In this document: positions 1 to 60,642 of the stretch, piece after piece
Numbering within the stretch: position 1 is the first letter of the stretch
How the letters are laid out: each line of letters opens with the position of its first letter
NCBI GenBank assembly: GCA_034668185.1
Contig: JAXDPV010000245.1
Location: forward strand, 1 to 60,642
DNA from: Actinomycetota bacterium
GTDB lineage: Bacteria; Actinomycetota; Acidimicrobiia; Acidimicrobiales; CADCTF01
Length of the DNA stretch: 60,642 nucleotides
Direction of reading: 5' to 3'
Made by a program: the position numbers and the translations under genes
The notes under the pieces: generated by a model
Database searches by the model: none
Told to the model about the DNA's origin: nothing
Seen by the model: only the letters and a program-made list of their open reading frames with translations

Positions 1-1
1 G

Positions 2-178
2 GGCCGGCCCGCGGCCCGGGCGGTGGCGTTGAACGACATCACCTCGGCCGAGGCGCTGGCCTTCGTGCAACAGCGGCTGAAGAAGCTCGGGGTCGACAAG
101 GCGTTGGCCAAGGCAGGCGCTACGGACGGCGACATCGTCCACATCGCCGGGTTCTCCTTCGAGTACGAAGACGGCTGA
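2..178 (+). CDS. obgE: GTPase Obg, C-terminal end (5' part lies outside the window)
   Basis: The frame ending at TGA 176-178 reads ...LNDITSAEALAFVQQRLKKLGVDKALAKAGATDGDIVHIAGFSFEYEDG*. This fits my memory of the Obg C-terminal extension. proB follows 2 nt later, a common actinobacterial arrangement. Confidence 0.6.
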   Translation, partial: GRPAARAVALNDITSAEALAFVQQRLKKLGVDKALAKAGATDGDIVHIAGFSFEYEDG

Positions 179-179
179 C

Positions 180-1286
180 ATGAGCACCGTGGTGGTCAAG
201 GTCGGCACGTCGTCGATCACCAGCGAGGAAGGCCGCATCGACCGCTCGGCCATCGCCAAGCTGTGCGGGGAGGTCGCGGGCTTGTGCTCGGCCGAAGGCG
301 GCGGTCACCGGGTCATCGTCGTGACGTCGGGCGCCATCGCCGCCGGGCTGCCGGCGCTGTCGATGACCCGCCCGTCGAACGACCTGGCCACGTTGCAGGC
401 GGTTGCGGCTGTCGGGCAGAGCCGGTTGATGCGGGTCTACGACGAGGTGCTGGCCGAGCACGGCCTGGTCGGCGGGCAGGTGCTGCTCGCGCCCCTCGAC
501 TTCGTCCACCGGTCGCAGTACCTGCACGCCCGCCAGACGGTGCTGCGGTTGCTCGAGCTCGGCGTGGTGCCGATCGTCAACGAGAACGACGCCATCGCCG
601 ACGACGAGATCCGCTTCGGCGACAACGACCGGCTGGCGGCGCTGGTGGCCCACCTGGTCGCGGCCGACACGCTGGTGCTGCTGACCGACACGCCCGGCAT
701 GTTCACCGCCGACCCCCGCTTGCACGCCGACGCTTCGCTGATCGAGGAGATCGTCTCGATCGACCACGAGCTCGAGAAGCAGGCCGGCGGCTCCGGCTCC
801 GAGCGGGGGAGCGGGGGCATGGCGTCGAAGCTCGCCGCGGCCAAGATGGCGGCGTGGTCGGGCGTGCGGGCCGTCATCGCCGGGGCGTCTCGTCCCGGCG
901 TGCTGGCTGCGGCCGTCGCCGGCGAGCCGGGCGCGGGCACGGTCGTGCGGCCCCACGACCGGGCCAAGCGGTTGCCGGCCCGCAAGCTCTGGATCGCCTT
1001 CGCCGTCGGCGCCTCGGGCACGGTCGTGGTCGACGACGGCGCCCGGCGCGCCCTGGTCGAACGCAACACGTCGCTCCTGCCCGCGGGCGTGATCTCGGTG
1101 TCGGGGTCCTTCGATGCCGAGGCCGCGGTCGAGATCGCCGGCCCCGACGGCAAGGTCTTCGCCAAGGGCCTCGTCCGCCACCCGTCTTCCCGGGTCGCCG
1201 AGTGGGCCGGCCGCCGCACCACCGACCTCCCCCCCGACCTTCCCCACGAAGTCGTCCACCGCGACGACCTCGTCGTCCTCCCCTGA
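180..1286 (+). CDS. proB: Glutamate 5-kinase
   Basis: 368-aa ORF starting MSTVVVKVGTSSIT. It has an amino-acid-kinase fold (VIVVTSGAIAAG, NENDAIADDEIRFGDNDRLAA) and a C-terminal PUA-like region (GTVVVDDGARRALVERNTSLLPAGV). Confidence 0.93.
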   Translation: MSTVVVKVGTSSITSEEGRIDRSAIAKLCGEVAGLCSAEGGGHRVIVVTSGAIAAGLPALSMTRPSNDLATLQAVAAVGQSRLMRVYDEVLAEHGLVGGQVLLAPLDFVHRSQYLHARQTVLRLLELGVVPIVNENDAIADDEIRFGDNDRLAALVAHLVAADTLVLLTDTPGMFTADPRLHADASLIEEIVSIDHELEKQAGGSGSERGSGGMASKLAAAKMAAWSGVRAVIAGASRPGVLAAAVAGEPGAGTVVRPHDRAKRLPARKLWIAFAVGASGTVVVDDGARRALVERNTSLLPAGVISVSGSFDAEAAVEIAGPDGKVFAKGLVRHPSSRVAEWAGRRTTDLPPDLPHEVVHRDDLVVLP

Positions 1287-1291
1287 CCACC

Positions 1292-1345
1292 CCGTTTTGG
1301 GTCCCAAAGCTCACGCCAGGGCGTGAGCTCTGGCACCCAAAACGG
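1292..1345. terminator. Long imperfect hairpin between convergent proB and pspA
   Basis: Left arm CCGTTTTGGGTCCCAAAGCTCACGC (1292-1316), loop CAGG, right arm GCGTGAGCTCTGGCACCCAAAACGG (1321-1345). 23 of 25 positions pair. No U-tract, as in many actinobacterial I-shaped terminators. Confidence 0.5.
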
Positions 1346-1352
1346 AACGGCT

Positions 1353-2126
1353 TTAGGCGGTCGTGCCCTCGGCCTCGGTCGGGGCCGGGGCGGGCGTGGT
1401 CGCCGCCTCCAGGCCGAGTTGGCTGCGGATCTGGCTGAGGCGGGCCTGGGCTTCGGAGTCCATGGCCGCCTGCTCGACCTCGAGCATCCGGGTCTCGACG
1501 GTCTCGCCCTGGACCTCGCTGGCGCCGAGCGCCTTGGCGTAGCGCTGCTCGATCTTGTCCCGCACCTCGTTGAAGGTGGGCACGTCCTGGCCGACGGCCT
1601 CGGACAGCGAGGCCATGGCCTTGTTCATCTGCTCCTGCATCTTGGCCTGGTCGAGCTGGCTCAGGAGCTTCTGGCGCTCGGTCAGCTTCTTCTGCAGGGC
1701 GACCGAGTTCTGCTGGACCGCGGTCTTGGCCTGGTCGGACGCCTGGGTCGCCTGGAGCGAGAGCTGCTTGAGCGACTCGACCTCCTTCTCGGTGCCGATG
1801 AGCTGCGAGGCGAACGACGACGCCGCGTTGGTGAGCTCGGTGGCCTTCTTGGTGTCGCCGGCCTTCTGGGCGTCGTCGGCCATGAGCACCGCCTGCTTGG
1901 CCCGGGTGTTGAGCCGCTCGAGCTCTTCCATCGAGCGGTTGAGGCGCATCTCGGTCTGCTTCTGGTTGGCGATGACGTTGGCCGCCTGCTCCTTGAGCTT
2001 GCGGTGCTGGTCTTGGGCCTCGATGATCGCCTGCTCGAGCTGCACCTTGGGATCGGCGACCTCGTTGAACTTCCCGGTGAGGGCGGCGGTGATGTAGCGC
2101 CCGACTCGGCGCAAGAGCTTGAACAT
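1353..2126 (-). CDS. pspA: PspA/IM30 family protein (phage shock protein A-like)
   Basis: 257 aa, starting MFKLLRRVGRYITAALTGKFNEVADPKVQLEQAIIEAQDQHRKLKEQAANVIANQ. The whole protein looks coiled-coil, which is typical of PspA/IM30/Vipp1. Confidence 0.85.
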   Translation of the reverse strand: MFKLLRRVGRYITAALTGKFNEVADPKVQLEQAIIEAQDQHRKLKEQAANVIANQKQTEMRLNRSMEELERLNTRAKQAVLMADDAQKAGDTKKATELTNAASSFASQLIGTEKEVESLKQLSLQATQASDQAKTAVQQNSVALQKKLTERQKLLSQLDQAKMQEQMNKAMASLSEAVGQDVPTFNEVRDKIEQRYAKALGASEVQGETVETRMLEVEQAAMDSEAQARLSQIRSQLGLEAATTPAPAPTEAEGTTA

Positions 2127-2136
2127 GGCGGGAAGG

Positions 2137-2922
2137 TTACGCCGACCCGCCCGCCGTCGCCCCGCGTGTGCCGGAAGTCTCTTCGAGGGCCTGGCGCAGC
2201 GATTCGAGTTCGCCGACCACGCCCTCGACGTCGTCGGTCAGCGGGCCGAGCTGGCTGACGTCGCCGGCCGACAGCGAGACCTCGACCGATCGGGCCACGG
2301 CCTCGTCGAGTTGGGCGTTCAACAACCGCAGCCGGTTGGCCGCGTCCTGGGCCACCGACCTGAGCCGTTGCGCCGACGCCAACTGCGATTCGATGGCCGC
2401 CTGGGTGCGGGCCAGCGAGGCCTCGGCGTCGGCGCCGGCCCCGCTACCCGAGCCGGAACGCCGTTCCTCCTGGACCTGGGCCAACTCCCGCTCGATGCCC
2501 TGCACGTCGAGCGACTTGAGGGCGGCGTCGAGGGCGTCGCCTTGGCGGGCGATGCTCCAGCACTCGGACACGCCGTCGCCGATCCTGGCGCCGATCACCT
2601 GGAGCCGCTCCTGGATGGGACCGCTCCTCGACCTGGCCACCACCGCGTCGAACTTGCGCTCGGCCTGCTGCGCGTCCGACACGAACCGCCGCCACGGCTC
2701 GCTGACACCGAACGGGTCGATGTTGTCGCCCGCAGGCCGTCGGGGCACGGCCATCGCCACCCGCACGAGCCACCCGAGCGCGCCGAGCGCCACCGCCGCC
2801 GGCCCCAACCCGGTGGCGATCCCGATGGCCGTCCCCGCCCCCGCCAGCAGGATGGCCGACGGCGACACCACCGCGCGCGCCACCGCTGGCGTCCGCACCC
2901 GCGCGGGCAGCCGGGCAATCAT
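2137..2922 (-). CDS. Membrane protein with cytoplasmic coiled-coil, directly upstream of pspA
   Basis: Start chosen at ATG 2922 (MIARLPARV...) inside the 2137..3210 ORF. It has a hydrophobic stretch (SPSAILLAGAGTAIGIATGLGPAAVALGALGWLVRVAMAV) followed by a helical, Ala/Gln/Glu-rich part. It is 10 nt upstream of pspA on the same strand. Confidence 0.55.
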   Translation of the reverse strand: MIARLPARVRTPAVARAVVSPSAILLAGAGTAIGIATGLGPAAVALGALGWLVRVAMAVPRRPAGDNIDPFGVSEPWRRFVSDAQQAERKFDAVVARSRSGPIQERLQVIGARIGDGVSECWSIARQGDALDAALKSLDVQGIERELAQVQEERRSGSGSGAGADAEASLARTQAAIESQLASAQRLRSVAQDAANRLRLLNAQLDEAVARSVEVSLSAGDVSQLGPLTDDVEGVVGELESLRQALEETSGTRGATAGGSA

Positions 2923-2977
2923 TCGCTTTCGGCCATATCCACAGGCCCTGGCACGCGCTCGTGGCCGAAAGCGGGCA

Positions 2978-4780
2978 TTAGAAGTTGGAGACGACGGCGG
3001 TGAACACCTTGCTGATCGTCTGGGGGTCGGAGGCGTCGTAGGCGGCGGCGTTGGTGGCCTCGGCCAGCCGCTTGAGGGTGGCCTTGTCGGCGTCCTGGCC
3101 GTAGGCGATGGTGAACAGCCGGACGGGCGCGGTCGACTGCCCCTCCGAGCCGGCCCGCAACGACGACAGCGTGGCGTTGAGGTCGGTGAACGTATCCTCG
3201 TTGCGGCCATCGGTGAGCAGCACGACGGCGTTGATGCGGGCCGGGTCGAACGCCGCCTTCATGAACTCGAACGACGCCGTCGCCGTCCGGTACAGCGGCG
3301 TCCCGTTGGTCGGCGTCAGCGAGGCGATGCGCGTGCTGATGGCCTCCCGGTTCTCGCCGATGGGCCCGATGGGCACGAGGTCGAGATAGGACTTGGGCTC
3401 CTTCGGGCTGATGTCGGTCGAGAAGATCCGCAGCCCGACCAGGTCGTCGGCCTTGAACTCGTCGAGGGCGTCGATCGAGGCCCGCTTGGCCAGGTCGAGC
3501 TTGGTGTCGCCGCCGCCGACCTCCTCGCCCATCGACCCCGACACGTCGATCACCAACAACACCTTGGCGCCCTTGCGCTGCTCGCCCCACTTGTCGAGCA
3601 GCTTGGTGAGGACCTCGGGCGCGGGCACGCCCAGCGTCGTCTGCGGTTGCGCGGGGTCGACGCCGTTGGCGGCCACGATCGGGTCGGCCACGGCCACCGA
3701 CGGATTGCCGGGACGGAAGCCGAAGTCGAGCACGCTGCGCTGGTTCTCCGGCCGTTGCACGAACGTCTCGAACACCCGCGCCGCGGCCTTCTCCTTGGCC
3801 GCCACCCACTTGGCGTCGAGGACGTAGAACGGGCTGTCGGAGAACAGCGTCCCGTCCTTCGGGTACACCGCCACCAACGGCACCCGGGGCTTGCGGGGCT
3901 GCTCGCCCGGATCGAGGATGCCGTCGGGGTTGCCCCGGTTGTAGTCGATGATCGACTTCTCCTCGACGGCCACCGCCGACACGTAGGTGAGGCCGGCGCC
4001 CGAGCGGTCGTTGCGGTACAGGTTGTTGAGGAACGTCAGCGTGATGTCGCCGTAGTGGACGACCGACGACTCGACGCCCCGCATGAACGCATCGACCTCG
4101 GGCCGGTTGATGTCCTCGAGCGTGAGGTCGCTCTGCTTGCCGGTGGCCGCGTAGTACTGGGCGATCGTCCCCGACAGCCCGCTGGTCGAGAAGTTGGGGT
4201 TGGTCTTGCCGAGCTTGAACGGCCCCCACTCGGGGTGGCCCTTGCTGGCCCAGCCGCTCGGGTCCTTGGCCAGGGCCAGCAGGTCGCCGAAGCCGATGGG
4301 CGTGGCCGGGTAGCCGAGGGCGTCGGCCATCGGCTTGGGCATGGCGATCACCAACGGCGTGACCATGAACGGCTTGGCGTCGTTGGGCGCCATCGGCGGC
4401 TGGCCCTTGGCCTGCAGCCGTTGGTTGAGGATCGCGCCCCACGACGACGCCGCCGGCGACCACACCGTGGGCTTCGGGCCGTCGCGCGCCGGGTCGGGCC
4501 AACCGTCGGCCAGCAGTTGGGCCCCCACGCCCGACGACGTCTTGGTGATGCGGACGAAGGCGCACGGCTTGGCGTTCTTGGCCGCGTCGCTGCGGTTGAA
4601 GGCCTCGGCCAGCTTGGTCAGCAGGTCGAACTTCTCGGGCGAGGTGGCCACGTCGACGCCGGTACACCCCGACGGGATGTCGCCGCCGCTCACGTTCTGG
4701 TTGTTGCCCTTGACGTTGACCGAGCACGCGCCCGCGACCAGCGCGGCCACCGCCGCCCCGATCGCTATCCAACGTCTCAT
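2978..4780 (-). CDS. Lipoprotein with solute-binding-protein-like N-domain and C-terminal von Willebrand A domain
   Basis: Start at ATG 4780 (MRRWIAIGAAVAALVAGACS, lipobox-like AGAC). The C-terminal part has the VWA MIDAS motif LLVIDVSGSM ... LLTDGRNED. Its ATG overlaps the upstream stop (ATGA at 4777-4780). Confidence 0.8.
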   Translation of the reverse strand: MRRWIAIGAAVAALVAGACSVNVKGNNQNVSGGDIPSGCTGVDVATSPEKFDLLTKLAEAFNRSDAAKNAKPCAFVRITKTSSGVGAQLLADGWPDPARDGPKPTVWSPAASSWGAILNQRLQAKGQPPMAPNDAKPFMVTPLVIAMPKPMADALGYPATPIGFGDLLALAKDPSGWASKGHPEWGPFKLGKTNPNFSTSGLSGTIAQYYAATGKQSDLTLEDINRPEVDAFMRGVESSVVHYGDITLTFLNNLYRNDRSGAGLTYVSAVAVEEKSIIDYNRGNPDGILDPGEQPRKPRVPLVAVYPKDGTLFSDSPFYVLDAKWVAAKEKAAARVFETFVQRPENQRSVLDFGFRPGNPSVAVADPIVAANGVDPAQPQTTLGVPAPEVLTKLLDKWGEQRKGAKVLLVIDVSGSMGEEVGGGDTKLDLAKRASIDALDEFKADDLVGLRIFSTDISPKEPKSYLDLVPIGPIGENREAISTRIASLTPTNGTPLYRTATASFEFMKAAFDPARINAVVLLTDGRNEDTFTDLNATLSSLRAGSEGQSTAPVRLFTIAYGQDADKATLKRLAEATNAAAYDASDPQTISKVFTAVVSNF

Positions 4781-5676
4781 CTCACGACCTCCCGCAGCGC
4801 CAGCAGCACGCCGGGCGAGGGTAGCCCGCCGTTCCCGGCCATCGGCCCCGGCTCCCATTTGGCGGCGCGCAACGCGGAGGTGACCGTGCCCACCGGCACG
4901 CCTCCGTGGTCGCCGCCGGTGAAGGCCAGCACCGCCTCGATGGTCGCCGCCGGTACCGGCGTGGCCACGTCGAAGCCGGCCCGCGGGGCGCCGTCGGCGG
5001 CGGCACCGGTGGTGAGGAACACGCCGCCCGAGCCCTGCTGCACCAGGAAGTCGCCGAGTGACCTGGCCCCGAACCCGGGGGCCGCGGCCAGACGGTCGTC
5101 GAGGTTCGAGAGCCAGTCGCCCGGTGGCCCTTCGACGTCGTTCGACCCGAACTGGGTGCTGCCGATGAAGCCGGTCAGCGCCGCCGCCCGCACCAGCAAC
5201 CCGATGGCCGAGCGCGCGGGGTCGGCGCCAATGCGGAAGGACGGGTTCTGGGCGGCGTCGCCGATGCACTTCCACGAGACCGGGCCTGGGCCGCACGTCG
5301 CCGGCGTCTGGCCCTTGCGAACCACGGCCACCAGCGACGTGTGGCCCAACGCTTCCGACGAACCGCGGAAGAGCTTCGGCGCACCCTGGGCCCGGCCGGC
5401 GTCGACCATCGCCGCCCAGGGCCCCGGCGCCAGCCACGCGGCCACGCCGGCCTCGGCCATCGAACGGGCGGCCAGGAGCCGGTCGGCGGTGACCGCGGCG
5501 GCCTCGACGGTCGCGCCCGGGATCGCATCGCACACCGCTCCGAGCTCCGACGCGCACACGACCACGGCCGCGGGAGCAGGCGGTGCCGACGCCGTCGAGT
5601 CCCGCGAAGACCGGTACACGACCGCGCCCACGACCATGGCGGCGGCGGCCAAGAGGGCCAGGAGTCGCCCCGCCAT
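4777..5676 (-). CDS. Membrane-anchored/exported protein, periplasmic-binding-protein-like
   Basis: Start at ATG 5676 (MAGRLLALLAAAAMVVGAVVY, signal anchor). The sequence resembles the N-domain of the downstream SBP-VWA protein in character (GLLVRAAALTGF, FLVQQGSGGVFLTTG). Its start shares 1 nt with the upstream stop. Confidence 0.6.
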   Translation of the reverse strand: MAGRLLALLAAAAMVVGAVVYRSSRDSTASAPPAPAAVVVCASELGAVCDAIPGATVEAAAVTADRLLAARSMAEAGVAAWLAPGPWAAMVDAGRAQGAPKLFRGSSEALGHTSLVAVVRKGQTPATCGPGPVSWKCIGDAAQNPSFRIGADPARSAIGLLVRAAALTGFIGSTQFGSNDVEGPPGDWLSNLDDRLAAAPGFGARSLGDFLVQQGSGGVFLTTGAAADGAPRAGFDVATPVPAATIEAVLAFTGGDHGGVPVGTVTSALRAAKWEPGPMAGNGGLPSPGVLLALREVVR

Positions 5677-7061
5677 CAGGCGCACACGTCCTCGGGCAGC
5701 AGCTCCATCAACTGCTCGTTGGTCGGGTTGGCGATGGCCACGAGCCGGCTGGCCTGGTGGGCCATCGTCGCCTCGAAGAGGTTGCGCACCAACCGGCCGT
5801 TGCCGAACCCCTTGTCCCGTACCTGGGCATCGAGGTAGGAACGGGCGGCGGCCGACGCCGCGACCGGGCACGTGTACGACGCCTTCTCGCACATCGACCC
5901 GAAGATCGAGACCAGCTCGTCGGTCGTGTAGTCGGGGAAGTGGATCGTCTTCGGGAAGCGGGACCGCAGGCCGGGGTTCGACTCGATGAACTCGTGCATC
6001 TCGTCGGGGTAGCCGGCGGCGATCACCACGATCTCGTCGCGATGGTCTTCGATCAGCTTGACCAAGGTGTCGGTGGCCTCCTGGCCGAAGTCGTTGTCGC
6101 CGCCCCGGGCCAACGCGTAGGCCTCGTCGATCAGCAGCACCCCGCCGATGGCCGACTCGAAGACCTCGGTGACCTTGAGCGCGGTCTGGCCGACGTAGCC
6201 CGCGACCAGCCCGGCCCGGTCGGTCTCGACGAGGTGTCCTTTCTCCACGACCTTCAGTGTGCGGTACACCTGTGACAACAACCGGGCGACGGTCGTCTTG
6301 CCGGTGCCGGGGTTGCCGGTGAAGACCAGGTGGCGGCTCGATTCGCTCACCGGCAGGCCCCGCTCCTTGCGCAGGCCCTGCACCCGCAGCAGGTTGGCCA
6401 CCAGCTTGACCTCGGCTTTCACCGGGGCCAGGCCGACCAACCCGTCGAGCTCGGCCAGCAGCTCCTCGATCGGCCGGGCCGGCTCCTGGGGCGCGGCCGG
6501 CGGGCGGGCCGCGGCCGCGGCCGAAGCCGGCGCCCCGGCGGCGCCACCAGGCCGGGGCAGGCCGCCCCGGTCGATGGACCGCAACAGCACGTTGCGGAAG
6601 CGCTCGATGCCGGCGAGCTCGTCGTCGCTTGGCACGTCGTCGGCGGCGCACACCGCATGGGCCAGGTCCATGGCCAGCTCGTAGTAGCGCCAGGCGTTCG
6701 ACGTGCGGTGGATGCGGTCGGTCTCGACGAGGATGTCGAAGAACAGCGACGGCGCCGCCAGCCACGCCCGCTTGCCGGTGACCAGGCCGGCCTTGCGGAC
6801 GTCGTCGGGCGTGGCCATCGACAGCGACGACGCCATGCGAGGGGCGAAGGTAGCGACGAAGGACCAGAGCTCGGCGTCGGTCTGGCGGCGGTCGATGTCG
6901 ATGAAGGCGGCGACGATGTTGTAGGCCTCGACGGTGACGTCGGCCGGCGGCTTGTCGGTGGGCACGCCCGGGATCACGTCGCCGGCGATGTCGGCCAGCA
7001 CCGGCGTGAGCTCGTCGACGAACCGGCCGACCGGTTCCTCCAGCAGGTTGTCGTGGCTCAT
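5676..7061 (-). CDS. AAA+ ATPase of the CbbX/SpoVK/EccA type with an N-terminal helical, possibly TerB-like, domain
   Basis: Start at ATG 7061 (MSHDNLLEEPVG). Walker A GNPGTGKTT, Walker B VLLIDEAYAL, and the family-typical LDGLVGLAPVKAEV and PGLRSRFP motifs. The N-terminal 190 aa contain two ADG-like repeats (AAFIDIDRRQTDAEL, AVCAADDVPSDDELAGIERF) followed by a Pro/Ala linker. Confidence 0.85.
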   Translation of the reverse strand: MSHDNLLEEPVGRFVDELTPVLADIAGDVIPGVPTDKPPADVTVEAYNIVAAFIDIDRRQTDAELWSFVATFAPRMASSLSMATPDDVRKAGLVTGKRAWLAAPSLFFDILVETDRIHRTSNAWRYYELAMDLAHAVCAADDVPSDDELAGIERFRNVLLRSIDRGGLPRPGGAAGAPASAAAAARPPAAPQEPARPIEELLAELDGLVGLAPVKAEVKLVANLLRVQGLRKERGLPVSESSRHLVFTGNPGTGKTTVARLLSQVYRTLKVVEKGHLVETDRAGLVAGYVGQTALKVTEVFESAIGGVLLIDEAYALARGGDNDFGQEATDTLVKLIEDHRDEIVVIAAGYPDEMHEFIESNPGLRSRFPKTIHFPDYTTDELVSIFGSMCEKASYTCPVAASAAARSYLDAQVRDKGFGNGRLVRNLFEATMAHQASRLVAIANPTNEQLMELLPEDVCA

Positions 7062-7612
7062 GGGGCGCTCAGTCTGCCCAGCTTCCGCGTGGCCTGTCCG
7101 GCCAGGGCCCGGGCGATGGGCGCGGCCGTGTCGGGCGGGGTACTCGCCACCTCGATGGTGAGGTACGAGTCGGCGTAGAGCACGTGGAGGGTGGCCTCTT
7201 CCTCGACGAAGAAGTCGGTCGTGCTGCTCGCCGCGGCTTCGTCGGGGTGGCGTTTGGCCGCGGCCGCGAACCGGGCCTCGGCGCTGAAGCCGGTGCGGCG
7301 GACCTGGTCGGACATGTCGGCCGTGCGCACGAGTTGGACGAGCACGGCCTTGGTCCCGTCGGTCGTGGCCCAGGCGCAGCCGCTGCGGCCGGCAAGGGCG
7401 TCGGTGCCGCCGCCGGCGCTCGGAATGGGCGGGTCGACGGGAGTGCCGAGCACCTGGGCCACGGCGGTTGGGGAGAAGAGGGCGCAGGCGGTGACGGGCG
7501 GGTCGGCCTCGGTGGCGCCGCCGGTGCTGCCGCACGCGGCCCCGGCCCCGGCCAGCAGGCCGAGCAGGATGATCGGGAGCGCGCGCCGGTAGATTGTGCA
7601 GATGGCCGACAC
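7058..7612 (-). CDS. Small lipoprotein (hypothetical)
   Basis: A GTG start at 7612 gives MSAICTIYRRALPIILLGLLAGAGAACGS, a signal peptide plus lipobox. The stop overlaps the AAA+ start (ATGA at 7058-7061). The start is uncertain and overlaps the divergent proA start by a few nt. Confidence 0.5.
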   Translation of the reverse strand: MSAICTIYRRALPIILLGLLAGAGAACGSTGGATEADPPVTACALFSPTAVAQVLGTPVDPPIPSAGGGTDALAGRSGCAWATTDGTKAVLVQLVRTADMSDQVRRTGFSAEARFAAAAKRHPDEAAASSTTDFFVEEEATLHVLYADSYLTIEVASTPPDTAAPIARALAGQATRKLGRLSAP

Positions 7613-8861
7613 GCCCACGACCGCCAGCCTCGCAGACCTCGGCGCGCGGGCCAAGGCGGCGTCCCGGGCCTTGGCCCTGGCGCCGACCGCGGCCAAGGAC
7701 GCCGCCCTGCTGGTGGCCGCCGACCTCTTGGTCGAGCGCACGGCCGACGTGTTGGCGGCCAACGCGGTCGACGTCTCTCGGGCGACCGACGCGGGCACGT
7801 CGCCGACGGTGATCGACCGGCTGCGACTCGACGAACGGCGGGTGGCGTCGATGGCGGCAGGGCTGCGGGACGTGGCCGGGCTCGCCGATCCCGTGGGCCA
7901 GGTCGTCGAGGGCTGGACCCGCCCGAACGGGCTCCACATCGACCGGGTGCGGGTGCCGCTCGGCGTCGTCGGCATCATCTACGAGAACCGGCCCAACGTG
8001 ACCTCCGACGCCGCCGGCCTGTGCGTGAAGTCGGGCAACGTCGCTTTCCTTCGGGGTTCGTCGGCGGCCATCACCTCGAACGTGGCCATCGCCGGCGTGC
8101 TGCGTGAGGGCTTGGCCAAGGCCGGGTTGCCGGCCGACTCGCTGGTGTTGGTCGAGGACACGTCCCGCGAGTCGGCGGTCGAGTTCATGCGGTTGCGGGG
8201 CGTGATCGACTGCCTGATACCGCGGGGCGGCACGTCGTTGATCGCCGCCATCCTGGCCAACGCCACCGTGCCCTACGTCATCGACGGCGACGGCAACTGC
8301 CACGTGTACGTCGATTCGTCGGCCGACCTCGACATGGCCCTGTCGATCGTCGTCAACGCCAAGACGTCCCGGCCTTCGGTGTGCAACGCCGCCGAGTCGC
8401 TGGTCGTGCACTCGTCGGTGGCGGCCGACTTCCTGCCCCGGGCCGCGGAGGCCCTCGACGGCGTCGAGCTCGTGGGCGACGCCGCCGCCCGCTCGATCGT
8501 CCCCTCGATCGGGGCGGCCACCGACGACGACTTCGCCACCGAGTTCCTCGACTTGAAGATGTCGGTCGCGGTCGTGGACTCGTTGGACGCTGCCATCGAC
8601 CACGTGAACCGCTACGGCTCGGGCCACTCCGAGGCCATCGTCACCACCTCCCTCGACGCCGCCCAACGGTTCACCCACGAGGTCGACGCCGCCGCCGTCC
8701 TCGTCAACGCCTCCACCCGCTTCGTCGACGGCGGCGAGTTCGGCTTCGGCGCCGAGATCGGCATCTCCACCCAGAAGCTCCACGCCCGCGGCCCCATGGG
8801 CCTCCGCGAGCTGACGACCACCAAGTACGTCGTCACCGGAAACGGCCAGATCCGGCTCTAG
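7596..8861 (+). CDS. proA: Gamma-glutamyl phosphate reductase
   Basis: 421-aa ORF (GTG 7596, or ATG 7602). Aldehyde-dehydrogenase-like, with the catalytic Cys context RPSVCNAAESLVVH and the C-terminal ARGPMGLRELTTTKY. Confidence 0.92.
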   Translation: MQMADTPTTASLADLGARAKAASRALALAPTAAKDAALLVAADLLVERTADVLAANAVDVSRATDAGTSPTVIDRLRLDERRVASMAAGLRDVAGLADPVGQVVEGWTRPNGLHIDRVRVPLGVVGIIYENRPNVTSDAAGLCVKSGNVAFLRGSSAAITSNVAIAGVLREGLAKAGLPADSLVLVEDTSRESAVEFMRLRGVIDCLIPRGGTSLIAAILANATVPYVIDGDGNCHVYVDSSADLDMALSIVVNAKTSRPSVCNAAESLVVHSSVAADFLPRAAEALDGVELVGDAAARSIVPSIGAATDDDFATEFLDLKMSVAVVDSLDAAIDHVNRYGSGHSEAIVTTSLDAAQRFTHEVDAAAVLVNASTRFVDGGEFGFGAEIGISTQKLHARGPMGLRELTTTKYVVTGNGQIRL

Positions 8862-8917
8862 ACCGGCGGCCAAAACTAGACCGGTCGGTCAAGTGCCCGA
8901 GTAGGCTGCCCGGCACT

Positions 8918-9808
8918 ATGGCCGACCACCGATTCGAGTCCGTCCCGGCTGTCCGTGAAGCGCTGCAGGGCGTCGACTACCTCGCCGACGAGGGCATCGC
9001 CGGCGTCGTCTACCTGGCCGACCGGCTCCAGAAGCCGATCCTCGTCGAGGGCCCGGCGGGCACGGGCAAGACCGAGCTGGCCAAGAGCACGGCCCGCATG
9101 ACGGGCGCCCGCCTCATCAGGCTCCAGTGCTACGAGGGCCTCGACGAATCCAAGGCCCTGTACGAGTGGAACTACAAGAAGCAACTCCTCCGCATCCAGG
9201 CCCAGCGGGTGGTCGAGGAGGGCGGCGAAGGCAAGTGGACCGAGATCGAGGAGGACATCTTCGGCGAGGACTTCCTGCTCACCCGCCCACTGCTCGAAGC
9301 CATCCGGAGCAAGGACCCGGTCGTCCTGCTGATCGACGAGGTCGACCGCGTCGAGATCGAGACCGAGGCCCTCTTGCTCGAGATCCTGTCCGACTACCAG
9401 GTGTCGATCCCCGAGCTCGGCACCATCGAGGCCACCCAGATCCCGCTCGTCTTCCTCACGTCGAACAACACCAGAGAGCTGAGCGAGGCCCTCAAGCGCC
9501 GCTGCCTCTACCTCCACCTCGACTACCCGACGCTGGAACGGGAGAAGGAGATCGTCCTCACCCGGGTCCCCGACGTGAGCGACCACCTGGCCGACCAGAT
9601 CGTGCGCATCGTCCGCAGCATCCGCAGCCTCGAGCTCAAGAAGCACCCGTCGGTCAGCGAGACGATCGACTGGGCCCGCACCCTCGTCCTCCTGGGCATC
9701 GAGAACATCGACGCCGAGCAGGCCAAGGAGACGCTCCACATCCTCCTGAAGTACCAATCCGACATCACCAAGGCGGCCAAGGAACTGTCGACCAACGGCG
9801 CGCGCTAA
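8918..9808 (+). CDS. MoxR-family AAA+ ATPase (CoxD-like)
   Basis: Start at ATG 8918 (MADHRFESV). Walker A GPAGTGKT, Walker B VLLIDEVDR, and SEALKRRCLYLHLDYP, which is typical of MoxR/CoxD. Confidence 0.85.
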   Translation: MADHRFESVPAVREALQGVDYLADEGIAGVVYLADRLQKPILVEGPAGTGKTELAKSTARMTGARLIRLQCYEGLDESKALYEWNYKKQLLRIQAQRVVEEGGEGKWTEIEEDIFGEDFLLTRPLLEAIRSKDPVVLLIDEVDRVEIETEALLLEILSDYQVSIPELGTIEATQIPLVFLTSNNTRELSEALKRRCLYLHLDYPTLEREKEIVLTRVPDVSDHLADQIVRIVRSIRSLELKKHPSVSETIDWARTLVLLGIENIDAEQAKETLHILLKYQSDITKAAKELSTNGAR

Positions 9809-9812
9809 GACC

Positions 9813-11240
9813 ATGCTCGACCTGCTCGCCGGCTTCATCCAGGAGCTGCGCAACGCCGGCCTCCCGGTGTCGCTCACCGAGAACCTCGACGCCATGGAGG
9901 CGATCCAGCACATCCCCATCGAGGATCGCGACGCCTTCAAGTACGCGCTGGCGGCCACGCTGGTCAAGAACAACGGCCACTGGAAGACGTTCGAGACCGT
10001 GTTCGAGGTCTACTTCTCGATGCGGGGCCCGCACTACAACATCGCCGACCACGACGCCGACGACGAAGCCCTGGCCCAGATGATCGACGAGATGATGGGC
10101 CAGCAGCAGCAACAGGGCGGCGGGCTCGAGGGCATGACGCCAGAGGAACTGGCCGAGATGCTCTACAAGGCGTTGCAGAACGCCGACGAAGCCATGCTCA
10201 AGGCCATCGCCCGCCAAGCCGTGCAGCGCTTCTCGGGCATGGAGCCGGGCCGGCCCGTCGGCGGCACCTATTACCTCTACCGCACGCTGCGCAACCTCGA
10301 CCTCGACGGCGTCCTCGAACGGCTCATGCAACAGGCCCAGGACACGGCCGACGGCAAGCAGTCCGACCTCGAGGAGCGCCTGACGCGGGACGAGTACGCG
10401 GACCGCATCGACAAGCTCAAGAAGGAGATCGAGGCCGAGATCCGTCGCCGCCTGGTCGCCGACCGGGGCGCGGAGGCGATGGCCAAGACGCTGCGCAAGC
10501 CGTTGCCGGAAGAGGTCGACTTCATGCACGCCTCACGGGAAGAGCTGTCGATGCTGCGGCGGGCGATCTACCCGCTGACCCGGAAGCTGGCCGTGCGCCT
10601 GGCCCGCAAGCGCCGCCACGGACGCAAGGGGCCGCTCGACTTCCGCAACACCGTCAGGCACTCGCTGTCCTACGGCGGCGTGCCCGCCGAGCCCAAGTTC
10701 AAGTACCCCCGCCCGGCCAAGCCCGAGATCGTCGTGGTGGCCGACATCAGCGGTTCGGTGGCCGCCTTCGCCCGCTTCACCCTCCAGTTCGTCTACGCCA
10801 TCTCGTCGCAGTTCTCCAAGGTGCGTTCGTTCGTCTTCATCGACGGCATCGACGAGGTCACCTCGTACTTCGAAGGCGTCGAGGACGTGATGGACGCCGT
10901 CCACCGCATCAACACCGAGGCCGACGTCATCTGGGTCGACGGCCACTCCGACTACGGCCACGCTTTCGAGACCTTCTGGAACAAGTGGGGCAAGGAGATC
11001 ACCAAGAAGTCGACGGTGATCCTCCTCGGCGACGCCCGCAACAACTACCACGCCTCCCAGGCGTGGGTGGTGAAGGAGATCGAGCAGCGGGCCCGCCACG
11101 TCTTCTGGCTCAACCCCGAGCCCCGGGCTTACTGGGACACGGGCGACTCCATCGTCAGCGAGTACGGCGCCCATTGCGACGGCGTGTTCGAGTGCCGCAA
11201 CCTGAAGCAGTTGGAGAAGTTCGTCGAGCAATTGGCGTAG
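9813..11240 (+). CDS. VWA domain protein (CoxE-like), partner of the MoxR ATPase
   Basis: 475 aa. N-terminus MLDLLAGFIQELRNAGLPVS is typical of CoxE-like proteins. C-terminal VWA domain with MIDAS VVVADISGSV and ILLGDARNN. Starts 4 nt after the MoxR stop. Confidence 0.8.
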   Translation: MLDLLAGFIQELRNAGLPVSLTENLDAMEAIQHIPIEDRDAFKYALAATLVKNNGHWKTFETVFEVYFSMRGPHYNIADHDADDEALAQMIDEMMGQQQQQGGGLEGMTPEELAEMLYKALQNADEAMLKAIARQAVQRFSGMEPGRPVGGTYYLYRTLRNLDLDGVLERLMQQAQDTADGKQSDLEERLTRDEYADRIDKLKKEIEAEIRRRLVADRGAEAMAKTLRKPLPEEVDFMHASREELSMLRRAIYPLTRKLAVRLARKRRHGRKGPLDFRNTVRHSLSYGGVPAEPKFKYPRPAKPEIVVVADISGSVAAFARFTLQFVYAISSQFSKVRSFVFIDGIDEVTSYFEGVEDVMDAVHRINTEADVIWVDGHSDYGHAFETFWNKWGKEITKKSTVILLGDARNNYHASQAWVVKEIEQRARHVFWLNPEPRAYWDTGDSIVSEYGAHCDGVFECRNLKQLEKFVEQLA

Positions 11241-11252
11241 TACAAACGGGGC

Positions 11253-11891
11253 GTGACCCGCCTCCTGCTGATCCGCCATGGCCAGGCCCAGTCGGCCGTC
11301 GACGAGGTCGTCGGCGGGCCCAAGGGCTGCACCGGCCTCTCCGACCTGGGCCGGCGCCAGGCCGCCGCCCTCCGCCGGCGGCTGGAGCGGACGGGAGAGA
11401 TCGAGGGGCCGGTCGCCCTCTACGCCAGCATCCTTCCCCGGGCCATCGAGACCGCCGAGATCGTGGCCGCCGCGCTCGGCGACCCGGCGCCGGCCGTCGG
11501 TACCCAGTGCGAGCTGTGCGAGGTCCATCCGGGCGACGAGATCGACGGTATGCCGTGGTCGGAGTTCACCGCGTTGTACGAGTGGCCGCCGACGTCGAAC
11601 CCCTACCGGGGTTGGGCGCCGGGCGCCGAGAGCTGGGCCGACTTCGTCCTACGGGTCGGGCGCGAGCTGAACCGCCTCACCGAGGACGTACACAAGGGCG
11701 GCACCGTCGTGGTGGCGTGCCACGGCGGGGTGATCGAGGCCGCCCTCATCGCCCTGGCCGACCTGCCGATGAAGTTGCCCTTCCGGGTCCAGATCGACAA
11801 CACCTCGATCACCGAATGGCGCCTGGTCGACGAGCGCTGGACGTTGGTGCGTTTCAACGACGCCGCCCACCTCGCCGACGTGGCCGACTGA
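11253..11891 (+). CDS. Histidine phosphatase family protein (phosphoglycerate-mutase-like)
   Basis: GTG start. Contains LLLIRHGQA (the RHG motif) and a later CHGGVI motif. Confidence 0.8.
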   Translation: MTRLLLIRHGQAQSAVDEVVGGPKGCTGLSDLGRRQAAALRRRLERTGEIEGPVALYASILPRAIETAEIVAAALGDPAPAVGTQCELCEVHPGDEIDGMPWSEFTALYEWPPTSNPYRGWAPGAESWADFVLRVGRELNRLTEDVHKGGTVVVACHGGVIEAALIALADLPMKLPFRVQIDNTSITEWRLVDERWTLVRFNDAAHLADVAD

Positions 11892-14243
11892 GTGCCGTAC
11901 CTCGTCCCCGACGAGGACGTCGTCGCCATCATCGACTCGCCTCCGACGCCGGCGGTGTCGGTGAGCCCGGACGGCCGGCGCCTGGTGCTGATCCACTACG
12001 AGTCGCACCCGCCCATCGCCCTGCTGGCCCGGCCGTTCCTCCGGTTGGCGGGTGTGCGCGTCGACCCCGATCGCCGGTGCCGGCAACGGACCCTGCGGCT
12101 GATCGGGCTCACCATCGTGGACGTGGATTCCGGCGTGCACCGCCCGGTCGAGTTGCCGGTCGGCGCCGCCGTCAGTGTGCCCACGTGGTCGCCCGACAGC
12201 CGGCGCTTCGTCTTCACCGTCGACGCCGACGACGGCGTCGAGCCCTGGATAGGCGACGCCGCCACCGCCACCGCCCGGCCGCTGTCGCGCGGGCTGCGGG
12301 TGGTCGACATCCTCACCGGCGGCCAGTTGGGTGGGAGCGCCGGCCCCATCCGTTGGAGTCGCGACAGCTCGCAGTTGTTCGCCCTGGCGGTGCCGGCCGA
12401 TGCGGCGCCGTTGCCAGCCGGCGTCGTCGAACCGCACGTGCAGGAGACGGCCGGCAAGTCGAGTCAGATGTTCACGTTCCAGGACCTGTTGACCTCGGCC
12501 GTCGACGAGGACCGCTTCGAGGCGCTGGCCACCACCCAACTCGTGCGGGTGGACGCCTCGACCGGCGCCGTCACCGCCCTCGGGCGGCCGGGCCTCCTCC
12601 GTTGGTTCGCCGACTCGCCCGACGGTCGCCGCCTGCTCGTGTACGTGTCCGAGCGGCCGTTCTCGTTCCGTGTCCCGTGCTCGCGCTTCCCCCAGCGGAT
12701 CGAGGTGTGGTCGGCGTCGAGTGGCGAGGTCGAGCACACGGTAGCGACGTTGCCGGTGGCCGACGAGGTGCCGCGCCACGGCGTGCCCATGGGCCCCCGC
12801 AACGTCGAGTGGGAGGAGACCGAGGACGCCACCCTGCTGTGGCTCGAGGCGCTCGACGGCGGTGACCCAACGACCGCGGCCGAGCATCGCGACCTGGTGA
12901 TGCGATGGTCGTTGGAGGACGGCGGCGGTTCGCCGGCCGAGGCCTTCCGCACCCGGCACCGTTGCCTCGGTTGGTGGGACCTGGCCGCCGACGGCGAGCT
13001 CCTCGTCCTCGAGCACGACCGCGACCGGCGGTGGCGCACCACGACCCGCGTCGACGTGCGCGATCCGTCGTCGGCGTCGGTGGTGTTCGACCTGTCGGCC
13101 AACGACGCCTACGCCAACCCGGGCCTGCCGTTGGTCGAACGGCGGGCCGACGGGCGGGTGCTGGTGATCGCCGACGGCGACGCCATCTTCCTGCGGGGCA
13201 CCGGGGCCACGCCCGAGGGCAACCGCCCGTTCCTCGACCGCTTCGACGTGGTCACCGGGTCGAAGGTTCGCTTGCACGCCAGCCCGGCCGGCGCCCTCGA
13301 GCCCGTGGTCGCGCTGGTCGGCGACGACCGCGGCTCGGTGCTGGTGCGCCGGGAGAGCACGACCGAGCCGCCCAACTTCGTCGTCATCGCGCCCGGCGGC
13401 GGGCGCCGGTGGATCACGTCGTTCGCCGATCCCCACCCGCAGTTGACCGGGGCGAGCAAGCGCATCCGCACCCATCACCGGCCCGACGGCGTCGCGTTGT
13501 CGGGCGTGCTCCACCTCCCGCCTGGCCACGACCCCGCGGTACACGGGCGCCTGCCGCTGGTGTTGTGGGCGTACCCGCTCGACTACGGCGACGCCGATAC
13601 CGCCGGCCAGGTGCGGACCAGCGACCAGGGCTTCACCCGGCTGACGGCGCTCATGCCGGTCTGGTTCCTGTTGCGGGGCTACGCGGTGTTGATGGACGCC
13701 ACCATGCCGGTCATCGGCGACCCCGAGACGATGAACGACACCTACGTCGAGCAGGTGACCTCGGCGGCCCGGGCCCACGTCGACGCCTTGGACGACGACG
13801 GCATCGTCGACCGTTCCCGCGTCGTGGTCGCGGGCCACAGCTACGGCGGGTACATGACCGCCAACCTGCTGGCCCACACCGACCTGTTCGCCGCCGGCAT
13901 CGCCCGCAGCGGCGCCTACAACCGGTCGCTCACGCCTTTCGGTTTTCAGAGCGAGCGCCGCAACTTCTGGGAGGCGGCCTCGGTGTACGACGCCATGTCG
14001 CCCTTCCGTTTCGCCGACCGCCTGCGCACGCCGCTGCTGTTGATCCACGGCGCCGAGGACGCCAACCCGGGAACGCTGACCGTGCAGTCCGAGCGCTTGT
14101 TCCAGGCGCTGCAGGGCCTCGGTGGCGTGGCCCGCCTGGTGTTGTTGCCCCACGAGAGCCACGGGTACCTGGCCCGCGAATCGGTGTTGCACGTGCTGGC
14201 CGAACAGTTCGCCTGGGCCGAGCGGTGGGCTCCGGCCGGTTGA
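11892..14243 (+). CDS. S9 family serine peptidase (prolyl oligopeptidase / acylaminoacyl peptidase-like)
   Basis: 783 aa with a beta-propeller-like N-terminal part. The C-terminal hydrolase domain has the nucleophile elbow VVAGHSYGGYM, Asp in IHGAEDANP and His in PHESHGY. Confidence 0.85.
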   Translation: MPYLVPDEDVVAIIDSPPTPAVSVSPDGRRLVLIHYESHPPIALLARPFLRLAGVRVDPDRRCRQRTLRLIGLTIVDVDSGVHRPVELPVGAAVSVPTWSPDSRRFVFTVDADDGVEPWIGDAATATARPLSRGLRVVDILTGGQLGGSAGPIRWSRDSSQLFALAVPADAAPLPAGVVEPHVQETAGKSSQMFTFQDLLTSAVDEDRFEALATTQLVRVDASTGAVTALGRPGLLRWFADSPDGRRLLVYVSERPFSFRVPCSRFPQRIEVWSASSGEVEHTVATLPVADEVPRHGVPMGPRNVEWEETEDATLLWLEALDGGDPTTAAEHRDLVMRWSLEDGGGSPAEAFRTRHRCLGWWDLAADGELLVLEHDRDRRWRTTTRVDVRDPSSASVVFDLSANDAYANPGLPLVERRADGRVLVIADGDAIFLRGTGATPEGNRPFLDRFDVVTGSKVRLHASPAGALEPVVALVGDDRGSVLVRRESTTEPPNFVVIAPGGGRRWITSFADPHPQLTGASKRIRTHHRPDGVALSGVLHLPPGHDPAVHGRLPLVLWAYPLDYGDADTAGQVRTSDQGFTRLTALMPVWFLLRGYAVLMDATMPVIGDPETMNDTYVEQVTSAARAHVDALDDDGIVDRSRVVVAGHSYGGYMTANLLAHTDLFAAGIARSGAYNRSLTPFGFQSERRNFWEAASVYDAMSPFRFADRLRTPLLLIHGAEDANPGTLTVQSERLFQALQGLGGVARLVLLPHESHGYLARESVLHVLAEQFAWAERWAPAG

Positions 14244-14253
14244 CCTTGGCGCG

Positions 14254-15045
14254 CTAGTCGCCGGTCGAGACCTCGGCCAGCACCCCGAAGTGGTCGGTGG
14301 GGTAGGTGCCGGTCAGCGCCCGGTCGCACACGACCCGGCACGACTCGACCCGACCGGCGCCGCCGGCCTTGCGCCAGCCCACGAAGACGTAGTCGATGCG
14401 CCGGTCGGGCTCGAACTCGGCGGCGGCGAAGGGGTTGTGGTTGTCCCACGTGTAGCCCGGCCCCCGACCGCCCGCGACCCGCCAGGCGTCCTGAAAGTAC
14501 GTGCTGCGGCCGCCCAAGGAAGCGAGCCCGGAGAGGAAGCGGATCTCGGTGGAGTCGGGGTCGGCGTTGAAGTCGCCGGCCAGGATGGGCGGCAGGGGAG
14601 AGGTGGGCGAGGCGTGCTCGGTGATGAGCTCGTCGATGCGGGCGACCTGGTTCTCCCGCAGTGCCCCGGACTCGTAGAGCCACGTGAGGTGGGTGTTGAA
14701 GACGTCGACGCCGCCGATGCGGGCATGGACCAACATGCGCACGATGTCGGTCGGACCTGGCTCGTTGGGCAGCGGGTACGAGGCCTCGAAGTCGAGGGCC
14801 GACCTTGCCAGGATGGCGGGACCGAACAACGAGCCCGGCCGGGCCTCGACCCCGGCGAAGGTGCAGCCCGCGAACCCGGCCTTGTCGGCCAGCCAGCGGG
14901 CGGTGTTGCGCTCGCCGTCGTCGACGACCTCTTGGAGGCAGACGACGTCAGGTTCGAGTCGGGCCAGCCACGCGAGGACTTCCTCCCGGCGCTGCCGCCA
15001 CGGGCCCGACAGGTTCCAGAGGTTGAGCGTCAGCACCCGCAGCAT
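14254..15045 (-). CDS. Endonuclease/exonuclease/phosphatase (EEP) family protein
   Basis: Starts MLRVLTLNLWNL...DVVCLQEV and ends PTDHFGVLAEV. Both ends are classic for EEP proteins. Confidence 0.8.
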   Translation of the reverse strand: MLRVLTLNLWNLSGPWRQRREEVLAWLARLEPDVVCLQEVVDDGERNTARWLADKAGFAGCTFAGVEARPGSLFGPAILARSALDFEASYPLPNEPGPTDIVRMLVHARIGGVDVFNTHLTWLYESGALRENQVARIDELITEHASPTSPLPPILAGDFNADPDSTEIRFLSGLASLGGRSTYFQDAWRVAGGRGPGYTWDNHNPFAAAEFEPDRRIDYVFVGWRKAGGAGRVESCRVVCDRALTGTYPTDHFGVLAEVSTGD

Positions 15046-15886
15046 GGCCCGACGCTACGCGCTGGGGCGGCGGGGCGCTGTTGCCCCGCAGGAACAGGTG
15101 CGTGACCGGGACGAGGTAAGCGGCCCAGGCGATCACCTGCTCGGTCGAGGGGCGCGGGTCCCAGCCGAACATGGCCGCGAGGAACTTGCCGACCTCCGTA
15201 TGTTGCGTCAGCCAGGCGAACCCGGTGAGGTCGTAGACGTTGTCGTGGATCGTGCCCAGGTCGCCGGCCGCTTGGAGGAAGAGCACGGTGCGGGCCAGGA
15301 GGCCGGCGGCGAAGACGATGATGATGATGCCGGTCACGGTGAAGAAGGCCTTCATCGGCAGGCGGCGGCCGCCCAGGTAGACGAGCACGCCGAGGACCGC
15401 GGCGATGGCCGTGCCCGCGAGGGCGCCGAACAGCACCTGGGTGCCGGCGGCCGACGTGGCCGCGGCGATGAGGAACAGCGAGGCCTCGACGCCTTCTCGC
15501 AGGACGGCGAGGAAGGCAACCAGCGCCACCGCCCGCCCGACCTTGCTGCCCCCGCTGGCCAGGGCGTCGTCGATGTGGTGCTCGATGTCGCCCTTGATGG
15601 CCCGGCTCTGGCGGCGCATCCAGAAGATCATCCACGTGAGCACGGCCGCCGCCGCCAGCGACACGATGGCGAACGCCCGCAGGCGGGCCACGCCGTCGAG
15701 GCTGCCGATGGTGAGGTGGATCACGACGGCGATCAGCGACGCCACCGCCACCGCCGCCGCCACCCCGAGCCACGCCCACCGGCTGAGGTCGAGGCGCTCG
15801 ATCCGCCTCAGGTAGGCGAACACGATCGAGACCACCAGGGCGGCCTCGAATCCCTCACGCAGCATGATAAGGAGAGACGGCAACAT
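14948..15886 (-). CDS. FTR1/EfeU-family iron permease
   Basis: Two REGxE motifs (MLREGFEAAL and VLREGVEASL) and multiple TM segments. The 3' tail overlaps the EEP gene by 98 nt. Confidence 0.8.
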   Translation of the reverse strand: MLPSLLIMLREGFEAALVVSIVFAYLRRIERLDLSRWAWLGVAAAVAVASLIAVVIHLTIGSLDGVARLRAFAIVSLAAAAVLTWMIFWMRRQSRAIKGDIEHHIDDALASGGSKVGRAVALVAFLAVLREGVEASLFLIAAATSAAGTQVLFGALAGTAIAAVLGVLVYLGGRRLPMKAFFTVTGIIIIVFAAGLLARTVLFLQAAGDLGTIHDNVYDLTGFAWLTQHTEVGKFLAAMFGWDPRPSTEQVIAWAAYLVPVTHLFLRGNSAPPPQRVASGHAAGADAQPLEPVGPVAAAPGGSPRVAGPTRT

Positions 15887-15932
15887 ATTGTTAGGTCAGC
15901 CTAACATCGGGTCTCGTGCTAGTTCCACTTGG

Positions 15933-16382
15933 GTGCGTTCCCATCCTGCGTCCTCTTCCGCCTCGGTCCACGTCCCCGCTCCGCCCTCTGACGTGTACCC
16001 GTTGTTGGCCGATCCGGAGCGCCGTCCCTCCTGGATGACCGAGCTCCGCAGCGTCTCGGCGCCCGACGTGCACGTGCCCCTCGAGCCCGGCGACCGCTTC
16101 TTCGGCGAGACCACCATCCTCCGCCACGACCTCCTGGGCGTCAGCGAGGTCACCGTCGCCCACACCGGCCACGAGCTGGCCGAGTCCGTCGTCATCGGCG
16201 CCCGCTTCGTCAGCCGCTGGACCCTCTCGCCCTCGTCCTCCGGCACCGGCACCGACGTCACCCACACCCTCGACGTCGAGTTCCCCGGCGGCCCCTTCGG
16301 TCGCATCGAACGCTGGGTCCTCCGCCGCCGACTGGCCGCCATCCAGCGAGACAGCCTCGCCAACCTCGCCCAACGCTTTTGA
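15933..16382 (+). CDS. SRPBCC (START/polyketide-cyclase-like) family protein
   Basis: ASVHVPAPPSDVYPLLADPERRPSWMTEL is typical of SRPBCC N-termini. The start is uncertain: GTG 15933 was chosen, and the ORF is open from 15864. Confidence 0.6.
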   Translation: MRSHPASSSASVHVPAPPSDVYPLLADPERRPSWMTELRSVSAPDVHVPLEPGDRFFGETTILRHDLLGVSEVTVAHTGHELAESVVIGARFVSRWTLSPSSSGTGTDVTHTLDVEFPGGPFGRIERWVLRRRLAAIQRDSLANLAQRF

Positions 16383-16397
16383 CAAACGGCGAAAGGC

Positions 16398-17654
16398 TTA
16401 GGCCGAGCGGATCATGCCGGCGCCGGCGGTGGCGTTGGTGGCTTCGTCGATGAGGATGAACGAGCCGGTGATGCGATTCTGGGCGTAGGCGTCGACGGCC
16501 AGGGGAGAGCTGGTGCGCAGGCGGACCCGGCCGATGCCGTTCAAGCCCAGCTCGGGGATGCCGGTCTCCTCGTCGAGCGTGTTGACGTCGAGGCGGTGGA
16601 CGACCTCGGCCACGACCGCCTTGGCCGCACGGGTGGTGTGCTTGATCGTGTACTTGTTGCCGGCGACGAGCGGACGGTCGACCATCCAGCACACGTCGGC
16701 TTCGAACTCACGGGTGACCAACGGCTCCTGACCGACGGGGGCAATCAGGTCGCCACGGGAGATGTCGATCTCGTCGGCCAGGCGGATCGTCACCGCCATC
16801 GGAGCGAACGCCTCGGTGACCTCGCCCTCCAAGGTGTCGATCGACAAGATCGTCGACCGCAACCCCGACGGCAACACCACCACGGCATCGCCAGGATGGA
16901 AGCGCCCGCCCGCGACCTGGCCGGCGTAACCCCGGTAGTCGTGGTGCTCGTCGGACATCGGCCGGATGACGTACTGCACCGGGAACCGACCCTCGACCGG
17001 GTCGTGGTCGTGGACGTCGACCTTCTCCAGGTGCTCCAACAACGGAGGCCCCGAGTACCACGACAACAAGGGCGAGGCGTCGACCACGTTGTCGCCGTTC
17101 AAAGCAGAAACAGGGATCGGCGTGACCTCGACCTCGTGGGTCGAGTCGATGGCCTCCACGAACGCCTCGAACTCACGGGCGATGGCGTCGAACACGTCCT
17201 CCGACCACTCGACCAGGTCCATCTTGTTGACGCACAACACCAGGTGACGGATGCCCAGCAACGTGGCCAGGAAGGCATGGCGCCGGCTCTGCTCGACCAC
17301 GCCCTTGCGGGCATCGACCAACACGATGGCCAGGTCGGCGGTCGAAGCCCCCGTGACCATGTTGCGGGTGTACTGCACGTGCCCGGGGGTGTCGGCGATG
17401 ATGAACTTGCGCCGGGGCGTGGCGAAGTAGCGGTAGGCGACGTCGATGGTGATGCCCTGCTCCCGCTCGGCCCGCAGCCCGTCCGTCAGCAAGGCCAGGT
17501 TCACGTACCCGTCGCCCCGCCGCTGCGACGACAGCTCGACCGCTTCCAACTGGTCTTCGAAGATCGACTTCGAGTCGTGCAGCAACCGCCCGATCAACGT
17601 CGACTTCCCGTCGTCGACGGAGCCCGCGGTGGCAAATCGCAACAGTTCGGTCAT
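16398..17654 (-). CDS. cysN: Sulfate adenylyltransferase subunit 1 (GTPase)
   Basis: GSVDDGKST (G1), DTPGH (G3), NKMD (G4), with an EF-Tu-like domain organisation. Confidence 0.92.
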   Translation of the reverse strand: MTELLRFATAGSVDDGKSTLIGRLLHDSKSIFEDQLEAVELSSQRRGDGYVNLALLTDGLRAEREQGITIDVAYRYFATPRRKFIIADTPGHVQYTRNMVTGASTADLAIVLVDARKGVVEQSRRHAFLATLLGIRHLVLCVNKMDLVEWSEDVFDAIAREFEAFVEAIDSTHEVEVTPIPVSALNGDNVVDASPLLSWYSGPPLLEHLEKVDVHDHDPVEGRFPVQYVIRPMSDEHHDYRGYAGQVAGGRFHPGDAVVVLPSGLRSTILSIDTLEGEVTEAFAPMAVTIRLADEIDISRGDLIAPVGQEPLVTREFEADVCWMVDRPLVAGNKYTIKHTTRAAKAVVAEVVHRLDVNTLDEETGIPELGLNGIGRVRLRTSSPLAVDAYAQNRITGSFILIDEATNATAGAGMIRSA

Positions 17655-17666
17655 GACGAGGAAGGC

Positions 17667-18605
17667 TTAGAAATACCCTTCCCGCTTGCGGTCTTCCATG
17701 GCCGCCTCGGAGAACTTGTCGTCGGCCCTGGTCGCGCCCCGCTCGGTGATGCGGGTGGCGGCGACCTCGGTGATGACCTCCTCCAGCGTACGGGCGTCGG
17801 AACGGACGGCACCGGTGCAGGACATGTCGCCGACCGTGCGATAGCGCACGACCTCGGAGAACGGCTCCTCGCCCTCACGGGGCTGGGTCACGTCGGTGAC
17901 CGCCAGCAGCATCCCGTCACGGGCGAACACCTTGCGCTCGTGGGCGAAGTAGATCGACGGCACCTCGAGCTGCTCGAGGGCGATGTACTGCCACACGTCC
18001 ATCTCGGTCCAGTTGGAGATGGGGAAGGCCCGGATGTGCTCGCCCTTGCGGATGCGGCCGTTGAACAGGTTCCACAGCTCGGGGCGCTGGTTCTTCGGGT
18101 CCCATTGCCCGAAGTCGTCGCGGAACGACAGGACCCGCTCCTTGGCCCGTGCCTTCTCCTCGTCGCGCCGGGCGCCACCGAAGGCGGCGTCGAAGCCGTG
18201 CTCCTCGATGGCCCGGAGCAGCGTCGTGGTCTGCAGGCGGTTGCGCCCGGCCCGCACGTCCTCGACCACCCGGCCGGCGTCGATGTCGTCCTGCACCGAG
18301 GCAACCACCAGGCGCTCGCCGAGCTCGGCCACACGACGGTCGCGGTACTCGTAGACCTCGTCGAAGTTGTGGCCGGTGTCGACGTGCATCAAGGGGAACG
18401 GGAAACGACCGGGGCGGAACGCCTTCTCGGCCAATCGCAGCAGGACGATCGAGTCCTTCCCGCCGCTGAACAGCAGCACGGGGCGTTCGAACTCGGCCGC
18501 GACCTCGCGCATGATGAAGATGGCCTCGGCCTCCAAGGCCTCTAGGTGCGTCAGCCGGTTGGCCCGGGTGCCAGTCGTGGAGCGGGGTTCGTCGAGGAGC
18601 GTCAT
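17667..18605 (-). CDS. cysD: Sulfate adenylyltransferase subunit 2
   Basis: Start at ATG 18605 (MTLLDEP). PP-loop LLFSGGKDS. The C-terminal ATRITERGATRADDK...MEDRKREGYF is typical of CysD. ATGA overlap with the cysH stop. Confidence 0.92.
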   Translation of the reverse strand: MTLLDEPRSTTGTRANRLTHLEALEAEAIFIMREVAAEFERPVLLFSGGKDSIVLLRLAEKAFRPGRFPFPLMHVDTGHNFDEVYEYRDRRVAELGERLVVASVQDDIDAGRVVEDVRAGRNRLQTTTLLRAIEEHGFDAAFGGARRDEEKARAKERVLSFRDDFGQWDPKNQRPELWNLFNGRIRKGEHIRAFPISNWTEMDVWQYIALEQLEVPSIYFAHERKVFARDGMLLAVTDVTQPREGEEPFSEVVRYRTVGDMSCTGAVRSDARTLEEVITEVAATRITERGATRADDKFSEAAMEDRKREGYF

Positions 18606-19270
18606 GTGTGGAGTCCGCATTCCGTCTTGTCCGAACCGGCCCAGCGTCCGGATCGGGGGTCGGCGCCCGGCTCGACCGGCTTGGTCGTGGGCGCGCAACC
18701 GATGGACAGGTACCCCTCGTCGAGCAGGGGGTTGTAGGGAACGTCGTTGGCGGCGACGTACCCGCTCACGTCGAGGTCGGACCAGTTGGCCAGCGGGTTG
18801 ACCTTCACCAGGCCACGGCGGTCGAACGACACGATGGGGGCGGCGGCACGGGTGGCGGCTTCGGCCCGGCGCAACCCGCTCATCCACGCCGAACGGCCGG
18901 ACAAGGCCGAGTCCAGGGCCGCGACCTTGGCGTCGGAGCAGCACTTCACCGGGTCGGTGATATGGAAGGGCACCGCGGGCTCGGGCACCCGGATCACCCG
19001 CAGGCTGAGGTCGTACCGGGCCCGCACGACCTCGACCGTGGCCAAGGTCTCGGGGAAGTGGTCGCCGGTGTCGATGAAGACGACGTCGATCGAGGGGTCG
19101 ATGCGGGTGGCCACGTCGATCAGCACCGCGTCCTGCATCGAGGCGGTGATCGTCAACCCCGAACCGAAGGTGTCGACGGCCCAGCGCACGATCTTCGACG
19201 CCGGCGCGGCCTCGAACGAGGCGTTCAGCGCCTCGAGGTCGGCGGCGGTCAGGACGGCAGTGCTCGCCAT
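18602..19270 (-). CDS. cysH: (Phospho)adenylylsulfate reductase
   Basis: 222 aa ending in the catalytic ECGLH motif. It has the Cys pair in VKCCSDAK and a single Cys in SIGCAPTT. Confidence 0.88.
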   Translation of the reverse strand: MASTAVLTAADLEALNASFEAAPASKIVRWAVDTFGSGLTITASMQDAVLIDVATRIDPSIDVVFIDTGDHFPETLATVEVVRARYDLSLRVIRVPEPAVPFHITDPVKCCSDAKVAALDSALSGRSAWMSGLRRAEAATRAAAPIVSFDRRGLVKVNPLANWSDLDVSGYVAANDVPYNPLLDEGYLSIGCAPTTKPVEPGADPRSGRWAGSDKTECGLHT

Positions 19271-19755
19271 ACCAACTCCGTCGCTTCTTCCAGGGACAGT
19301 TCTTGCGTCGGCACCACGACCTCGGGCGCCAACGGCGGCTCGTAAGGATCGTCGACGCCGGTCAGCCCGCTGATCTCGCCCGAGCGCTGCTTGGCGTACA
19401 GGCCCTTGACGTCCCGCTGGCTGCAGACCTCGACGGGCGTGGACACGTAGACCTCAACGAAACGGCCGTCGTGCAATTCCCGCAACTCGTCCCGAACGTT
19501 GCGATAGGGCGAGATCACCGAGCACAGCACGGTCACGCCGTTGCGGGACAGCAGGTTGGCGACGAAGCCGATGCGGCGCACGTTCTCGTCGCGGTCGTCA
19601 CGGGAGAAGCCGAGGCCCTTGGTCAGGTGGGTGCGCACGACGTCGCCGTCGAGCACCTCGACCTTGCGCCCCTCGTCGAGCAGGCGCTTCTCCAAGGAAC
19701 GGGCGATCGTCGTCTTCCCCGCCGACGGCAAACCCGTGAGCCACACCGTGGTCAT
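19249..19755 (-). CDS. cysC: Adenylylsulfate (APS) kinase
   Basis: Start at ATG 19755 (MTTVWLTGLPSAGKTT, P-loop). Contains LDGDVVR and GFSRDDRDENVRRIG. ATGA overlap with the sir stop. Confidence 0.9.
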   Translation of the reverse strand: MTTVWLTGLPSAGKTTIARSLEKRLLDEGRKVEVLDGDVVRTHLTKGLGFSRDDRDENVRRIGFVANLLSRNGVTVLCSVISPYRNVRDELRELHDGRFVEVYVSTPVEVCSQRDVKGLYAKQRSGEISGLTGVDDPYEPPLAPEVVVPTQELSLEEATELVWRALPS

Positions 19756-21566
19756 GTCGCCGCGCACTCGCCTTCGCCGACCTCGGCCACGTACGGCCCC
19801 TGCTCGCCGTAGTCGATGTAGAACTCGGGAGCCTCGTCGGGCGTGGGCCACTCGTCGAGCACCTTGAGCTCGGTAGCGATGGCCGAAGCCCCGCCGTTGC
19901 GGAACAGCCACTCGTCGAAGCGCTCGCCCGCGACCCGCTCGCCCACGAAGCGCTCGACCACCGAGACCACGGCCTGGCCGATGCGCTTGGCCGGGATGCG
20001 CAGCGCCTTCTGGCCGAACTCGATCTCCATCTGCCCGACCCGCCCGCCCAGGTACATCTGGTAGCCGGGGGCGGCCGTCTTGTGGGCCCGGCGCTCGACG
20101 CCCTGGAACCCGATGTCGGAGATGTGGTGCTGGCCGCACGAGTTCGAGCAGCCCGAGATGTTGATGCGCACGCCGCCGACCTCGGACAGGCCGGCTTCCT
20201 CCAACGCCGCGCTGATGGCGTCGGCCGCGCCCCGGCTCTGGGTGACGGCCAGGTTGCAGGTGTCGGTGCCGGGGCAGCTCACGACGTCGCGCGCCATCTC
20301 CGCGCCCGGGCGGGCCATGTCGATCTCGGCGAGGCGCTGGTACAGGGTCGGCAACTGGGATTCGTCGAGGTCGCGGAAGGCGACGTTCTGGCGGTTGGTC
20401 ACCCGCACGGTGGCGCCCAGCTCGCGCTGCATCGAGGCCAGCGCCCGGAACTGGTCGGCGGTGATGTCGCCGAGCACGGCGTGGGCGATGGCCGACACCG
20501 TCCCCTTGGCCGCGCCCCTGATGACGTTGGCCTGGTCCCACCGCTTGTACGGGTCGATGGCCGTCAGCGTCACCGGCGTGCCCACCGGCGTGACCTCGAC
20601 ACCGGCGCCGACACCGGCGGGGGCGTCGCCCCGTTCCTCGACAACGGCCGGGATGCCGGGGCCCTGCCACGTGGACGCCGCCATCAGGAACTTGCGCTCC
20701 TTGAGGATGCGCTCGCGCAGCTCCTCGACGCCCATGGTGTCGAGCAGCCACTTCATGCGGGCCCGCAGCTTGTTGTCGCGGAAGCCGTAGTGGTCGAAGG
20801 TGCGCAGGCACGCCTCGATCGTCTCCATGAGCTGCTCTCGGGGCGTGAACTCCTCGAGCGCCTGGGCCGCGTGGGGGTTGGCGCCGAGGCCGCCGGCGAT
20901 GAAGACACGGAAGCCGGGCTCGACGGTGCCGTCCTCCTTGGGCCGGCCGACGGCGATGACGCCGACGTCGTTGAACATGGCCTGGCCGCAGTCGGTGGCG
21001 CAGCCCGAGAAGTTGATCTTGAACTTGCGGGGGAGGCGCTGGGCGTAGGGGTGGTGGAGGAAGTAGCGGAAGGCGGCCTCGGCCCACGGGCTGATGTCGA
21101 GCACCTCGAAGGGGCAGGCGCCGGCCAGGTGGCAGCCGGTGACGTTGCGAACGGTGTCGCCGCACGCCTCCCTCGTCGTCAGGCCGGCGTCGGCCAGCTC
21201 AGTGAGGAGGTCGGGCACCCGTTCGAGCTCGACGAAGTGGAACTGGATGTTCTGCCTCGTGGTGATGTGGCCCCAGCCCCGGCTGTACTCATCCGCGATG
21301 CGGCCGAGGACGTCGAGCTGGGCCGCGCTGACCCCGCCGTAAGGCAGCTTGATGCGGACCATCTGGTTGTGGCCGCCCTGGCGCTGGCCGTAGATCCCGT
21401 TGTTCAGGCGGAAGACACGGAAGCGGTCGTCGTCGATCTCGCCGGCCAGGTAGAGGGCAAGCCGCTCCCGGAACTTGGCGATGTCGGCGTCGATCTCCGC
21501 CCGCATCTGCGGGTCGAAGGCGCCTGGTCCGATCTCGACGGTATGGGTGATGGCCATGGTGAACAC
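19752..21566 (-). CDS. sir: Ferredoxin-dependent sulfite reductase (nitrite/sulfite reductase family)
   Basis: 604 aa (ATG 21566, or 21557). Siroheme/4Fe-4S Cys cluster SCPGTDTCNLA ... SGCSNSCGQH, and duplicated NiR/SiR ferredoxin-like halves. Confidence 0.88.
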   Translation of the reverse strand: MFTMAITHTVEIGPGAFDPQMRAEIDADIAKFRERLALYLAGEIDDDRFRVFRLNNGIYGQRQGGHNQMVRIKLPYGGVSAAQLDVLGRIADEYSRGWGHITTRQNIQFHFVELERVPDLLTELADAGLTTREACGDTVRNVTGCHLAGACPFEVLDISPWAEAAFRYFLHHPYAQRLPRKFKINFSGCATDCGQAMFNDVGVIAVGRPKEDGTVEPGFRVFIAGGLGANPHAAQALEEFTPREQLMETIEACLRTFDHYGFRDNKLRARMKWLLDTMGVEELRERILKERKFLMAASTWQGPGIPAVVEERGDAPAGVGAGVEVTPVGTPVTLTAIDPYKRWDQANVIRGAAKGTVSAIAHAVLGDITADQFRALASMQRELGATVRVTNRQNVAFRDLDESQLPTLYQRLAEIDMARPGAEMARDVVSCPGTDTCNLAVTQSRGAADAISAALEEAGLSEVGGVRINISGCSNSCGQHHISDIGFQGVERRAHKTAAPGYQMYLGGRVGQMEIEFGQKALRIPAKRIGQAVVSVVERFVGERVAGERFDEWLFRNGGASAIATELKVLDEWPTPDEAPEFYIDYGEQGPYVAEVGEGECAAT

Positions 21567-21586
21567 CTCCCTGGAGAGGAGGGCTC

Positions 21587-21616
21587 AGCGTATCAATACC
21601 CGAGTAATCCGATCAA
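21587..21616 (-). promoter_or_regulatory. Candidate sigma-70-type promoter of the sulfate-assimilation operon
   Basis: The minus strand reads TTGATC-N18-TACGCT, followed by a GGGAGG Shine-Dalgarno sequence before ATG 21566. This is pattern matching only. Confidence 0.3.
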
Positions 21617-21689
21617 GTTTCCGTTGTTTCGCCGTCGCTGCGCTCCGGCGAGCTCTGCTGGCCCGGCTTCGCCGGTCGTCCCTTGCTCG

Positions 21690-21716
21690 GATCGACCGGC
21701 AAAGCCGGATCGATCG
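21690..21716 (-). terminator. Hairpin after the DAHP synthase stop
   Basis: GATCGACCGGC-AAA-GCCGGATCGATC (plus-strand reading): an 11-12 bp stem with one bulge, no U-tract. Confidence 0.35.
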
Positions 21717-21722
21717 GAGGGC

Positions 21723-23068
<1,346 letters not shown>

Positions 23069-23072
<4 letters not shown>

Positions 23073-23569
23073 CGCTCCAGCGTCGCAGTGGCCTTGCCGT
23101 TGTGCAAAGCGGTTGCCGCGACCAACGGCAACACCCGGTGGGGCACCTGGCTCGACAGGGCGATCACCGTCGACGTCCGCATGATCCCCTGGACCTCGAG
23201 GATGCGGTTGATGACCTCCTGCAGGTGGGCGTTGGTGCGGGCCACGACCCGGCAGTGGAGGTCGCCAGGCCCGGAGATCGAGTGGGCTTCGAGGACCTCG
23301 GGGATCTCCCGCAGGTGCTCGACGACGTCGCCCAACCGGCCCTGGGCGATGTCGAGGGTGGTGAAGGCCTCGACCTCGTAGCCGAGGGCGGCCACGTCGA
23401 CGTCGGGCCCGAAGCCCGTGACCACGCCCCTCGACTGGAGCTTGTCGAGCCTCGCCTGGACCGTGCCCCGGGCCACGCCCAGCCGCCTGGCCAGCTCCAG
23501 CACGCCGAGCCTGGGCGAGGCGGCCAGCTCGGCCAGGAGCCGGCCGTCGAGGGCGTCGATGGGCACCAT
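23069..23569 (-). CDS. Lrp/AsnC family transcriptional regulator
   Basis: Start at ATG 23569 (MVPIDALDGRLLAELAASPRLGVLELARRLGVARGTVQARLDKL), followed by a RAM-like C-terminal domain. The stop overlaps the DAHPS GTG start (GTGA). Confidence 0.85.
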
Positions 23570-23669
23570 GCTCAGATCGTACGACTGATCCGGCTTGAGA
23601 GTAGGCAACCTGCCCAGGTAATTCCGTGATCGTTGATCTGATCGGCCGTCAAGGCGTTCACTCACTGGC

Positions 23670-24446
23670 ATGACCATGACCGAGGCATCAGCGCTCGAAC
23701 GGTTCCGCACCAAGGTCGACGACGTCGTCCGCACCCATCCGGTCGTGGTCGACAACCGCTACACCCGGTGGTTCGCCGGCGGCGAGGCGACGGCCGACGA
23801 GGTCCGCCACCTCACCGTCCAGTTCAGCGTCTTCTCCCACCAGTTCGTCGAGGCCCAGCTCCGCAAGGTCATGAACTCGGCCGACCTCGACACCTACCGG
23901 GCCGGCAAGGAGATCCTGATGAACGAGCTCGGGGTCGTCTTCAACGGCCGCCCCGACGCCGAGGGCGTGTCCAGCGAGGGCACCGTCGATGGCAGCCGCT
24001 ACAAGCACACCGCCGCCCACTTCGAATGGCTCGTCCGCTTCGCCGGCCCGCTCGGCCTCGCCTTCGCCGACCTGGGCAAGCGCCACCACGCCACCGCCAC
24101 CACCCAATTCTTCTGCGACGAGCTGTTGCGCATCTACGGCGCCGACGACCCGTCGACGGCCGAGGGCGCGTCGTACGCCGTCGAGAACTGGGCCGCGGCG
24201 GGGTTCTGGAAGGAGCTCATCGCCGGGCTCACCGCATTCAAGGAGCGGGAGTGCCCGTCGCTCAACCTCGCCTTCTGGACGTGGCACGACCGGGTGGAGG
24301 ACCAGCACGCGGCCCACACCGCCGACGAGCTGGCCGAGGCTTTCGGGCTGCCGGGCTTCGACGAGGAGCGCTTCCTCGCCGGTGCGGCCGACATGCTCGA
24401 CGGCGTCAAGGCGTTCTGGGACGGGCTCGACCATGACCGCCACTGA
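23670..24446 (+). CDS. Heme-oxygenase-like fold protein (iron-containing redox enzyme / TenA-PqqC-CADD superfamily)
   Basis: 258 aa and all-helical. Candidate metal ligands sit in MNELG, HTAAHFEW, YAVENW and WHDRVEDQHAAH. The family assignment is from pattern and memory only. Confidence 0.5.
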   Translation: MTMTEASALERFRTKVDDVVRTHPVVVDNRYTRWFAGGEATADEVRHLTVQFSVFSHQFVEAQLRKVMNSADLDTYRAGKEILMNELGVVFNGRPDAEGVSSEGTVDGSRYKHTAAHFEWLVRFAGPLGLAFADLGKRHHATATTQFFCDELLRIYGADDPSTAEGASYAVENWAAAGFWKELIAGLTAFKERECPSLNLAFWTWHDRVEDQHAAHTADELAEAFGLPGFDEERFLAGAADMLDGVKAFWDGLDHDRH

Positions 24447-25560
24447 GGTCCGGGGCTCGGCCCTCGACGCGCCGGCTTCCTACTTCCTCGGCTGGGACCA
24501 CCTCGAGCTCTGGGTGGGCAACGCCCGCCAGGCGGCCCAGTTCCTCGCCTCCGCCTTCGGCTTCGTGGTCACGTTCTACGCCGGGCCCGAGACGGGCGTG
24601 ATGGACCGGGCGTCCTACGTCTTGGAGCAGGGCTCGATCCGGTTCGTGGTGACCGGTGCGCTGTCGCCGTCGTCGCCGATCGCGGCCCACGTCCTGGCCC
24701 ACGGCGACGGCGTCCACGACCTGGCCATCACCGTGTCGGACGCCCGGGCGGCGTACGAGGCCGCGGTGGCCCGGGGCGCGGTGTCGGTGCGCGAGCCGAC
24801 GATCGTCGAGGGTGACGGCGGCCAGCTCGTGATCGCGTCGGTCGCGACCTACGGCGAGACGATCCACACCTTCGTCGACCGCTCGGCGTTCCGCGACGGC
24901 TTCTGGCCCGGCTACGGCGCCGACAACCTGCCGCCCGCGCCCGTCGGCCCGGCCGTCGGCCTGCAGCGCATCGACCACTGCGTCGGCAACGTCGAGCTCG
25001 GCCGGCTGGACGAGTGGGTCGGCTTCTACCGCGACGTCATGGGCTTCTCGCAGCTCGTCCACTTCGGCGACGACCAGATCTCGACCGAGTACTCGGCGTT
25101 GATGTCGACGGTGGTGTGGGACGGGTCGAAGGTCGTGCTCCCGATCAACGAGCCCGCCCACGGCAAGAAGAAGAGCCAGATCGAGGAGTACCTCGACTTC
25201 TACGGCTCGGCCGGCGTGCAACACATCGCCATGCGCACCGACGACATCGTCACGGCGGTGGGCGCGCTGCGGGACCGGGGCGTGCGCTTCCTCCGGGTGC
25301 CCGATGCGTATTACGCCGACCTTCGGGTGCGGCTCGCCGACCTCGACCTCCCGTGGGACGAGCTCCAGCGCCTCGGCGTGCTCGTCGACCGCGACGCCGA
25401 CGGCTACCTCCTCCAGATCTTCTCCGAGACCGTCACCGACCGGCCGACGGTCTTCTTCGAGATCATCCAACGCGAAGGGGCCAAGGGCTTCGGCGCCGGC
25501 AACTTCAAGGCCCTCTTCGAAGCCATCGAACGCGAGCAGGCCCGCCGGGGCAACCTCTAA
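24433..25560 (+). CDS. hppD: 4-hydroxyphenylpyruvate dioxygenase
   Basis: Start at ATG 24433 (MTATEVRG). Contains IDHCVGNV, GVQHIAMRTDDI and FFEIIQREGAKGFGAGNFKALFEAIEREQ, all characteristic of HPPD. The start overlaps the upstream gene by 14 nt. Confidence 0.92.
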   Translation: MTATEVRGSALDAPASYFLGWDHLELWVGNARQAAQFLASAFGFVVTFYAGPETGVMDRASYVLEQGSIRFVVTGALSPSSPIAAHVLAHGDGVHDLAITVSDARAAYEAAVARGAVSVREPTIVEGDGGQLVIASVATYGETIHTFVDRSAFRDGFWPGYGADNLPPAPVGPAVGLQRIDHCVGNVELGRLDEWVGFYRDVMGFSQLVHFGDDQISTEYSALMSTVVWDGSKVVLPINEPAHGKKKSQIEEYLDFYGSAGVQHIAMRTDDIVTAVGALRDRGVRFLRVPDAYYADLRVRLADLDLPWDELQRLGVLVDRDADGYLLQIFSETVTDRPTVFFEIIQREGAKGFGAGNFKALFEAIEREQARRGNL

Positions 25561-25561
25561 T

Positions 25562-25621
25562 CGGTCACTTTTGGCCGCCAAAGCCGCCCGATCGGGCGGA
25601 AATGGCGGCCAAAAGTGACCG
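25562..25621. terminator. Nested perfect hairpin between convergent hppD and the SPFH/Arc operon
   Basis: Outer arms CGGTCACTTTTGGCCGCCA (25562-25580) and TGGCGGCCAAAAGTGACCG (25603-25621) form 19 of 19 bp. They enclose an inner palindrome, CCGCCCGATCGGGCGG. Confidence 0.55.
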
Positions 25622-25641
25622 ATGCCGGCTCGGCGGAGTGG

Positions 25642-25806
25642 TCAGGTCCGGCCTTTGCGCTTGTGGCGGCCGGCCCGGCGGACGGCGTCGGCCAGCAGGT
25701 ACTCGATCTGGGCGTTGACGCTGCGCAGCTCGTCGGCCGCCCACTGCTCGAGGGCGGCGTGGAGCTCCGGCGGTATCCGGAGGAGGAAGGCCTTGCGTTC
25801 GGCCAC
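25642..25806 (-). CDS. Arc/MetJ-type ribbon-helix-helix protein (54 aa, below the ORF-track cutoff)
   Basis: My own translation from GTG 25806 gives [54 protein letters not shown]. The FLLRxPxELH...SxNAxIEYLL pattern matches Arc-family proteins as I remember them. The gene is 7 nt downstream of the SPFH stop. Confidence 0.6.
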
Positions 25807-25812
25807 TCGGCC

Positions 25813-26562
25813 CTAGTTGTAGAGCGAGCCGGAGTTGACGACCGGCTGCGCGCCCCGGTCGCTGCAGAGGACGACGAGCAGGTTCGACACCATGGCCGCC
25901 TTGCGCTCCTCGTCGAGCTCGACGATGCCCTGCTCGCTGAGCATCCGCAGCGCTTGCTCGACCATGCCGACCGCGCCCTGGACGATGAGCTGGCGGGCGC
26001 CCACGACCGCGCTGGCCTGCTGGCGCTTGAGCATCTCGCCGGCGATCTCGGGGGCGTAGGCCAGCCGGCGCAGGCGGGTGTCGAGCACGGCCACGCCGGC
26101 CACCCGCAACCGGTCCTGGAGCTCGGCCTGCAGCGTGGCCGTGACCTCGTCGGCGTTGGCCCGCAACGACAGGCCCTCGTCCTCGTAGTTGTCGTATGGG
26201 TACTCGCTGGCGACGTGGCGGACGGCCGTCTCGGTCTGGATGTGGACGAAGCTGTCGTAGTTCTCGACGTCGAACAACGCCTTGGCCGTGTCGACCACCT
26301 GCCAGTTGATGACGGCCGCGATCTCGACCGGGTTGCCGGCGGCGTCGTTGACCTTGAGGACGTCGCTGTCGAGGTTGCGGATGCGGAGGCTGATCGTGCG
26401 CCGCTCGTACAGCGGGTTGGCCCAGCAGAAGCCGTTGGTGCGCACCGTGCCCCGGTAGCTGCCGAAGAGGATCAGCACCTTGGCCTGGTTGGGCTGGATG
26501 ATGAATAGGCCACGGGCGAAGAACAGCGCCTTGGCCCACGCCAGGACCCCGAGCCCGATCAA
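25813..26562 (-). CDS. SPFH/Band 7 (stomatin-prohibitin-like) membrane protein
   Basis: N-terminal TM segment ([22 protein letters not shown]), then [17 protein letters not shown] ... [22 protein letters not shown] ... [16 protein letters not shown]. Confidence 0.8.
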
Positions 26563-26632
26563 CCACGGCGTCTCCGGCGGCTTAAGCCCTCCAATGGCTC
26601 GCTGTCAAGGGACATACCTAGACTTCGCGGCC

Positions 26633-27565
26633 ATGACCAAGCCGTTCCGCTTCGCCGTGCAGACCTCCAACGCCCCCGACGGGAAGGCGTGGCGGGACAA
26701 GGCCCGCAAGATCGAGTCGCTCGGCTACTCGACCCTCTTCATCCCCGACCACTTCGGCGACCAGTGGGGGCCGCTGGTGGCCCTGACGGTGGCGGCCGAG
26801 GCGACCACGTCGTTGAACGTCGGCAGCCTGGTGTTCGACAACGACTACCGCCACCCGGTGGTGCTGGCCAAGGAGATCGCCACCCTCGACCTCACCAGCG
26901 AGGGGCGGATCGAGTTCGGCATCGGCGCCGGGTGGATGAAGTCCGACTACGACGAGTCGGGCCTGCCCTACGACCGGCCGGGCGTGCGCATCGACCGCAT
27001 GGTCGAGGGCTTGGCCGTGATGAAGCAGATGTGGCGCGACGGCAAGGCCGACCTGGCTGGCGAGCACTACACCGTCACCGGGGCCAAGGGCACGCCGGTG
27101 CCGGCCACGCCCGGCGGGCCCAAGATCCTCATCGGCGGCGGTGGCAAGCGGGTGCTGTCGATCGCCGGGCGCGAGGCCGACATCGTCGGCGTCAACCCCA
27201 ACCTGTCCGCCGGTTACGTCGGCCCCGAGGTGGCCGAGTCGGCCAAGGCGACGTACTACCGCGACCGGGTCCAGTGGGTGAAGGAGGCGGCCGGCGACCG
27301 CTTCGACGACATCGAGCTCCAGTGCCTCACGTTCATGGTGCAGTTCACCGACGATCGCGACGGCGCCTACGAGAACCTCGCCCCGCTGTTCGGCATGTCG
27401 CCGGCGGAGGCGGCCGAGGTGCCGATCGCGCTGGCCGGCACCGTCGACCAGATGGCCGAGTCGTTGCAGCAGCGGCGCGAGGAATACGGCTTCTCCTACG
27501 TGGTCGTGCACGAGCCCGAGATGGAGCAGTTCGGCGAGGTCGTGGCCAAGCTCGCCGGCACTTGA
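26633..27565 (+). CDS. Luciferase-like monooxygenase, probably an F420-dependent oxidoreductase
   Basis: Start at ATG 26633 (MTKPFRFAVQTS). Contains STLFIPDHF, RIEFGIGAGW and GGGGKRVLSIAGREADIVG. Confidence 0.8.
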   Translation: MTKPFRFAVQTSNAPDGKAWRDKARKIESLGYSTLFIPDHFGDQWGPLVALTVAAEATTSLNVGSLVFDNDYRHPVVLAKEIATLDLTSEGRIEFGIGAGWMKSDYDESGLPYDRPGVRIDRMVEGLAVMKQMWRDGKADLAGEHYTVTGAKGTPVPATPGGPKILIGGGGKRVLSIAGREADIVGVNPNLSAGYVGPEVAESAKATYYRDRVQWVKEAAGDRFDDIELQCLTFMVQFTDDRDGAYENLAPLFGMSPAEAAEVPIALAGTVDQMAESLQQRREEYGFSYVVVHEPEMEQFGEVVAKLAGT

Positions 27566-28164
27566 GCGGCGGCGGCCGCCGCCGGGTCGGCGTGCTCGGG
27601 GGGACGTTCGACCCCGTACACGTCGGGCACCTGGTGACTGCGGTCGAGGTGCGGTCGGTGCTGGATCTCGACGTCGTGTTGCTCGTCGTGGCCAACGAAC
27701 CGTGGCAGAAGGCGGGCGGCGATCGTGCGCTGACGCCGGCCCTCGATCGGCTGGCGGTGGTGTCGGCCGCGGTCAGCGGCGTCGAGGGTGTTGAGGCGTC
27801 GTCGGTCGAGATCGACCGGGGCGGGCCCACCTACACCGCCGACACGCTGGCCACGCTGTCGGCGTCGGGCGACGAGCTGTTCCTCATCGTCGGTTCCGAC
27901 CTCGACCTGGGGACGTGGATGCGGGTCGACGAGGTGCAGGCGGCGGTGGCCGGCCTGGTCGTCGTGCCCCGGCCCGGGTTCGCCGGCATCCCGCTCGACG
28001 GCGGCTGGCCGAGCGTGGTGACGGTCGACGTCCCCCGGCTCGAGGTGTCGTCCACCGACCTACGCCGGCGGGTGGCCGAGGGGCGGCCGATCGACTTCCT
28101 CGTGCCCGAAGCCGCAATCCACGAGATAGCCCGGCGGGGTCTGTACGCTCGGGCGCAGAAGTGA
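27562..28164 (+). CDS. nadD: Nicotinate-nucleotide adenylyltransferase
   Basis: GVLGGTFDPVHVGH (the HxGH motif). TTG 27562 was chosen as the start and overlaps the upstream stop; GTG 27592 is an alternative. Confidence 0.8.
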   Translation: MSGGGRRRVGVLGGTFDPVHVGHLVTAVEVRSVLDLDVVLLVVANEPWQKAGGDRALTPALDRLAVVSAAVSGVEGVEASSVEIDRGGPTYTADTLATLSASGDELFLIVGSDLDLGTWMRVDEVQAAVAGLVVVPRPGFAGIPLDGGWPSVVTVDVPRLEVSSTDLRRRVAEGRPIDFLVPEAAIHEIARRGLYARAQK

Positions 28165-28559
28165 TGACGACACGCAGGGCCAAGGATCTCGAGGACGTTT
28201 ACGGCTGGGCTTCACTGGCCGCCCGGGCCGCCGACGACAAGCAGGCGACCTCCACCATCGTCCTCGAGGTCGGCCCCATCCTCGCCATCACCGACGCTTT
28301 CGTCATCACCTCGGCCCCGAACTCCCGCCTCGTGCGCACCATCGCCGAGGAGGTCGAGCACCAGGTCAAGGAGGCGGGCGGTCCGGCGCCGCTGCGCACC
28401 GAGGGCCTCGACGACGCCCGCTGGGTCCTCCTCGACTACGGCGACTTCGTCGTCCACGTCTTCCTCGACGAGGTCCGTGACTATTACGACCTCGAGCGCC
28501 TCTGGTCGGACGCCGCCCGCGTCGACTGGGAAACCCACCCGATAGCCGCTGCCAAATAG
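28164..28559 (+). CDS. rsfS: Ribosome silencing factor
   Basis: ATG 28164 overlaps the nadD stop. Contains ITDAFVITSAPNSRLVRTIAEEV ... WVLLDYGDFVVHVFLDEVRDYYDLERLW. Confidence 0.88.
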   Translation: MTTRRAKDLEDVYGWASLAARAADDKQATSTIVLEVGPILAITDAFVITSAPNSRLVRTIAEEVEHQVKEAGGPAPLRTEGLDDARWVLLDYGDFVVHVFLDEVRDYYDLERLWSDAARVDWETHPIAAAK

Positions 28560-28623
28560 AGGGGTTCGGCGCGCGCCGGCGAATTTGTACTGCAAGTAAC
28601 AGTTCGTCGCTGGGGGGAATCCG

Positions 28624-30462
28624 ATGCGCCGTATTGCCGTCCTGTTGGTGGCCGGGCTCAGCCTGACGCTCGTCTCGGGCGTCGCCGCCCGGGCGGCGCT
28701 GCCGCCCACGCCCGAGCCCAACTTCGCCACCACCCTCCTCCCGCGGCCGTGCCTGCCCGAGCCGGGCGACATCCATGAGGCCGGTTGGGCCGACCGCGAG
28801 GGCTTGACCGGCCCCGAGTACGAGTCCTATCCGGGCGCGTGCCAACGGTTGCGGTTCCGTTACGGACCGATCGTGGTGAAGCCGGGGCAGAACGACGTCC
28901 TCATCGAGCCGGTGAAGATCGAGCAGCCCCGCTACGACGGCTACATGACCAGGTTCGACCCCGACCTGGTGCTCGTCGACGGGACCGTGCCGCCGATCGA
29001 GCAGGTCCACCTCCACCACGCGGTGTGGACGACGGCCCGGCCGTACGGCTGGTCGCCGAGCCAGGCGTCGCCGCCGGGGTTGTCGCCCAACAACTCGCCC
29101 GTCACCCTCTACCCGTTCGCCGCCTCCGGCGAGGAGAAGACGACCTTCCGCCTTCCGCACGGCTACGGGATGCCGATGTCGGGGACCGACGACTGGCAGC
29201 TCCTTTACATGATCCACTCGGCGGTGCCCCAGCCGACCGAGGTCTTCATCACCTACGACATCGACTACGTGGCCAAGGCCGCCGGTGACGCCCTCGGCAT
29301 CAAGCCCGCCTACCCGGTATGGATGGACGTGCGGCCGGCGACCTATCCCGTCTTCAACGCCCAGAAGGGCTTCGGGTCGGGCGGCACGTGCACGTGGCCC
29401 AAGCAGAACTGTGCCGCCTTCGATCCCTTCGGCGCGGTGATCCCGAGCCAGGGGGCGGCGCCGACGACGGTGGGCACCGACCTCAAGCTGCCCAACGCCG
29501 GCCAGGCCTTCGGGCGCTCGTCGAACTTCCAGGGCGGCACGTTGATCCTCATGGGCGGGCACTTGCACCCGGGCGGGTTGGTCAACGAGATCGACCTGGT
29601 GCGGGGCTCGAACGTGCGCCGCATCTACAACGGCGAGGCCAAGTACTGGGACCGTACCGATCCGACCTTGACCGGCGGACCACCGACGTCGTGGGACTTC
29701 TCCGAGACGGTGGTGGCGGCGCCCAACTGGGGCGTGAAGGTGCAGCCGGGCGACATCCTCCGCAGCAACGCGACCTACGACACGTCGGTGGCTTCGGTCT
29801 ACGAGGCCATGGGCATCGCGGTGGCGTTCATTTCACCCAACACCTCGACGGGCGCGGCGACCGCACCTGGCATCGACCCGTTCGCTCCTGGAACTCCCGA
29901 CGACGGAGCCCAGTGCCCGACGGGCGGGTTGTTGGCCTCGCCGACGCCGACGTTGTGCCTGCGGGGGTGGCCGACCCACGGGCACCTGCACGAGAACGAC
30001 AACTTCGGCGGACCTTCGGGGGCGACGACGTTGGGCGCTTCGCTGTCGACGGCTCCGGCGACCAACCGGGTCGACATCTCGGCCTTCACCTATGCGCCCG
30101 GCGACCTCTCGATGGTGAGCATGACCGGCATCCCGGCGGTGAAGTTGGGGAGTCGGTTGGCGTTCACCAACGAGGACGCCGTCATCGACGCCTATCACAC
30201 GGTGACGCCATGTTCCTATCCATGCCTGGGGGGGACGGGGACGGCGTTCCCGTTGGCCAACGGGCGGACGAGCACCGGTCGTGACGTCGACTTCGACTCC
30301 TCTGAACTCGGCATCGGGATACCGACGTTGGGGGCGGCCAAGCAGGCGGTGACGTACAACCTCGACGTGACCGCGGCCAAGGGGTATTCGGCCGGCGAGG
30401 TCGTCACGTTCTTCTGCCGGGTCCACCCGTTCATGCGGGGTGCGTTCGAGGTGACGCCGTGA
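28624..30462 (+). CDS. Exported protein: PHM/DBH-like copper-monooxygenase-like region plus C-terminal cupredoxin motif
   Basis: Signal peptide MRRIAVLLVAGLSLTLVSGVAARA. His/Met spacing H129/H131/H132, H198, H313-x-H315, M396 resembles the CuH/CuM ligand order of peptidylglycine monooxygenase (from memory). The C-terminus has YHTV ... FFCRVHPFMRG (C-x2-H-x2-M, a type-1 Cu pattern). Confidence 0.5.
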   Translation: MRRIAVLLVAGLSLTLVSGVAARAALPPTPEPNFATTLLPRPCLPEPGDIHEAGWADREGLTGPEYESYPGACQRLRFRYGPIVVKPGQNDVLIEPVKIEQPRYDGYMTRFDPDLVLVDGTVPPIEQVHLHHAVWTTARPYGWSPSQASPPGLSPNNSPVTLYPFAASGEEKTTFRLPHGYGMPMSGTDDWQLLYMIHSAVPQPTEVFITYDIDYVAKAAGDALGIKPAYPVWMDVRPATYPVFNAQKGFGSGGTCTWPKQNCAAFDPFGAVIPSQGAAPTTVGTDLKLPNAGQAFGRSSNFQGGTLILMGGHLHPGGLVNEIDLVRGSNVRRIYNGEAKYWDRTDPTLTGGPPTSWDFSETVVAAPNWGVKVQPGDILRSNATYDTSVASVYEAMGIAVAFISPNTSTGAATAPGIDPFAPGTPDDGAQCPTGGLLASPTPTLCLRGWPTHGHLHENDNFGGPSGATTLGASLSTAPATNRVDISAFTYAPGDLSMVSMTGIPAVKLGSRLAFTNEDAVIDAYHTVTPCSYPCLGGTGTAFPLANGRTSTGRDVDFDSSELGIGIPTLGAAKQAVTYNLDVTAAKGYSAGEVVTFFCRVHPFMRGAFEVTP

Positions 30463-32387
30463 AGCGATCCCGGTTGTCCTTGGGTCTGTGCGTGTGCCTG
30501 GTGGCGGGCGTGCTCGGCGGTGCCCGCTTGACGTCTTCTTCTGCGGTCATAACCCCGACGCCATCGCCGATGGCGGGGTGCGCGCCGGTCGGCGTGACCG
30601 GTGGCGAGTGGCGCACCTACGGCCACGACCTGGCCAACACCAGGCACCAGGACCGGGAGCGCTCGATCGCCCACGCCGACGTGCCGCTGCTGCGGCCGGC
30701 GTGGACGTTCTCGACCGTCGACGCCGGCGGGTCCGGTGACCTGACGGGCACGCCCATCGTGGCCGACGGCTGCGTGTACGTCGGGTCGAACCGGGGTTGG
30801 GTGTTCTCTATCAACGCCGACACCGGGGCCAAGGTGTGGGCCGCTTCGGTCCCGAATGGCGGCGTTATCAACTCGACGGTGGCCGTGGCCGGTGGCTTGG
30901 TCATCGCTTCGGTGTCGCGCACGTCGCCGCCTCCTGGTTGCGTGACCGATTGCGTTGGTCCTTACGCCGTCGCCTTCGACCAGGCGACCGGTTCGGTGTC
31001 GTGGACGACTGCGGCGCTCGACACCCAGGTGGGGGCGGACACGTTCTCTTCGCCGGTCGTCTACGACGACATCGTCTTCACCGGTGTCTCGGGCTCGGCT
31101 GCCGAGGTCGGCAACGAAGCCGATCGTTATGCGTTCCAGGGCAGCATCGTGTTGCTCGAGCGTTCGACGGGCGCGGTCATCTCGAAGATCTGGACGATCC
31201 ATTCGCCGGCCACGGTCGACGAGTTCGCCGGGGGCGCGGTGTGGTCGACGCCGGCCGTTGACGTTGCTACCGGCTACGCCTACGTCGGCGCCGGCAATCC
31301 GTTCAAACCGCAGGCCGAGCACGCCCACACGAACGCCGTGCTCAAGGTCGACTTGAACCGGACGTCGCCGACGTTCGCCACCATCGTGGGCTCGTACAAG
31401 GGGACTGTCGACGAGTACGTGCCCGGGTTCTCCGGGCTGCCGTGCGAGGACATCCCCGGCAACCCCGCGCCTTACTATCCGCAAGGGTTGGGCGCCTGCG
31501 GCGACATCGACCTCGACTTCGGGGCCTCGCCCAACCTGTTCACGGATTCCTCCGGCCACAAGCTCGTTGGTGCCGGGCAGAAGTCGGGCATCTACCACGC
31601 CTTCGACGCGTCGACCATGGCCGGCGCCTGGACGTCGTTGTTGGGGCCCCCTTCGCTCGCCGGCGGCATCGTCGGTTCGACCGCCTACGACGGGTCTGCG
31701 TTGTACGGGCCCGTCACCGAGGGCGGCTACCAATGGTCGATCGCCAAGGACACGGGCTCGTTGCGTTGGGTCTCGCCGACGTTGGACGGGGCCCACTACG
31801 CCAACGCCACGGCGCTGGCCAACGGCATCGTGTATTCGGTGGACTTGAAGGGTTTCCTGGACGCGCAGGACGCCCGCAACGGCGCTCCCTTGCTGCACTT
31901 CCCGCTGGCCGCGGGCTGGGGCACGGGCGCCAACCCGGTGTTGAGCTGGGGCGGGGTTTCGGTGGCCCGCAACTCGGTGTTCGCCGCGGTCGGCGTGTCT
32001 GGCTTGGACAACGGTTTCGTCGTCGCCTTCCGCACTCCTACTTCGCTCGTCACGACCCCGACACCGCCCTCTGTGCCGCCGCTGCCCGACGGTTCGCCCG
32101 GGCCCGTCATCGTCGCCGGCCCCGGCGCCACCAGCTCCAACTACGCCACCCCCGCCATGGTCGCCCGCGTCGGCGGCCCGCTCACCTTCGCCAACTCCGA
32201 CATCGCCCAGCACGACGTCACCTCCGTGGCCCGCCGCCCCGACAACTCGCCCCTCTTCCGCTCGCCCCTGGTCGGCCTCGGCCAGACCGCCCCCGTCACC
32301 GGCCTCGCCGACACCGTCGCCGGCCAGACCTACGCCTTCTACTGCTCCATCCACCCCGGCATGAAGGGCACGCTGGCCATCATCTGA
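30459..32387 (+). CDS. Exported PQQ-like beta-propeller repeat protein with C-terminal cupredoxin motif
   Basis: The GTG start overlaps the upstream stop. Signal peptide present. Repeated G.VYVGS....V.A.NA.TG..W-type propeller blades. The C-terminus has AQHDVT ... YAFYCSIHPGMKGTLAII (H ... C-x2-H-x2-M). Confidence 0.6.
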   Translation: MKRSRLSLGLCVCLVAGVLGGARLTSSSAVITPTPSPMAGCAPVGVTGGEWRTYGHDLANTRHQDRERSIAHADVPLLRPAWTFSTVDAGGSGDLTGTPIVADGCVYVGSNRGWVFSINADTGAKVWAASVPNGGVINSTVAVAGGLVIASVSRTSPPPGCVTDCVGPYAVAFDQATGSVSWTTAALDTQVGADTFSSPVVYDDIVFTGVSGSAAEVGNEADRYAFQGSIVLLERSTGAVISKIWTIHSPATVDEFAGGAVWSTPAVDVATGYAYVGAGNPFKPQAEHAHTNAVLKVDLNRTSPTFATIVGSYKGTVDEYVPGFSGLPCEDIPGNPAPYYPQGLGACGDIDLDFGASPNLFTDSSGHKLVGAGQKSGIYHAFDASTMAGAWTSLLGPPSLAGGIVGSTAYDGSALYGPVTEGGYQWSIAKDTGSLRWVSPTLDGAHYANATALANGIVYSVDLKGFLDAQDARNGAPLLHFPLAAGWGTGANPVLSWGGVSVARNSVFAAVGVSGLDNGFVVAFRTPTSLVTTPTPPSVPPLPDGSPGPVIVAGPGATSSNYATPAMVARVGGPLTFANSDIAQHDVTSVARRPDNSPLFRSPLVGLGQTAPVTGLADTVAGQTYAFYCSIHPGMKGTLAII

Positions 32388-32408
32388 GCTCTGCACCGCA
32401 TCGCCCGG

Positions 32409-32456
32409 CGTTTGTGAACGCCCAGGCCGGAATGCCGGCCCTCGCGTTCACAAACG
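32409..32456. terminator. Nested hairpin after the cupredoxin-tailed propeller gene; last clearly host-like sequence before the island
   Basis: Outer arms CGTTTGTGAACGC (32409-32421) and GCGTTCACAAACG (32444-32456) form 13 of 13 bp. Inner stem GGCCGG-AATG-CCGGCC. Confidence 0.5.
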
Positions 32457-32595
32457 TCTGGTTGCGGCGCCGCCACGCCACCAACCTCGGTTTCGCACAC
32501 TCGCGCCGGTCAGGGGGGCGTCCGGTGTGCGCAAGCCGGGCTGGTCGCCTACGGCCTGTCGCGGCCGGCGCGGCGCCGTGCCGGCGCCTGAACGA

Positions 32596-33039
32596 GTGGA
32601 GCTCCTAGGGAGCTACTACAAACAGAGGTGGGAACTGGAGCGGCTGGCCGCCGTGCGAGACATCAAGCCGGCCGGATCACCTCAACCGGCCACGCCGCAA
32701 CCCAAGCAGGTCCAGCACCGACTACGCCAGGAGGAAGAAGCCGAGCTGATCGCTCGGTACCAGGACGGAGACACGGTCTACGTCTTGGCCGAGCGCTTCA
32801 AGCTGCACCGCCAAACCGTGTCTGGTGTCCTGGAGCGTCATGGCATCCCTCGTCGCTACAACAAGCTCACGGGTAAGGACCTTGACTTGGCGGTGCAGCT
32901 CTACACGGAGGGGACGTCGTTGGACGTGGTCGGTGAGCGTCTTGGCGTAGAAGCCAGCACGGTCAGCCGGGCCCTCCGTAAGGCCGAAGTGACGATCAGA
33001 GCGCGAGTTGGGGGTAGCCGGCGGCGGGAACCTGCGTAG
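32596..33039 (+). CDS. Tandem helix-turn-helix protein (resolvase/sigma-70 region-4-like HTH); start uncertain
   Basis: Two HTH-like units: EAELIARYQDGDTVYVLAERFKLHRQTVSGVLERHG and DLAVQLYTEGTSLDVVGERLGVEASTVSRALRKA. GTG 32596 was chosen; the frame is open from 32527. Confidence 0.5.
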   Translation: MELLGSYYKQRWELERLAAVRDIKPAGSPQPATPQPKQVQHRLRQEEEAELIARYQDGDTVYVLAERFKLHRQTVSGVLERHGIPRRYNKLTGKDLDLAVQLYTEGTSLDVVGERLGVEASTVSRALRKAEVTIRARVGGSRRREPA

Positions 33040-33045
33040 CTGGGG

Positions 33046-33654
33046 TCACACGTCGTCGAGACGTTCTGACAGCTCGAGCGCTTGTTGCACTGCCTCGGGC
33101 AGTGGCGCATCGCGTGGGGGCCAGACCTGCAGGCCATACCGCTTGACGAAGTTGAGCGGAATTTTCGGGTTGTTCAGATGGACCGGAGCTCCGCCCGTTG
33201 TTCGCAACTTCTCCTGGCGAAGGAGCTCTGCTTCCCACTTTGAAAAGTAGACCTCCAAGGGTTCAGGCATGATCTCGTAAATCGCTTCTGGGTGCGATTG
33301 GTCAAACACAGCAACGATCCACAGAAACACCTGGCGGTAGCGTGCGATGTTCGCCCTTGTGAGGGTGTGCTCCGTCGTGACGTCGAGCTGAGGCTTCCTG
33401 AGTCCGCGTGAACTGATTCGCGCCACCGTCTTGACTTCATATCGCCGACCCTGCTCATCCTCGGCGTCATCGCCTTCTCGGTAGAGCTTCCGCAGGTTGA
33501 AGAGTCTAAGAAGCAGCAACTCCTTGTAGCCACCGTCGTCGAACACGTTGTGGAGGGCGTGTTCGGTCGCCACCTCTTGTAGTCGGATGCCCAGTTCGAT
33601 GAGGCTGCGGATGTCACCCGTCGGAACCAATCGGGGGGATTGGCGGGGAGGCAC
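33046..33654 (-). CDS. Type II restriction endonuclease, PvuII-like
   Basis: Aligns by eye with my memory of R.PvuII: GDDAEDEQGRRYEVK versus GNDAVDNAGQEYELK (D-x9-E-x-K), IARYRQVFLWIVAVF versus IAKYRQVPWIFAIY, EAIYEI.PE.LEVYFSKWE versus EAIYRLEPKDLEFYYDKWE, and NNPKIP conserved. A GTG start at 33654 is 4 nt after the C-gene stop; the ORF is open to ATG 33714. Confidence 0.75.
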   Translation of the reverse strand: MPPRQSPRLVPTGDIRSLIELGIRLQEVATEHALHNVFDDGGYKELLLLRLFNLRKLYREGDDAEDEQGRRYEVKTVARISSRGLRKPQLDVTTEHTLTRANIARYRQVFLWIVAVFDQSHPEAIYEIMPEPLEVYFSKWEAELLRQEKLRTTGGAPVHLNNPKIPLNFVKRYGLQVWPPRDAPLPEAVQQALELSERLDDV

Positions 33655-33658
33655 GCGC

Positions 33659-33895
33659 TTAGCTCTTCTCGAAGAGACTCGTAGTCGGAACCTCCAGAGC
33701 ACGGGCAAGTGCATAAATGTTGTCCAGTCCTACGTTTCTCAGGCCTCGTTCAAGGCTGGAGACGTACGTCCGATGGATGCCCGCTCGTTCGGCGAGCGCC
33801 TCTTGCGACAGCCCGCGAGCATCCCGGAGCGCCCGCACGCGCCGTCCAAACGCTCTCCGATGCGAGTCCACCGAACCGCGCCGTTGGTCCGTCAT
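33659..33895 (-). CDS. Controller (C) protein of the R-M system, XRE-type HTH
   Basis: 78 aa. LSQEALAERAGIHRTYVSSLERGLRNVGLDNIYALARAL matches the C-protein signature (..ERG.RN.....I..I..AL). It lies directly upstream of and co-oriented with the endonuclease gene, and divergent from the methylase gene, as in PvuII. Confidence 0.8.
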   Translation of the reverse strand: MTDQRRGSVDSHRRAFGRRVRALRDARGLSQEALAERAGIHRTYVSSLERGLRNVGLDNIYALARALEVPTTSLFEKS

Positions 33896-33902
33896 GATAA
33901 AG

Positions 33903-33935
33903 CACGACGCTAGGAACCGAGACGACGATAAGGCT
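33903..33935. promoter_or_regulatory. Possible C-box/operator repeats in the C-M divergent intergenic region
   Basis: ACGACGCTAGGAAC (33903-33916) and ACGACGATAAGGCT (33922-33935) form a 19-bp-spaced direct repeat within the 47-bp gap between ATG 33895 (C, minus) and ATG 33943 (M, plus). Confidence 0.25.
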
Positions 33936-33942
33936 ACAGACT

Positions 33943-35718
33943 ATGAGTAACATAGGACAGGTGCCGGAGGAACTCGTCGTAGGTCGAAGTGACCCTGTCT
34001 ACATGGCCCATGGCTACCTGACGAAGGTTCCTGTGCCAGCGATCGTGGCCTTCATCGAGGCCTACACGGAACCCGGCGACGTGGTACTCGATCCCTTCGC
34101 TGGGTCAGGTATGACCGGCGTGGCCGCAGCCGCGTCCGGCCGGCAGGGGCGGCTCTTCGACATCAGCGTCCTCGGCCAACACATCGGCCGCAACTACGTC
34201 AACCTCGTGGATGCCGACCTGCTCCGCAAGCACGCCAGCTATGCGGTCGGAACAGTGAAGGATCGGCTTGGTGACCTGTACGCCGTGCCATGTTCGGCTT
34301 GTGGTGGTGTCGCTCAGCTCGCCAAGACCGTCTGGAGCACGATCATCGGGTGCGGCAGCTGCGGGACGCCCGTCAACTTCTATCGAGCGCTCGAGGCGGC
34401 TAGCTGGAACAAGCCCGCCACGGCCTGCCCGAACTGCACCGGCAACATCAGCACCAAGAGCCCTCGGGTGGGCGAGGAGCCGGTCATTGACTACGTGCTC
34501 TGTGACTGTGCCAAGAGGCAGCAGGAGCAGCCGGCTGCAGGTCGGCCCGAGATAGTGCTCGACGCTCTGTCGATCCCGCATGTGGAGATCACTCCCGACC
34601 GACAGATGTACAAGGCATCTGCGCTTGGACGCAACGGCCTGACGACTGTTGCGTCCTTCTACTCGCCGCGGAATCTGGCGGTTCTCGCTGTCCTGCGAGA
34701 GCAGATCGCCCAAGTGACTGACGAGGCGCTACGCTCCAAGCTGCTTTTCGCCTTCACGGCATCGCTTACCCGAGCTTCAAAGCGATACCAGTGGTCAAAG
34801 CAGCGACCGCTCAATGCCGCGAACGCCAACTACTACGTAGCGCCTGTTTTCTACGAGTGGAACGTCTTTGATCTCTTCCTCCGCAAGGTTGAGGCGGTCA
34901 TCCGATCTGACGAGTGGGTCCGGGCCAGAGTCTCGGCCGCCCAGTCAGATCGGCTGCCTGCGGACGTCGATGTCACCTACGAACTCGGTAGTGCAGAGGC
35001 CGTGCCGCTGGCCGATGGGAGTGTCGACTACGTCTTTACTGATCCACCGTTCGGCTCGAACCTATTCTACGCCGACATGGCGCTGTTCCAAGAGGCGTGG
35101 CTTGGAGAATTCACCGACTCCACGCTCGAGGCGGTTGTCGATCGGGGGGCACGCAAGCAGCGATCTGTTAGCCGCTACGAGCAACTTCTGACGGCCGCTC
35201 TCTCCGAATGTAGGCGGATACTGAAGTCCGGCGGTCGTATCAGCATGGTTTTCGGGAACTCCACGGGCGCCATGTGGTCTCTTGTACAACGAGCCATTCA
35301 TAATGCCGGTCTCCTCGTTGATCCTGACGGGCTTGTCGTTCTCAACAAGGGCCAGCGGTCGGTCAAGGGCTTGGCCTCTGGGTTCGAACATGTCGCGACG
35401 CTGGACCTAGTGGTAACGATGACCGCAAAACCGCAGCAAGACCTTGCCGAGAACACCCTGAAGCCGGTGAGTCCTGGAGTCGTGGTCGAGGCGGTGCAAC
35501 AGCTACTTCACCAGTCCACTGACACGACGCCCAGCCATCTCTACCTCGAGCTTCTGCGGACGGGATTCCGCGAGGGCTGGGATCTCAGCACTCTCGATCT
35601 CTCCGTGGTAACCCGGACGCTTTCCGACGAAGGATGGGCAATCGAGCCGAAGCGCGGTTCGGTTGTGCGACCGACCAAAGATGTTTCTCCCACGATCGCC
35701 GATGCCAGCGCGAGCTGA
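33943..35718 (+). CDS. DNA methyltransferase (amino-MTase, N6-A or N4-C), alpha-like motif order with Cys-rich insert
   Basis: 591 aa. AdoMet motif VVLDPFAGSGMTG near residue 50. Cys clusters CSACGG..CGSCG..CPNCTG. Catalytic motif DYVFTDPPFGSN near residue 365. Confidence 0.85.
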   Translation: MSNIGQVPEELVVGRSDPVYMAHGYLTKVPVPAIVAFIEAYTEPGDVVLDPFAGSGMTGVAAAASGRQGRLFDISVLGQHIGRNYVNLVDADLLRKHASYAVGTVKDRLGDLYAVPCSACGGVAQLAKTVWSTIIGCGSCGTPVNFYRALEAASWNKPATACPNCTGNISTKSPRVGEEPVIDYVLCDCAKRQQEQPAAGRPEIVLDALSIPHVEITPDRQMYKASALGRNGLTTVASFYSPRNLAVLAVLREQIAQVTDEALRSKLLFAFTASLTRASKRYQWSKQRPLNAANANYYVAPVFYEWNVFDLFLRKVEAVIRSDEWVRARVSAAQSDRLPADVDVTYELGSAEAVPLADGSVDYVFTDPPFGSNLFYADMALFQEAWLGEFTDSTLEAVVDRGARKQRSVSRYEQLLTAALSECRRILKSGGRISMVFGNSTGAMWSLVQRAIHNAGLLVDPDGLVVLNKGQRSVKGLASGFEHVATLDLVVTMTAKPQQDLAENTLKPVSPGVVVEAVQQLLHQSTDTTPSHLYLELLRTGFREGWDLSTLDLSVVTRTLSDEGWAIEPKRGSVVRPTKDVSPTIADASAS

Positions 35719-35827
35719 GCCATACCCAGTCGTTGCCAGATTGGGCATGATGTCCAGATGGGACTACAACGCGTCATCTCGTCGACTCGCGGCGGCTCGT
35801 GGCCGTCGGTTTGCCTCGAAGTTGTGG

Positions 35828-36088
35828 TCAGCGGGCCTTGGCGTCCCGCCTGACCTCCGCCTCCCATCGCCGCACCACCTCAGCCGTCGTCGTCCCCAAC
35901 ACCTCACAGACCCGCCGCAGCTGCACCAGGTCGAGCCGACGCTCCCCGTTCTCGTACTTGCTGACCCAGGTCTGGCTGACGCCCAGCCGCTCGGCCAGAT
36001 CACTCTGGTTCAAGCCGGCTGCTAGCCGCAGCGCCCGTAGCAGCGCGATCAGGTGAGCGTGCTCCGGCGAGTGGATGGTCTTGTCCAT
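35828..36088 (-). CDS. XRE-family HTH transcriptional regulator
   Basis: 86 aa. LNQSDLAERLGVSQTWVSKYENGERRLDLVQLRRVCEVLG. Confidence 0.8.
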   Translation of the reverse strand: MDKTIHSPEHAHLIALLRALRLAAGLNQSDLAERLGVSQTWVSKYENGERRLDLVQLRRVCEVLGTTTAEVVRRWEAEVRRDAKAR

Positions 36089-36195
36089 CCACCCGAGTAA
36101 TCACCCCAAAACGGCGTAGTCCTAGACGGGGTACCCCGATATGGACTATCTTCCGCTTTCTGGGCGGGAGCGGATCATGGGGAGGCAGCCGGGCG

Positions 36196-37311
36196 ATGGC
36201 GCACGAGTGGACGGCGAGAAGCCGAGTGGCGGTAGCGGGCGCGGTCGTGGTGGGCATCGCCCTGATCGTCACCCAACGGCACGGACCTGAACGTGCCAGC
36301 ATCAGCGCGCCCACCACCACCACCATTGATCCGTCGCTGGCCATTCTCAATGGCGAAGCCCGGGGCACCCTGAACGTCGACAGCAGCTGCGGCCAGTTCC
36401 TGGCGGCACCAGCGGTCGAACAACTCGACGTCGCCTATCGGTACGTCCGAGCGATGGTAGAGGTGCACTTTGACGACCGGTTGAGCGAAGTGCAGGCGTA
36501 TTGCCACAACCATCTGACCGCCACGGTCCTCGATGCCATGTCGAGCGTCCTCAATCCGGAGCCACCGAGCACTACCACCGCACCGCCACCCGCTGGCGAG
36601 GTGTTGTCCTATCAAGGCCGACCGACCTTCACTCCAGCCCAGCTGCCGTCAACCAAGGATCGAACCGCGTCTGGAAAGGTCTACGCCACGCTGACCATCG
36701 ACCGAGCTCGCCAAAGCAGCGCCGGCTACCTCGTCAGCGTCCATTATCGCTGGGAGGCGGAGATCGGCCAGCCGATGGTGAGCGTGGTGACACCAGACGG
36801 CAAGTGCATGAGCGAACGGCCAGCGGTGCGCAAGCTCGAGGACAACGGCCCTAATAACGAAACCGGCGTCATCCAGCTATTGGTGCATACACCGGGGGAA
36901 TATCGCCTCGGCGAGGAATGCGGCGAGGGACGAGTGCAGGTCAGCGTCGGCACCGTCACCTTCCCGGCCATCGGCGATCTACCGCAACTAAGCACCGGCA
37001 CTGGCCGGTTTCGGGCGGTGCGCCGGGACGCCGATTCGATTCGGATCAGTGTTGTGACCAACAACTGCGGTACCTGTCAACCACCCGCCGACTTCTGCCT
37101 GCTGACCAACGACAGCGGGCCGAGCGCTGGCCGAGATGGCCGAACCCTACCGTGGGAGCAGGCGCCGGATACCGGCATGAGCGACCTCGGCGGCGAGGTC
37201 GATGATGTCGTGTTTCCGGGGGTCGATGGTGGCGTCGTCGCCGAAGGCACCTGCGCACAACTAATTAATCGCGGCGCCGTCGACAGATCGTCGAGCCTGG
37301 TGATTCCGTAG
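36196..37311 (+). CDS. Membrane-anchored extracytoplasmic protein, no recognisable domain
   Basis: 371 aa with an N-terminal anchor (VAVAGAVVVGIALIV), a Thr/Pro linker and several Cys pairs. Divergent from the XRE gene. Confidence 0.55.
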   Translation: MAHEWTARSRVAVAGAVVVGIALIVTQRHGPERASISAPTTTTIDPSLAILNGEARGTLNVDSSCGQFLAAPAVEQLDVAYRYVRAMVEVHFDDRLSEVQAYCHNHLTATVLDAMSSVLNPEPPSTTTAPPPAGEVLSYQGRPTFTPAQLPSTKDRTASGKVYATLTIDRARQSSAGYLVSVHYRWEAEIGQPMVSVVTPDGKCMSERPAVRKLEDNGPNNETGVIQLLVHTPGEYRLGEECGEGRVQVSVGTVTFPAIGDLPQLSTGTGRFRAVRRDADSIRISVVTNNCGTCQPPADFCLLTNDSGPSAGRDGRTLPWEQAPDTGMSDLGGEVDDVVFPGVDGGVVAEGTCAQLINRGAVDRSSSLVIP

Positions 37312-37564
37312 GTCGGTTGATCGCCACGGTCCCCCAGGACGCGGAGTCGGTCGGGCCGGGTTCCCCAGCGCCCGACCCGGCCGAGCCGCCGTCCCTGCGT
37401 CGCGAGCCCGGAGTCTCGGCGGTCGGCGACCAGCCCACCACGCAACAAGCAGGAATACACATCCAGTAGGACGAAATACCTCTCTGGCGGGGTCTAAGCA
37501 GCAGTTTCGGCTGGTCTGTTCCTGTCCGTGGGGCCGTCCCAAATAGCGGGAGGAACAACAACAC

Positions 37565-39358
37565 ATGACCATGTCCATCTGGCGCCGTCGCACGGTGCCT
37601 TTGCTGCTCGGGGTGCTCCTAGCCGCGGGCTTGATCGTCGCTCAGCCAAAGCCCGAGCCGGCCTTCGCTGCGTGCGATATTGCCGACCCGACCGCCCAGG
37701 CTTGCATCGACACTGTCACCGGCCAGGTCGACTACTGGAGGAACTGGAGCCAGCCGACCATCGACGCCGCCGTGGCGTCCGCACAAGCAACGGCCCAGCA
37801 GTGCCTTCAAGACTGTCAGGTACTGATCAACTCGTTTGTCGCGGAGGCCCAATACCTCGCCGGGTTCGCCTACGCGCACACCTGCGGGCCGAGCGCCGTC
37901 ATCGTCGGCTGGCCGTCGTGCGAACAGTTGCTGTCGAACGTCATAGCGCTCGTAGTCCAGACCGGGACCAGCATCGTCTATGGCTTGCTTGACCAGGCCA
38001 CCCGACCGGACTACCCGGCCCAACTTGCCGCCACCGTGACGACGTTGGCGCTGGCGATTGTCGACATCTTTGTCACCATTGCGAACAACGTGGTCAACCT
38101 GCTCATGCCAACCGCGCAGGGGGCCGTCGCCCAAGCCGGTGCGATCGTCAACCCGGTCGTGGCTCAGGCCACCGGTACAGTCAATGGCGCCGTCGCCCAA
38201 GCCACCGGCATCGTCAACCCGGTCGTCGGACAGGTCCAGTCAATCGCCAACAATCCGCTGGCAGCAGCGCAGCCGGTCTTCGGACTGGTCAACAGCATCG
38301 TTGGCACGGTCCAAGCGGCGGCGGCCAGCCTGCAGCCGACCGTCGACCAGGCAACCTATACGGCGCTGCAAACCGTCAACAGTGCCCTCACGACGTTGCA
38401 AGGCACAGTGGCGTTCATCGCCAGCCAAGTGCCTGACCCGAACTCGGCGGCGGCACAGGTCGTGGCGCTTGCGAACAGCACGCTGCCGACCGTGATGCAG
38501 GCGGTCGCCCAGGTTCAAGCCGTTGCATTCAGGGTGACTGGACTGGCAGCGCCCGATGGTGACAACAACACCGGTGACGCCGGTTCGTCTGGTGGACTGC
38601 CGTCAACCGATCCGGCCTACTACGTCGAGGTGGCCAAGAAGTTGGTAGTGGCCACGCAGTACGAGACCGACGTCGACTACGGCCTCGCCAAGTACCTTGA
38701 TCCAACCACGGAGTCGGCAGTTGTCAGCGCGCCCGATCACTGCTATCTCGACCCGATGGAGCACTTCGGCACGAGCAGCACTAGAAGCTCTACGTGCTAC
38801 GGCTCGCCGGGGCCGGTGAAGCCGACGCCGAGAATTGCCGAACATCCAGACAACGAGTTGGCCAACCACCCGCTCTACTTGCAATCCCGCGAGTACACCT
38901 GTGCACCTTCGAGCGCTCGGGAAGTCCTGCAGTACTACACGCACTCCGACTTCGGTGAGATGAACCTCGCCAACGAGATGGGAACTAACTCAAGCAACGG
39001 CACCTATTGGGACACGATGGTCAAGGTCATGAATCGCAAGAGCACCATCCAGTATCTTGGCGAAACGATTGGCGGTCCCGACAAGCTGATGACGCGTGTG
39101 GTCTACGACGTCAACGGTGATCGTGAGCTAGCCCACGGCACCGTCCTGAACGTCAACCAGAGCCACCTTAGTTACTGGCATCGGACGGCGAACGACTACA
39201 ACAAGCACTACTTGGTGGCCTCGGGCTACAACTTCCGCTCCGGTGGTCATGTGATTCTGCTCGATGGCGGCAACCAAGGAGTGCTGGGGCGTCATGACGT
39301 GGCGTTGACTGAGGCTTACCAAGCCGTCGCGGCCAACAAGTCGCTCATCATCTGGTGA
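37565..39358 (+). CDS. Secreted protein: Ala/Gln/Val-rich repeat region plus C-terminal papain-fold (C39-like) cysteine peptidase domain
   Basis: Signal peptide MTMSIWRRRTVPLLLGVLLAAGLIVAQP...AFA. Good Shine-Dalgarno sequence (GGGAGGAAC). The C-terminal part has Q-x5-C context LQSREYTCAPSSAREVLQYY and His context NKHYLVASGY...VILLDGG, resembling C39-like peptidases (from memory). Confidence 0.6.
   Translation: MTMSIWRRRTVPLLLGVLLAAGLIVAQPKPEPAFAACDIADPTAQACIDTVTGQVDYWRNWSQPTIDAAVASAQATAQQCLQDCQVLINSFVAEAQYLAGFAYAHTCGPSAVIVGWPSCEQLLSNVIALVVQTGTSIVYGLLDQATRPDYPAQLAATVTTLALAIVDIFVTIANNVVNLLMPTAQGAVAQAGAIVNPVVAQATGTVNGAVAQATGIVNPVVGQVQSIANNPLAAAQPVFGLVNSIVGTVQAAAASLQPTVDQATYTALQTVNSALTTLQGTVAFIASQVPDPNSAAAQVVALANSTLPTVMQAVAQVQAVAFRVTGLAAPDGDNNTGDAGSSGGLPSTDPAYYVEVAKKLVVATQYETDVDYGLAKYLDPTTESAVVSAPDHCYLDPMEHFGTSSTRSSTCYGSPGPVKPTPRIAEHPDNELANHPLYLQSREYTCAPSSAREVLQYYTHSDFGEMNLANEMGTNSSNGTYWDTMVKVMNRKSTIQYLGETIGGPDKLMTRVVYDVNGDRELAHGTVLNVNQSHLSYWHRTANDYNKHYLVASGYNFRSGGHVILLDGGNQGVLGRHDVALTEAYQAVAANKSLIIW
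38123..38233 (+). repeat. Intragenic 66-nt (22-aa) tandem repeat, about 2 copies
   Basis: GCCGTCGCCCAAGCC...ATCGTCAACCCGGTCGT occurs at 38123 and again at 38189. It encodes AVAQAGAIVNPVVAQATGTVNG and AVAQATGIVNPVVGQVQSIANN. Confidence 0.6.
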
Positions 39359-40488
39359 GCATGGTCCAGGCACGACACCGCCAGAAGCGCCGTTGCTTCC
39401 TGCTGACGGCGGTGTCGTGCCTGGCGCTCGCGGTGCCGGCCTGTTCGCCTGGTAGTTCGACGAAGACAGAGGTGGGCGGTGGCTCGTCAACCACGGCCCA
39501 CGGCCAGGCGCCGATCGTGCGGGAGATCGCCCGCATTCCGGCAGCCGATGCATCCTGGGTCGATATCTCGGGACAACGCCTCACTTGGACGACCGCCAGC
39601 CAGCCGGGCGGTCGGCACGACGAAGTGGTGGTCTACGACCTCACAACCAAGCAACAACAGATCGCCGCTCGGCCGGGGACAAGGGGCGGTGTCACCGACT
39701 GGTCGCGCATCAGCGACACAACCGTGGCTTATACCGACCAAGCGGCAGACCTCAACGCCGACAACAGCACCGGGCATTCGCCGTGGCGCATCATGGTGTT
39801 GAATCTAAGCACCGGTAAGAGCCAGGTCGTCGACCAAGACCGATCCGTGGCCGAGCAGGCCTTCGTACCGACGGTGGAGCTCCACCTGCCGTGGGTGGCG
39901 TGGTTGCGTCCGACTGGTCGACCTAACCACTACGACTTGATGGTCTTGAATCTCGAGACCAACCAGCGCCGGACTGTGGCCGCTGACGGCGACATCTTCG
40001 ACATCGGTCTCACTAGCTCGAGCGTCACTTACTCCCTGCCGGCGAGCGAACAGGGCGGCCGAAACCTGTTCGTCGCCGAGCTCGTATCCGGTTCGTCGCC
40101 CAAGCAGCTGACCACAACCGGCGCCGTGACTGAAGGCGGCAAACACGGCGGCAGGGTGGCCGTCTATGCCGAGGCCAAGGCCGGCACGGGAGCGGTCTAC
40201 GTCGTGCCCCTGGCCGGTGGTCCGCCGCAGTTGCTGAGCGATGCCGTTTCGGAAGCACCGAATCCGGTCGGCAGCGAGGCTTTCGCCGCTTGGTGGAACG
40301 GCAGTGGCGACGTCCAAGTCGGCTCGTTTACATCGGGGCGGCCGGTAACGACTGTTGGGCCGAAGGGCTACTCACACGTGCCGAGTCGCATCACAGCGGA
40401 TGGCGACTTGGTGGTCTGGGGCGAGGTCAAAGACATCAACCAGCCGGACGCGGCTGAGCTGGTGGTCAGCAAGGTGGCGGTGGGATAG
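39355..40488 (+). CDS. Lipoprotein, probable beta-propeller (TolB-like)
   Basis: Signal plus lipobox (CFLLTAVSCLALAVPACS). Repeated beta-strand-rich segments. The start (GTG 39355 or ATG 39361) overlaps or abuts the upstream stop. Confidence 0.55.
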   Translation: MSMVQARHRQKRRCFLLTAVSCLALAVPACSPGSSTKTEVGGGSSTTAHGQAPIVREIARIPAADASWVDISGQRLTWTTASQPGGRHDEVVVYDLTTKQQQIAARPGTRGGVTDWSRISDTTVAYTDQAADLNADNSTGHSPWRIMVLNLSTGKSQVVDQDRSVAEQAFVPTVELHLPWVAWLRPTGRPNHYDLMVLNLETNQRRTVAADGDIFDIGLTSSSVTYSLPASEQGGRNLFVAELVSGSSPKQLTTTGAVTEGGKHGGRVAVYAEAKAGTGAVYVVPLAGGPPQLLSDAVSEAPNPVGSEAFAAWWNGSGDVQVGSFTSGRPVTTVGPKGYSHVPSRITADGDLVVWGEVKDINQPDAAELVVSKVAVG

Positions 40489-41100
40489 CCACCGTCGCAG
40501 CCTGTCGAATGGGTCAGCCAGCGAGCCGCAGCTTTCAGATTCCGGCTGGCGCGACCGCGACCGTGAATGGTCATTTTCGGGTGGGTTGCTGAATCTTCCA
40601 GGACATTTATCCTCGCCAACAACTGGTAACGATGGGGTACGGCGGCAGTGGTCATTCGGGGCTTGGCTTGGGTTGTGTTTCATGGCCGCGGCTGTTCGTT
40701 GTTCTCGGAGCCACCGATCCGTTTCGTGCTTCTGCCGCCACCGGATCGCGACCAAGGAAACGACCAGCGACTCGGCGATTGCCATGATGGCCACAACTGT
40801 CTGCCCGCTCACGTTTGTACGGACTACCACTCCTTTACGCAACGTGGCCCCCATCCGACTCGCCGAGGCCAACGGGCCTTGCTCGCAGTCACCAATTCGA
40901 AGCCGCGTTCTGAGGGTCCACCGCCGCGTCCCCACAAGGGTGTAATTACAGTGATGTGAGCTTCCATGATGGACCGCAGTTTGCATGATATACTTGGAAA
41001 GTCATGAAAATTTCGTCCCGATTTTTGGGGCGGCGACTCCAGTGGGCCTCCAGTCACGTCGAAGGCCAAGGGTGCAGGCCGCGAGCCACGAGGCTTCACC

Positions 41101-41826
41101 TTGGAAGGTGAGCCTCCATTATCAGGCGATGCCAGGCGGCTTCGTTTCGATGCCGACATGAGCTTCGCTCTAGCTGGCGGCGCCGACTACCACGATGCTG
41201 AAGCTGTAGTAGGGCGTCCGGTCAGTCTCGTTGCCGACGATTCACGAACCAGCGGTGCCGCCGGTGAGGTTGAGGGGCACTGGGCGGACGATACAGATAC
41301 GTTGATCGGTCTCGTTGGACACCTCGAAAGTGCGCTGATCTCCGAAGAACTCGAGATTGCCGGTGAGCTTGAAGGGGAGCTGCGTAACCTGGTCGTGAGG
41401 CGACGTACTCTTGGGTTCTGGTTGCTTACCTTCCTTGCGACCCGCGAACACCAAGCATCGCGGTACATGTCTGCCGCGTTCTGTGAGGACTACGCACGCG
41501 CTCATGGCCTTCTCCCCACAGGGATCCTTGTGGGCCACTTCCGCGACCGTGATGAATGGGTGAGCTCACGGGCTTGGCTGGCGATGAACCACTTGCTCGA
41601 CGAGCCCGGTGAACTTGACATGGCGATGAGTGAACTCGACGTACTCACGTTCGCGGCGGGCGAGGAGGGGTTATATGTCGAAGCCGAGGCGCCGGACGGC
41701 CTTGTCTCGTCGCAGAATTGCCTTGGCGAGGTTGGGGAACTCTGGAGCGTGTCTGGCGCAGAGCGTCCGGAAGGCGGCGAACGCTGCCTCGGTAAACGCG
41801 GCGAGTTCGGTTTGCCGTCCGACTGA
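41101..41826 (+). CDS. Doubtful hypothetical ORF (TTG start), convergent with and overlapping the protease gene
   Basis: 241-aa ORF with no recognisable motifs. Its last 156 nt are antisense to the 3' end of 41671..42789. Third-position GC does not discriminate it from the opposite strand. Confidence 0.2.
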   Translation: MEGEPPLSGDARRLRFDADMSFALAGGADYHDAEAVVGRPVSLVADDSRTSGAAGEVEGHWADDTDTLIGLVGHLESALISEELEIAGELEGELRNLVVRRRTLGFWLLTFLATREHQASRYMSAAFCEDYARAHGLLPTGILVGHFRDRDEWVSSRAWLAMNHLLDEPGELDMAMSELDVLTFAAGEEGLYVEAEAPDGLVSSQNCLGEVGELWSVSGAERPEGGERCLGKRGEFGLPSD

Positions 41827-42789
41827 ACTTGCCTCATGGACAAGCTCAGCGAACTCCTCGCGGAGCGCGTCGAACTCGACGAGGCTAAGCCACCGACTAG
41901 CTGGTGTTTGCGCACTCCTCCAAGCGTCGAAGGCGTTCACGAGGTTCTGGAAGAAGGTGAACGGCGACTCGCGAATCCAGGTGACATTCGCCGGCTTGGC
42001 ATCGGACAGCAAATCAGCTACGTATGACAAGGCGTTGTGGGCGTTCTCGCCCGCATCATGTGACAGCCCGTCGGGGTCCGCAGCCTTCAGGTCGTCGCTG
42101 AACATTTTAAGGACTGCACCGCGGAAGAAATCCCATTGCCAATCTGGAGTGCCCTGTCGGCGGTCGCCGAAAGTGAAGATCCGGGCCACATGGCCAATTG
42201 GCGCGATGTAACCCGTCTTGGTGCCGGGCCTGCCGCGCAAGAGGATCCCGCCAAGGATGTTCTCATCGTCGTCCGTCCAGAGGGTGTCGCCACTATCGCC
42301 GTGCTCGAAGAGAAAGTCTTGACCTTCAGATAGAAGAACTTGCACCTCGGCGCAGTGGTCGTGATTGCCCTGGACTCGGCACTCGAAGATCGTGTCTCCG
42401 TCGTTGGGTCGATGAGCGATGCCACGGAGCTTCATTCCTCGCGTGAGGACAAAATCAGGTGCGATTGTGGCGGGCTCGGCCTCGGTGGGGATGTCGGTGA
42501 CGCGGAGATTGGCGATGTCGGCATCCTTCGCGTGCAGTACTCGTCCCACGACGGCGGTTCCCCGCCAATCCCGGTCGATGAATGGGAAGCCAACCGTTAG
42601 CGTCTTGCCCTTGATGCTTGGCCAATGGCCACGACGCTCCGCGTTAACCGCATCCTCAACGACGTGCGCCGGCGTAACGATCGTGTCCTCAAGAACCGCG
42701 AGGACACCATGACCAACGGCGTCACCGTCCCTTCCGTAGATGCAAACTGTTGTGTTTGTCCAGGGCTCGTTCTGATCGTTCGCGGTCAT
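41671..42789 (-). CDS. Cytoplasmic trypsin-like serine protease fused to an unassigned C-terminal helical domain
   Basis: 372 aa with no signal peptide. Catalytic triad contexts TPAHVV (His), DADIANLRV (Asp) and EHGDSGDTLW (Ser). The C-terminal roughly 170 aa are helical and unassigned. A GGAAGG Shine-Dalgarno sequence lies inside the upstream gene. Confidence 0.8.
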   Translation of the reverse strand: MTANDQNEPWTNTTVCIYGRDGDAVGHGVLAVLEDTIVTPAHVVEDAVNAERRGHWPSIKGKTLTVGFPFIDRDWRGTAVVGRVLHAKDADIANLRVTDIPTEAEPATIAPDFVLTRGMKLRGIAHRPNDGDTIFECRVQGNHDHCAEVQVLLSEGQDFLFEHGDSGDTLWTDDDENILGGILLRGRPGTKTGYIAPIGHVARIFTFGDRRQGTPDWQWDFFRGAVLKMFSDDLKAADPDGLSHDAGENAHNALSYVADLLSDAKPANVTWIRESPFTFFQNLVNAFDAWRSAQTPASRWLSLVEFDALREEFAELVHEASSVGRQTELAAFTEAAFAAFRTLCARHAPEFPNLAKAILRRDKAVRRLGFDI

Positions 42790-43098
42790 TTACGCCTTCC
42801 ACTTCACGGTCACGGTTGCGCTCGCGTCGACGGTCCCCGTAAAGAGAACCAGATCAGCCTCGCTACTCAAGCCGACGCTGAACTGCAGCTCTACTTCGTA
42901 GGACCCCGTGAGGTCCTTGGCCAAGCCATCCCGCAACAGCTGCGTCGTTTTGCCGATGGCACTAATCGATCGACGAAGCTGATGGTCCAAGCCCTCCCTA
43001 ACACGGTCCCCGCGTGAGAGTGGGACCGGTCCAGCGATACTGGTTGCGACGGGCTGGATAAGCACCCACGTCCCGTCGTCGAGGTTGAGCTTCAACAT
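42790..43098 (-). CDS. Trypco2-like (trypsin co-occurring domain 2) small protein
   Basis: 102 aa: MLKLNLDDGTWVLIQP... with C-terminal YEVELQFSVGLSSEADLVLFTGTVDASATVTVKWKA. This matches the pattern I remember for this family (..VEVEFGVKLSAEAG....G.ANFKVTL.W). The stop TAA abuts the protease ATG. Confidence 0.65.
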   Translation of the reverse strand: MLKLNLDDGTWVLIQPVATSIAGPVPLSRGDRVREGLDHQLRRSISAIGKTTQLLRDGLAKDLTGSYEVELQFSVGLSSEADLVLFTGTVDASATVTVKWKA

Positions 43099-43422
43099 GA
43101 GGCGATCTCCCTGGAGGGACGCGCCGGCGCGCCATTGGACCGAGGCGAAGGAGAGGAGGGGTATCCGTGCTGTTGAAGAATCAAGTAGTAGTGGATGTAG
43201 GTGTACCCCACGTGAGCGTGAGCGGGTGAATGCCGCAATTCTTACCCAACTCTGCTTCCGCGGTCCAGAACAGTGACTGCGTCACTGGTCACGGTCAGAC
43301 GGGATAGCTGTTCCTGACGGTGGAACTACCCAGCGCAGGTGCTTCGGCGGCTTCTTGGCGCTGGCTATGGTGTTCGGGCCGAATGTGGGTGCAGTTTCCC
43401 CGGTATCCTCCCCGATAGTGAC

Positions 43423-43445
43423 AGAGGACCTCTGGACAGTCCTCT
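43423..43445. promoter_or_regulatory. Possible TetR operator (inverted repeat)
   Basis: AGAGGAC-N9-GTCCTCT, about 60 nt upstream of the TetR start at 43502. Confidence 0.2.
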
Positions 43446-43501
43446 ATTCAAGAGAGAAGATTGTTGATGAGCCAGGTCAACTACTGATCGGGTAGGTTCC
43501 C

Positions 43502-44272
43502 GTGCCCCGACTGCCGCAACCAGCTGAGCCATTCCGGTTCCTGATCGAGTCGCAACCACGGGTTGTGCTACGGAGCGCGCAAGGCGTTCAGTCGTGTGAC
43601 AGTCCCCACTACGAGCGACTGAGCAGCGCCGCTATCGAACTCTTCAGCGAACGAGGCCTGGACGGCGTGCGTTTCTCCGATGTCTGCGAGGCCGCTGGTC
43701 TGTCCCGTCAAACAGGGTACCGATTGTTCCCTCGTGGGCTGGATGCCCTTACGGAATACCTTGAAGTCTGCACGCTGGCCGCGATCATCCAGAGCATTAG
43801 CAAGAAGCGGCGGTCGATGCACTCGAGTGTCGGGTTCAAGCAGACCTTCGAAGCGGGTGTTGAGGGTGTTGTTGAGGCGTTTCGTCAAGCTCCATGGACT
43901 CGCGAAGTGCTCCGCTGGAACAGAGGGCTCCTAGCTAGTTATCTGCTCAACACAGATCCGGATGGCCTCTGGGCCGTCCTTTCCAGCTACACAGCTGCCT
44001 GCGCCAGGTCGTTCCGCTGCCTGACCGACAATGTTGACGAACACGCGAAGACCTTGGTGTGGGAAGTCCTCTCTACATGGCTCGTCAAGTACCCACCTCC
44101 TGAGGACCGGCGCCTTGCGTGGCCGCACATCGAGCATGTTCGTGCCGTGATAATGGAGCCGCTGGAACGCTTCATTGCAGTCGTGCGGCCTAGCAATGAA
44201 GAGCAAGACAGCGCCGCGGTTCCGGACGTTGCCGTGCCATCAGCCCTCGAGCCGAGCCAGGCGGCGTTCTGA
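43502..44272 (+). CDS. TetR-family transcriptional regulator
   Basis: GTG start. HTH region ERLSSAAIELFSERGLDGVRFSDVCEAAGLSRQTGYRLFP. Confidence 0.75.
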   Translation: MPRLPQPAEPFRFLIESQPRVVLRSAQGVQSCDSPHYERLSSAAIELFSERGLDGVRFSDVCEAAGLSRQTGYRLFPRGLDALTEYLEVCTLAAIIQSISKKRRSMHSSVGFKQTFEAGVEGVVEAFRQAPWTREVLRWNRGLLASYLLNTDPDGLWAVLSSYTAACARSFRCLTDNVDEHAKTLVWEVLSTWLVKYPPPEDRRLAWPHIEHVRAVIMEPLERFIAVVRPSNEEQDSAAVPDVAVPSALEPSQAAF

Positions 44273-44333
44273 GACGACCCAGTCCGAGTGGACGAGCCCC
44301 TCATTCGAGTTCGTCGGGACTCGACCCGCGCTC

Positions 44334-45080
44334 TCACCACTCCCACCACACTCCGTACAGCTGATCCCGCCGCGGGTTTTCGATCCGACACCTGGCTATG
44401 CCGTCGGTGATGTCAAGTTCCGTTCGCTCGTGTCCGAAGCCGACGTCCAACACGCTGTCGGCTACTAAGGCCCAAACATGGGTTGGCAACTCCTCGTCCA
44501 TGAAGGCCATCACGAAGCGGATGCTCTTCGGCCGCCAGTCCCTGGGGAAGCCGTACAGCACCAGTGGCAAGGACGGCCCAGCCTCCGGATTGGTATAGCC
44601 GATGTTCTGACCGCTACTGAGGTGCTCGTCCTCTTTTTCGTAGCGCATCACCTCGACGCCAGCGACTCGCTTGTTCTTGACGCCGGCAGTGATCACCAAT
44701 TGGCCATCAAACTGATCGGTCAGGAGTTGGCTTCGCAGTTCACCGAGTGTCCGATCTGACCAACGAGCCAGTGTCTTGACATCCCGGCCGATCACCGTGG
44801 CCAAGCCAGCCCGTCGCTCGCCCAGCCAGTCCCGCTCGCGACTGGTCGGCGCTCGCTGCAGCAGTTCCGGGAGCTCCAAGCCGAAGTCCACCTTGAGCGC
44901 CCGTATCCGGTCGCCGTCTCCCATACGGTTGAGCAGCAAGCACAAGGCTTGGTAGGCCTCGCCGGGATCGCTGGTGGCCAAGGCCGACAGCACGGCCGGG
45001 GAATCTGCCAGCCGGTCAGGGTTCAGGCCGCGTCCCTCCCGGAGCTTCTTCAGTTCGCTGAGCGCCCGGTCGGTGTCCAT
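44334..45080 (-). CDS. Hypothetical protein (helical N-domain, beta-rich C-domain)
   Basis: 248-aa ATG-initiated ORF with no motif I can assign. The N-terminal part has HTH-like character (RDVKTLARWSDRTLGEL). Confidence 0.5.
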   Translation of the reverse strand: MDTDRALSELKKLREGRGLNPDRLADSPAVLSALATSDPGEAYQALCLLLNRMGDGDRIRALKVDFGLELPELLQRAPTSRERDWLGERRAGLATVIGRDVKTLARWSDRTLGELRSQLLTDQFDGQLVITAGVKNKRVAGVEVMRYEKEDEHLSSGQNIGYTNPEAGPSLPLVLYGFPRDWRPKSIRFVMAFMDEELPTHVWALVADSVLDVGFGHERTELDITDGIARCRIENPRRDQLYGVWWEW

Positions 45081-45279
45081 TGCGGTGTCCCTCTTTTGGG
45101 GTGCAGCTGGCCTATCTCAGCACCACGCTGACCATGCACGCTTCGCCTCGAGTCCAAGCCGTTTCAATGAGACCGGAGCCCGCCATGCCCAACAACCTTG
45201 ACCGCTTCCGCCCATCCCACCGCCGTCCCTGGCAGCCAGCCTCATCGAGCGCAGCCGTGCCCGAGCCACCAACCGATCC

Positions 45280-45552
45280 TTGGCGGCCGTCGAGCACCGC
45301 ACCGTCGTCCGCGTCGCCAGCGTCCAAGCCGAAGGCCTGGTCCAGACCGTCAAGCTCCACGAGGTTGACTCCCTGACCCGAGAAGCCATGAGTGGCCAAG
45401 CCCTGCTGCGCCGGTGGAGCGACACCCTCGCCCAAGGTGATCCCTTCATGGCCGACGAACTGCGCTTCTTCACCGACATGGCTCGGCTCGGTAAGGGCGA
45501 GATCATTGCCGACACCATCGACAGCTTCTGCCGCGAGAGCCGATCCCGATGA
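45280..45552 (+). CDS. Small hypothetical protein, first gene of the transfer-operon-like array (start uncertain)
   Basis: TTG start in the ORF track; an internal ATG (MSGQALL) is also possible. The stop overlaps the next start. Confidence 0.3.
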   Translation: MAAVEHRTVVRVASVQAEGLVQTVKLHEVDSLTREAMSGQALLRRWSDTLAQGDPFMADELRFFTDMARLGKGEIIADTIDSFCRESRSR

Positions 45553-45764
45553 CGCTGCTCATCCTGTTCCTGCTGTCACTGGCCGCACTGGTGGCGGTCG
45601 TCTTCTTGCTCGGCTTTCGTCTCGGCGGCGATCACTGGCAACGCCGGCTGTTAGAAGTCAGGCTGCAGGCCGCCGCAGCCGAACGCTCGCTCCATAACCT
45701 CACCCGCCAAGCGTTCGTAGCCATGGCCGAAGAGGTCGAGCGACGGCGCAGCCCCGGTTCGTGA
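45549..45764 (+). CDS. Small membrane protein
   Basis: 71 aa. MTLLILFLLSLAALVAVVFLLGF is a TM helix. ATGA and GTGA overlaps with both neighbours. Confidence 0.5.
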   Translation: MTLLILFLLSLAALVAVVFLLGFRLGGDHWQRRLLEVRLQAAAAERSLHNLTRQAFVAMAEEVERRRSPGS

Positions 45765-45946
45765 AGCCCGGCGGGCTGGCCGGTCGGCTGCTGCAGCGGT
45801 GCGCCGCACTCGCCGTCTGCGCCTGGCTGCTCGACCAGGCCTGGCGACTGCTGCGGCCGTTGCTGCCGGGGCTGACCGCCTTGTTCATTGGCGCCAACGT
45901 ACTGACGTGGTTGGTCGGTCCGTACGTCGGCCGCCGTCGGGGGTAG
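45761..45946 (+). CDS. Small membrane protein
   Basis: 61 aa with two hydrophobic segments (CAALAVCAWLL and LTALFIGANVLTWLVG). Confidence 0.4.
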   Translation: MKPGGLAGRLLQRCAALAVCAWLLDQAWRLLRPLLPGLTALFIGANVLTWLVGPYVGRRRG

Positions 45947-45970
45947 CCGCCGGGTGTTGTCAATAAGACG

Positions 45971-46000
45971 TTGACGACGCGCGGTCCGGCTTCGTATAGC
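45971..46000 (+). promoter_or_regulatory. Candidate promoter upstream of the T4CP gene block
   Basis: TTGACG (45971-45976), 18-nt spacer, TATAGC (45995-46000). A strong Shine-Dalgarno sequence (GGAAGGGAGG) precedes GTG 46101. Confidence 0.3.
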
Positions 46001-46100
46001 GGGAAGTAGGAGCACAGCCGGCGGAAGGCATCCACGCAGAGCCCTTCTTCGACGCGCCCATCAACACCAATCCAAACCGAGGAAGGGAGGAACGCAACCA

Positions 46101-46286
46101 GTGACGCAACGACGCATCAGAGTCCGTGGCCAACGCCGCCAGCAGGTCGACTTGGACAAGCTGGCCTTCGCGCTGCTGCGCTTGGTCGAGCAACTGTCGC
46201 CCGACGAACGGCGGACAGCTTCGGCGAAGGCTCAGCTTTCGCCAAACGGCACCGAGAATGAGCGGTCTCCGGAGGCACAGCAATGA
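46101..46286 (+). CDS. Small basic hypothetical protein
   Basis: 61 aa with a GTG start behind GGAAGGGAGG. The stop overlaps the T4CP ATG. Confidence 0.45.
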   Translation: MTQRRIRVRGQRRQQVDLDKLAFALLRLVEQLSPDERRTASAKAQLSPNGTENERSPEAQQ

Positions 46287-48538
46287 GCCTTGCCTGGCTC
46301 CTGCTGGCGATCACCGCCTTTTGCATGTCGGTCATCTTCAACCACGCCGCCGAGGCGGGGCGGCGGCGCCGATCGCTCGTGGCCTTCAAGTTGCGCTTCC
46401 CACCGCAAACGCCGGTCGAAGCTTTGGAGGCCGTGCTGGCCGGCTGGAGCGGCACGTTGCCGCCGTGGTGGCACCGCACATTGTGGGGTCTGCCGGTCCT
46501 GCTTAGTGAAGTGCGAGCCGACCGCAACGGCATCAGCCATTGGCTGCTGGTGCCGCAAGCCTGGGAACAGCTGTTGACCTCTCTGCTCGGTGCTCATCTG
46601 CCCAGCGTCCGGTACGAACGTCTGGAGCTGCCGACAACTAGCGCCGCCGCTGGTGCCGAGTACCGCTTGTCGACGAGCCAGCGGCCGCTGACGGTCGATG
46701 CATCGGCCCTGTCGGCCCGGTTGCTGTCGAGCCTGCAGCCGCTGCATGGTCGGGAAGCCGTTGTCGTCCAGTATCTTTTAGCGCCGGCACCACCTGTACC
46801 ACCAGTCCGTATCGCCCAACAACCGGCGGCGGCTGACTGGCCGGCCATCGCCGCCGGTGTCGTCGCCGACAGCGAGGCCGCTAGTGCCCTGCGCCGCAAG
46901 CAAGTCGGGGCGCTGCTGCTGGGCGTGGGCCGGATCGGTGTCATCAGCCCGGACAAGGCTCGCCGACAGCAGCTGCTGCGCCAGATCGAGGCGGCCTGGC
47001 ATGGCGCGCGGGCACCGGGAGTGTTGCTGAAGCGGCGGTGGCTGTTGCGGCGCTGGGTCGGGTGGTCAATCGGCCGCCGTCGGGTGCCCTTGGTTAGCTG
47101 GCCCGGCGGCACGCTGAACGTCCACGAAGCGGCTGGCCTGATTGGCTGGCCACTGGAGCTCGATACCTTGCCGGGCCTCGACCTGACCGGTTGCCGGCTG
47201 TTGCCGGTGACGCAGACCGTTCCCGACCGTGGCGCGATCGTCGGTATCGGCACCTATCCCGGTACCCAACGTCCTGTTGCACTCGATTCCCGAGCCCGGA
47301 CCCACCACGTGCTGGCAGTCGGGCCGACCGGCAGTGGCAAGTCGGTGCTGCTGGCCAACCTGGCGCTAGCCGCCGCCGACGAGCCAGGCCAGGCGCTGGT
47401 GGTCATCGACCCAAAGGACGGTCAGTTGTGCGACTCGATCATGGAGCGCCTGCCGGAGCAGCGGTTGGATGACGTCATCGTCTTTGATCCGACTGACCTG
47501 CGACCAGCGGGCTTCGATCCGTTGCGCTCGACGCCCGACAACCGCGAGTTGGTGGTGGACCGGGTGGTATCGATCATGGCGGCTGTCTGGCGTAGCGCCT
47601 GGGGGCCGCGAAGCGCCGACTTGATCCGTCATGCACTACTGACCCTGACCCAGGTGCCCGGTCTGACGTTGTGCGAGGCGCCGGCGCTGTTGTCGGCGGA
47701 CGCCGGCTTCCGGCGCCAGCTGCTGGCCCAGATCGACGACCCCGTCGGCGTGACGCCGTTTTGGGCCTGGTTCAACAGCCTGTCGTCGGCCGAAGTCGCC
47801 AACATTACGGCGGCGCCACTGAACAAGCTGCGGGCCTTCACCACTCGGACGGCGGTGCGCCACACCCTCGGCCAATCGGAGCCGGCGATCGACTTTGCCG
47901 AGCTGCTTCGGCGCGGCGGCATTTTGCTAGTCCGGCTGCCGGCCGGCTTGCTCGGCGAAGAAACCGCTAGTCTGCTCGGCGCGCTGGTGACGGCTCAGCT
48001 GTGGCAGGCCATCAGTGCTCGAGCCGCCTTGCCGCCGACACAGCGGATACCGGCTCTCGTGGTTATCGACGAGCTGCAATCGGTTCTGCGGCTGCCGGTC
48101 AACGCCATCGAGGACATGCTGGCCATGGCTCGTGGCTTCGGCGTCGGCACAGTCCTCGCTGCCCAGGCGACCTACCAGTTGGGGAGCGAGCTTCGGCACG
48201 CCACCTTTGCCAACTGCCGCAGCAAGATCGCCTTTGGCTGCGACCGTGACGACGCCACGCTGTTCGCCCGCGAGTTCGGCAGCGGGCTCACCGCCGAGGA
48301 CATGATGGGCCTGGATGCCTACGAGGCGGTAGTAGCAGCGTTCGCTGCCGGCCGGACCCACCCGGCGGCCACGGTCCGCACCCTGCCGCTGTCCGAGCCG
48401 CTGCGGTCGGCCTCGGTCATCCAGCAGCAGTCACGGGCCCGCTTCGGGGCCGACCGGGCCGACATCGAGACTGCCCTGCGGGCACGACTTGGCGATGATC
48501 GCGGCGGCGCCATCGGCCGCGCCCGGAGGAGATCGTGA
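46283..48538 (+). CDS. Type IV secretion coupling-protein-like ATPase (TraD/VirD4/TraG-D_C-like)
   Basis: 751 aa with an N-terminal TM segment (MSLAWLLLAITAFCMSVIF). Walker A AVGPTGSGKS, Walker B-like PALVVIDELQ, and FGVGTVLAAQATYQL. Confidence 0.75.
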   Translation: MSLAWLLLAITAFCMSVIFNHAAEAGRRRRSLVAFKLRFPPQTPVEALEAVLAGWSGTLPPWWHRTLWGLPVLLSEVRADRNGISHWLLVPQAWEQLLTSLLGAHLPSVRYERLELPTTSAAAGAEYRLSTSQRPLTVDASALSARLLSSLQPLHGREAVVVQYLLAPAPPVPPVRIAQQPAAADWPAIAAGVVADSEAASALRRKQVGALLLGVGRIGVISPDKARRQQLLRQIEAAWHGARAPGVLLKRRWLLRRWVGWSIGRRRVPLVSWPGGTLNVHEAAGLIGWPLELDTLPGLDLTGCRLLPVTQTVPDRGAIVGIGTYPGTQRPVALDSRARTHHVLAVGPTGSGKSVLLANLALAAADEPGQALVVIDPKDGQLCDSIMERLPEQRLDDVIVFDPTDLRPAGFDPLRSTPDNRELVVDRVVSIMAAVWRSAWGPRSADLIRHALLTLTQVPGLTLCEAPALLSADAGFRRQLLAQIDDPVGVTPFWAWFNSLSSAEVANITAAPLNKLRAFTTRTAVRHTLGQSEPAIDFAELLRRGGILLVRLPAGLLGEETASLLGALVTAQLWQAISARAALPPTQRIPALVVIDELQSVLRLPVNAIEDMLAMARGFGVGTVLAAQATYQLGSELRHATFANCRSKIAFGCDRDDATLFAREFGSGLTAEDMMGLDAYEAVVAAFAAGRTHPAATVRTLPLSEPLRSASVIQQQSRARFGADRADIETALRARLGDDRGGAIGRARRRS

Positions 48539-49458
48539 TGTCCGCTCGCCTGTCCGGTCGGTCCGAGTGGCCCGCGCCGCAATACCTGCTGGCGCCAGGC
48601 GTCGCACTCCCGAACGCCAACGACGGTCTAGGGATAACCAGCACCGCTACCACTCGGGTCAGCGGAGTTCAGGCCCGCCGAATCGGCCAGTCGCTCAATG
48701 ACGTCGACCTCGGCGTGGTCAAGGTTCTGGCCACGATCACTGTCGCCACCGGAGGACAGTTGCGTCGCCTCTACTGGCCCGATAGCGACACCGGCCGACG
48801 CTTGGCCCGGCGCCGCTTGGCCGTCCTCACCCGGCAGCGAGTCATCGCCCGACTACAGAGGCGGGTGGGCGGCGCGGGTTCCGGTAGCGACAGTTACACC
48901 TACCGTCTCGATGTCGTCGGCCAACGCCTAGTCGATGAGAACAGCCTGCGCCGCTTCCGCCGCCCGTGGACACCGGGCCATGCCTACCTGGCGCACGCCG
49001 TCGCCGTGGCCGAGTGCTTCATCGTGCTGACCGAACTAGCACAAGACCACCGCCTTGAGCTGCTGGACTTCCAAGCCGAGCCGGCCTGCTGGCGGACCTG
49101 CCCGGCATCGGCCGGACGCCCACTGCTGTTGAAGCCCGACGCCTTCGCCATCAGCGCCCGCGGCGACTGGGAGCTACGCCAGTTCATCGAGGTCGATCGG
49201 GCGACCGAGCATCCGGCGCGCCTCACCCACAAAGCCCAGGCCTATGTCGAGTACTGGCAGAGCGGCGTCGAGCAGCGCCAGCACGGCGTCTTCCCAAAGG
49301 TGTTGTGGATCGCGCCAGATGCTGAACGAGTGGCCGTGATTGTCGATGCGTTGGCACGGCTCGACACCAGCAGTTGGCAGTTGTTCCAGGTCTGCGACGT
49401 GGCCCATTTCGCCAATGCCGTCACCCAAGGCCTCGCGCGAGAACTGGGGGAAGCATGA
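48535..49458 (+). CDS. Replication-relaxation family protein
   Basis: 307 aa. LSDVDLGVVKVLATITVATGGQLRRLYW ... LAHAVAVAECFIVL ... LKPDAF ... FIEVDRATEH fits the Replic_Relax pattern as I remember it. Confidence 0.65.
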   Translation: MMSARLSGRSEWPAPQYLLAPGVALPNANDGLGITSTATTRVSGVQARRIGQSLNDVDLGVVKVLATITVATGGQLRRLYWPDSDTGRRLARRRLAVLTRQRVIARLQRRVGGAGSGSDSYTYRLDVVGQRLVDENSLRRFRRPWTPGHAYLAHAVAVAECFIVLTELAQDHRLELLDFQAEPACWRTCPASAGRPLLLKPDAFAISARGDWELRQFIEVDRATEHPARLTHKAQAYVEYWQSGVEQRQHGVFPKVLWIAPDAERVAVIVDALARLDTSSWQLFQVCDVAHFANAVTQGLARELGEA

Positions 49459-49468
49459 AGGTGGTTGT

Positions 49469-50575
49469 ATGTCCCTCAACAGCCTCGCCTTGTGGGCTGG
49501 CGGCAGCATGACTAGCCCACGACCGCGACGCCGCGACCACAACAGCGGACCACCGAAGGACTCTGACGGTCTCCCTCGCAACACCATCCTCGTCGGAGAT
49601 GCCGTGGCCCAACTCCGTCGATTGCCGGACGCGTGCGTTGATTGTGTGGTCACCAGCCCGCCGTACCACCTGCTGCGCCGCTACGGCGGCGGGCCGCAGG
49701 AACTCGGTACCGAACCGACCGTTACGGCGTACGTCGAGCGGCTGGTGGAGGTGACCGACGAGGTGGGCCGTGTGCTGAAACCCGGCGGGTCGCTGTGGCT
49801 CAACCTTGGGGACAGCTACTCGCGGCACGGCCGCTACGGCGCCTCGCCGAAGAGCCTGTTGCTGGCCCCCGAGCGGCTGTTGTTGGCACTCAACGCCCGC
49901 GGCTGGGTCGTCCGCAACAAGGTGGTGTGGGCCAAGACGACGTGCATGCCCTCCAGTGTCAGCGACCGCTTGAACTGCACGTGGGAACCGCTGTTCCTGC
50001 TGGTGCGTTCCCGTCACTACTACTTCGACCTCGACGCCATCCGCCGCCCGCACCGCAGCCCCCGAAGACCGGCGGGGCGGCCGACGCGCACCAAGCACGC
50101 AAGTACAAAGCCGGCCTGGGCTGGGCCGCTGGCGGGGAAGAACGACGGACTGCTGCGCCTAAGGATCAGCGGCCGCAGCGGCCACGAGCTCGGCAAGAAC
50201 CCGGGGGACGTCTGGCAACTGAGTCCAGCCCGCTTCGACGGCAAACACTTTGCCGTCTTCCCGGAGACGCTCGTCAGCGATCCGATCAAGGCGACCTGCC
50301 CAGCGCAGGTATGCGACCGGTGCGGCCATCCCTGGCAGCGGGAACCCCGCCGCGACCGCCTTGGCGAGCTCCGCTCGGGCTGCGCCTGCCGAGCCGGCTG
50401 GCGACCGGGGCTGGTGCTCGACCCGTTCATGGGTGCCGGCACCGTCGCCGTGGTCGCCGAGCGGCTGGGACGGGACTGGCTGGGCGTGGAACTCAACCCG
50501 GCGTTCGCCAAGCTGGCCGGGCAGCGGATCACCGCGGCTCGAGCAGATCAACAACAACGACAGTCGGCGGCCTGA
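49469..50575 (+). CDS. Orphan DNA methyltransferase, beta-class order (SPPY then FxGxG), N4-C or N6-A
   Basis: Start at ATG 49469 (MSLNSLAL). Motif IV is DCVVTSPPYHL; motif I is LVLDPFMGAGTVAVVAERLGRDWLGVELN. No endonuclease gene is adjacent. Confidence 0.8.
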   Translation: MSLNSLALWAGGSMTSPRPRRRDHNSGPPKDSDGLPRNTILVGDAVAQLRRLPDACVDCVVTSPPYHLLRRYGGGPQELGTEPTVTAYVERLVEVTDEVGRVLKPGGSLWLNLGDSYSRHGRYGASPKSLLLAPERLLLALNARGWVVRNKVVWAKTTCMPSSVSDRLNCTWEPLFLLVRSRHYYFDLDAIRRPHRSPRRPAGRPTRTKHASTKPAWAGPLAGKNDGLLRLRISGRSGHELGKNPGDVWQLSPARFDGKHFAVFPETLVSDPIKATCPAQVCDRCGHPWQREPRRDRLGELRSGCACRAGWRPGLVLDPFMGAGTVAVVAERLGRDWLGVELNPAFAKLAGQRITAARADQQQRQSAA

Positions 50576-50611
50576 CGGCCTTCGGCGATGACTAACGGAA
50601 GGAGGATCAAC

Positions 50612-50947
50612 ATGGAACGAGACAACTACGAGAAACACGAGAGCGAGGTCACGAGCCCGGGCTGGGATGCCTGGGACGCTGCACCCCGTGACGGACCGGC
50701 GATCTTCGCCGTTGATGCTCAAGCGCTGGACGAGGAACAGCGGCTGCATGGCGTCTGGCTGAAGCTCCAGTCACCGCCCGACAAGCTGCGGCAGCAACTT
50801 CAGGAGCTGTTGGGTCGCACGCCAGAAAGCGGGACGTGGGCGATCATCGATCAAATAGGACTCGGGCAGGCCATGGTGCCCGAGACCATGAGCTTCACGG
50901 AACTAGTGGCCCTGTGCGCCGCGGCTGGTGTTTGGGCAGCGCCATGA
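50612..50947 (+). CDS. Possible ArdA-like antirestriction protein (N-domain only)
   Basis: ATG 50612 follows GGAAGGAGG. AIFAVDAQALDEEQRLHGVWLKL...TWAIIDQIGLG loosely resembles the ArdA N-terminal pattern (IY....YN.G.L.G.W.....E.AIHDYEGF) from memory. Confidence 0.35.
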   Translation: MERDNYEKHESEVTSPGWDAWDAAPRDGPAIFAVDAQALDEEQRLHGVWLKLQSPPDKLRQQLQELLGRTPESGTWAIIDQIGLGQAMVPETMSFTELVALCAAAGVWAAP

Positions 50948-51084
50948 GCCCTTACACAAGATCGTCGGCAGCGATAGACGTTCGTCATAAGTCGGAGACA
51001 GAGTGTTGTGAAAAGCACTCAATGACACCATTGCCGACTCGCGATATGCGTGAGAAAATGAAACCAGTAACTGAGGGCAATGTA

Positions 51085-51588
51085 ATGAAGCATAAGCAGC
51101 AACAGAGCCGTACAGGCGGCCCACTCGGTGATTTCATCCGGGGTCGCCGCACGGCTAAGGGGTGGACGCTCGGCGATGCCGAAGCGGCCTCGGATATCGA
51201 TCGCACCTACTGGAGCAAGCTGGAGCTAGGTATCTTCAAGCATCCCGATCCTCGCTACTTGGCCCGCATCGCCGACTCCCTCGGTGTACCGCTTGAAGAC
51301 GTCTACGGCCTGGCGGGTTATACGGCAGCCGAGCGCTTGCCGACCTTCCGGCCATATCTAAGAAGCAAATACCACCTGCCGCCTGAAGCGATTACACAGT
51401 TGGAGAGCTACTTCAGCTTCCTACGCAACCAATATGGCATCCCGGACGGTGCGCCGGTATTCCCCAAGAAGACCAAACCAGGGGCGGCGGAACCGGTCCA
51501 AAGCGGCTCACCGGAAGATGAACCGGACGGCCCCTGGAACGACCAGAGCCTTGGCTACGACGACCTGACGTCGCGGAGCGTCGCATGA
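51085..51588 (+). CDS. XRE-family HTH regulator (ImmR-like position)
   Basis: ATG 51085 follows GAGGG. GDFIRGRRTAKGWTLGDAEAASDIDRTYWSKLELG. The stop overlaps the ImmA-like start. Confidence 0.7.
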   Translation: MKHKQQQSRTGGPLGDFIRGRRTAKGWTLGDAEAASDIDRTYWSKLELGIFKHPDPRYLARIADSLGVPLEDVYGLAGYTAAERLPTFRPYLRSKYHLPPEAITQLESYFSFLRNQYGIPDGAPVFPKKTKPGAAEPVQSGSPEDEPDGPWNDQSLGYDDLTSRSVA

Positions 51589-52211
51589 GCCGCACCGTCC
51601 TGGGCTCGCTGCGAGATTTCGTTCCGCTCCGCCCACTCGGTCATGCCGAGGCTCGGCGCATCGCCGAGCTGCAGGCAGCACGCCTCTTGAAACTAGTCGG
51701 CTTGTCGGAGCCGCCAGTGTCCGAACAGGTCATCGCTGATCTCCCGCGCATTCAGATTGAACGTGTGCGACTGCTGCCGGTGTCCGGCGCGACGCAATGG
51801 AGTCATGGTCGTTGGCTCATCCTGCTGCGGGCTCAGGAGCCGGCCACCCGACAGTTGTTCAGTGCCGCCCACGAGCTGAAGCACATCCTCGACGATCCGT
51901 TCTTCGATGTGCTCTACCGCGCTATCCCCCAAGCCCAGCGTGGTCCGTTTATCGAGCAGGTGTGCGATTACTTCGCCGGCTGCCTGCTAATCCCCCGGCC
52001 GTGGTTGAAGCGGGCCTGGGGCGACGGCATCCAAAGCGTCCCGGGCCTAGCTCGCCATTTCGGCGTCTCCGAACCAGCCATCGAGGTCCGCCTGAGCCAG
52101 GTCGGTTTGGCCGCCCCACGGCGCCGCTGCGATCCATCGTCCGACTGGACGCCGCCGAGAACTGGTGGCTCGGCCGTCTACCACCGGCTGGCCTCAGCGC
52201 TCATCACGTAA
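51585..52211 (+). CDS. ImmA/IrrE-family metallopeptidase
   Basis: HExxH in FSAAHELKHIL, then ...EQVCDYFAGCLLIP (a conserved downstream motif of the family). Paired with an upstream XRE gene, as in ICE/phage switches. Confidence 0.75.
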   Translation: MSRTVLGSLRDFVPLRPLGHAEARRIAELQAARLLKLVGLSEPPVSEQVIADLPRIQIERVRLLPVSGATQWSHGRWLILLRAQEPATRQLFSAAHELKHILDDPFFDVLYRAIPQAQRGPFIEQVCDYFAGCLLIPRPWLKRAWGDGIQSVPGLARHFGVSEPAIEVRLSQVGLAAPRRRCDPSSDWTPPRTGGSAVYHRLASALIT

Positions 52212-52228
52212 TAGCGAAAGGAGTTTTG

Positions 52229-54070
52229 ATGCCTAACGCAGCAACCTCGCCATCGACACAACGCCGGAGTGGCTATGCCCGTGCTCGACCGCCGGCCGCT
52301 GAGGCTGTTTCGACGGGCCGAGCCGTGCTCTACCTCCGGGTCAGCACCCCGAGCCAGGTACGGACCGACTACGACCCCGAAGGCCTGTCGATCCCGGCTC
52401 AGCGTTCGGCCTGCGAGCGCAAGATCGAGCAACTCGGCCTGACCATCGTCGACGAGTACGTCGAACCGGGCCGGACCGCCACCAGCATGGATAAGCGCCC
52501 GGCCTTCCAGGCGATGCTGACCCGCATCAAGACCGAGCGGGACGTTGATTTCGTAGTCGTCTACAAGCTCTCCCGGATGAACCGCAACCGCATTGACGAT
52601 GCCTTGGTGGTGATGAGCCTGCGGCAACTGCAGGTGACCCTCATCTCGGCCACCGAACACATCGACGAGACACCGATCGGCCAACTGATGCACGGCATCC
52701 TGGCTACCATCAACGAGTTCAGGTCGGCGGAAGACGGGGCCGACATTCGCTACAAGATGGGGGAAAAAGCCCGTCGGGGCGGCACGCTCGGCCTTGCACC
52801 CTTGGGCTACCTCAACGTGCGCGAACAATTCGACGGCCGAGAAATCCGCACGGTGGCAGTCGATCCCGAACGTGGACCTTTGGTCACGGTCGCTTTCGAC
52901 CTGTACGCCACCGGCCGCTACACGGGTGAGCAGCTGCGCGATGAATTGACCAAGCGGGGGCTGCGTACCAGGCCGGGTAAGCACCCAGCCGGCCCGGTGT
53001 CTCTCTCGAAGCTGCAAGCCATGCTGCACGACCGTTACTACCTCGGCTTTGTGTACTACGACGGGGAGGAGATACCGGGTCGCCATGAGGCCTTGGTCAC
53101 GCAGGAAGTCTTCGACCGGGTGCAGGCCGTGCTCGAGGCCAAGACAACCAGCGGCGAGCGGCAACGACGCCACCACCACTACCTGAAAGGTTCACTGTGG
53201 TGTGGCGCTTGCCACGACCAGGGCCGGACGTGTCGGCTAATCATCCAGCGAGCGGTGGGCCGGCAACAGCAGCGGGAGTACTTCTATTTCTTCTGCCGGG
53301 GACGGCAACAACACGTCTGTGACATGCCGTACCTCGACATGGATTCGGTGGAGGAAGCCGTTGCTGACTACTACGGCGACTTGCAGCTAACGCCAGCTTT
53401 CGCAGCACGGGTGCGCGACAAGGTGCGTGAAGCACTGGGTGACGAACAGCAGGCAAGCAAGCTGCTCCGCCGGCAGCTGACCAAGGAACTGGCCACGCTC
53501 GACCGTCAAGAAGAAAACCTGCTCGATCTGGTGGCGGATGGTGAGCTGGTGACCGACAAGGCCAAAGCTCGATTGCGGAAGCTGCGGGCAACGCGGGAGC
53601 GGCTGGCGGTAGAACTGCAACGGCTGGAGAGCGACTTGGGTGAAGCGGCTGATGCCGTGGAACTGACGCTGTGTTTGCTGGCTGATCCGGAGGCGTTGTA
53701 CCGGCGGATGGATGACCAACAGCGGCGCCAGATGAACCAAGCCTTCTTCGAGAAGCTGTACGTCGATGTCGATGGAGTGAGTGAAGCGTGCTTGACGGCA
53801 CCAGTCGCCACGTTGGTGGAAGCTCAAGGCCTAGTGCAGGAGGGATGGACCGATCCAGGGGAGAGTGTTGTGGCTAGCAAAACAGCGGTCTTGCTAGCCA
53901 CCGCCCTGGTGGGCGGGGGTTCTAGTAAGACCGCTGTGGTGGACCTGGGGGGATTTGAACCCCCGACCTTCACCATGCCATGGTGCTGCGCTACCGAGCT
54001 GCGCTACAGGCCCGTCGAGGCGGAGACACTAGCACCGGAGCCACATGGCCCAAGCCCCGCCGTTCCCTAG
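52229..54070 (+). CDS. Large serine recombinase (integrase)
   Basis: GAAAGGAG Shine-Dalgarno sequence. Catalytic AVLYLRVSTPSQ, a recombinase domain, Zn-ribbon Cys (CGAC...C...FFCRGRQQHVC), then a coiled coil. The annotated 3' end runs through the island junction and antisense across tRNA-Ala. Confidence 0.85.
   Translation: MPNAATSPSTQRRSGYARARPPAAEAVSTGRAVLYLRVSTPSQVRTDYDPEGLSIPAQRSACERKIEQLGLTIVDEYVEPGRTATSMDKRPAFQAMLTRIKTERDVDFVVVYKLSRMNRNRIDDALVVMSLRQLQVTLISATEHIDETPIGQLMHGILATINEFRSAEDGADIRYKMGEKARRGGTLGLAPLGYLNVREQFDGREIRTVAVDPERGPLVTVAFDLYATGRYTGEQLRDELTKRGLRTRPGKHPAGPVSLSKLQAMLHDRYYLGFVYYDGEEIPGRHEALVTQEVFDRVQAVLEAKTTSGERQRRHHHYLKGSLWCGACHDQGRTCRLIIQRAVGRQQQREYFYFFCRGRQQHVCDMPYLDMDSVEEAVADYYGDLQLTPAFAARVRDKVREALGDEQQASKLLRRQLTKELATLDRQEENLLDLVADGELVTDKAKARLRKLRATRERLAVELQRLESDLGEAADAVELTLCLLADPEALYRRMDDQQRRQMNQAFFEKLYVDVDGVSEACLTAPVATLVEAQGLVQEGWTDPGESVVASKTAVLLATALVGGGSSKTAVVDLGGFEPPTFTMPWCCATELRYRPVEAETLAPEPHGPSPAVP
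53882..53937 (-). terminator. Nested hairpin immediately downstream of tRNA-Ala
   Basis: Outer arms ACAGCGGTCTTGCTAG (53882-53897) and CTAGTAAGACCGCTGT (53922-53937) pair at 15 of 16 positions. Inner stem CCGCCC-TGGT-GGGCGG. Confidence 0.5.
53937..54013 (-). tRNA. tRNA-Ala (anticodon GGC), CCA encoded
   Basis: The reverse complement reads GGGCCTGTAGCGCAGCTCGGTAGCGCAGCACCATGGCATGGTGAAGGTCGGGGGTTCAAATCCCCCCAGGTCCACCA. It folds as a cloverleaf with the G3:U70 Ala identity pair, anticodon loop AT-GGC-AT and T-loop GGTTCAAATCC. Confidence 0.9.
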
Positions 54071-54082
54071 GATGGCCAGACT

Positions 54083-56506
54083 ATGGCCGAGCCCTACGAC
54101 GCCCAGGCGATCGAGAAGAAGTGGCAGCAGCGGTGGCAAGAGGAGGGCACCTACGAGGTCGACAACGACGACCCGAGGCCGCCGTTCTACGTCCTCTGCA
54201 TGTACCCGTACCCCAGCGGCCCGGCCCACATGGGCCACGTGCGCAACTACACGTTCGGTGACCTCATCGTCAGGCACAAGACCATGCACGGCCACGGCGT
54301 CCTGAGCCCGATCGGCTTCGACAGCTTCGGCCTGCCCGCCGAGAACGCCGCCATCAAGACCGGCGTCCACCCGAGGAAGTTCACCGACGAGCGCATTGCA
54401 GAGCTGACCAAGAGCCTGAAGGGCATCGGCGCGGCCTACGACTGGCGCCGGCAAGTGAACAGCCACGACCCCGAGTACATGCGCTTCACCCAGACCATCT
54501 TCCTCAAGTTCCGGGAAGCCGGCCTCGCCTACCGGGCCAACGCCCCCGTCAACTGGTGCCCCGGCTGCCACACGGTCCTGGCCAACGAGCAGGTCCTCGC
54601 CAACGGCACCTGCGAGCGCAGCGGCGATGTCGTGCAGAAAAAAGACCTCGAGCAGTGGTTCTTCAAGATCACCGACTACGCCCAGGAGCTCCTCGACGAC
54701 CTCGACCAACTCGACTGGCCCGACCGGGTCAAGACGATGCAACGCAACTGGATCGGCCGCTCCGAAGGCGCCGAGTTCGAGATGCGCATCCAAGGCAGCG
54801 ACGACCCCGAGCACAAGATCAAGGTGTTCACGACAAGGCCGGACACGAGCTTCGGCATGACCTACGCCGTCCTCGCCCCCGAGCACCCGCTCGCCCTGCA
54901 GATCACCACCAAGGACCAGTACGTAGAGGTCGAGCGCTTCATCGCCCAGGCCCGCCTGACGAGCGACATCGATCGCATGTCGTCGGAGGGCGCCCTCGAC
55001 AAGCGGGGCGTGTTCACCGGCGCCTACGCCGTCAACCCGTTCACCGACGAGCCCGTCCCCGTCTACCTCGCCGACTACGTCCTCATGACCTACGGGACCG
55101 GGGCGATCATGGCCGTCCCAGGCCAGGACCAACGGGACTGGGACTTCGCCAAGGCCTACGACCTCCCGATCGTCCGCACCGTCCAACCGCCGCCGGACTG
55201 GCCCGCCGACGGCGAGGCCTACACCGGCGACGGCCCGGCCATCAACAGCCGATGGCTCGACGGCCTCGAGGTCGCGGAAGCGAAGGCCAAGGCCATCGAG
55301 TGGCTCGAAGCCGAAGCCATCGGCGTCCGCAAGGTCAACTACCGACTCCGTGACTGGCTCCTGTCCAGGCAACGCTTCTGGGGCTGCCCGATCCCGATCG
55401 TGTACTGCCCGACCCACGGCGCCGTGCCGGTCCCCGAGTCGCAACTGCCGGTCCTCGCACCCGACGATGTCGAGTTCCGCCCCACCGGCGAGAGCCCGCT
55501 CAAGTTCCACGAAGGCTTCCGCAATACGACCTGCCCGATCTGCGGCGGCCCTGCCGAGCGGGAGACCGACACCATGGACACGTTCGTCGACTCGTCCTGG
55601 TACTTCCTCAGGTTCTGCGACCCCGACAACAAGCTCGAGCCCTTCGGCCACGACGCCGTCGAGAGGTGGATGCCGGTCGACCAATACATCGGCGGCATCG
55701 AGCACGCCATCCTCCACCTCATGTACGCCCGCTTCTTCATGAAGGCGTTGGGCGACGTCGGCCTCGCGCCCAAGCACCTGCGCGAACCCTTCAAGCGGCT
55801 CTTCACCCAGGGCATGATCCGCATGGGCGGCACCAAGATGTCGAAATCGAAGGGGAACCTCGTGGCCCCGAGCAAGTATCTCGATACCACCGGCGCCGAC
55901 GCCCTCCGCCTCTTCCACCTCTTCGTCGGACCGCCCGCCGACGACGTCGACTGGAACGACCAGACCGACGAGGTCATCGAAGGGTGCGCCCGCTTCCTCA
56001 AGCGGGTGTGGCGCCTGGCCCACGAACCGCCGCCGGCGCAGGACGCCTATGAGATCGACCGCGCCGCCCACCGCCTCATCGCCCGCGTCAGCGACGACTA
56101 CGAACGTTGGTCGTACAACACCGCGGTGGCCGCGCTCATGGAGTTCACCAACCTCCTCTACAAGGAAGGGGCGACGCCGTTCGCGGTCGACACGTTGCTC
56201 CTCCTGCTGGCGCCGATGACGCCGCACATCGCGGCCGAGGTGTGGGAGCAGCGCCACGACGGCGCCCACGTCCACGCCCAACCGTGGCCCGTGGCCGACC
56301 CGGCCATGCTCAAGGTCGAGTCGACGACGATGATCGTGCAAGTGAACGGCAAGGTGCGCGACCGGTTGGAAGTTCCGCCCACGATCTCGGCCGACGAAGC
56401 CGAACGGCTTGCACTCGCGTCGGCCAAAGTGCAAGAACAACTGGCCGGAGCCACCCCGAAAAAAGTCATCGCCCGCCCGCCCAAGCTGGTGAACCTCGTT
56501 CTGTAA
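54083..56506 (+). CDS. leuS: Leucine--tRNA ligase
   Basis: 807 aa. HIGH-type motif [13 protein letters not shown] and the KMSKS motif [10 protein letters not shown]. Confidence 0.95.
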
Positions 56507-56537
56507 CTTCGCCGTCGTCGCCGAGGTCGGACTCCGC

Positions 56538-58211
56538 ATGACGCGAGCGGAGTCGCCCTCCTTCACCCTGCCCCGACGCATTGCCGAGGCGGCCGCCATG
56601 CGGGAGGGCAAGGTCACGTTCGTCACCGGCGGGGGAGACCCCGACCCGGTGCACTGGTCGCAACTCCATTACGAGGCCAAGGCCGTCGCCGCCGCCCTCC
56701 AAGCGAGGGGCATCGGACCTGGCGACCACGTCTCGCTCCTCGGCCCGACCAGCCGGGCCCTCGTCACCGCCATCCAAGCGGTGTGGCTCGCCGGCGCCAC
56801 CGTCGTCGTCCTCCCGCTGCCCATGCGGCTCGGCTCGATCGAGGAGTTCGTCTCCCAGACCCGCCTGCGGATCAAGGGCGCCGACTCGACGTTGTTGATC
56901 GCCGACGACGACCTGGCCGCCTTCCTCGAACCCGACCCCGACGACCCGCCGACGGCGCTGTTGAGCTCGCTGTCCGGCCACGACGCCGCCGACTTCGCCG
57001 AGGTCGACATCGACCCCGAGTCGCTGGCCATCCTCCAGTTCACCAGCGGGTCGACGTCCGACCCGAAGGGCGTGATGCTCCCGCACCGGGTCGTGCTCAC
57101 CAACCTCGAAGGGTGCGCCCAGGCCGCCAAGTACGACCCCCACACCGACGTGCTGGTGTCATGGCTGCCGCTCTACCACGACATGGGTTTGATCGGCCTG
57201 CTGCTGCTGTCGATGACCGGCGGCGCCGACCTCGTGCTCGGTGCGCCCCAGGACTTCATGGCCGCGCCCGCGAGATGGATGCAGTGGATGAGCGACTTCG
57301 GTGGCACCGCCACCGCCGGCCCCAACTTCTCCTACGCGCTAGCCGCCCGGGCCTTGCGCCGCATGGAGGGCCTCGACCTGTCGAAGTGGCGGGTCGCGCT
57401 CAACGGCGCCGAGCCCGTCGACCCCGACACCATGGCCCAGTTCTGCGAGGCCGCGGCCCGCCACGGCTTCGATGCCGGTGCCCTCTTCCCGGCATTCGGC
57501 ATGGCCGAGCTCGCCATCGGTGGGAGCTTCCCCACGCCGGGGCGCGGCCTCGTCGTCGACACCGTCGACCAGCGGGTGCTCGAGACCGATCGCTATGCCG
57601 CCCCCGTCGCCGCCGACTCGCCCGGTTCCCGTCGCCTGGCCCGCCTCGGCCAACCCATCCCGGGTCTTGAGATGCGCATCGCCGACCCGGTCACCGGCGA
57701 CGTCATGGCCGAGCGCGAAGTCGGCGAGCTCCAGATCGCCGGCACCTCGGTCACCCCCGGCTACTACAAGCACCCCGAAGCCACCGCCGCCGCCTTCACC
57801 GGCGACGGTTGGTTGCGCACCGGCGACCTCGCGTACCTCGTCGACGGCGAACTCGTCATCTGCGGCCGCATCAAGGACGTCATCATCGTCGGCGGCCGCA
57901 ACGTCTTCCCCGAGGACGTCGAGCGGGCGGTGGCCGAGGTCGAGGGCGTGCGGGCCGGCAACGTCATCGCCTTCGGGGTCGAAGGCCGCAAGGGCAAGGA
58001 AGCGGTGATCGTGGTGGCCGAGACCAAGGTCGCCGGAGAGGCCGACGTGATCCGGGCCGCGGTGTCCGTGCGGGTGCGGGAAGCGATCGGCCTGCCGCCC
58101 GAGGAAGTCGTGCTCGTCTCGGCGGGCACCCTGCCCAAGACCTCGTCGGGCAAGCTGCAGCGATCGCTGTGCCGGACGAGGTACCTCGGCGCCGAGCTGA
58201 TCCCGGTCTAG
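56538..58211 (+). CDS. AMP-dependent synthetase/ligase, fatty acyl-AMP ligase-like
   Basis: 557 aa. LQFTSGSTSDPKGV (AMP-binding motif I), YHDMGL, and the C-terminal LPKTSSGKLQR. Confidence 0.8.
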   Translation: MTRAESPSFTLPRRIAEAAAMREGKVTFVTGGGDPDPVHWSQLHYEAKAVAAALQARGIGPGDHVSLLGPTSRALVTAIQAVWLAGATVVVLPLPMRLGSIEEFVSQTRLRIKGADSTLLIADDDLAAFLEPDPDDPPTALLSSLSGHDAADFAEVDIDPESLAILQFTSGSTSDPKGVMLPHRVVLTNLEGCAQAAKYDPHTDVLVSWLPLYHDMGLIGLLLLSMTGGADLVLGAPQDFMAAPARWMQWMSDFGGTATAGPNFSYALAARALRRMEGLDLSKWRVALNGAEPVDPDTMAQFCEAAARHGFDAGALFPAFGMAELAIGGSFPTPGRGLVVDTVDQRVLETDRYAAPVAADSPGSRRLARLGQPIPGLEMRIADPVTGDVMAEREVGELQIAGTSVTPGYYKHPEATAAAFTGDGWLRTGDLAYLVDGELVICGRIKDVIIVGGRNVFPEDVERAVAEVEGVRAGNVIAFGVEGRKGKEAVIVVAETKVAGEADVIRAAVSVRVREAIGLPPEEVVLVSAGTLPKTSSGKLQRSLCRTRYLGAELIPV

Positions 58212-59212
58212 GCCGACTGCAGTTGCTTCACGACGGCGGCGCGGGCGTCGGCGTCGTTGGAGATCGGGAAGTAGAAGCCCGTCCGGTCAATGGCGCCACC
58301 GAAGCGTTCGATCATGCGGTCGGCGACGTCGTCGATCTCGCACACGATGGCGAAGGTGTCGACGATGTCGTCGGTGATGAGCGCCGACATCTCGGCCCAC
58401 TTGCCCTGCTTCGACAAGCCGTTGAGCTCGGTCTGCAGGTCGCCCCAACCGTGAAGCTCGAGTACAGGTCGATAGGCCGGGGTCGAGCCGTAGAACGAGA
58501 CCTGGCCCTTGATCAGCTCCTTGGCCGCGGCCTGCTCCTGCTCGTTGCCGGTGGCGACGAAGGCGGTGTAGCTCGTCTCGTACGACGAACGGTCGCGGCC
58601 GGCTTTGGCCAGGCCCCGCTCGACGGCCGGCAGCGTGACCTCCTTCAAGTAGCGCTCGGTCGAGAACGGATGGACGAGCAGGCCGTCGCACACCTCGCCC
58701 GCGACCTCGGTCATGTGCTCGCCGACGGCGGCGAGGAACACCTTGGGCGGCCCGAACGGGTTGGGGCCCGGCGAGAAGAACGGCGTCATCAGCGTGTGGC
58801 GGTAGAACTCGCCTTCGAAGCTGAGCTTGGTGCCGTTGTTCCAGTTGTCCCAGATCGCCCGCATGGCCAGCACGAACTCCCGCATACGGGGCGCCGGGTG
58901 CGACCACGGCATCGAGAAACGCTTCTCGATGTGGGGCTTGATCTGGCTGCCGAGCCCAAGGATGAAGCGGCCCTTCGACGCGAGCTGCACGTCGTTGGCC
59001 TGCATCGCCGTCGTCATCGGGCTGCGGGCGAACGCGACCGCGATGCCGGTGCCGAGCTCCACCCGTTCGGTGGCCAGGCCGGCGATCAGCAGCGGGAAGA
59101 AGGGGTCGTGCCCCGTCTCCGCCGACCACAGGCCGTCGAGCCCTTGGGCCTCTTGCAGCTTGGCCAAGTCGGCCGCGTTGTCGAACCCGCCAATGCCTCC
59201 GTCAACCTTCAT
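58208..59212 (-). CDS. Luciferase-like monooxygenase, probably an F420-dependent oxidoreductase
   Basis: Start at ATG 59212 (MKVDGGIG). Contains FILGLGSQIKPHIEKRFSMPW and VSFYGSTPAYRPVLELHGW. Its stop shares the CTAG tetranucleotide with the convergent ligase stop. Confidence 0.78.
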   Translation of the reverse strand: MKVDGGIGGFDNAADLAKLQEAQGLDGLWSAETGHDPFFPLLIAGLATERVELGTGIAVAFARSPMTTAMQANDVQLASKGRFILGLGSQIKPHIEKRFSMPWSHPAPRMREFVLAMRAIWDNWNNGTKLSFEGEFYRHTLMTPFFSPGPNPFGPPKVFLAAVGEHMTEVAGEVCDGLLVHPFSTERYLKEVTLPAVERGLAKAGRDRSSYETSYTAFVATGNEQEQAAAKELIKGQVSFYGSTPAYRPVLELHGWGDLQTELNGLSKQGKWAEMSALITDDIVDTFAIVCEIDDVADRMIERFGGAIDRTGFYFPISNDADARAAVVKQLQSA

Positions 59213-59222
59213 GCAGGCGACC

Positions 59223-60107
59223 CTAGCCCTGGCCTTCCTCCCGGAGGAAGCGCTGGAGCTCGGCGGCGATCTCGTCGCCCGAGGGCAGATTGTCGACGTC
59301 AAGTGGAGGGTGATCGTTGCCCGGGTTGGCCTGGTCCTCCTCGAGCTGGCGCTCGAGGGCGTCGACCATGGCCACGTGCTCGGGGTTCTGGGCCACGAGG
59401 CCGTCGATGCGGTCCCTCGTGACCGAGGCCGCGGCCCGCAACTCGGCGGTGTCGACGTCGAGGCCGCTCAGCCGCACGAGCTGGTCGAGGAGGCCGACGC
59501 TGGCCTCGGGGTACGGCATCCCCGAGATGTAGTGCGGCACCATCGCCCACAGGCTGAGGGCGGGGATGCCGGCCCGCTCGAAGCCCTTCAACAGCGCGGC
59601 GTGGATGCCGGCCGGCACCTCGCGCACGCCGGGGATGAAGCCGACGTCGTTGGCCGTCGTCTGGTCGATGGCGGTGGCGATGATGCGCGTCGGGCGGGTG
59701 TGGGGCATGGGCGCGGGGAAGCCGCCGAGTCCAACCGCCAACCTCACGTTGAGCTCGCGACTCAACTGCACGAGCTGGTCGGTGAAGGCCCGCCATTGGT
59801 AGTCGGGCTCGGGGCCGACGAGGAGGAGGACGTCGTTGCCGCGGGCGTCGGCGCCCAGGCGGAGCTGGATCTCCGGGGTGGTCACCGACTCGAGCACGCC
59901 GTTGACGATGCGTTGCGTCGGCCGTCGCGAGCGATGGTCGATGAGCACGTCGGAGTCGAAGGTGACGATTGGGTTGGTATGCATGGCGCCGAGCAGCGCG
60001 GCCAACGCGGTGCCGCCGGACAGGCCGGCGTCGACCCAACCCTCCAGGCCCATGACGAGCACGGGTTCGATGGGCGGCGTGTCGGGGAGGTCGAGCCTTC
60101 GCAGCAT
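59223..60107 (-). CDS. PAC2 (proteasome assembly chaperone-like) family protein
   Basis: Start at ATG 60107 (MLRRLDLPD). Contains VLVMGLEGWVDAG, LLLVGPEPDYQW and VPHY. Confidence 0.7.
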   Translation of the reverse strand: MLRRLDLPDTPPIEPVLVMGLEGWVDAGLSGGTALAALLGAMHTNPIVTFDSDVLIDHRSRRPTQRIVNGVLESVTTPEIQLRLGADARGNDVLLLVGPEPDYQWRAFTDQLVQLSRELNVRLAVGLGGFPAPMPHTRPTRIIATAIDQTTANDVGFIPGVREVPAGIHAALLKGFERAGIPALSLWAMVPHYISGMPYPEASVGLLDQLVRLSGLDVDTAELRAAASVTRDRIDGLVAQNPEHVAMVDALERQLEEDQANPGNDHPPLDVDNLPSGDEIAAELQRFLREEGQG

Positions 60108-60642
60108 CAGCCCAACCGGCCCGCGGCCGCTTGCGATGCTTCGGCCAACCGCACCACCGACTCGCCGAACGCTTCCCACGCGGCGCCGTCGGAGCCCATG
60201 GCCCCCTTGGCGTAGCGGGTGTAGACGCCGTCGAGGATGCAGGCCAGCTTCCAGTACCCGAAGGCGACGTAGAAGTCGAGGCCGCTCAGGTCCCTCGTCG
60301 AGCGCGCGGCGTACATCTCCCGCAGGTCGTGGCGGTGCGGGAAGCCGGGGAGGGCGGTGGCGCCGGCGCCGGCGAGCGAGGCCATGGCGTCGTCGGGATC
60401 GTTCCAATAGACCATGAGCAGTCCGAGGTCGGCGAGCGGGTCGCCGAGGGTGCAGAGCTCCCAGTCGAGCACCGCCCTTACGGTGCCGTCGTCGCCGACC
60501 ATGGTGTTGTCCAACCGGTAGTCGCCGTGGACGATGGCCGCGCCCTGTTGCTCGGGGATGCGGGCGCTGAGGAGGTCGTGCATCTCGTCGACCAGCGGGA
60601 CCTCGCGCATCTTCGACTGCTCGAACTGGCCGTACCAGCGCT
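60107..60642 (-). CDS. Phosphotransferase (APH/choline-kinase-like) family protein, 5' part outside the window
   Basis: Brenner motif IVHGDYRLDN plus VLDWE. The frame stays open to the window edge. Confidence 0.7.
   Translation of the reverse strand, partial: RWYGQFEQSKMREVPLVDEMHDLLSARIPEQQGAAIVHGDYRLDNTMVGDDGTVRAVLDWELCTLGDPLADLGLLMVYWNDPDDAMASLAGAGATALPGFPHRHDLREMYAARSTRDLSGLDFYVAFGYWKLACILDGVYTRYAKGAMGSDGAAWEAFGESVVRLAEASQAAAGRLG

Follow-up and report, generated by a model that had tools for sequence, protein, structure and literature searches.

Protease-gated death effectors are an emerging major design in bacterial immunity and parallel caspase-gasdermin signalling. To our knowledge, every characterised example pairs the protease with a large sensor, which may be a STAND NTPase, a CRISPR-associated SAVED domain or a reverse transcriptase. 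In Streptomyces subrutilus, the Trypco2 protein SsPepco (WP_069919158.1) is a pre-assembled pore toxin that is activated when its partner protease, SsAvs4, removes its C-terminal tail (Evans et al., bioRxiv 10.1101/2025.11.14.688446). SsPepco is needed for toxicity; the protease cuts it after Ile97, and a version truncated at exactly this residue is toxic (10.1101/2025.11.14.688446). The hallmarks of Pepco modules are a stable nonameric or decameric beta-barrel, protease cleavage that yields a toxic form, and an unstructured, charged and proline-rich C-terminal tail that is cut after a conserved Ile, and their proteases, of the serine or cysteine type, are fused to sensors such as a STAND ATPase, FGE, a peptidoglycan-binding domain and others (10.1101/2025.11.14.688446). 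The Trypco1 and Trypco2 families were defined in the vWA-MoxR-VMAP ternary systems, in which a trypsin-like peptidase has a neighbouring Trypco gene (Kaur, Burroughs, Iyer, Aravind 2020, eLife, PMC7159879).

Here, we report a Trypco1-protease gene pair in 60,642 nucleotides of DNA from a bacterium of the Actinomycetota (contig JAXDPV010000245.1), the whole of which is referred to as the window. The general design of a small toxin activated by a protease is already known, and the combination of Trypco1 with a short protease carrying a helical tail is a rare variant of it. On balance, we favour the reading that the pair is a self-contained two-gene conflict module of the Pepco type, made up of protease and effector and carried by an integrative element in a high-GC genome. 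As in SsPepco/SsAvs4, the host is an actinobacterium, the setting is one of defence or conflict, and a small Trypco gene of about 100 aa lies directly upstream of a gene for a cytoplasmic trypsin-like protease with an intact triad, which is the gene order of a Pepco module. A preliminary description of this DNA stated that no experimental characterisation of such a pair was known; this is outdated, as Evans et al. have characterised a Trypco2-protease pair. The features of the locus are collected in Table 1.

Table 1. Features of the Trypco1-protease locus, in positions of the window.
Feature	Position	Strand	Remarks
AGGGAG ribosome-binding motif, Trypco1 gene	43107..43112	(-)	8 nt before ATG; read from the sequence
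Trypco1-family gene, 102 aa	42790..43098	(-)	TAA stop 42790-42792 included; presumed latent effector
GGAAGG Shine-Dalgarno-like motif, protease gene	42795..42800	(-)	inside the Trypco1 coding sequence; read from the sequence
Gene for 372-aa cytoplasmic serine protease with helical C-terminal domain	41671..42789	(-)	stop 41671-41673
Trypsin-fold (S1C/HtrA-like) protease domain	42175..42756	(-)	about residues 12-205; Foldseek
Predicted catalytic His42, codon CAC (TPAHVV)	42664..42666	(-)	His in 16/16 members spanning the column; invariant in subfamily alignments
Predicted catalytic Asp91, codon GAC (DADIANL)	42517..42519	(-)	aligned to the conserved motif D-[IV]-A-T-L
Predicted catalytic Ser166, codon AGT (GDSGD)	42292..42294	(-)	G164, S166 and G167 nearly invariant across the family
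Family-specific six-helix C-terminal domain	41674..42168	(-)	residues 208-372; presumed sensor/regulatory module

The two genes abut without a gap, the ATG at 42789-42787 coming immediately after the TAA at 42792-42790, and the location of the protease ribosome-binding site within the Trypco1 gene implies translational coupling. The GC content by codon position in the two open reading frames (0.60/0.45/0.75 and 0.65/0.46/0.70) is as expected for genuine coding sequence. A consensus scan for promoters and terminators around the operon gave nothing above background. The coordinates of the reading frames, their minus-strand orientation, the abutting TAA and ATG and the Shine-Dalgarno sequence in the upstream gene had all been described before and are borne out by the sequence, and the C-terminal peptide and the three triad motifs quoted at that time are present in the translations.

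The small protein is a member of the Trypco1 family (Pfam PF19493; 45.2 bits against a cut-off of 24.6, E 1.4e-11), the match extending from residue 5 to 101 on profile positions 2-97 of 98 and hence across the whole domain, and it also matches the NCBIfam CU044_2847 family (30.1 bits, cut-off 23). The preliminary description had placed it in Trypco2, an assignment that has to be replaced: the profile search gave no match of the 102-aa protein to Trypco2 (PF19631) at E<=1, and SsPepco itself reaches 65.6 bits on that model. The protein can be aligned with the Trypco1 proteins encoded upstream of related proteases; its score of 45 bits is below the 78-99 bits of the copies beside related proteases, most of which bear STAND-type sensors, and judged by its sequence it is therefore a divergent member of the family. 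In hhalign, the comparison of the Trypco1 profile with SsPepco gave a probability of 0.1%, with no detectable similarity, so that any transfer of the pore mechanism to Trypco1 is by analogy and not by shown homology.

The likeness to SsPepco lies in the combination of an amphipathic helix with amphipathic beta-strands, for which the moments in the window Trypco1 and SsPepco are 1.62 and 1.70 (helix) and 2.72 and 2.78 (strand), a pattern that is plausibly like that of a membrane-active protein. In contrast to SsPepco, the window Trypco1 has an additional N-terminal strand-plus-linker segment and does not have the charged, proline-rich C-terminal tail of about 20 aa, the conserved Ile or the Ile-Arg cleavage motif. 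The protein ends in ...TVTVKW-KA, with just two residues (Lys-Ala) past the last strand and the conserved Trp100. The stretch after this Trp is 2-9 aa in Trypco1 copies of the protease-plus-tail family and up to 16 aa in those beside STAND-fused proteases. The removable C-terminal tail of the Pepco modules is thus not found here, which suggests that Trypco1 may differ from Trypco2 in its action.

The alignment-based AlphaFold2 model of the 372-aa protein has a pLDDT of 87.4, and its best match in a Foldseek search of the PDB is DegS lacking the PDZ domain (2qf0; E 3e-9, target-normalised TM-score 0.74), with further matches to DegP and HtrA at E of about 1e-9. The protease has an intact His-Asp-Ser triad in common with these S1C enzymes but is cytoplasmic, has neither signal peptide nor PDZ domain (Pfam) and is only 17-19% identical to them in sequence. 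No signal peptide or membrane helix was detected, as no stretch of 19 residues exceeds a Kyte-Doolittle mean of 1.1. The hydropathy scan and the conserved triad columns support the earlier view of a cytoplasmic protease with its triad in place. Neither Pfam nor the AlphaFold2 model revealed an NTPase domain in the protein. On the Pfam Trypsin_2 profile the window protease scores 21.9 bits, under the cut-off of 27.6, while 16 of 19 family members match at E<=0.01 (best E 9e-15). PADLOC and PHROGs returned nothing meaningful for either protein of the window, and no PADLOC model was matched; the protease parts of family members match the PADLOC defence-protease models RT-Protease_XI (14/19), LmuA (9/19) and Avs1b (3/19).

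The C-terminal tail of the protease is modelled by AlphaFold2 as six helices (215-237, 244-263, 276-292, 296-320, 326-346 and 352-367) with pLDDT mostly above 90, and it carries the conserved motifs RGxxxW, FFR, LLxDL, YxxWN, RR..L..LR and FP. It had been called helical and unassignable, and so it is: Pfam gave no match to the tail in any of 19 members and only noise at E<=10 when the tails were searched alone, and the tail profile matched nothing but de novo helical bundles among PDB sequences (E>0.03). Foldseek of the model against the PDB and viral structures likewise returned matches to the protease domain and none to the tail, and the tail profile showed no similarity to the C-terminal regions of short Kitasatospora and Micromonospora proteases. 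Sequence identity in the tail correlates with that in the protease (Spearman 0.69), which indicates that the two domains evolve as one unit. On this sequence evidence, the tail of about 165 aa is a conserved domain outside any described family.

An exhaustive HMMER search of 1.84 billion representative proteins yielded 24 distant relatives (clusters) at 22-33% identity, most of which have the same protease-plus-tail layout and length. Where DNA was available, a Trypco1 gene lies directly upstream in 8 of 9 relatives, at protease identities of 22-28%. The pair is therefore a conserved unit and not a chance arrangement, in agreement with the synteny that the preliminary description had put forward for homologues of the two genes. 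Co-variation between Trypco1 and the protease was close to nil by rank (Spearman about 0) and low in a Mantel test (r 0.28, p 0.02), the sequences being very divergent. Word-index protein searches with the protease, the Trypco1 protein and the family alignment recovered essentially just the proteins of the window itself, and species-representative genomes contained no close relatives of the protease.

Trypco1 genes are also found directly upstream of related proteases that are fused to nSTAND1-WD40 or Metallophos-NACHT-type-WD40 regions. The trypsin-nSTAND1-WD40 loci of Dapis, Okeania and Pseudonocardiales (L015-L018 and L022) share with the window pair the Trypco1 family, the gene order and a related protease clade, except that L022 has no Trypco1-like reading frame upstream. 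Their proteases are 31-41% identical over the protease domain to the family member used as genome-scan query (P0011); the locus search with a narrower alignment recovered solely proteins sharing the protease domain. In these proteins the protease is followed by a P-loop STAND NTPase and by WD40 or pentapeptide sensor arrays of 1100-1500 aa, and SsAvs4 is a 1638-aa Avs4 STAND NTPase sensing the phage portal protein, whereas the 372-aa window protease ends in the compact helical domain of 165 aa. The position held by the sensor in Pepco modules is here occupied by this conserved domain, and the term stripped-down, which had been used for the pair, is accordingly not to be taken literally.

The pair is cargo of an integrative element of the conjugative type, a low-GC3 island at 32.5-54 kb that also encodes a serine recombinase, a type IV coupling protein, a relaxase-like protein, a restriction-modification system and an extra methylase. 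In the restriction-modification system, the gene for a PvuII-like endonuclease spans 33046-33714 and that for a DNA methylase 33943-35718, about 6 kb short of the pair. The island annotation agrees with what had first been stated about the mobile cargo and the distance to the restriction-modification system. A search for attachment-site direct repeats between the tRNA-Ala end of the island and its left end found nothing longer than 11 nt. Genes for STAND/NACHT NTPases, vWA or MoxR proteins are absent from the island, which extends to the whole of it the earlier remark that no NTPase is near the pair. The only P-loop protein nearby is the TrwB/TraD-type coupling protein; it was considered as the missing STAND partner and rejected, its nSTAND_NTPase5 score of 25.8 bits being below the cut-off of 34 and the match overlapping the P-loop.

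In the mechanism that we propose by analogy with SsPepco/SsAvs4, Trypco1 would be a latent toxic effector, plausibly a membrane-active oligomer of amphipathic helix and beta-strands, which the protease would activate. The helical tail would hold the protease inactive until a cue is met, for instance stress or a protein of a phage or foreign element, and the tail would then license the protease, perhaps through oligomerisation and without NTP hydrolysis. Cleaved Trypco1 would kill or arrest the cell in the manner of abortive infection. Since only Lys-Ala follows the last strand, processing at the C-terminus would amount to a very short trim after Trp100; otherwise the cut would have to fall in the N-terminal linker, where the semi-conserved aliphatic-then-small position Leu26|Ser27 is a candidate.

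It is unlikely, yet deserves consideration, that the pair is non-autonomous and that the tail is an adaptor docking the protease onto a sensor encoded elsewhere, either a STAND NTPase or a vWA-MoxR pair. Such an adaptor would have counterparts in effector-associated domains and VMAP proteins (Kaur et al. 2020), and in vWA-MoxR-VMAP systems the peptidase can be encoded by a separate gene next to the core (PMC7159879). A constant tail behind a variable head is typical of adaptor or scaffold proteins, and two family members fit this picture, one in which the N-terminal region ahead of the same tail is not a protease (P0023) and one with PNP_UDP and TRADD-N domains added in front (P0006). The window even contains an AAA_5 (MoxR/CoxD-like) and VWA_CoxE gene pair at 8381-11240, but this lies in core-like sequence about 30 kb away and outside the island. 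Unlike in the vWA-MoxR-VMAP systems, no vWA or MoxR genes adjoin the window pair and no VMAP domains were detected at it, and the tail is unmatched by the Pfam models of VMAP and effector-associated domains even at E<=10. Nor are STAND, vWA or MoxR genes found in the flanks of the relatives, most of which are on short contigs. In the island and in these flanks alike, the tail stands in place of an NTPase and not alongside one, and travel on a mobile element favours self-sufficiency.

Distinctly improbable, in our assessment, is the reverse division of labour, in which the protease itself would act as effector by degrading proteins of the host or phage, with Trypco1 as its regulator, inhibitor or chaperone, in the way of an antitoxin and its toxin. 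Antitoxin-toxin pairs usually have such a layout, with a small gene upstream of, and translationally coupled to, a larger one for an enzyme; effector-less defence proteases exist, including a caspase-like example (10.1101/2025.11.14.688446), and the window Trypco1 is without the propeptide tail that a toxin activated by cleavage would be expected to have. However, the Trypco2 pair loses toxicity without its small protein, and the truncated small protein is toxic alone (10.1101/2025.11.14.688446). Trypco1 also accompanies STAND-regulated proteases, for which a separate inhibitor would be needless, and its amphipathic helix and strand pattern is of a membrane-active type. The control of the protease by its small partner, as the preliminary description had pictured it, is probably the wrong way round given that the small protein is the toxin in the Trypco2 pair, and the same analogy makes Trypco1 the probable effector and the protease the probable activator.

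That the same protease-toxin chemistry serves the mobile element, whether through addiction or stabilisation or by attacking competing elements, is very improbable: the pair does lie between the conjugation/relaxase block and other cargo, it shares its upstream region, which holds a 10-3-10 inverted repeat (43268-43290), with a divergent TetR-family gene (43502-44272), and some relatives are near transposases and RHS toxin genes, but the TetR neighbour is not conserved at other loci, the relatives are inconsistently on recognisable mobile elements, and no homologue of the protease was found among 72,556 plasmids or 50,697 phage genomes.

With the pair read as a self-contained protease-effector module, its only candidate sensor is the 165-aa helical bundle, and it may therefore offer a simpler system for learning how proteases of this kind are held off and switched on. 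The pair could also provide a first test of whether Trypco1 acts like Trypco2, which has so far been an assumption. The protease-plus-tail family is rare, and the plasmid, phage and species-representative sets searched do not contain it, so that current defence catalogues would miss it. More tentatively, and at odds that we put somewhat low, the 165-aa domain may be a new, compact, NTP-independent sensor that itself recognises a cue from a phage or foreign element and turns on the protease to which it is attached, and Trypco1 may at the same time be activated, in a manner different from the cleavage of Trypco2, by removal of an N-terminal strand-linker plug or of its last two residues. If this were true, the compact sensor together with the novel cleavage of Trypco1 would make the pair the smallest known protease-gated cell-death module.

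Two minus-strand genes had been described as lying end to end in the window, and their reading frames, stop and start codons are exactly as described: the ATG of the protease gene at 42789 directly follows the TAA of the Trypco1 gene at 42792-42790. An AGGGAG motif lies 8 nt ahead of the Trypco1 ATG. Both frames have the codon-position GC content of true coding frames, and the chosen starts are supported by the alignment of both N-termini with those of distant homologues. No signal peptide or membrane segment was found in either protein. The 102-aa protein, previously taken for Trypco2, belongs to Trypco1: it covers the full Pfam profile (PF19493) at 45.2 bits (cut-off 24.6), also matches NCBIfam CU044_2847, and gave no Trypco2 match in the profile search.

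Features of the window, with the left-to-right order of the island genes
Feature	Position	Strand	Island order	Remark
SBP-plus-vWA protein	2978-5557			
AAA plus AAA_lid_6 protein	5676-8873			
AAA_5 (MoxR/CoxD-like) gene, then VWA_CoxE gene	8381-11240			outside island
PvuII-like endonuclease and methylase	33046-35718		1	endonuclease ORF 222 aa
Three-gene block	36196-40488	plus	2	proteins apparently secreted
Protease gene	41671-42789	minus	3	ORF, 372 aa
GGAAGG motif	42795-42800	minus		within Trypco1 gene
Trypco1 gene	42790-43098	minus	3	ORF, 102 aa
Inverted repeat (10-3-10)	43268-43290			GAACAGTGAC TGC GTCACTGGTC
TetR-family gene	43502-44272		3	divergent from Trypco1 gene
TrwB/TraD-type coupling protein and Replic_Relax protein			4	
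Second methylase			5	two N6_N4 DNA methylases in island overall
XRE and ImmA/IrrE pair			6	
Large serine recombinase	ORF end 54070		7	adjoins tRNA-Ala
tRNA-Ala(GGC)	53937-54013			antisense to recombinase frame

The 372-aa protein matches Trypsin_2 weakly (21.9 bits, under the cut-off), a profile matched by 16 of 19 aligned members of its family, the distant relatives that share its layout. AlphaFold2, run with the family alignment, gave a confident model (pLDDT 87.4) with a beta-rich domain at residues ~14-205 and six helices at residues 215-367. Foldseek groups the N-terminal domain with DegS, DegP and HtrA (E ~3e-9, target-normalised TM-score 0.74), and the catalytic residues His42, Asp91 and Ser166 fall in conserved alignment columns. 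The helical tail is kept across the family with the motifs RGxxxW, FFR, LLxDL, YxxWN, RR..L..LR and FP; it matched nothing in Pfam, also when scanned alone at E<=10, and nothing meaningful among PDB sequences, which together with the conserved motifs confirms the earlier view of a tail assignable to no family. Judged from its conservation in the alignment, the tail is a real, family-defining domain. Protease-domain and tail identities co-vary across the family (Spearman 0.69), and both domains thus evolve as one protein; the comparison with Trypco1, made at ~22% identity, gave no clear signal of co-variation.

When 1.84 billion representative proteins were scanned exhaustively with HMMER, 24 scored E<=0.001, the query's own sequence included; the others are 22-33% identical to it, most of them with 350-380 aa and aligned end to end. 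Conservation of the pair, which the preliminary description had proposed to seek in homologue neighbourhoods, is evident: a Trypco1 gene lies immediately upstream in eight of the nine relatives with DNA (P0003, P0004, P0005, P0007, P0008, P0011, P0012 and P0015). Other neighbours vary between loci, the TetR-family gene is not kept, and no NTPase, vWA or MoxR genes occur in the flanks of the nine, several of whose contigs are short. In the lone exception, P0006 (locus L012, 538-2883), PNP_UDP phosphorylase and TRADD-like N domains are fused ahead of the protease-plus-tail unit; this fusion and the missing Trypco1 gene suggest that a nucleosidase-like domain replaces Trypco1 as effector.

When species-representative genomes were scanned with a subfamily alignment, related protease domains turned up in cyanobacteria (Dapis and Okeania), Pseudonocardiaceae, Kitasatospora and Micromonospora; the similarity, at 31-41% identity, is confined to the protease part. 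Several have a strong Trypco1 gene ahead (78-99 bits), and these proteases run on into nSTAND1-WD40 or Metallophos-NA-iREase3-pentapeptide-WD40 regions. Protease parts of family members matched the PADLOC defence-protease models RT-Protease_XI, LmuA and Avs1b; the window's own, more divergent protease matched no PADLOC model. The picture is of a Trypco1-protease cassette with a compact helical domain in place of the usual C-terminal STAND sensor. The tail would act as a regulatory or sensing element of the protease; a role as adaptor for a sensor whose gene lies elsewhere seems rather unlikely. Another short form occurs in Kitasatospora sp. NPDC049258 (locus L019, 7661-9203): a 406-aa trypsin protease follows a strong Trypco1 gene (81 bits), and the protease's C-terminal ~190 aa likewise lack an assigned family. 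This region is unrelated to the window tail (hhalign probability 0.2%), so Trypco1-protease pairs without an NTPase may have more than one origin.

Trypco1 and Trypco2 were defined by comparative genomics alone, in vWA-MoxR-VMAP systems (PMC7159879). A November 2025 preprint names both 'Pepco' and characterises SsPepco, of Streptomyces subrutilus, together with its trypsin-STAND protease SsAvs4 (10.1101/2025.11.14.688446), so that the earlier view that experimental precedent is lacking no longer holds. SsPepco forms beta-barrel-shaped nonamers and decamers resistant to heat and detergent and is needed for portal-triggered toxicity; the protease trims off its charged, proline-rich tail of ~20 aa by a cut after Ile97, and SsPepco truncated exactly there is toxic (10.1101/2025.11.14.688446). 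Its sequence, taken from the supplement of that preprint, is a Trypco2 protein (65.6 bits) without detectable similarity to a Trypco1 profile; the general logic is thus known, but tested only in the sister family. The literature searched describes no experiments on a Trypco1 protein or on a short protease with this tail.

By analogy with SsPepco, the best-supported reading is that Trypco1 would be a latent effector, activated by the protease, with cell death or growth arrest as the outcome, which would protect kin or the element. The preliminary description, in which the small partner controls the protease, was partly right; control probably runs the other way, and the family name and the absence of precedent did not hold. 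A protease that is itself the effector, with Trypco1 as its regulator, is improbable beside this precedent. With Trypco1 as effector, indirect support for a membrane-active role comes from its amphipathic helix (residues ~31-50) and strongly amphipathic strands, whose hydrophobic moments are near SsPepco values. Unlike SsPepco, the window copy has no comparable propeptide and ends Trp-Lys-Ala; the family's copies end 2-9 residues past this nearly invariant Trp (Ile in one member). From the alignment, one candidate processing site would lie directly past the Trp and another in the N-terminal linker, at a semi-conserved aliphatic followed by Ser/Ala/Gly (Leu26|Ser27 in the window copy), where a cut would free the N-terminal strand segment, which is absent from Trypco2 proteins.

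Genes at 32500-54070 have a GC3 of 0.69-0.81, against 0.9-0.97 in flanking genes, and the genes of this island are those of an integrative, conjugative-type element. A comparison of its two ends for attachment-site repeats gave nothing >11 nt. The element recurs on three other metagenomic contigs, where the protease protein is identical and the gene order unchanged. Among plasmids, the coupling protein matches best to Embleya and Streptomyces sequences (35-37% identity), consistent with an actinobacterial host. That the pair serves to maintain the element is very unlikely. The recombinase frame crosses the tRNA gene; either its C-terminus overlaps that gene or the true stop is earlier. The PvuII-like endonuclease is called at 194 aa on a public contig, where it is accompanied by small HTH genes of the kind usual for R-M controller proteins; the methylase (591 aa) has two separate N6_N4_Mtase matches. 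Of the proteins encoded by the three-gene block, one (597 aa) combines a Peptidase_C39_2-like domain with a long, repetitive stretch rich in Ala, Val and Gln; the other two have no family match. Downstream of the protease gene, 40490-41670 holds no convincing gene: public calls on identical contigs conflict (a 70-aa minus-strand and a 241-aa plus-strand ORF, the latter overlapping the protease 3' end), neither with a family match. The inverted repeat in the 403-bp gap separating the Trypco1 and TetR-family genes may serve as an operator for the pair. The AAA_5/VWA_CoxE genes, near the SBP-plus-vWA and AAA_lid_6 proteins, are the window's only vWA/MoxR-type pair and are probably unrelated to the Trypco1 pair because they lie 30 kb away and outside the island.

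The Trypco1-protease pair is thus a rare variant, without an NTPase, of a defence module whose general kind is now known.
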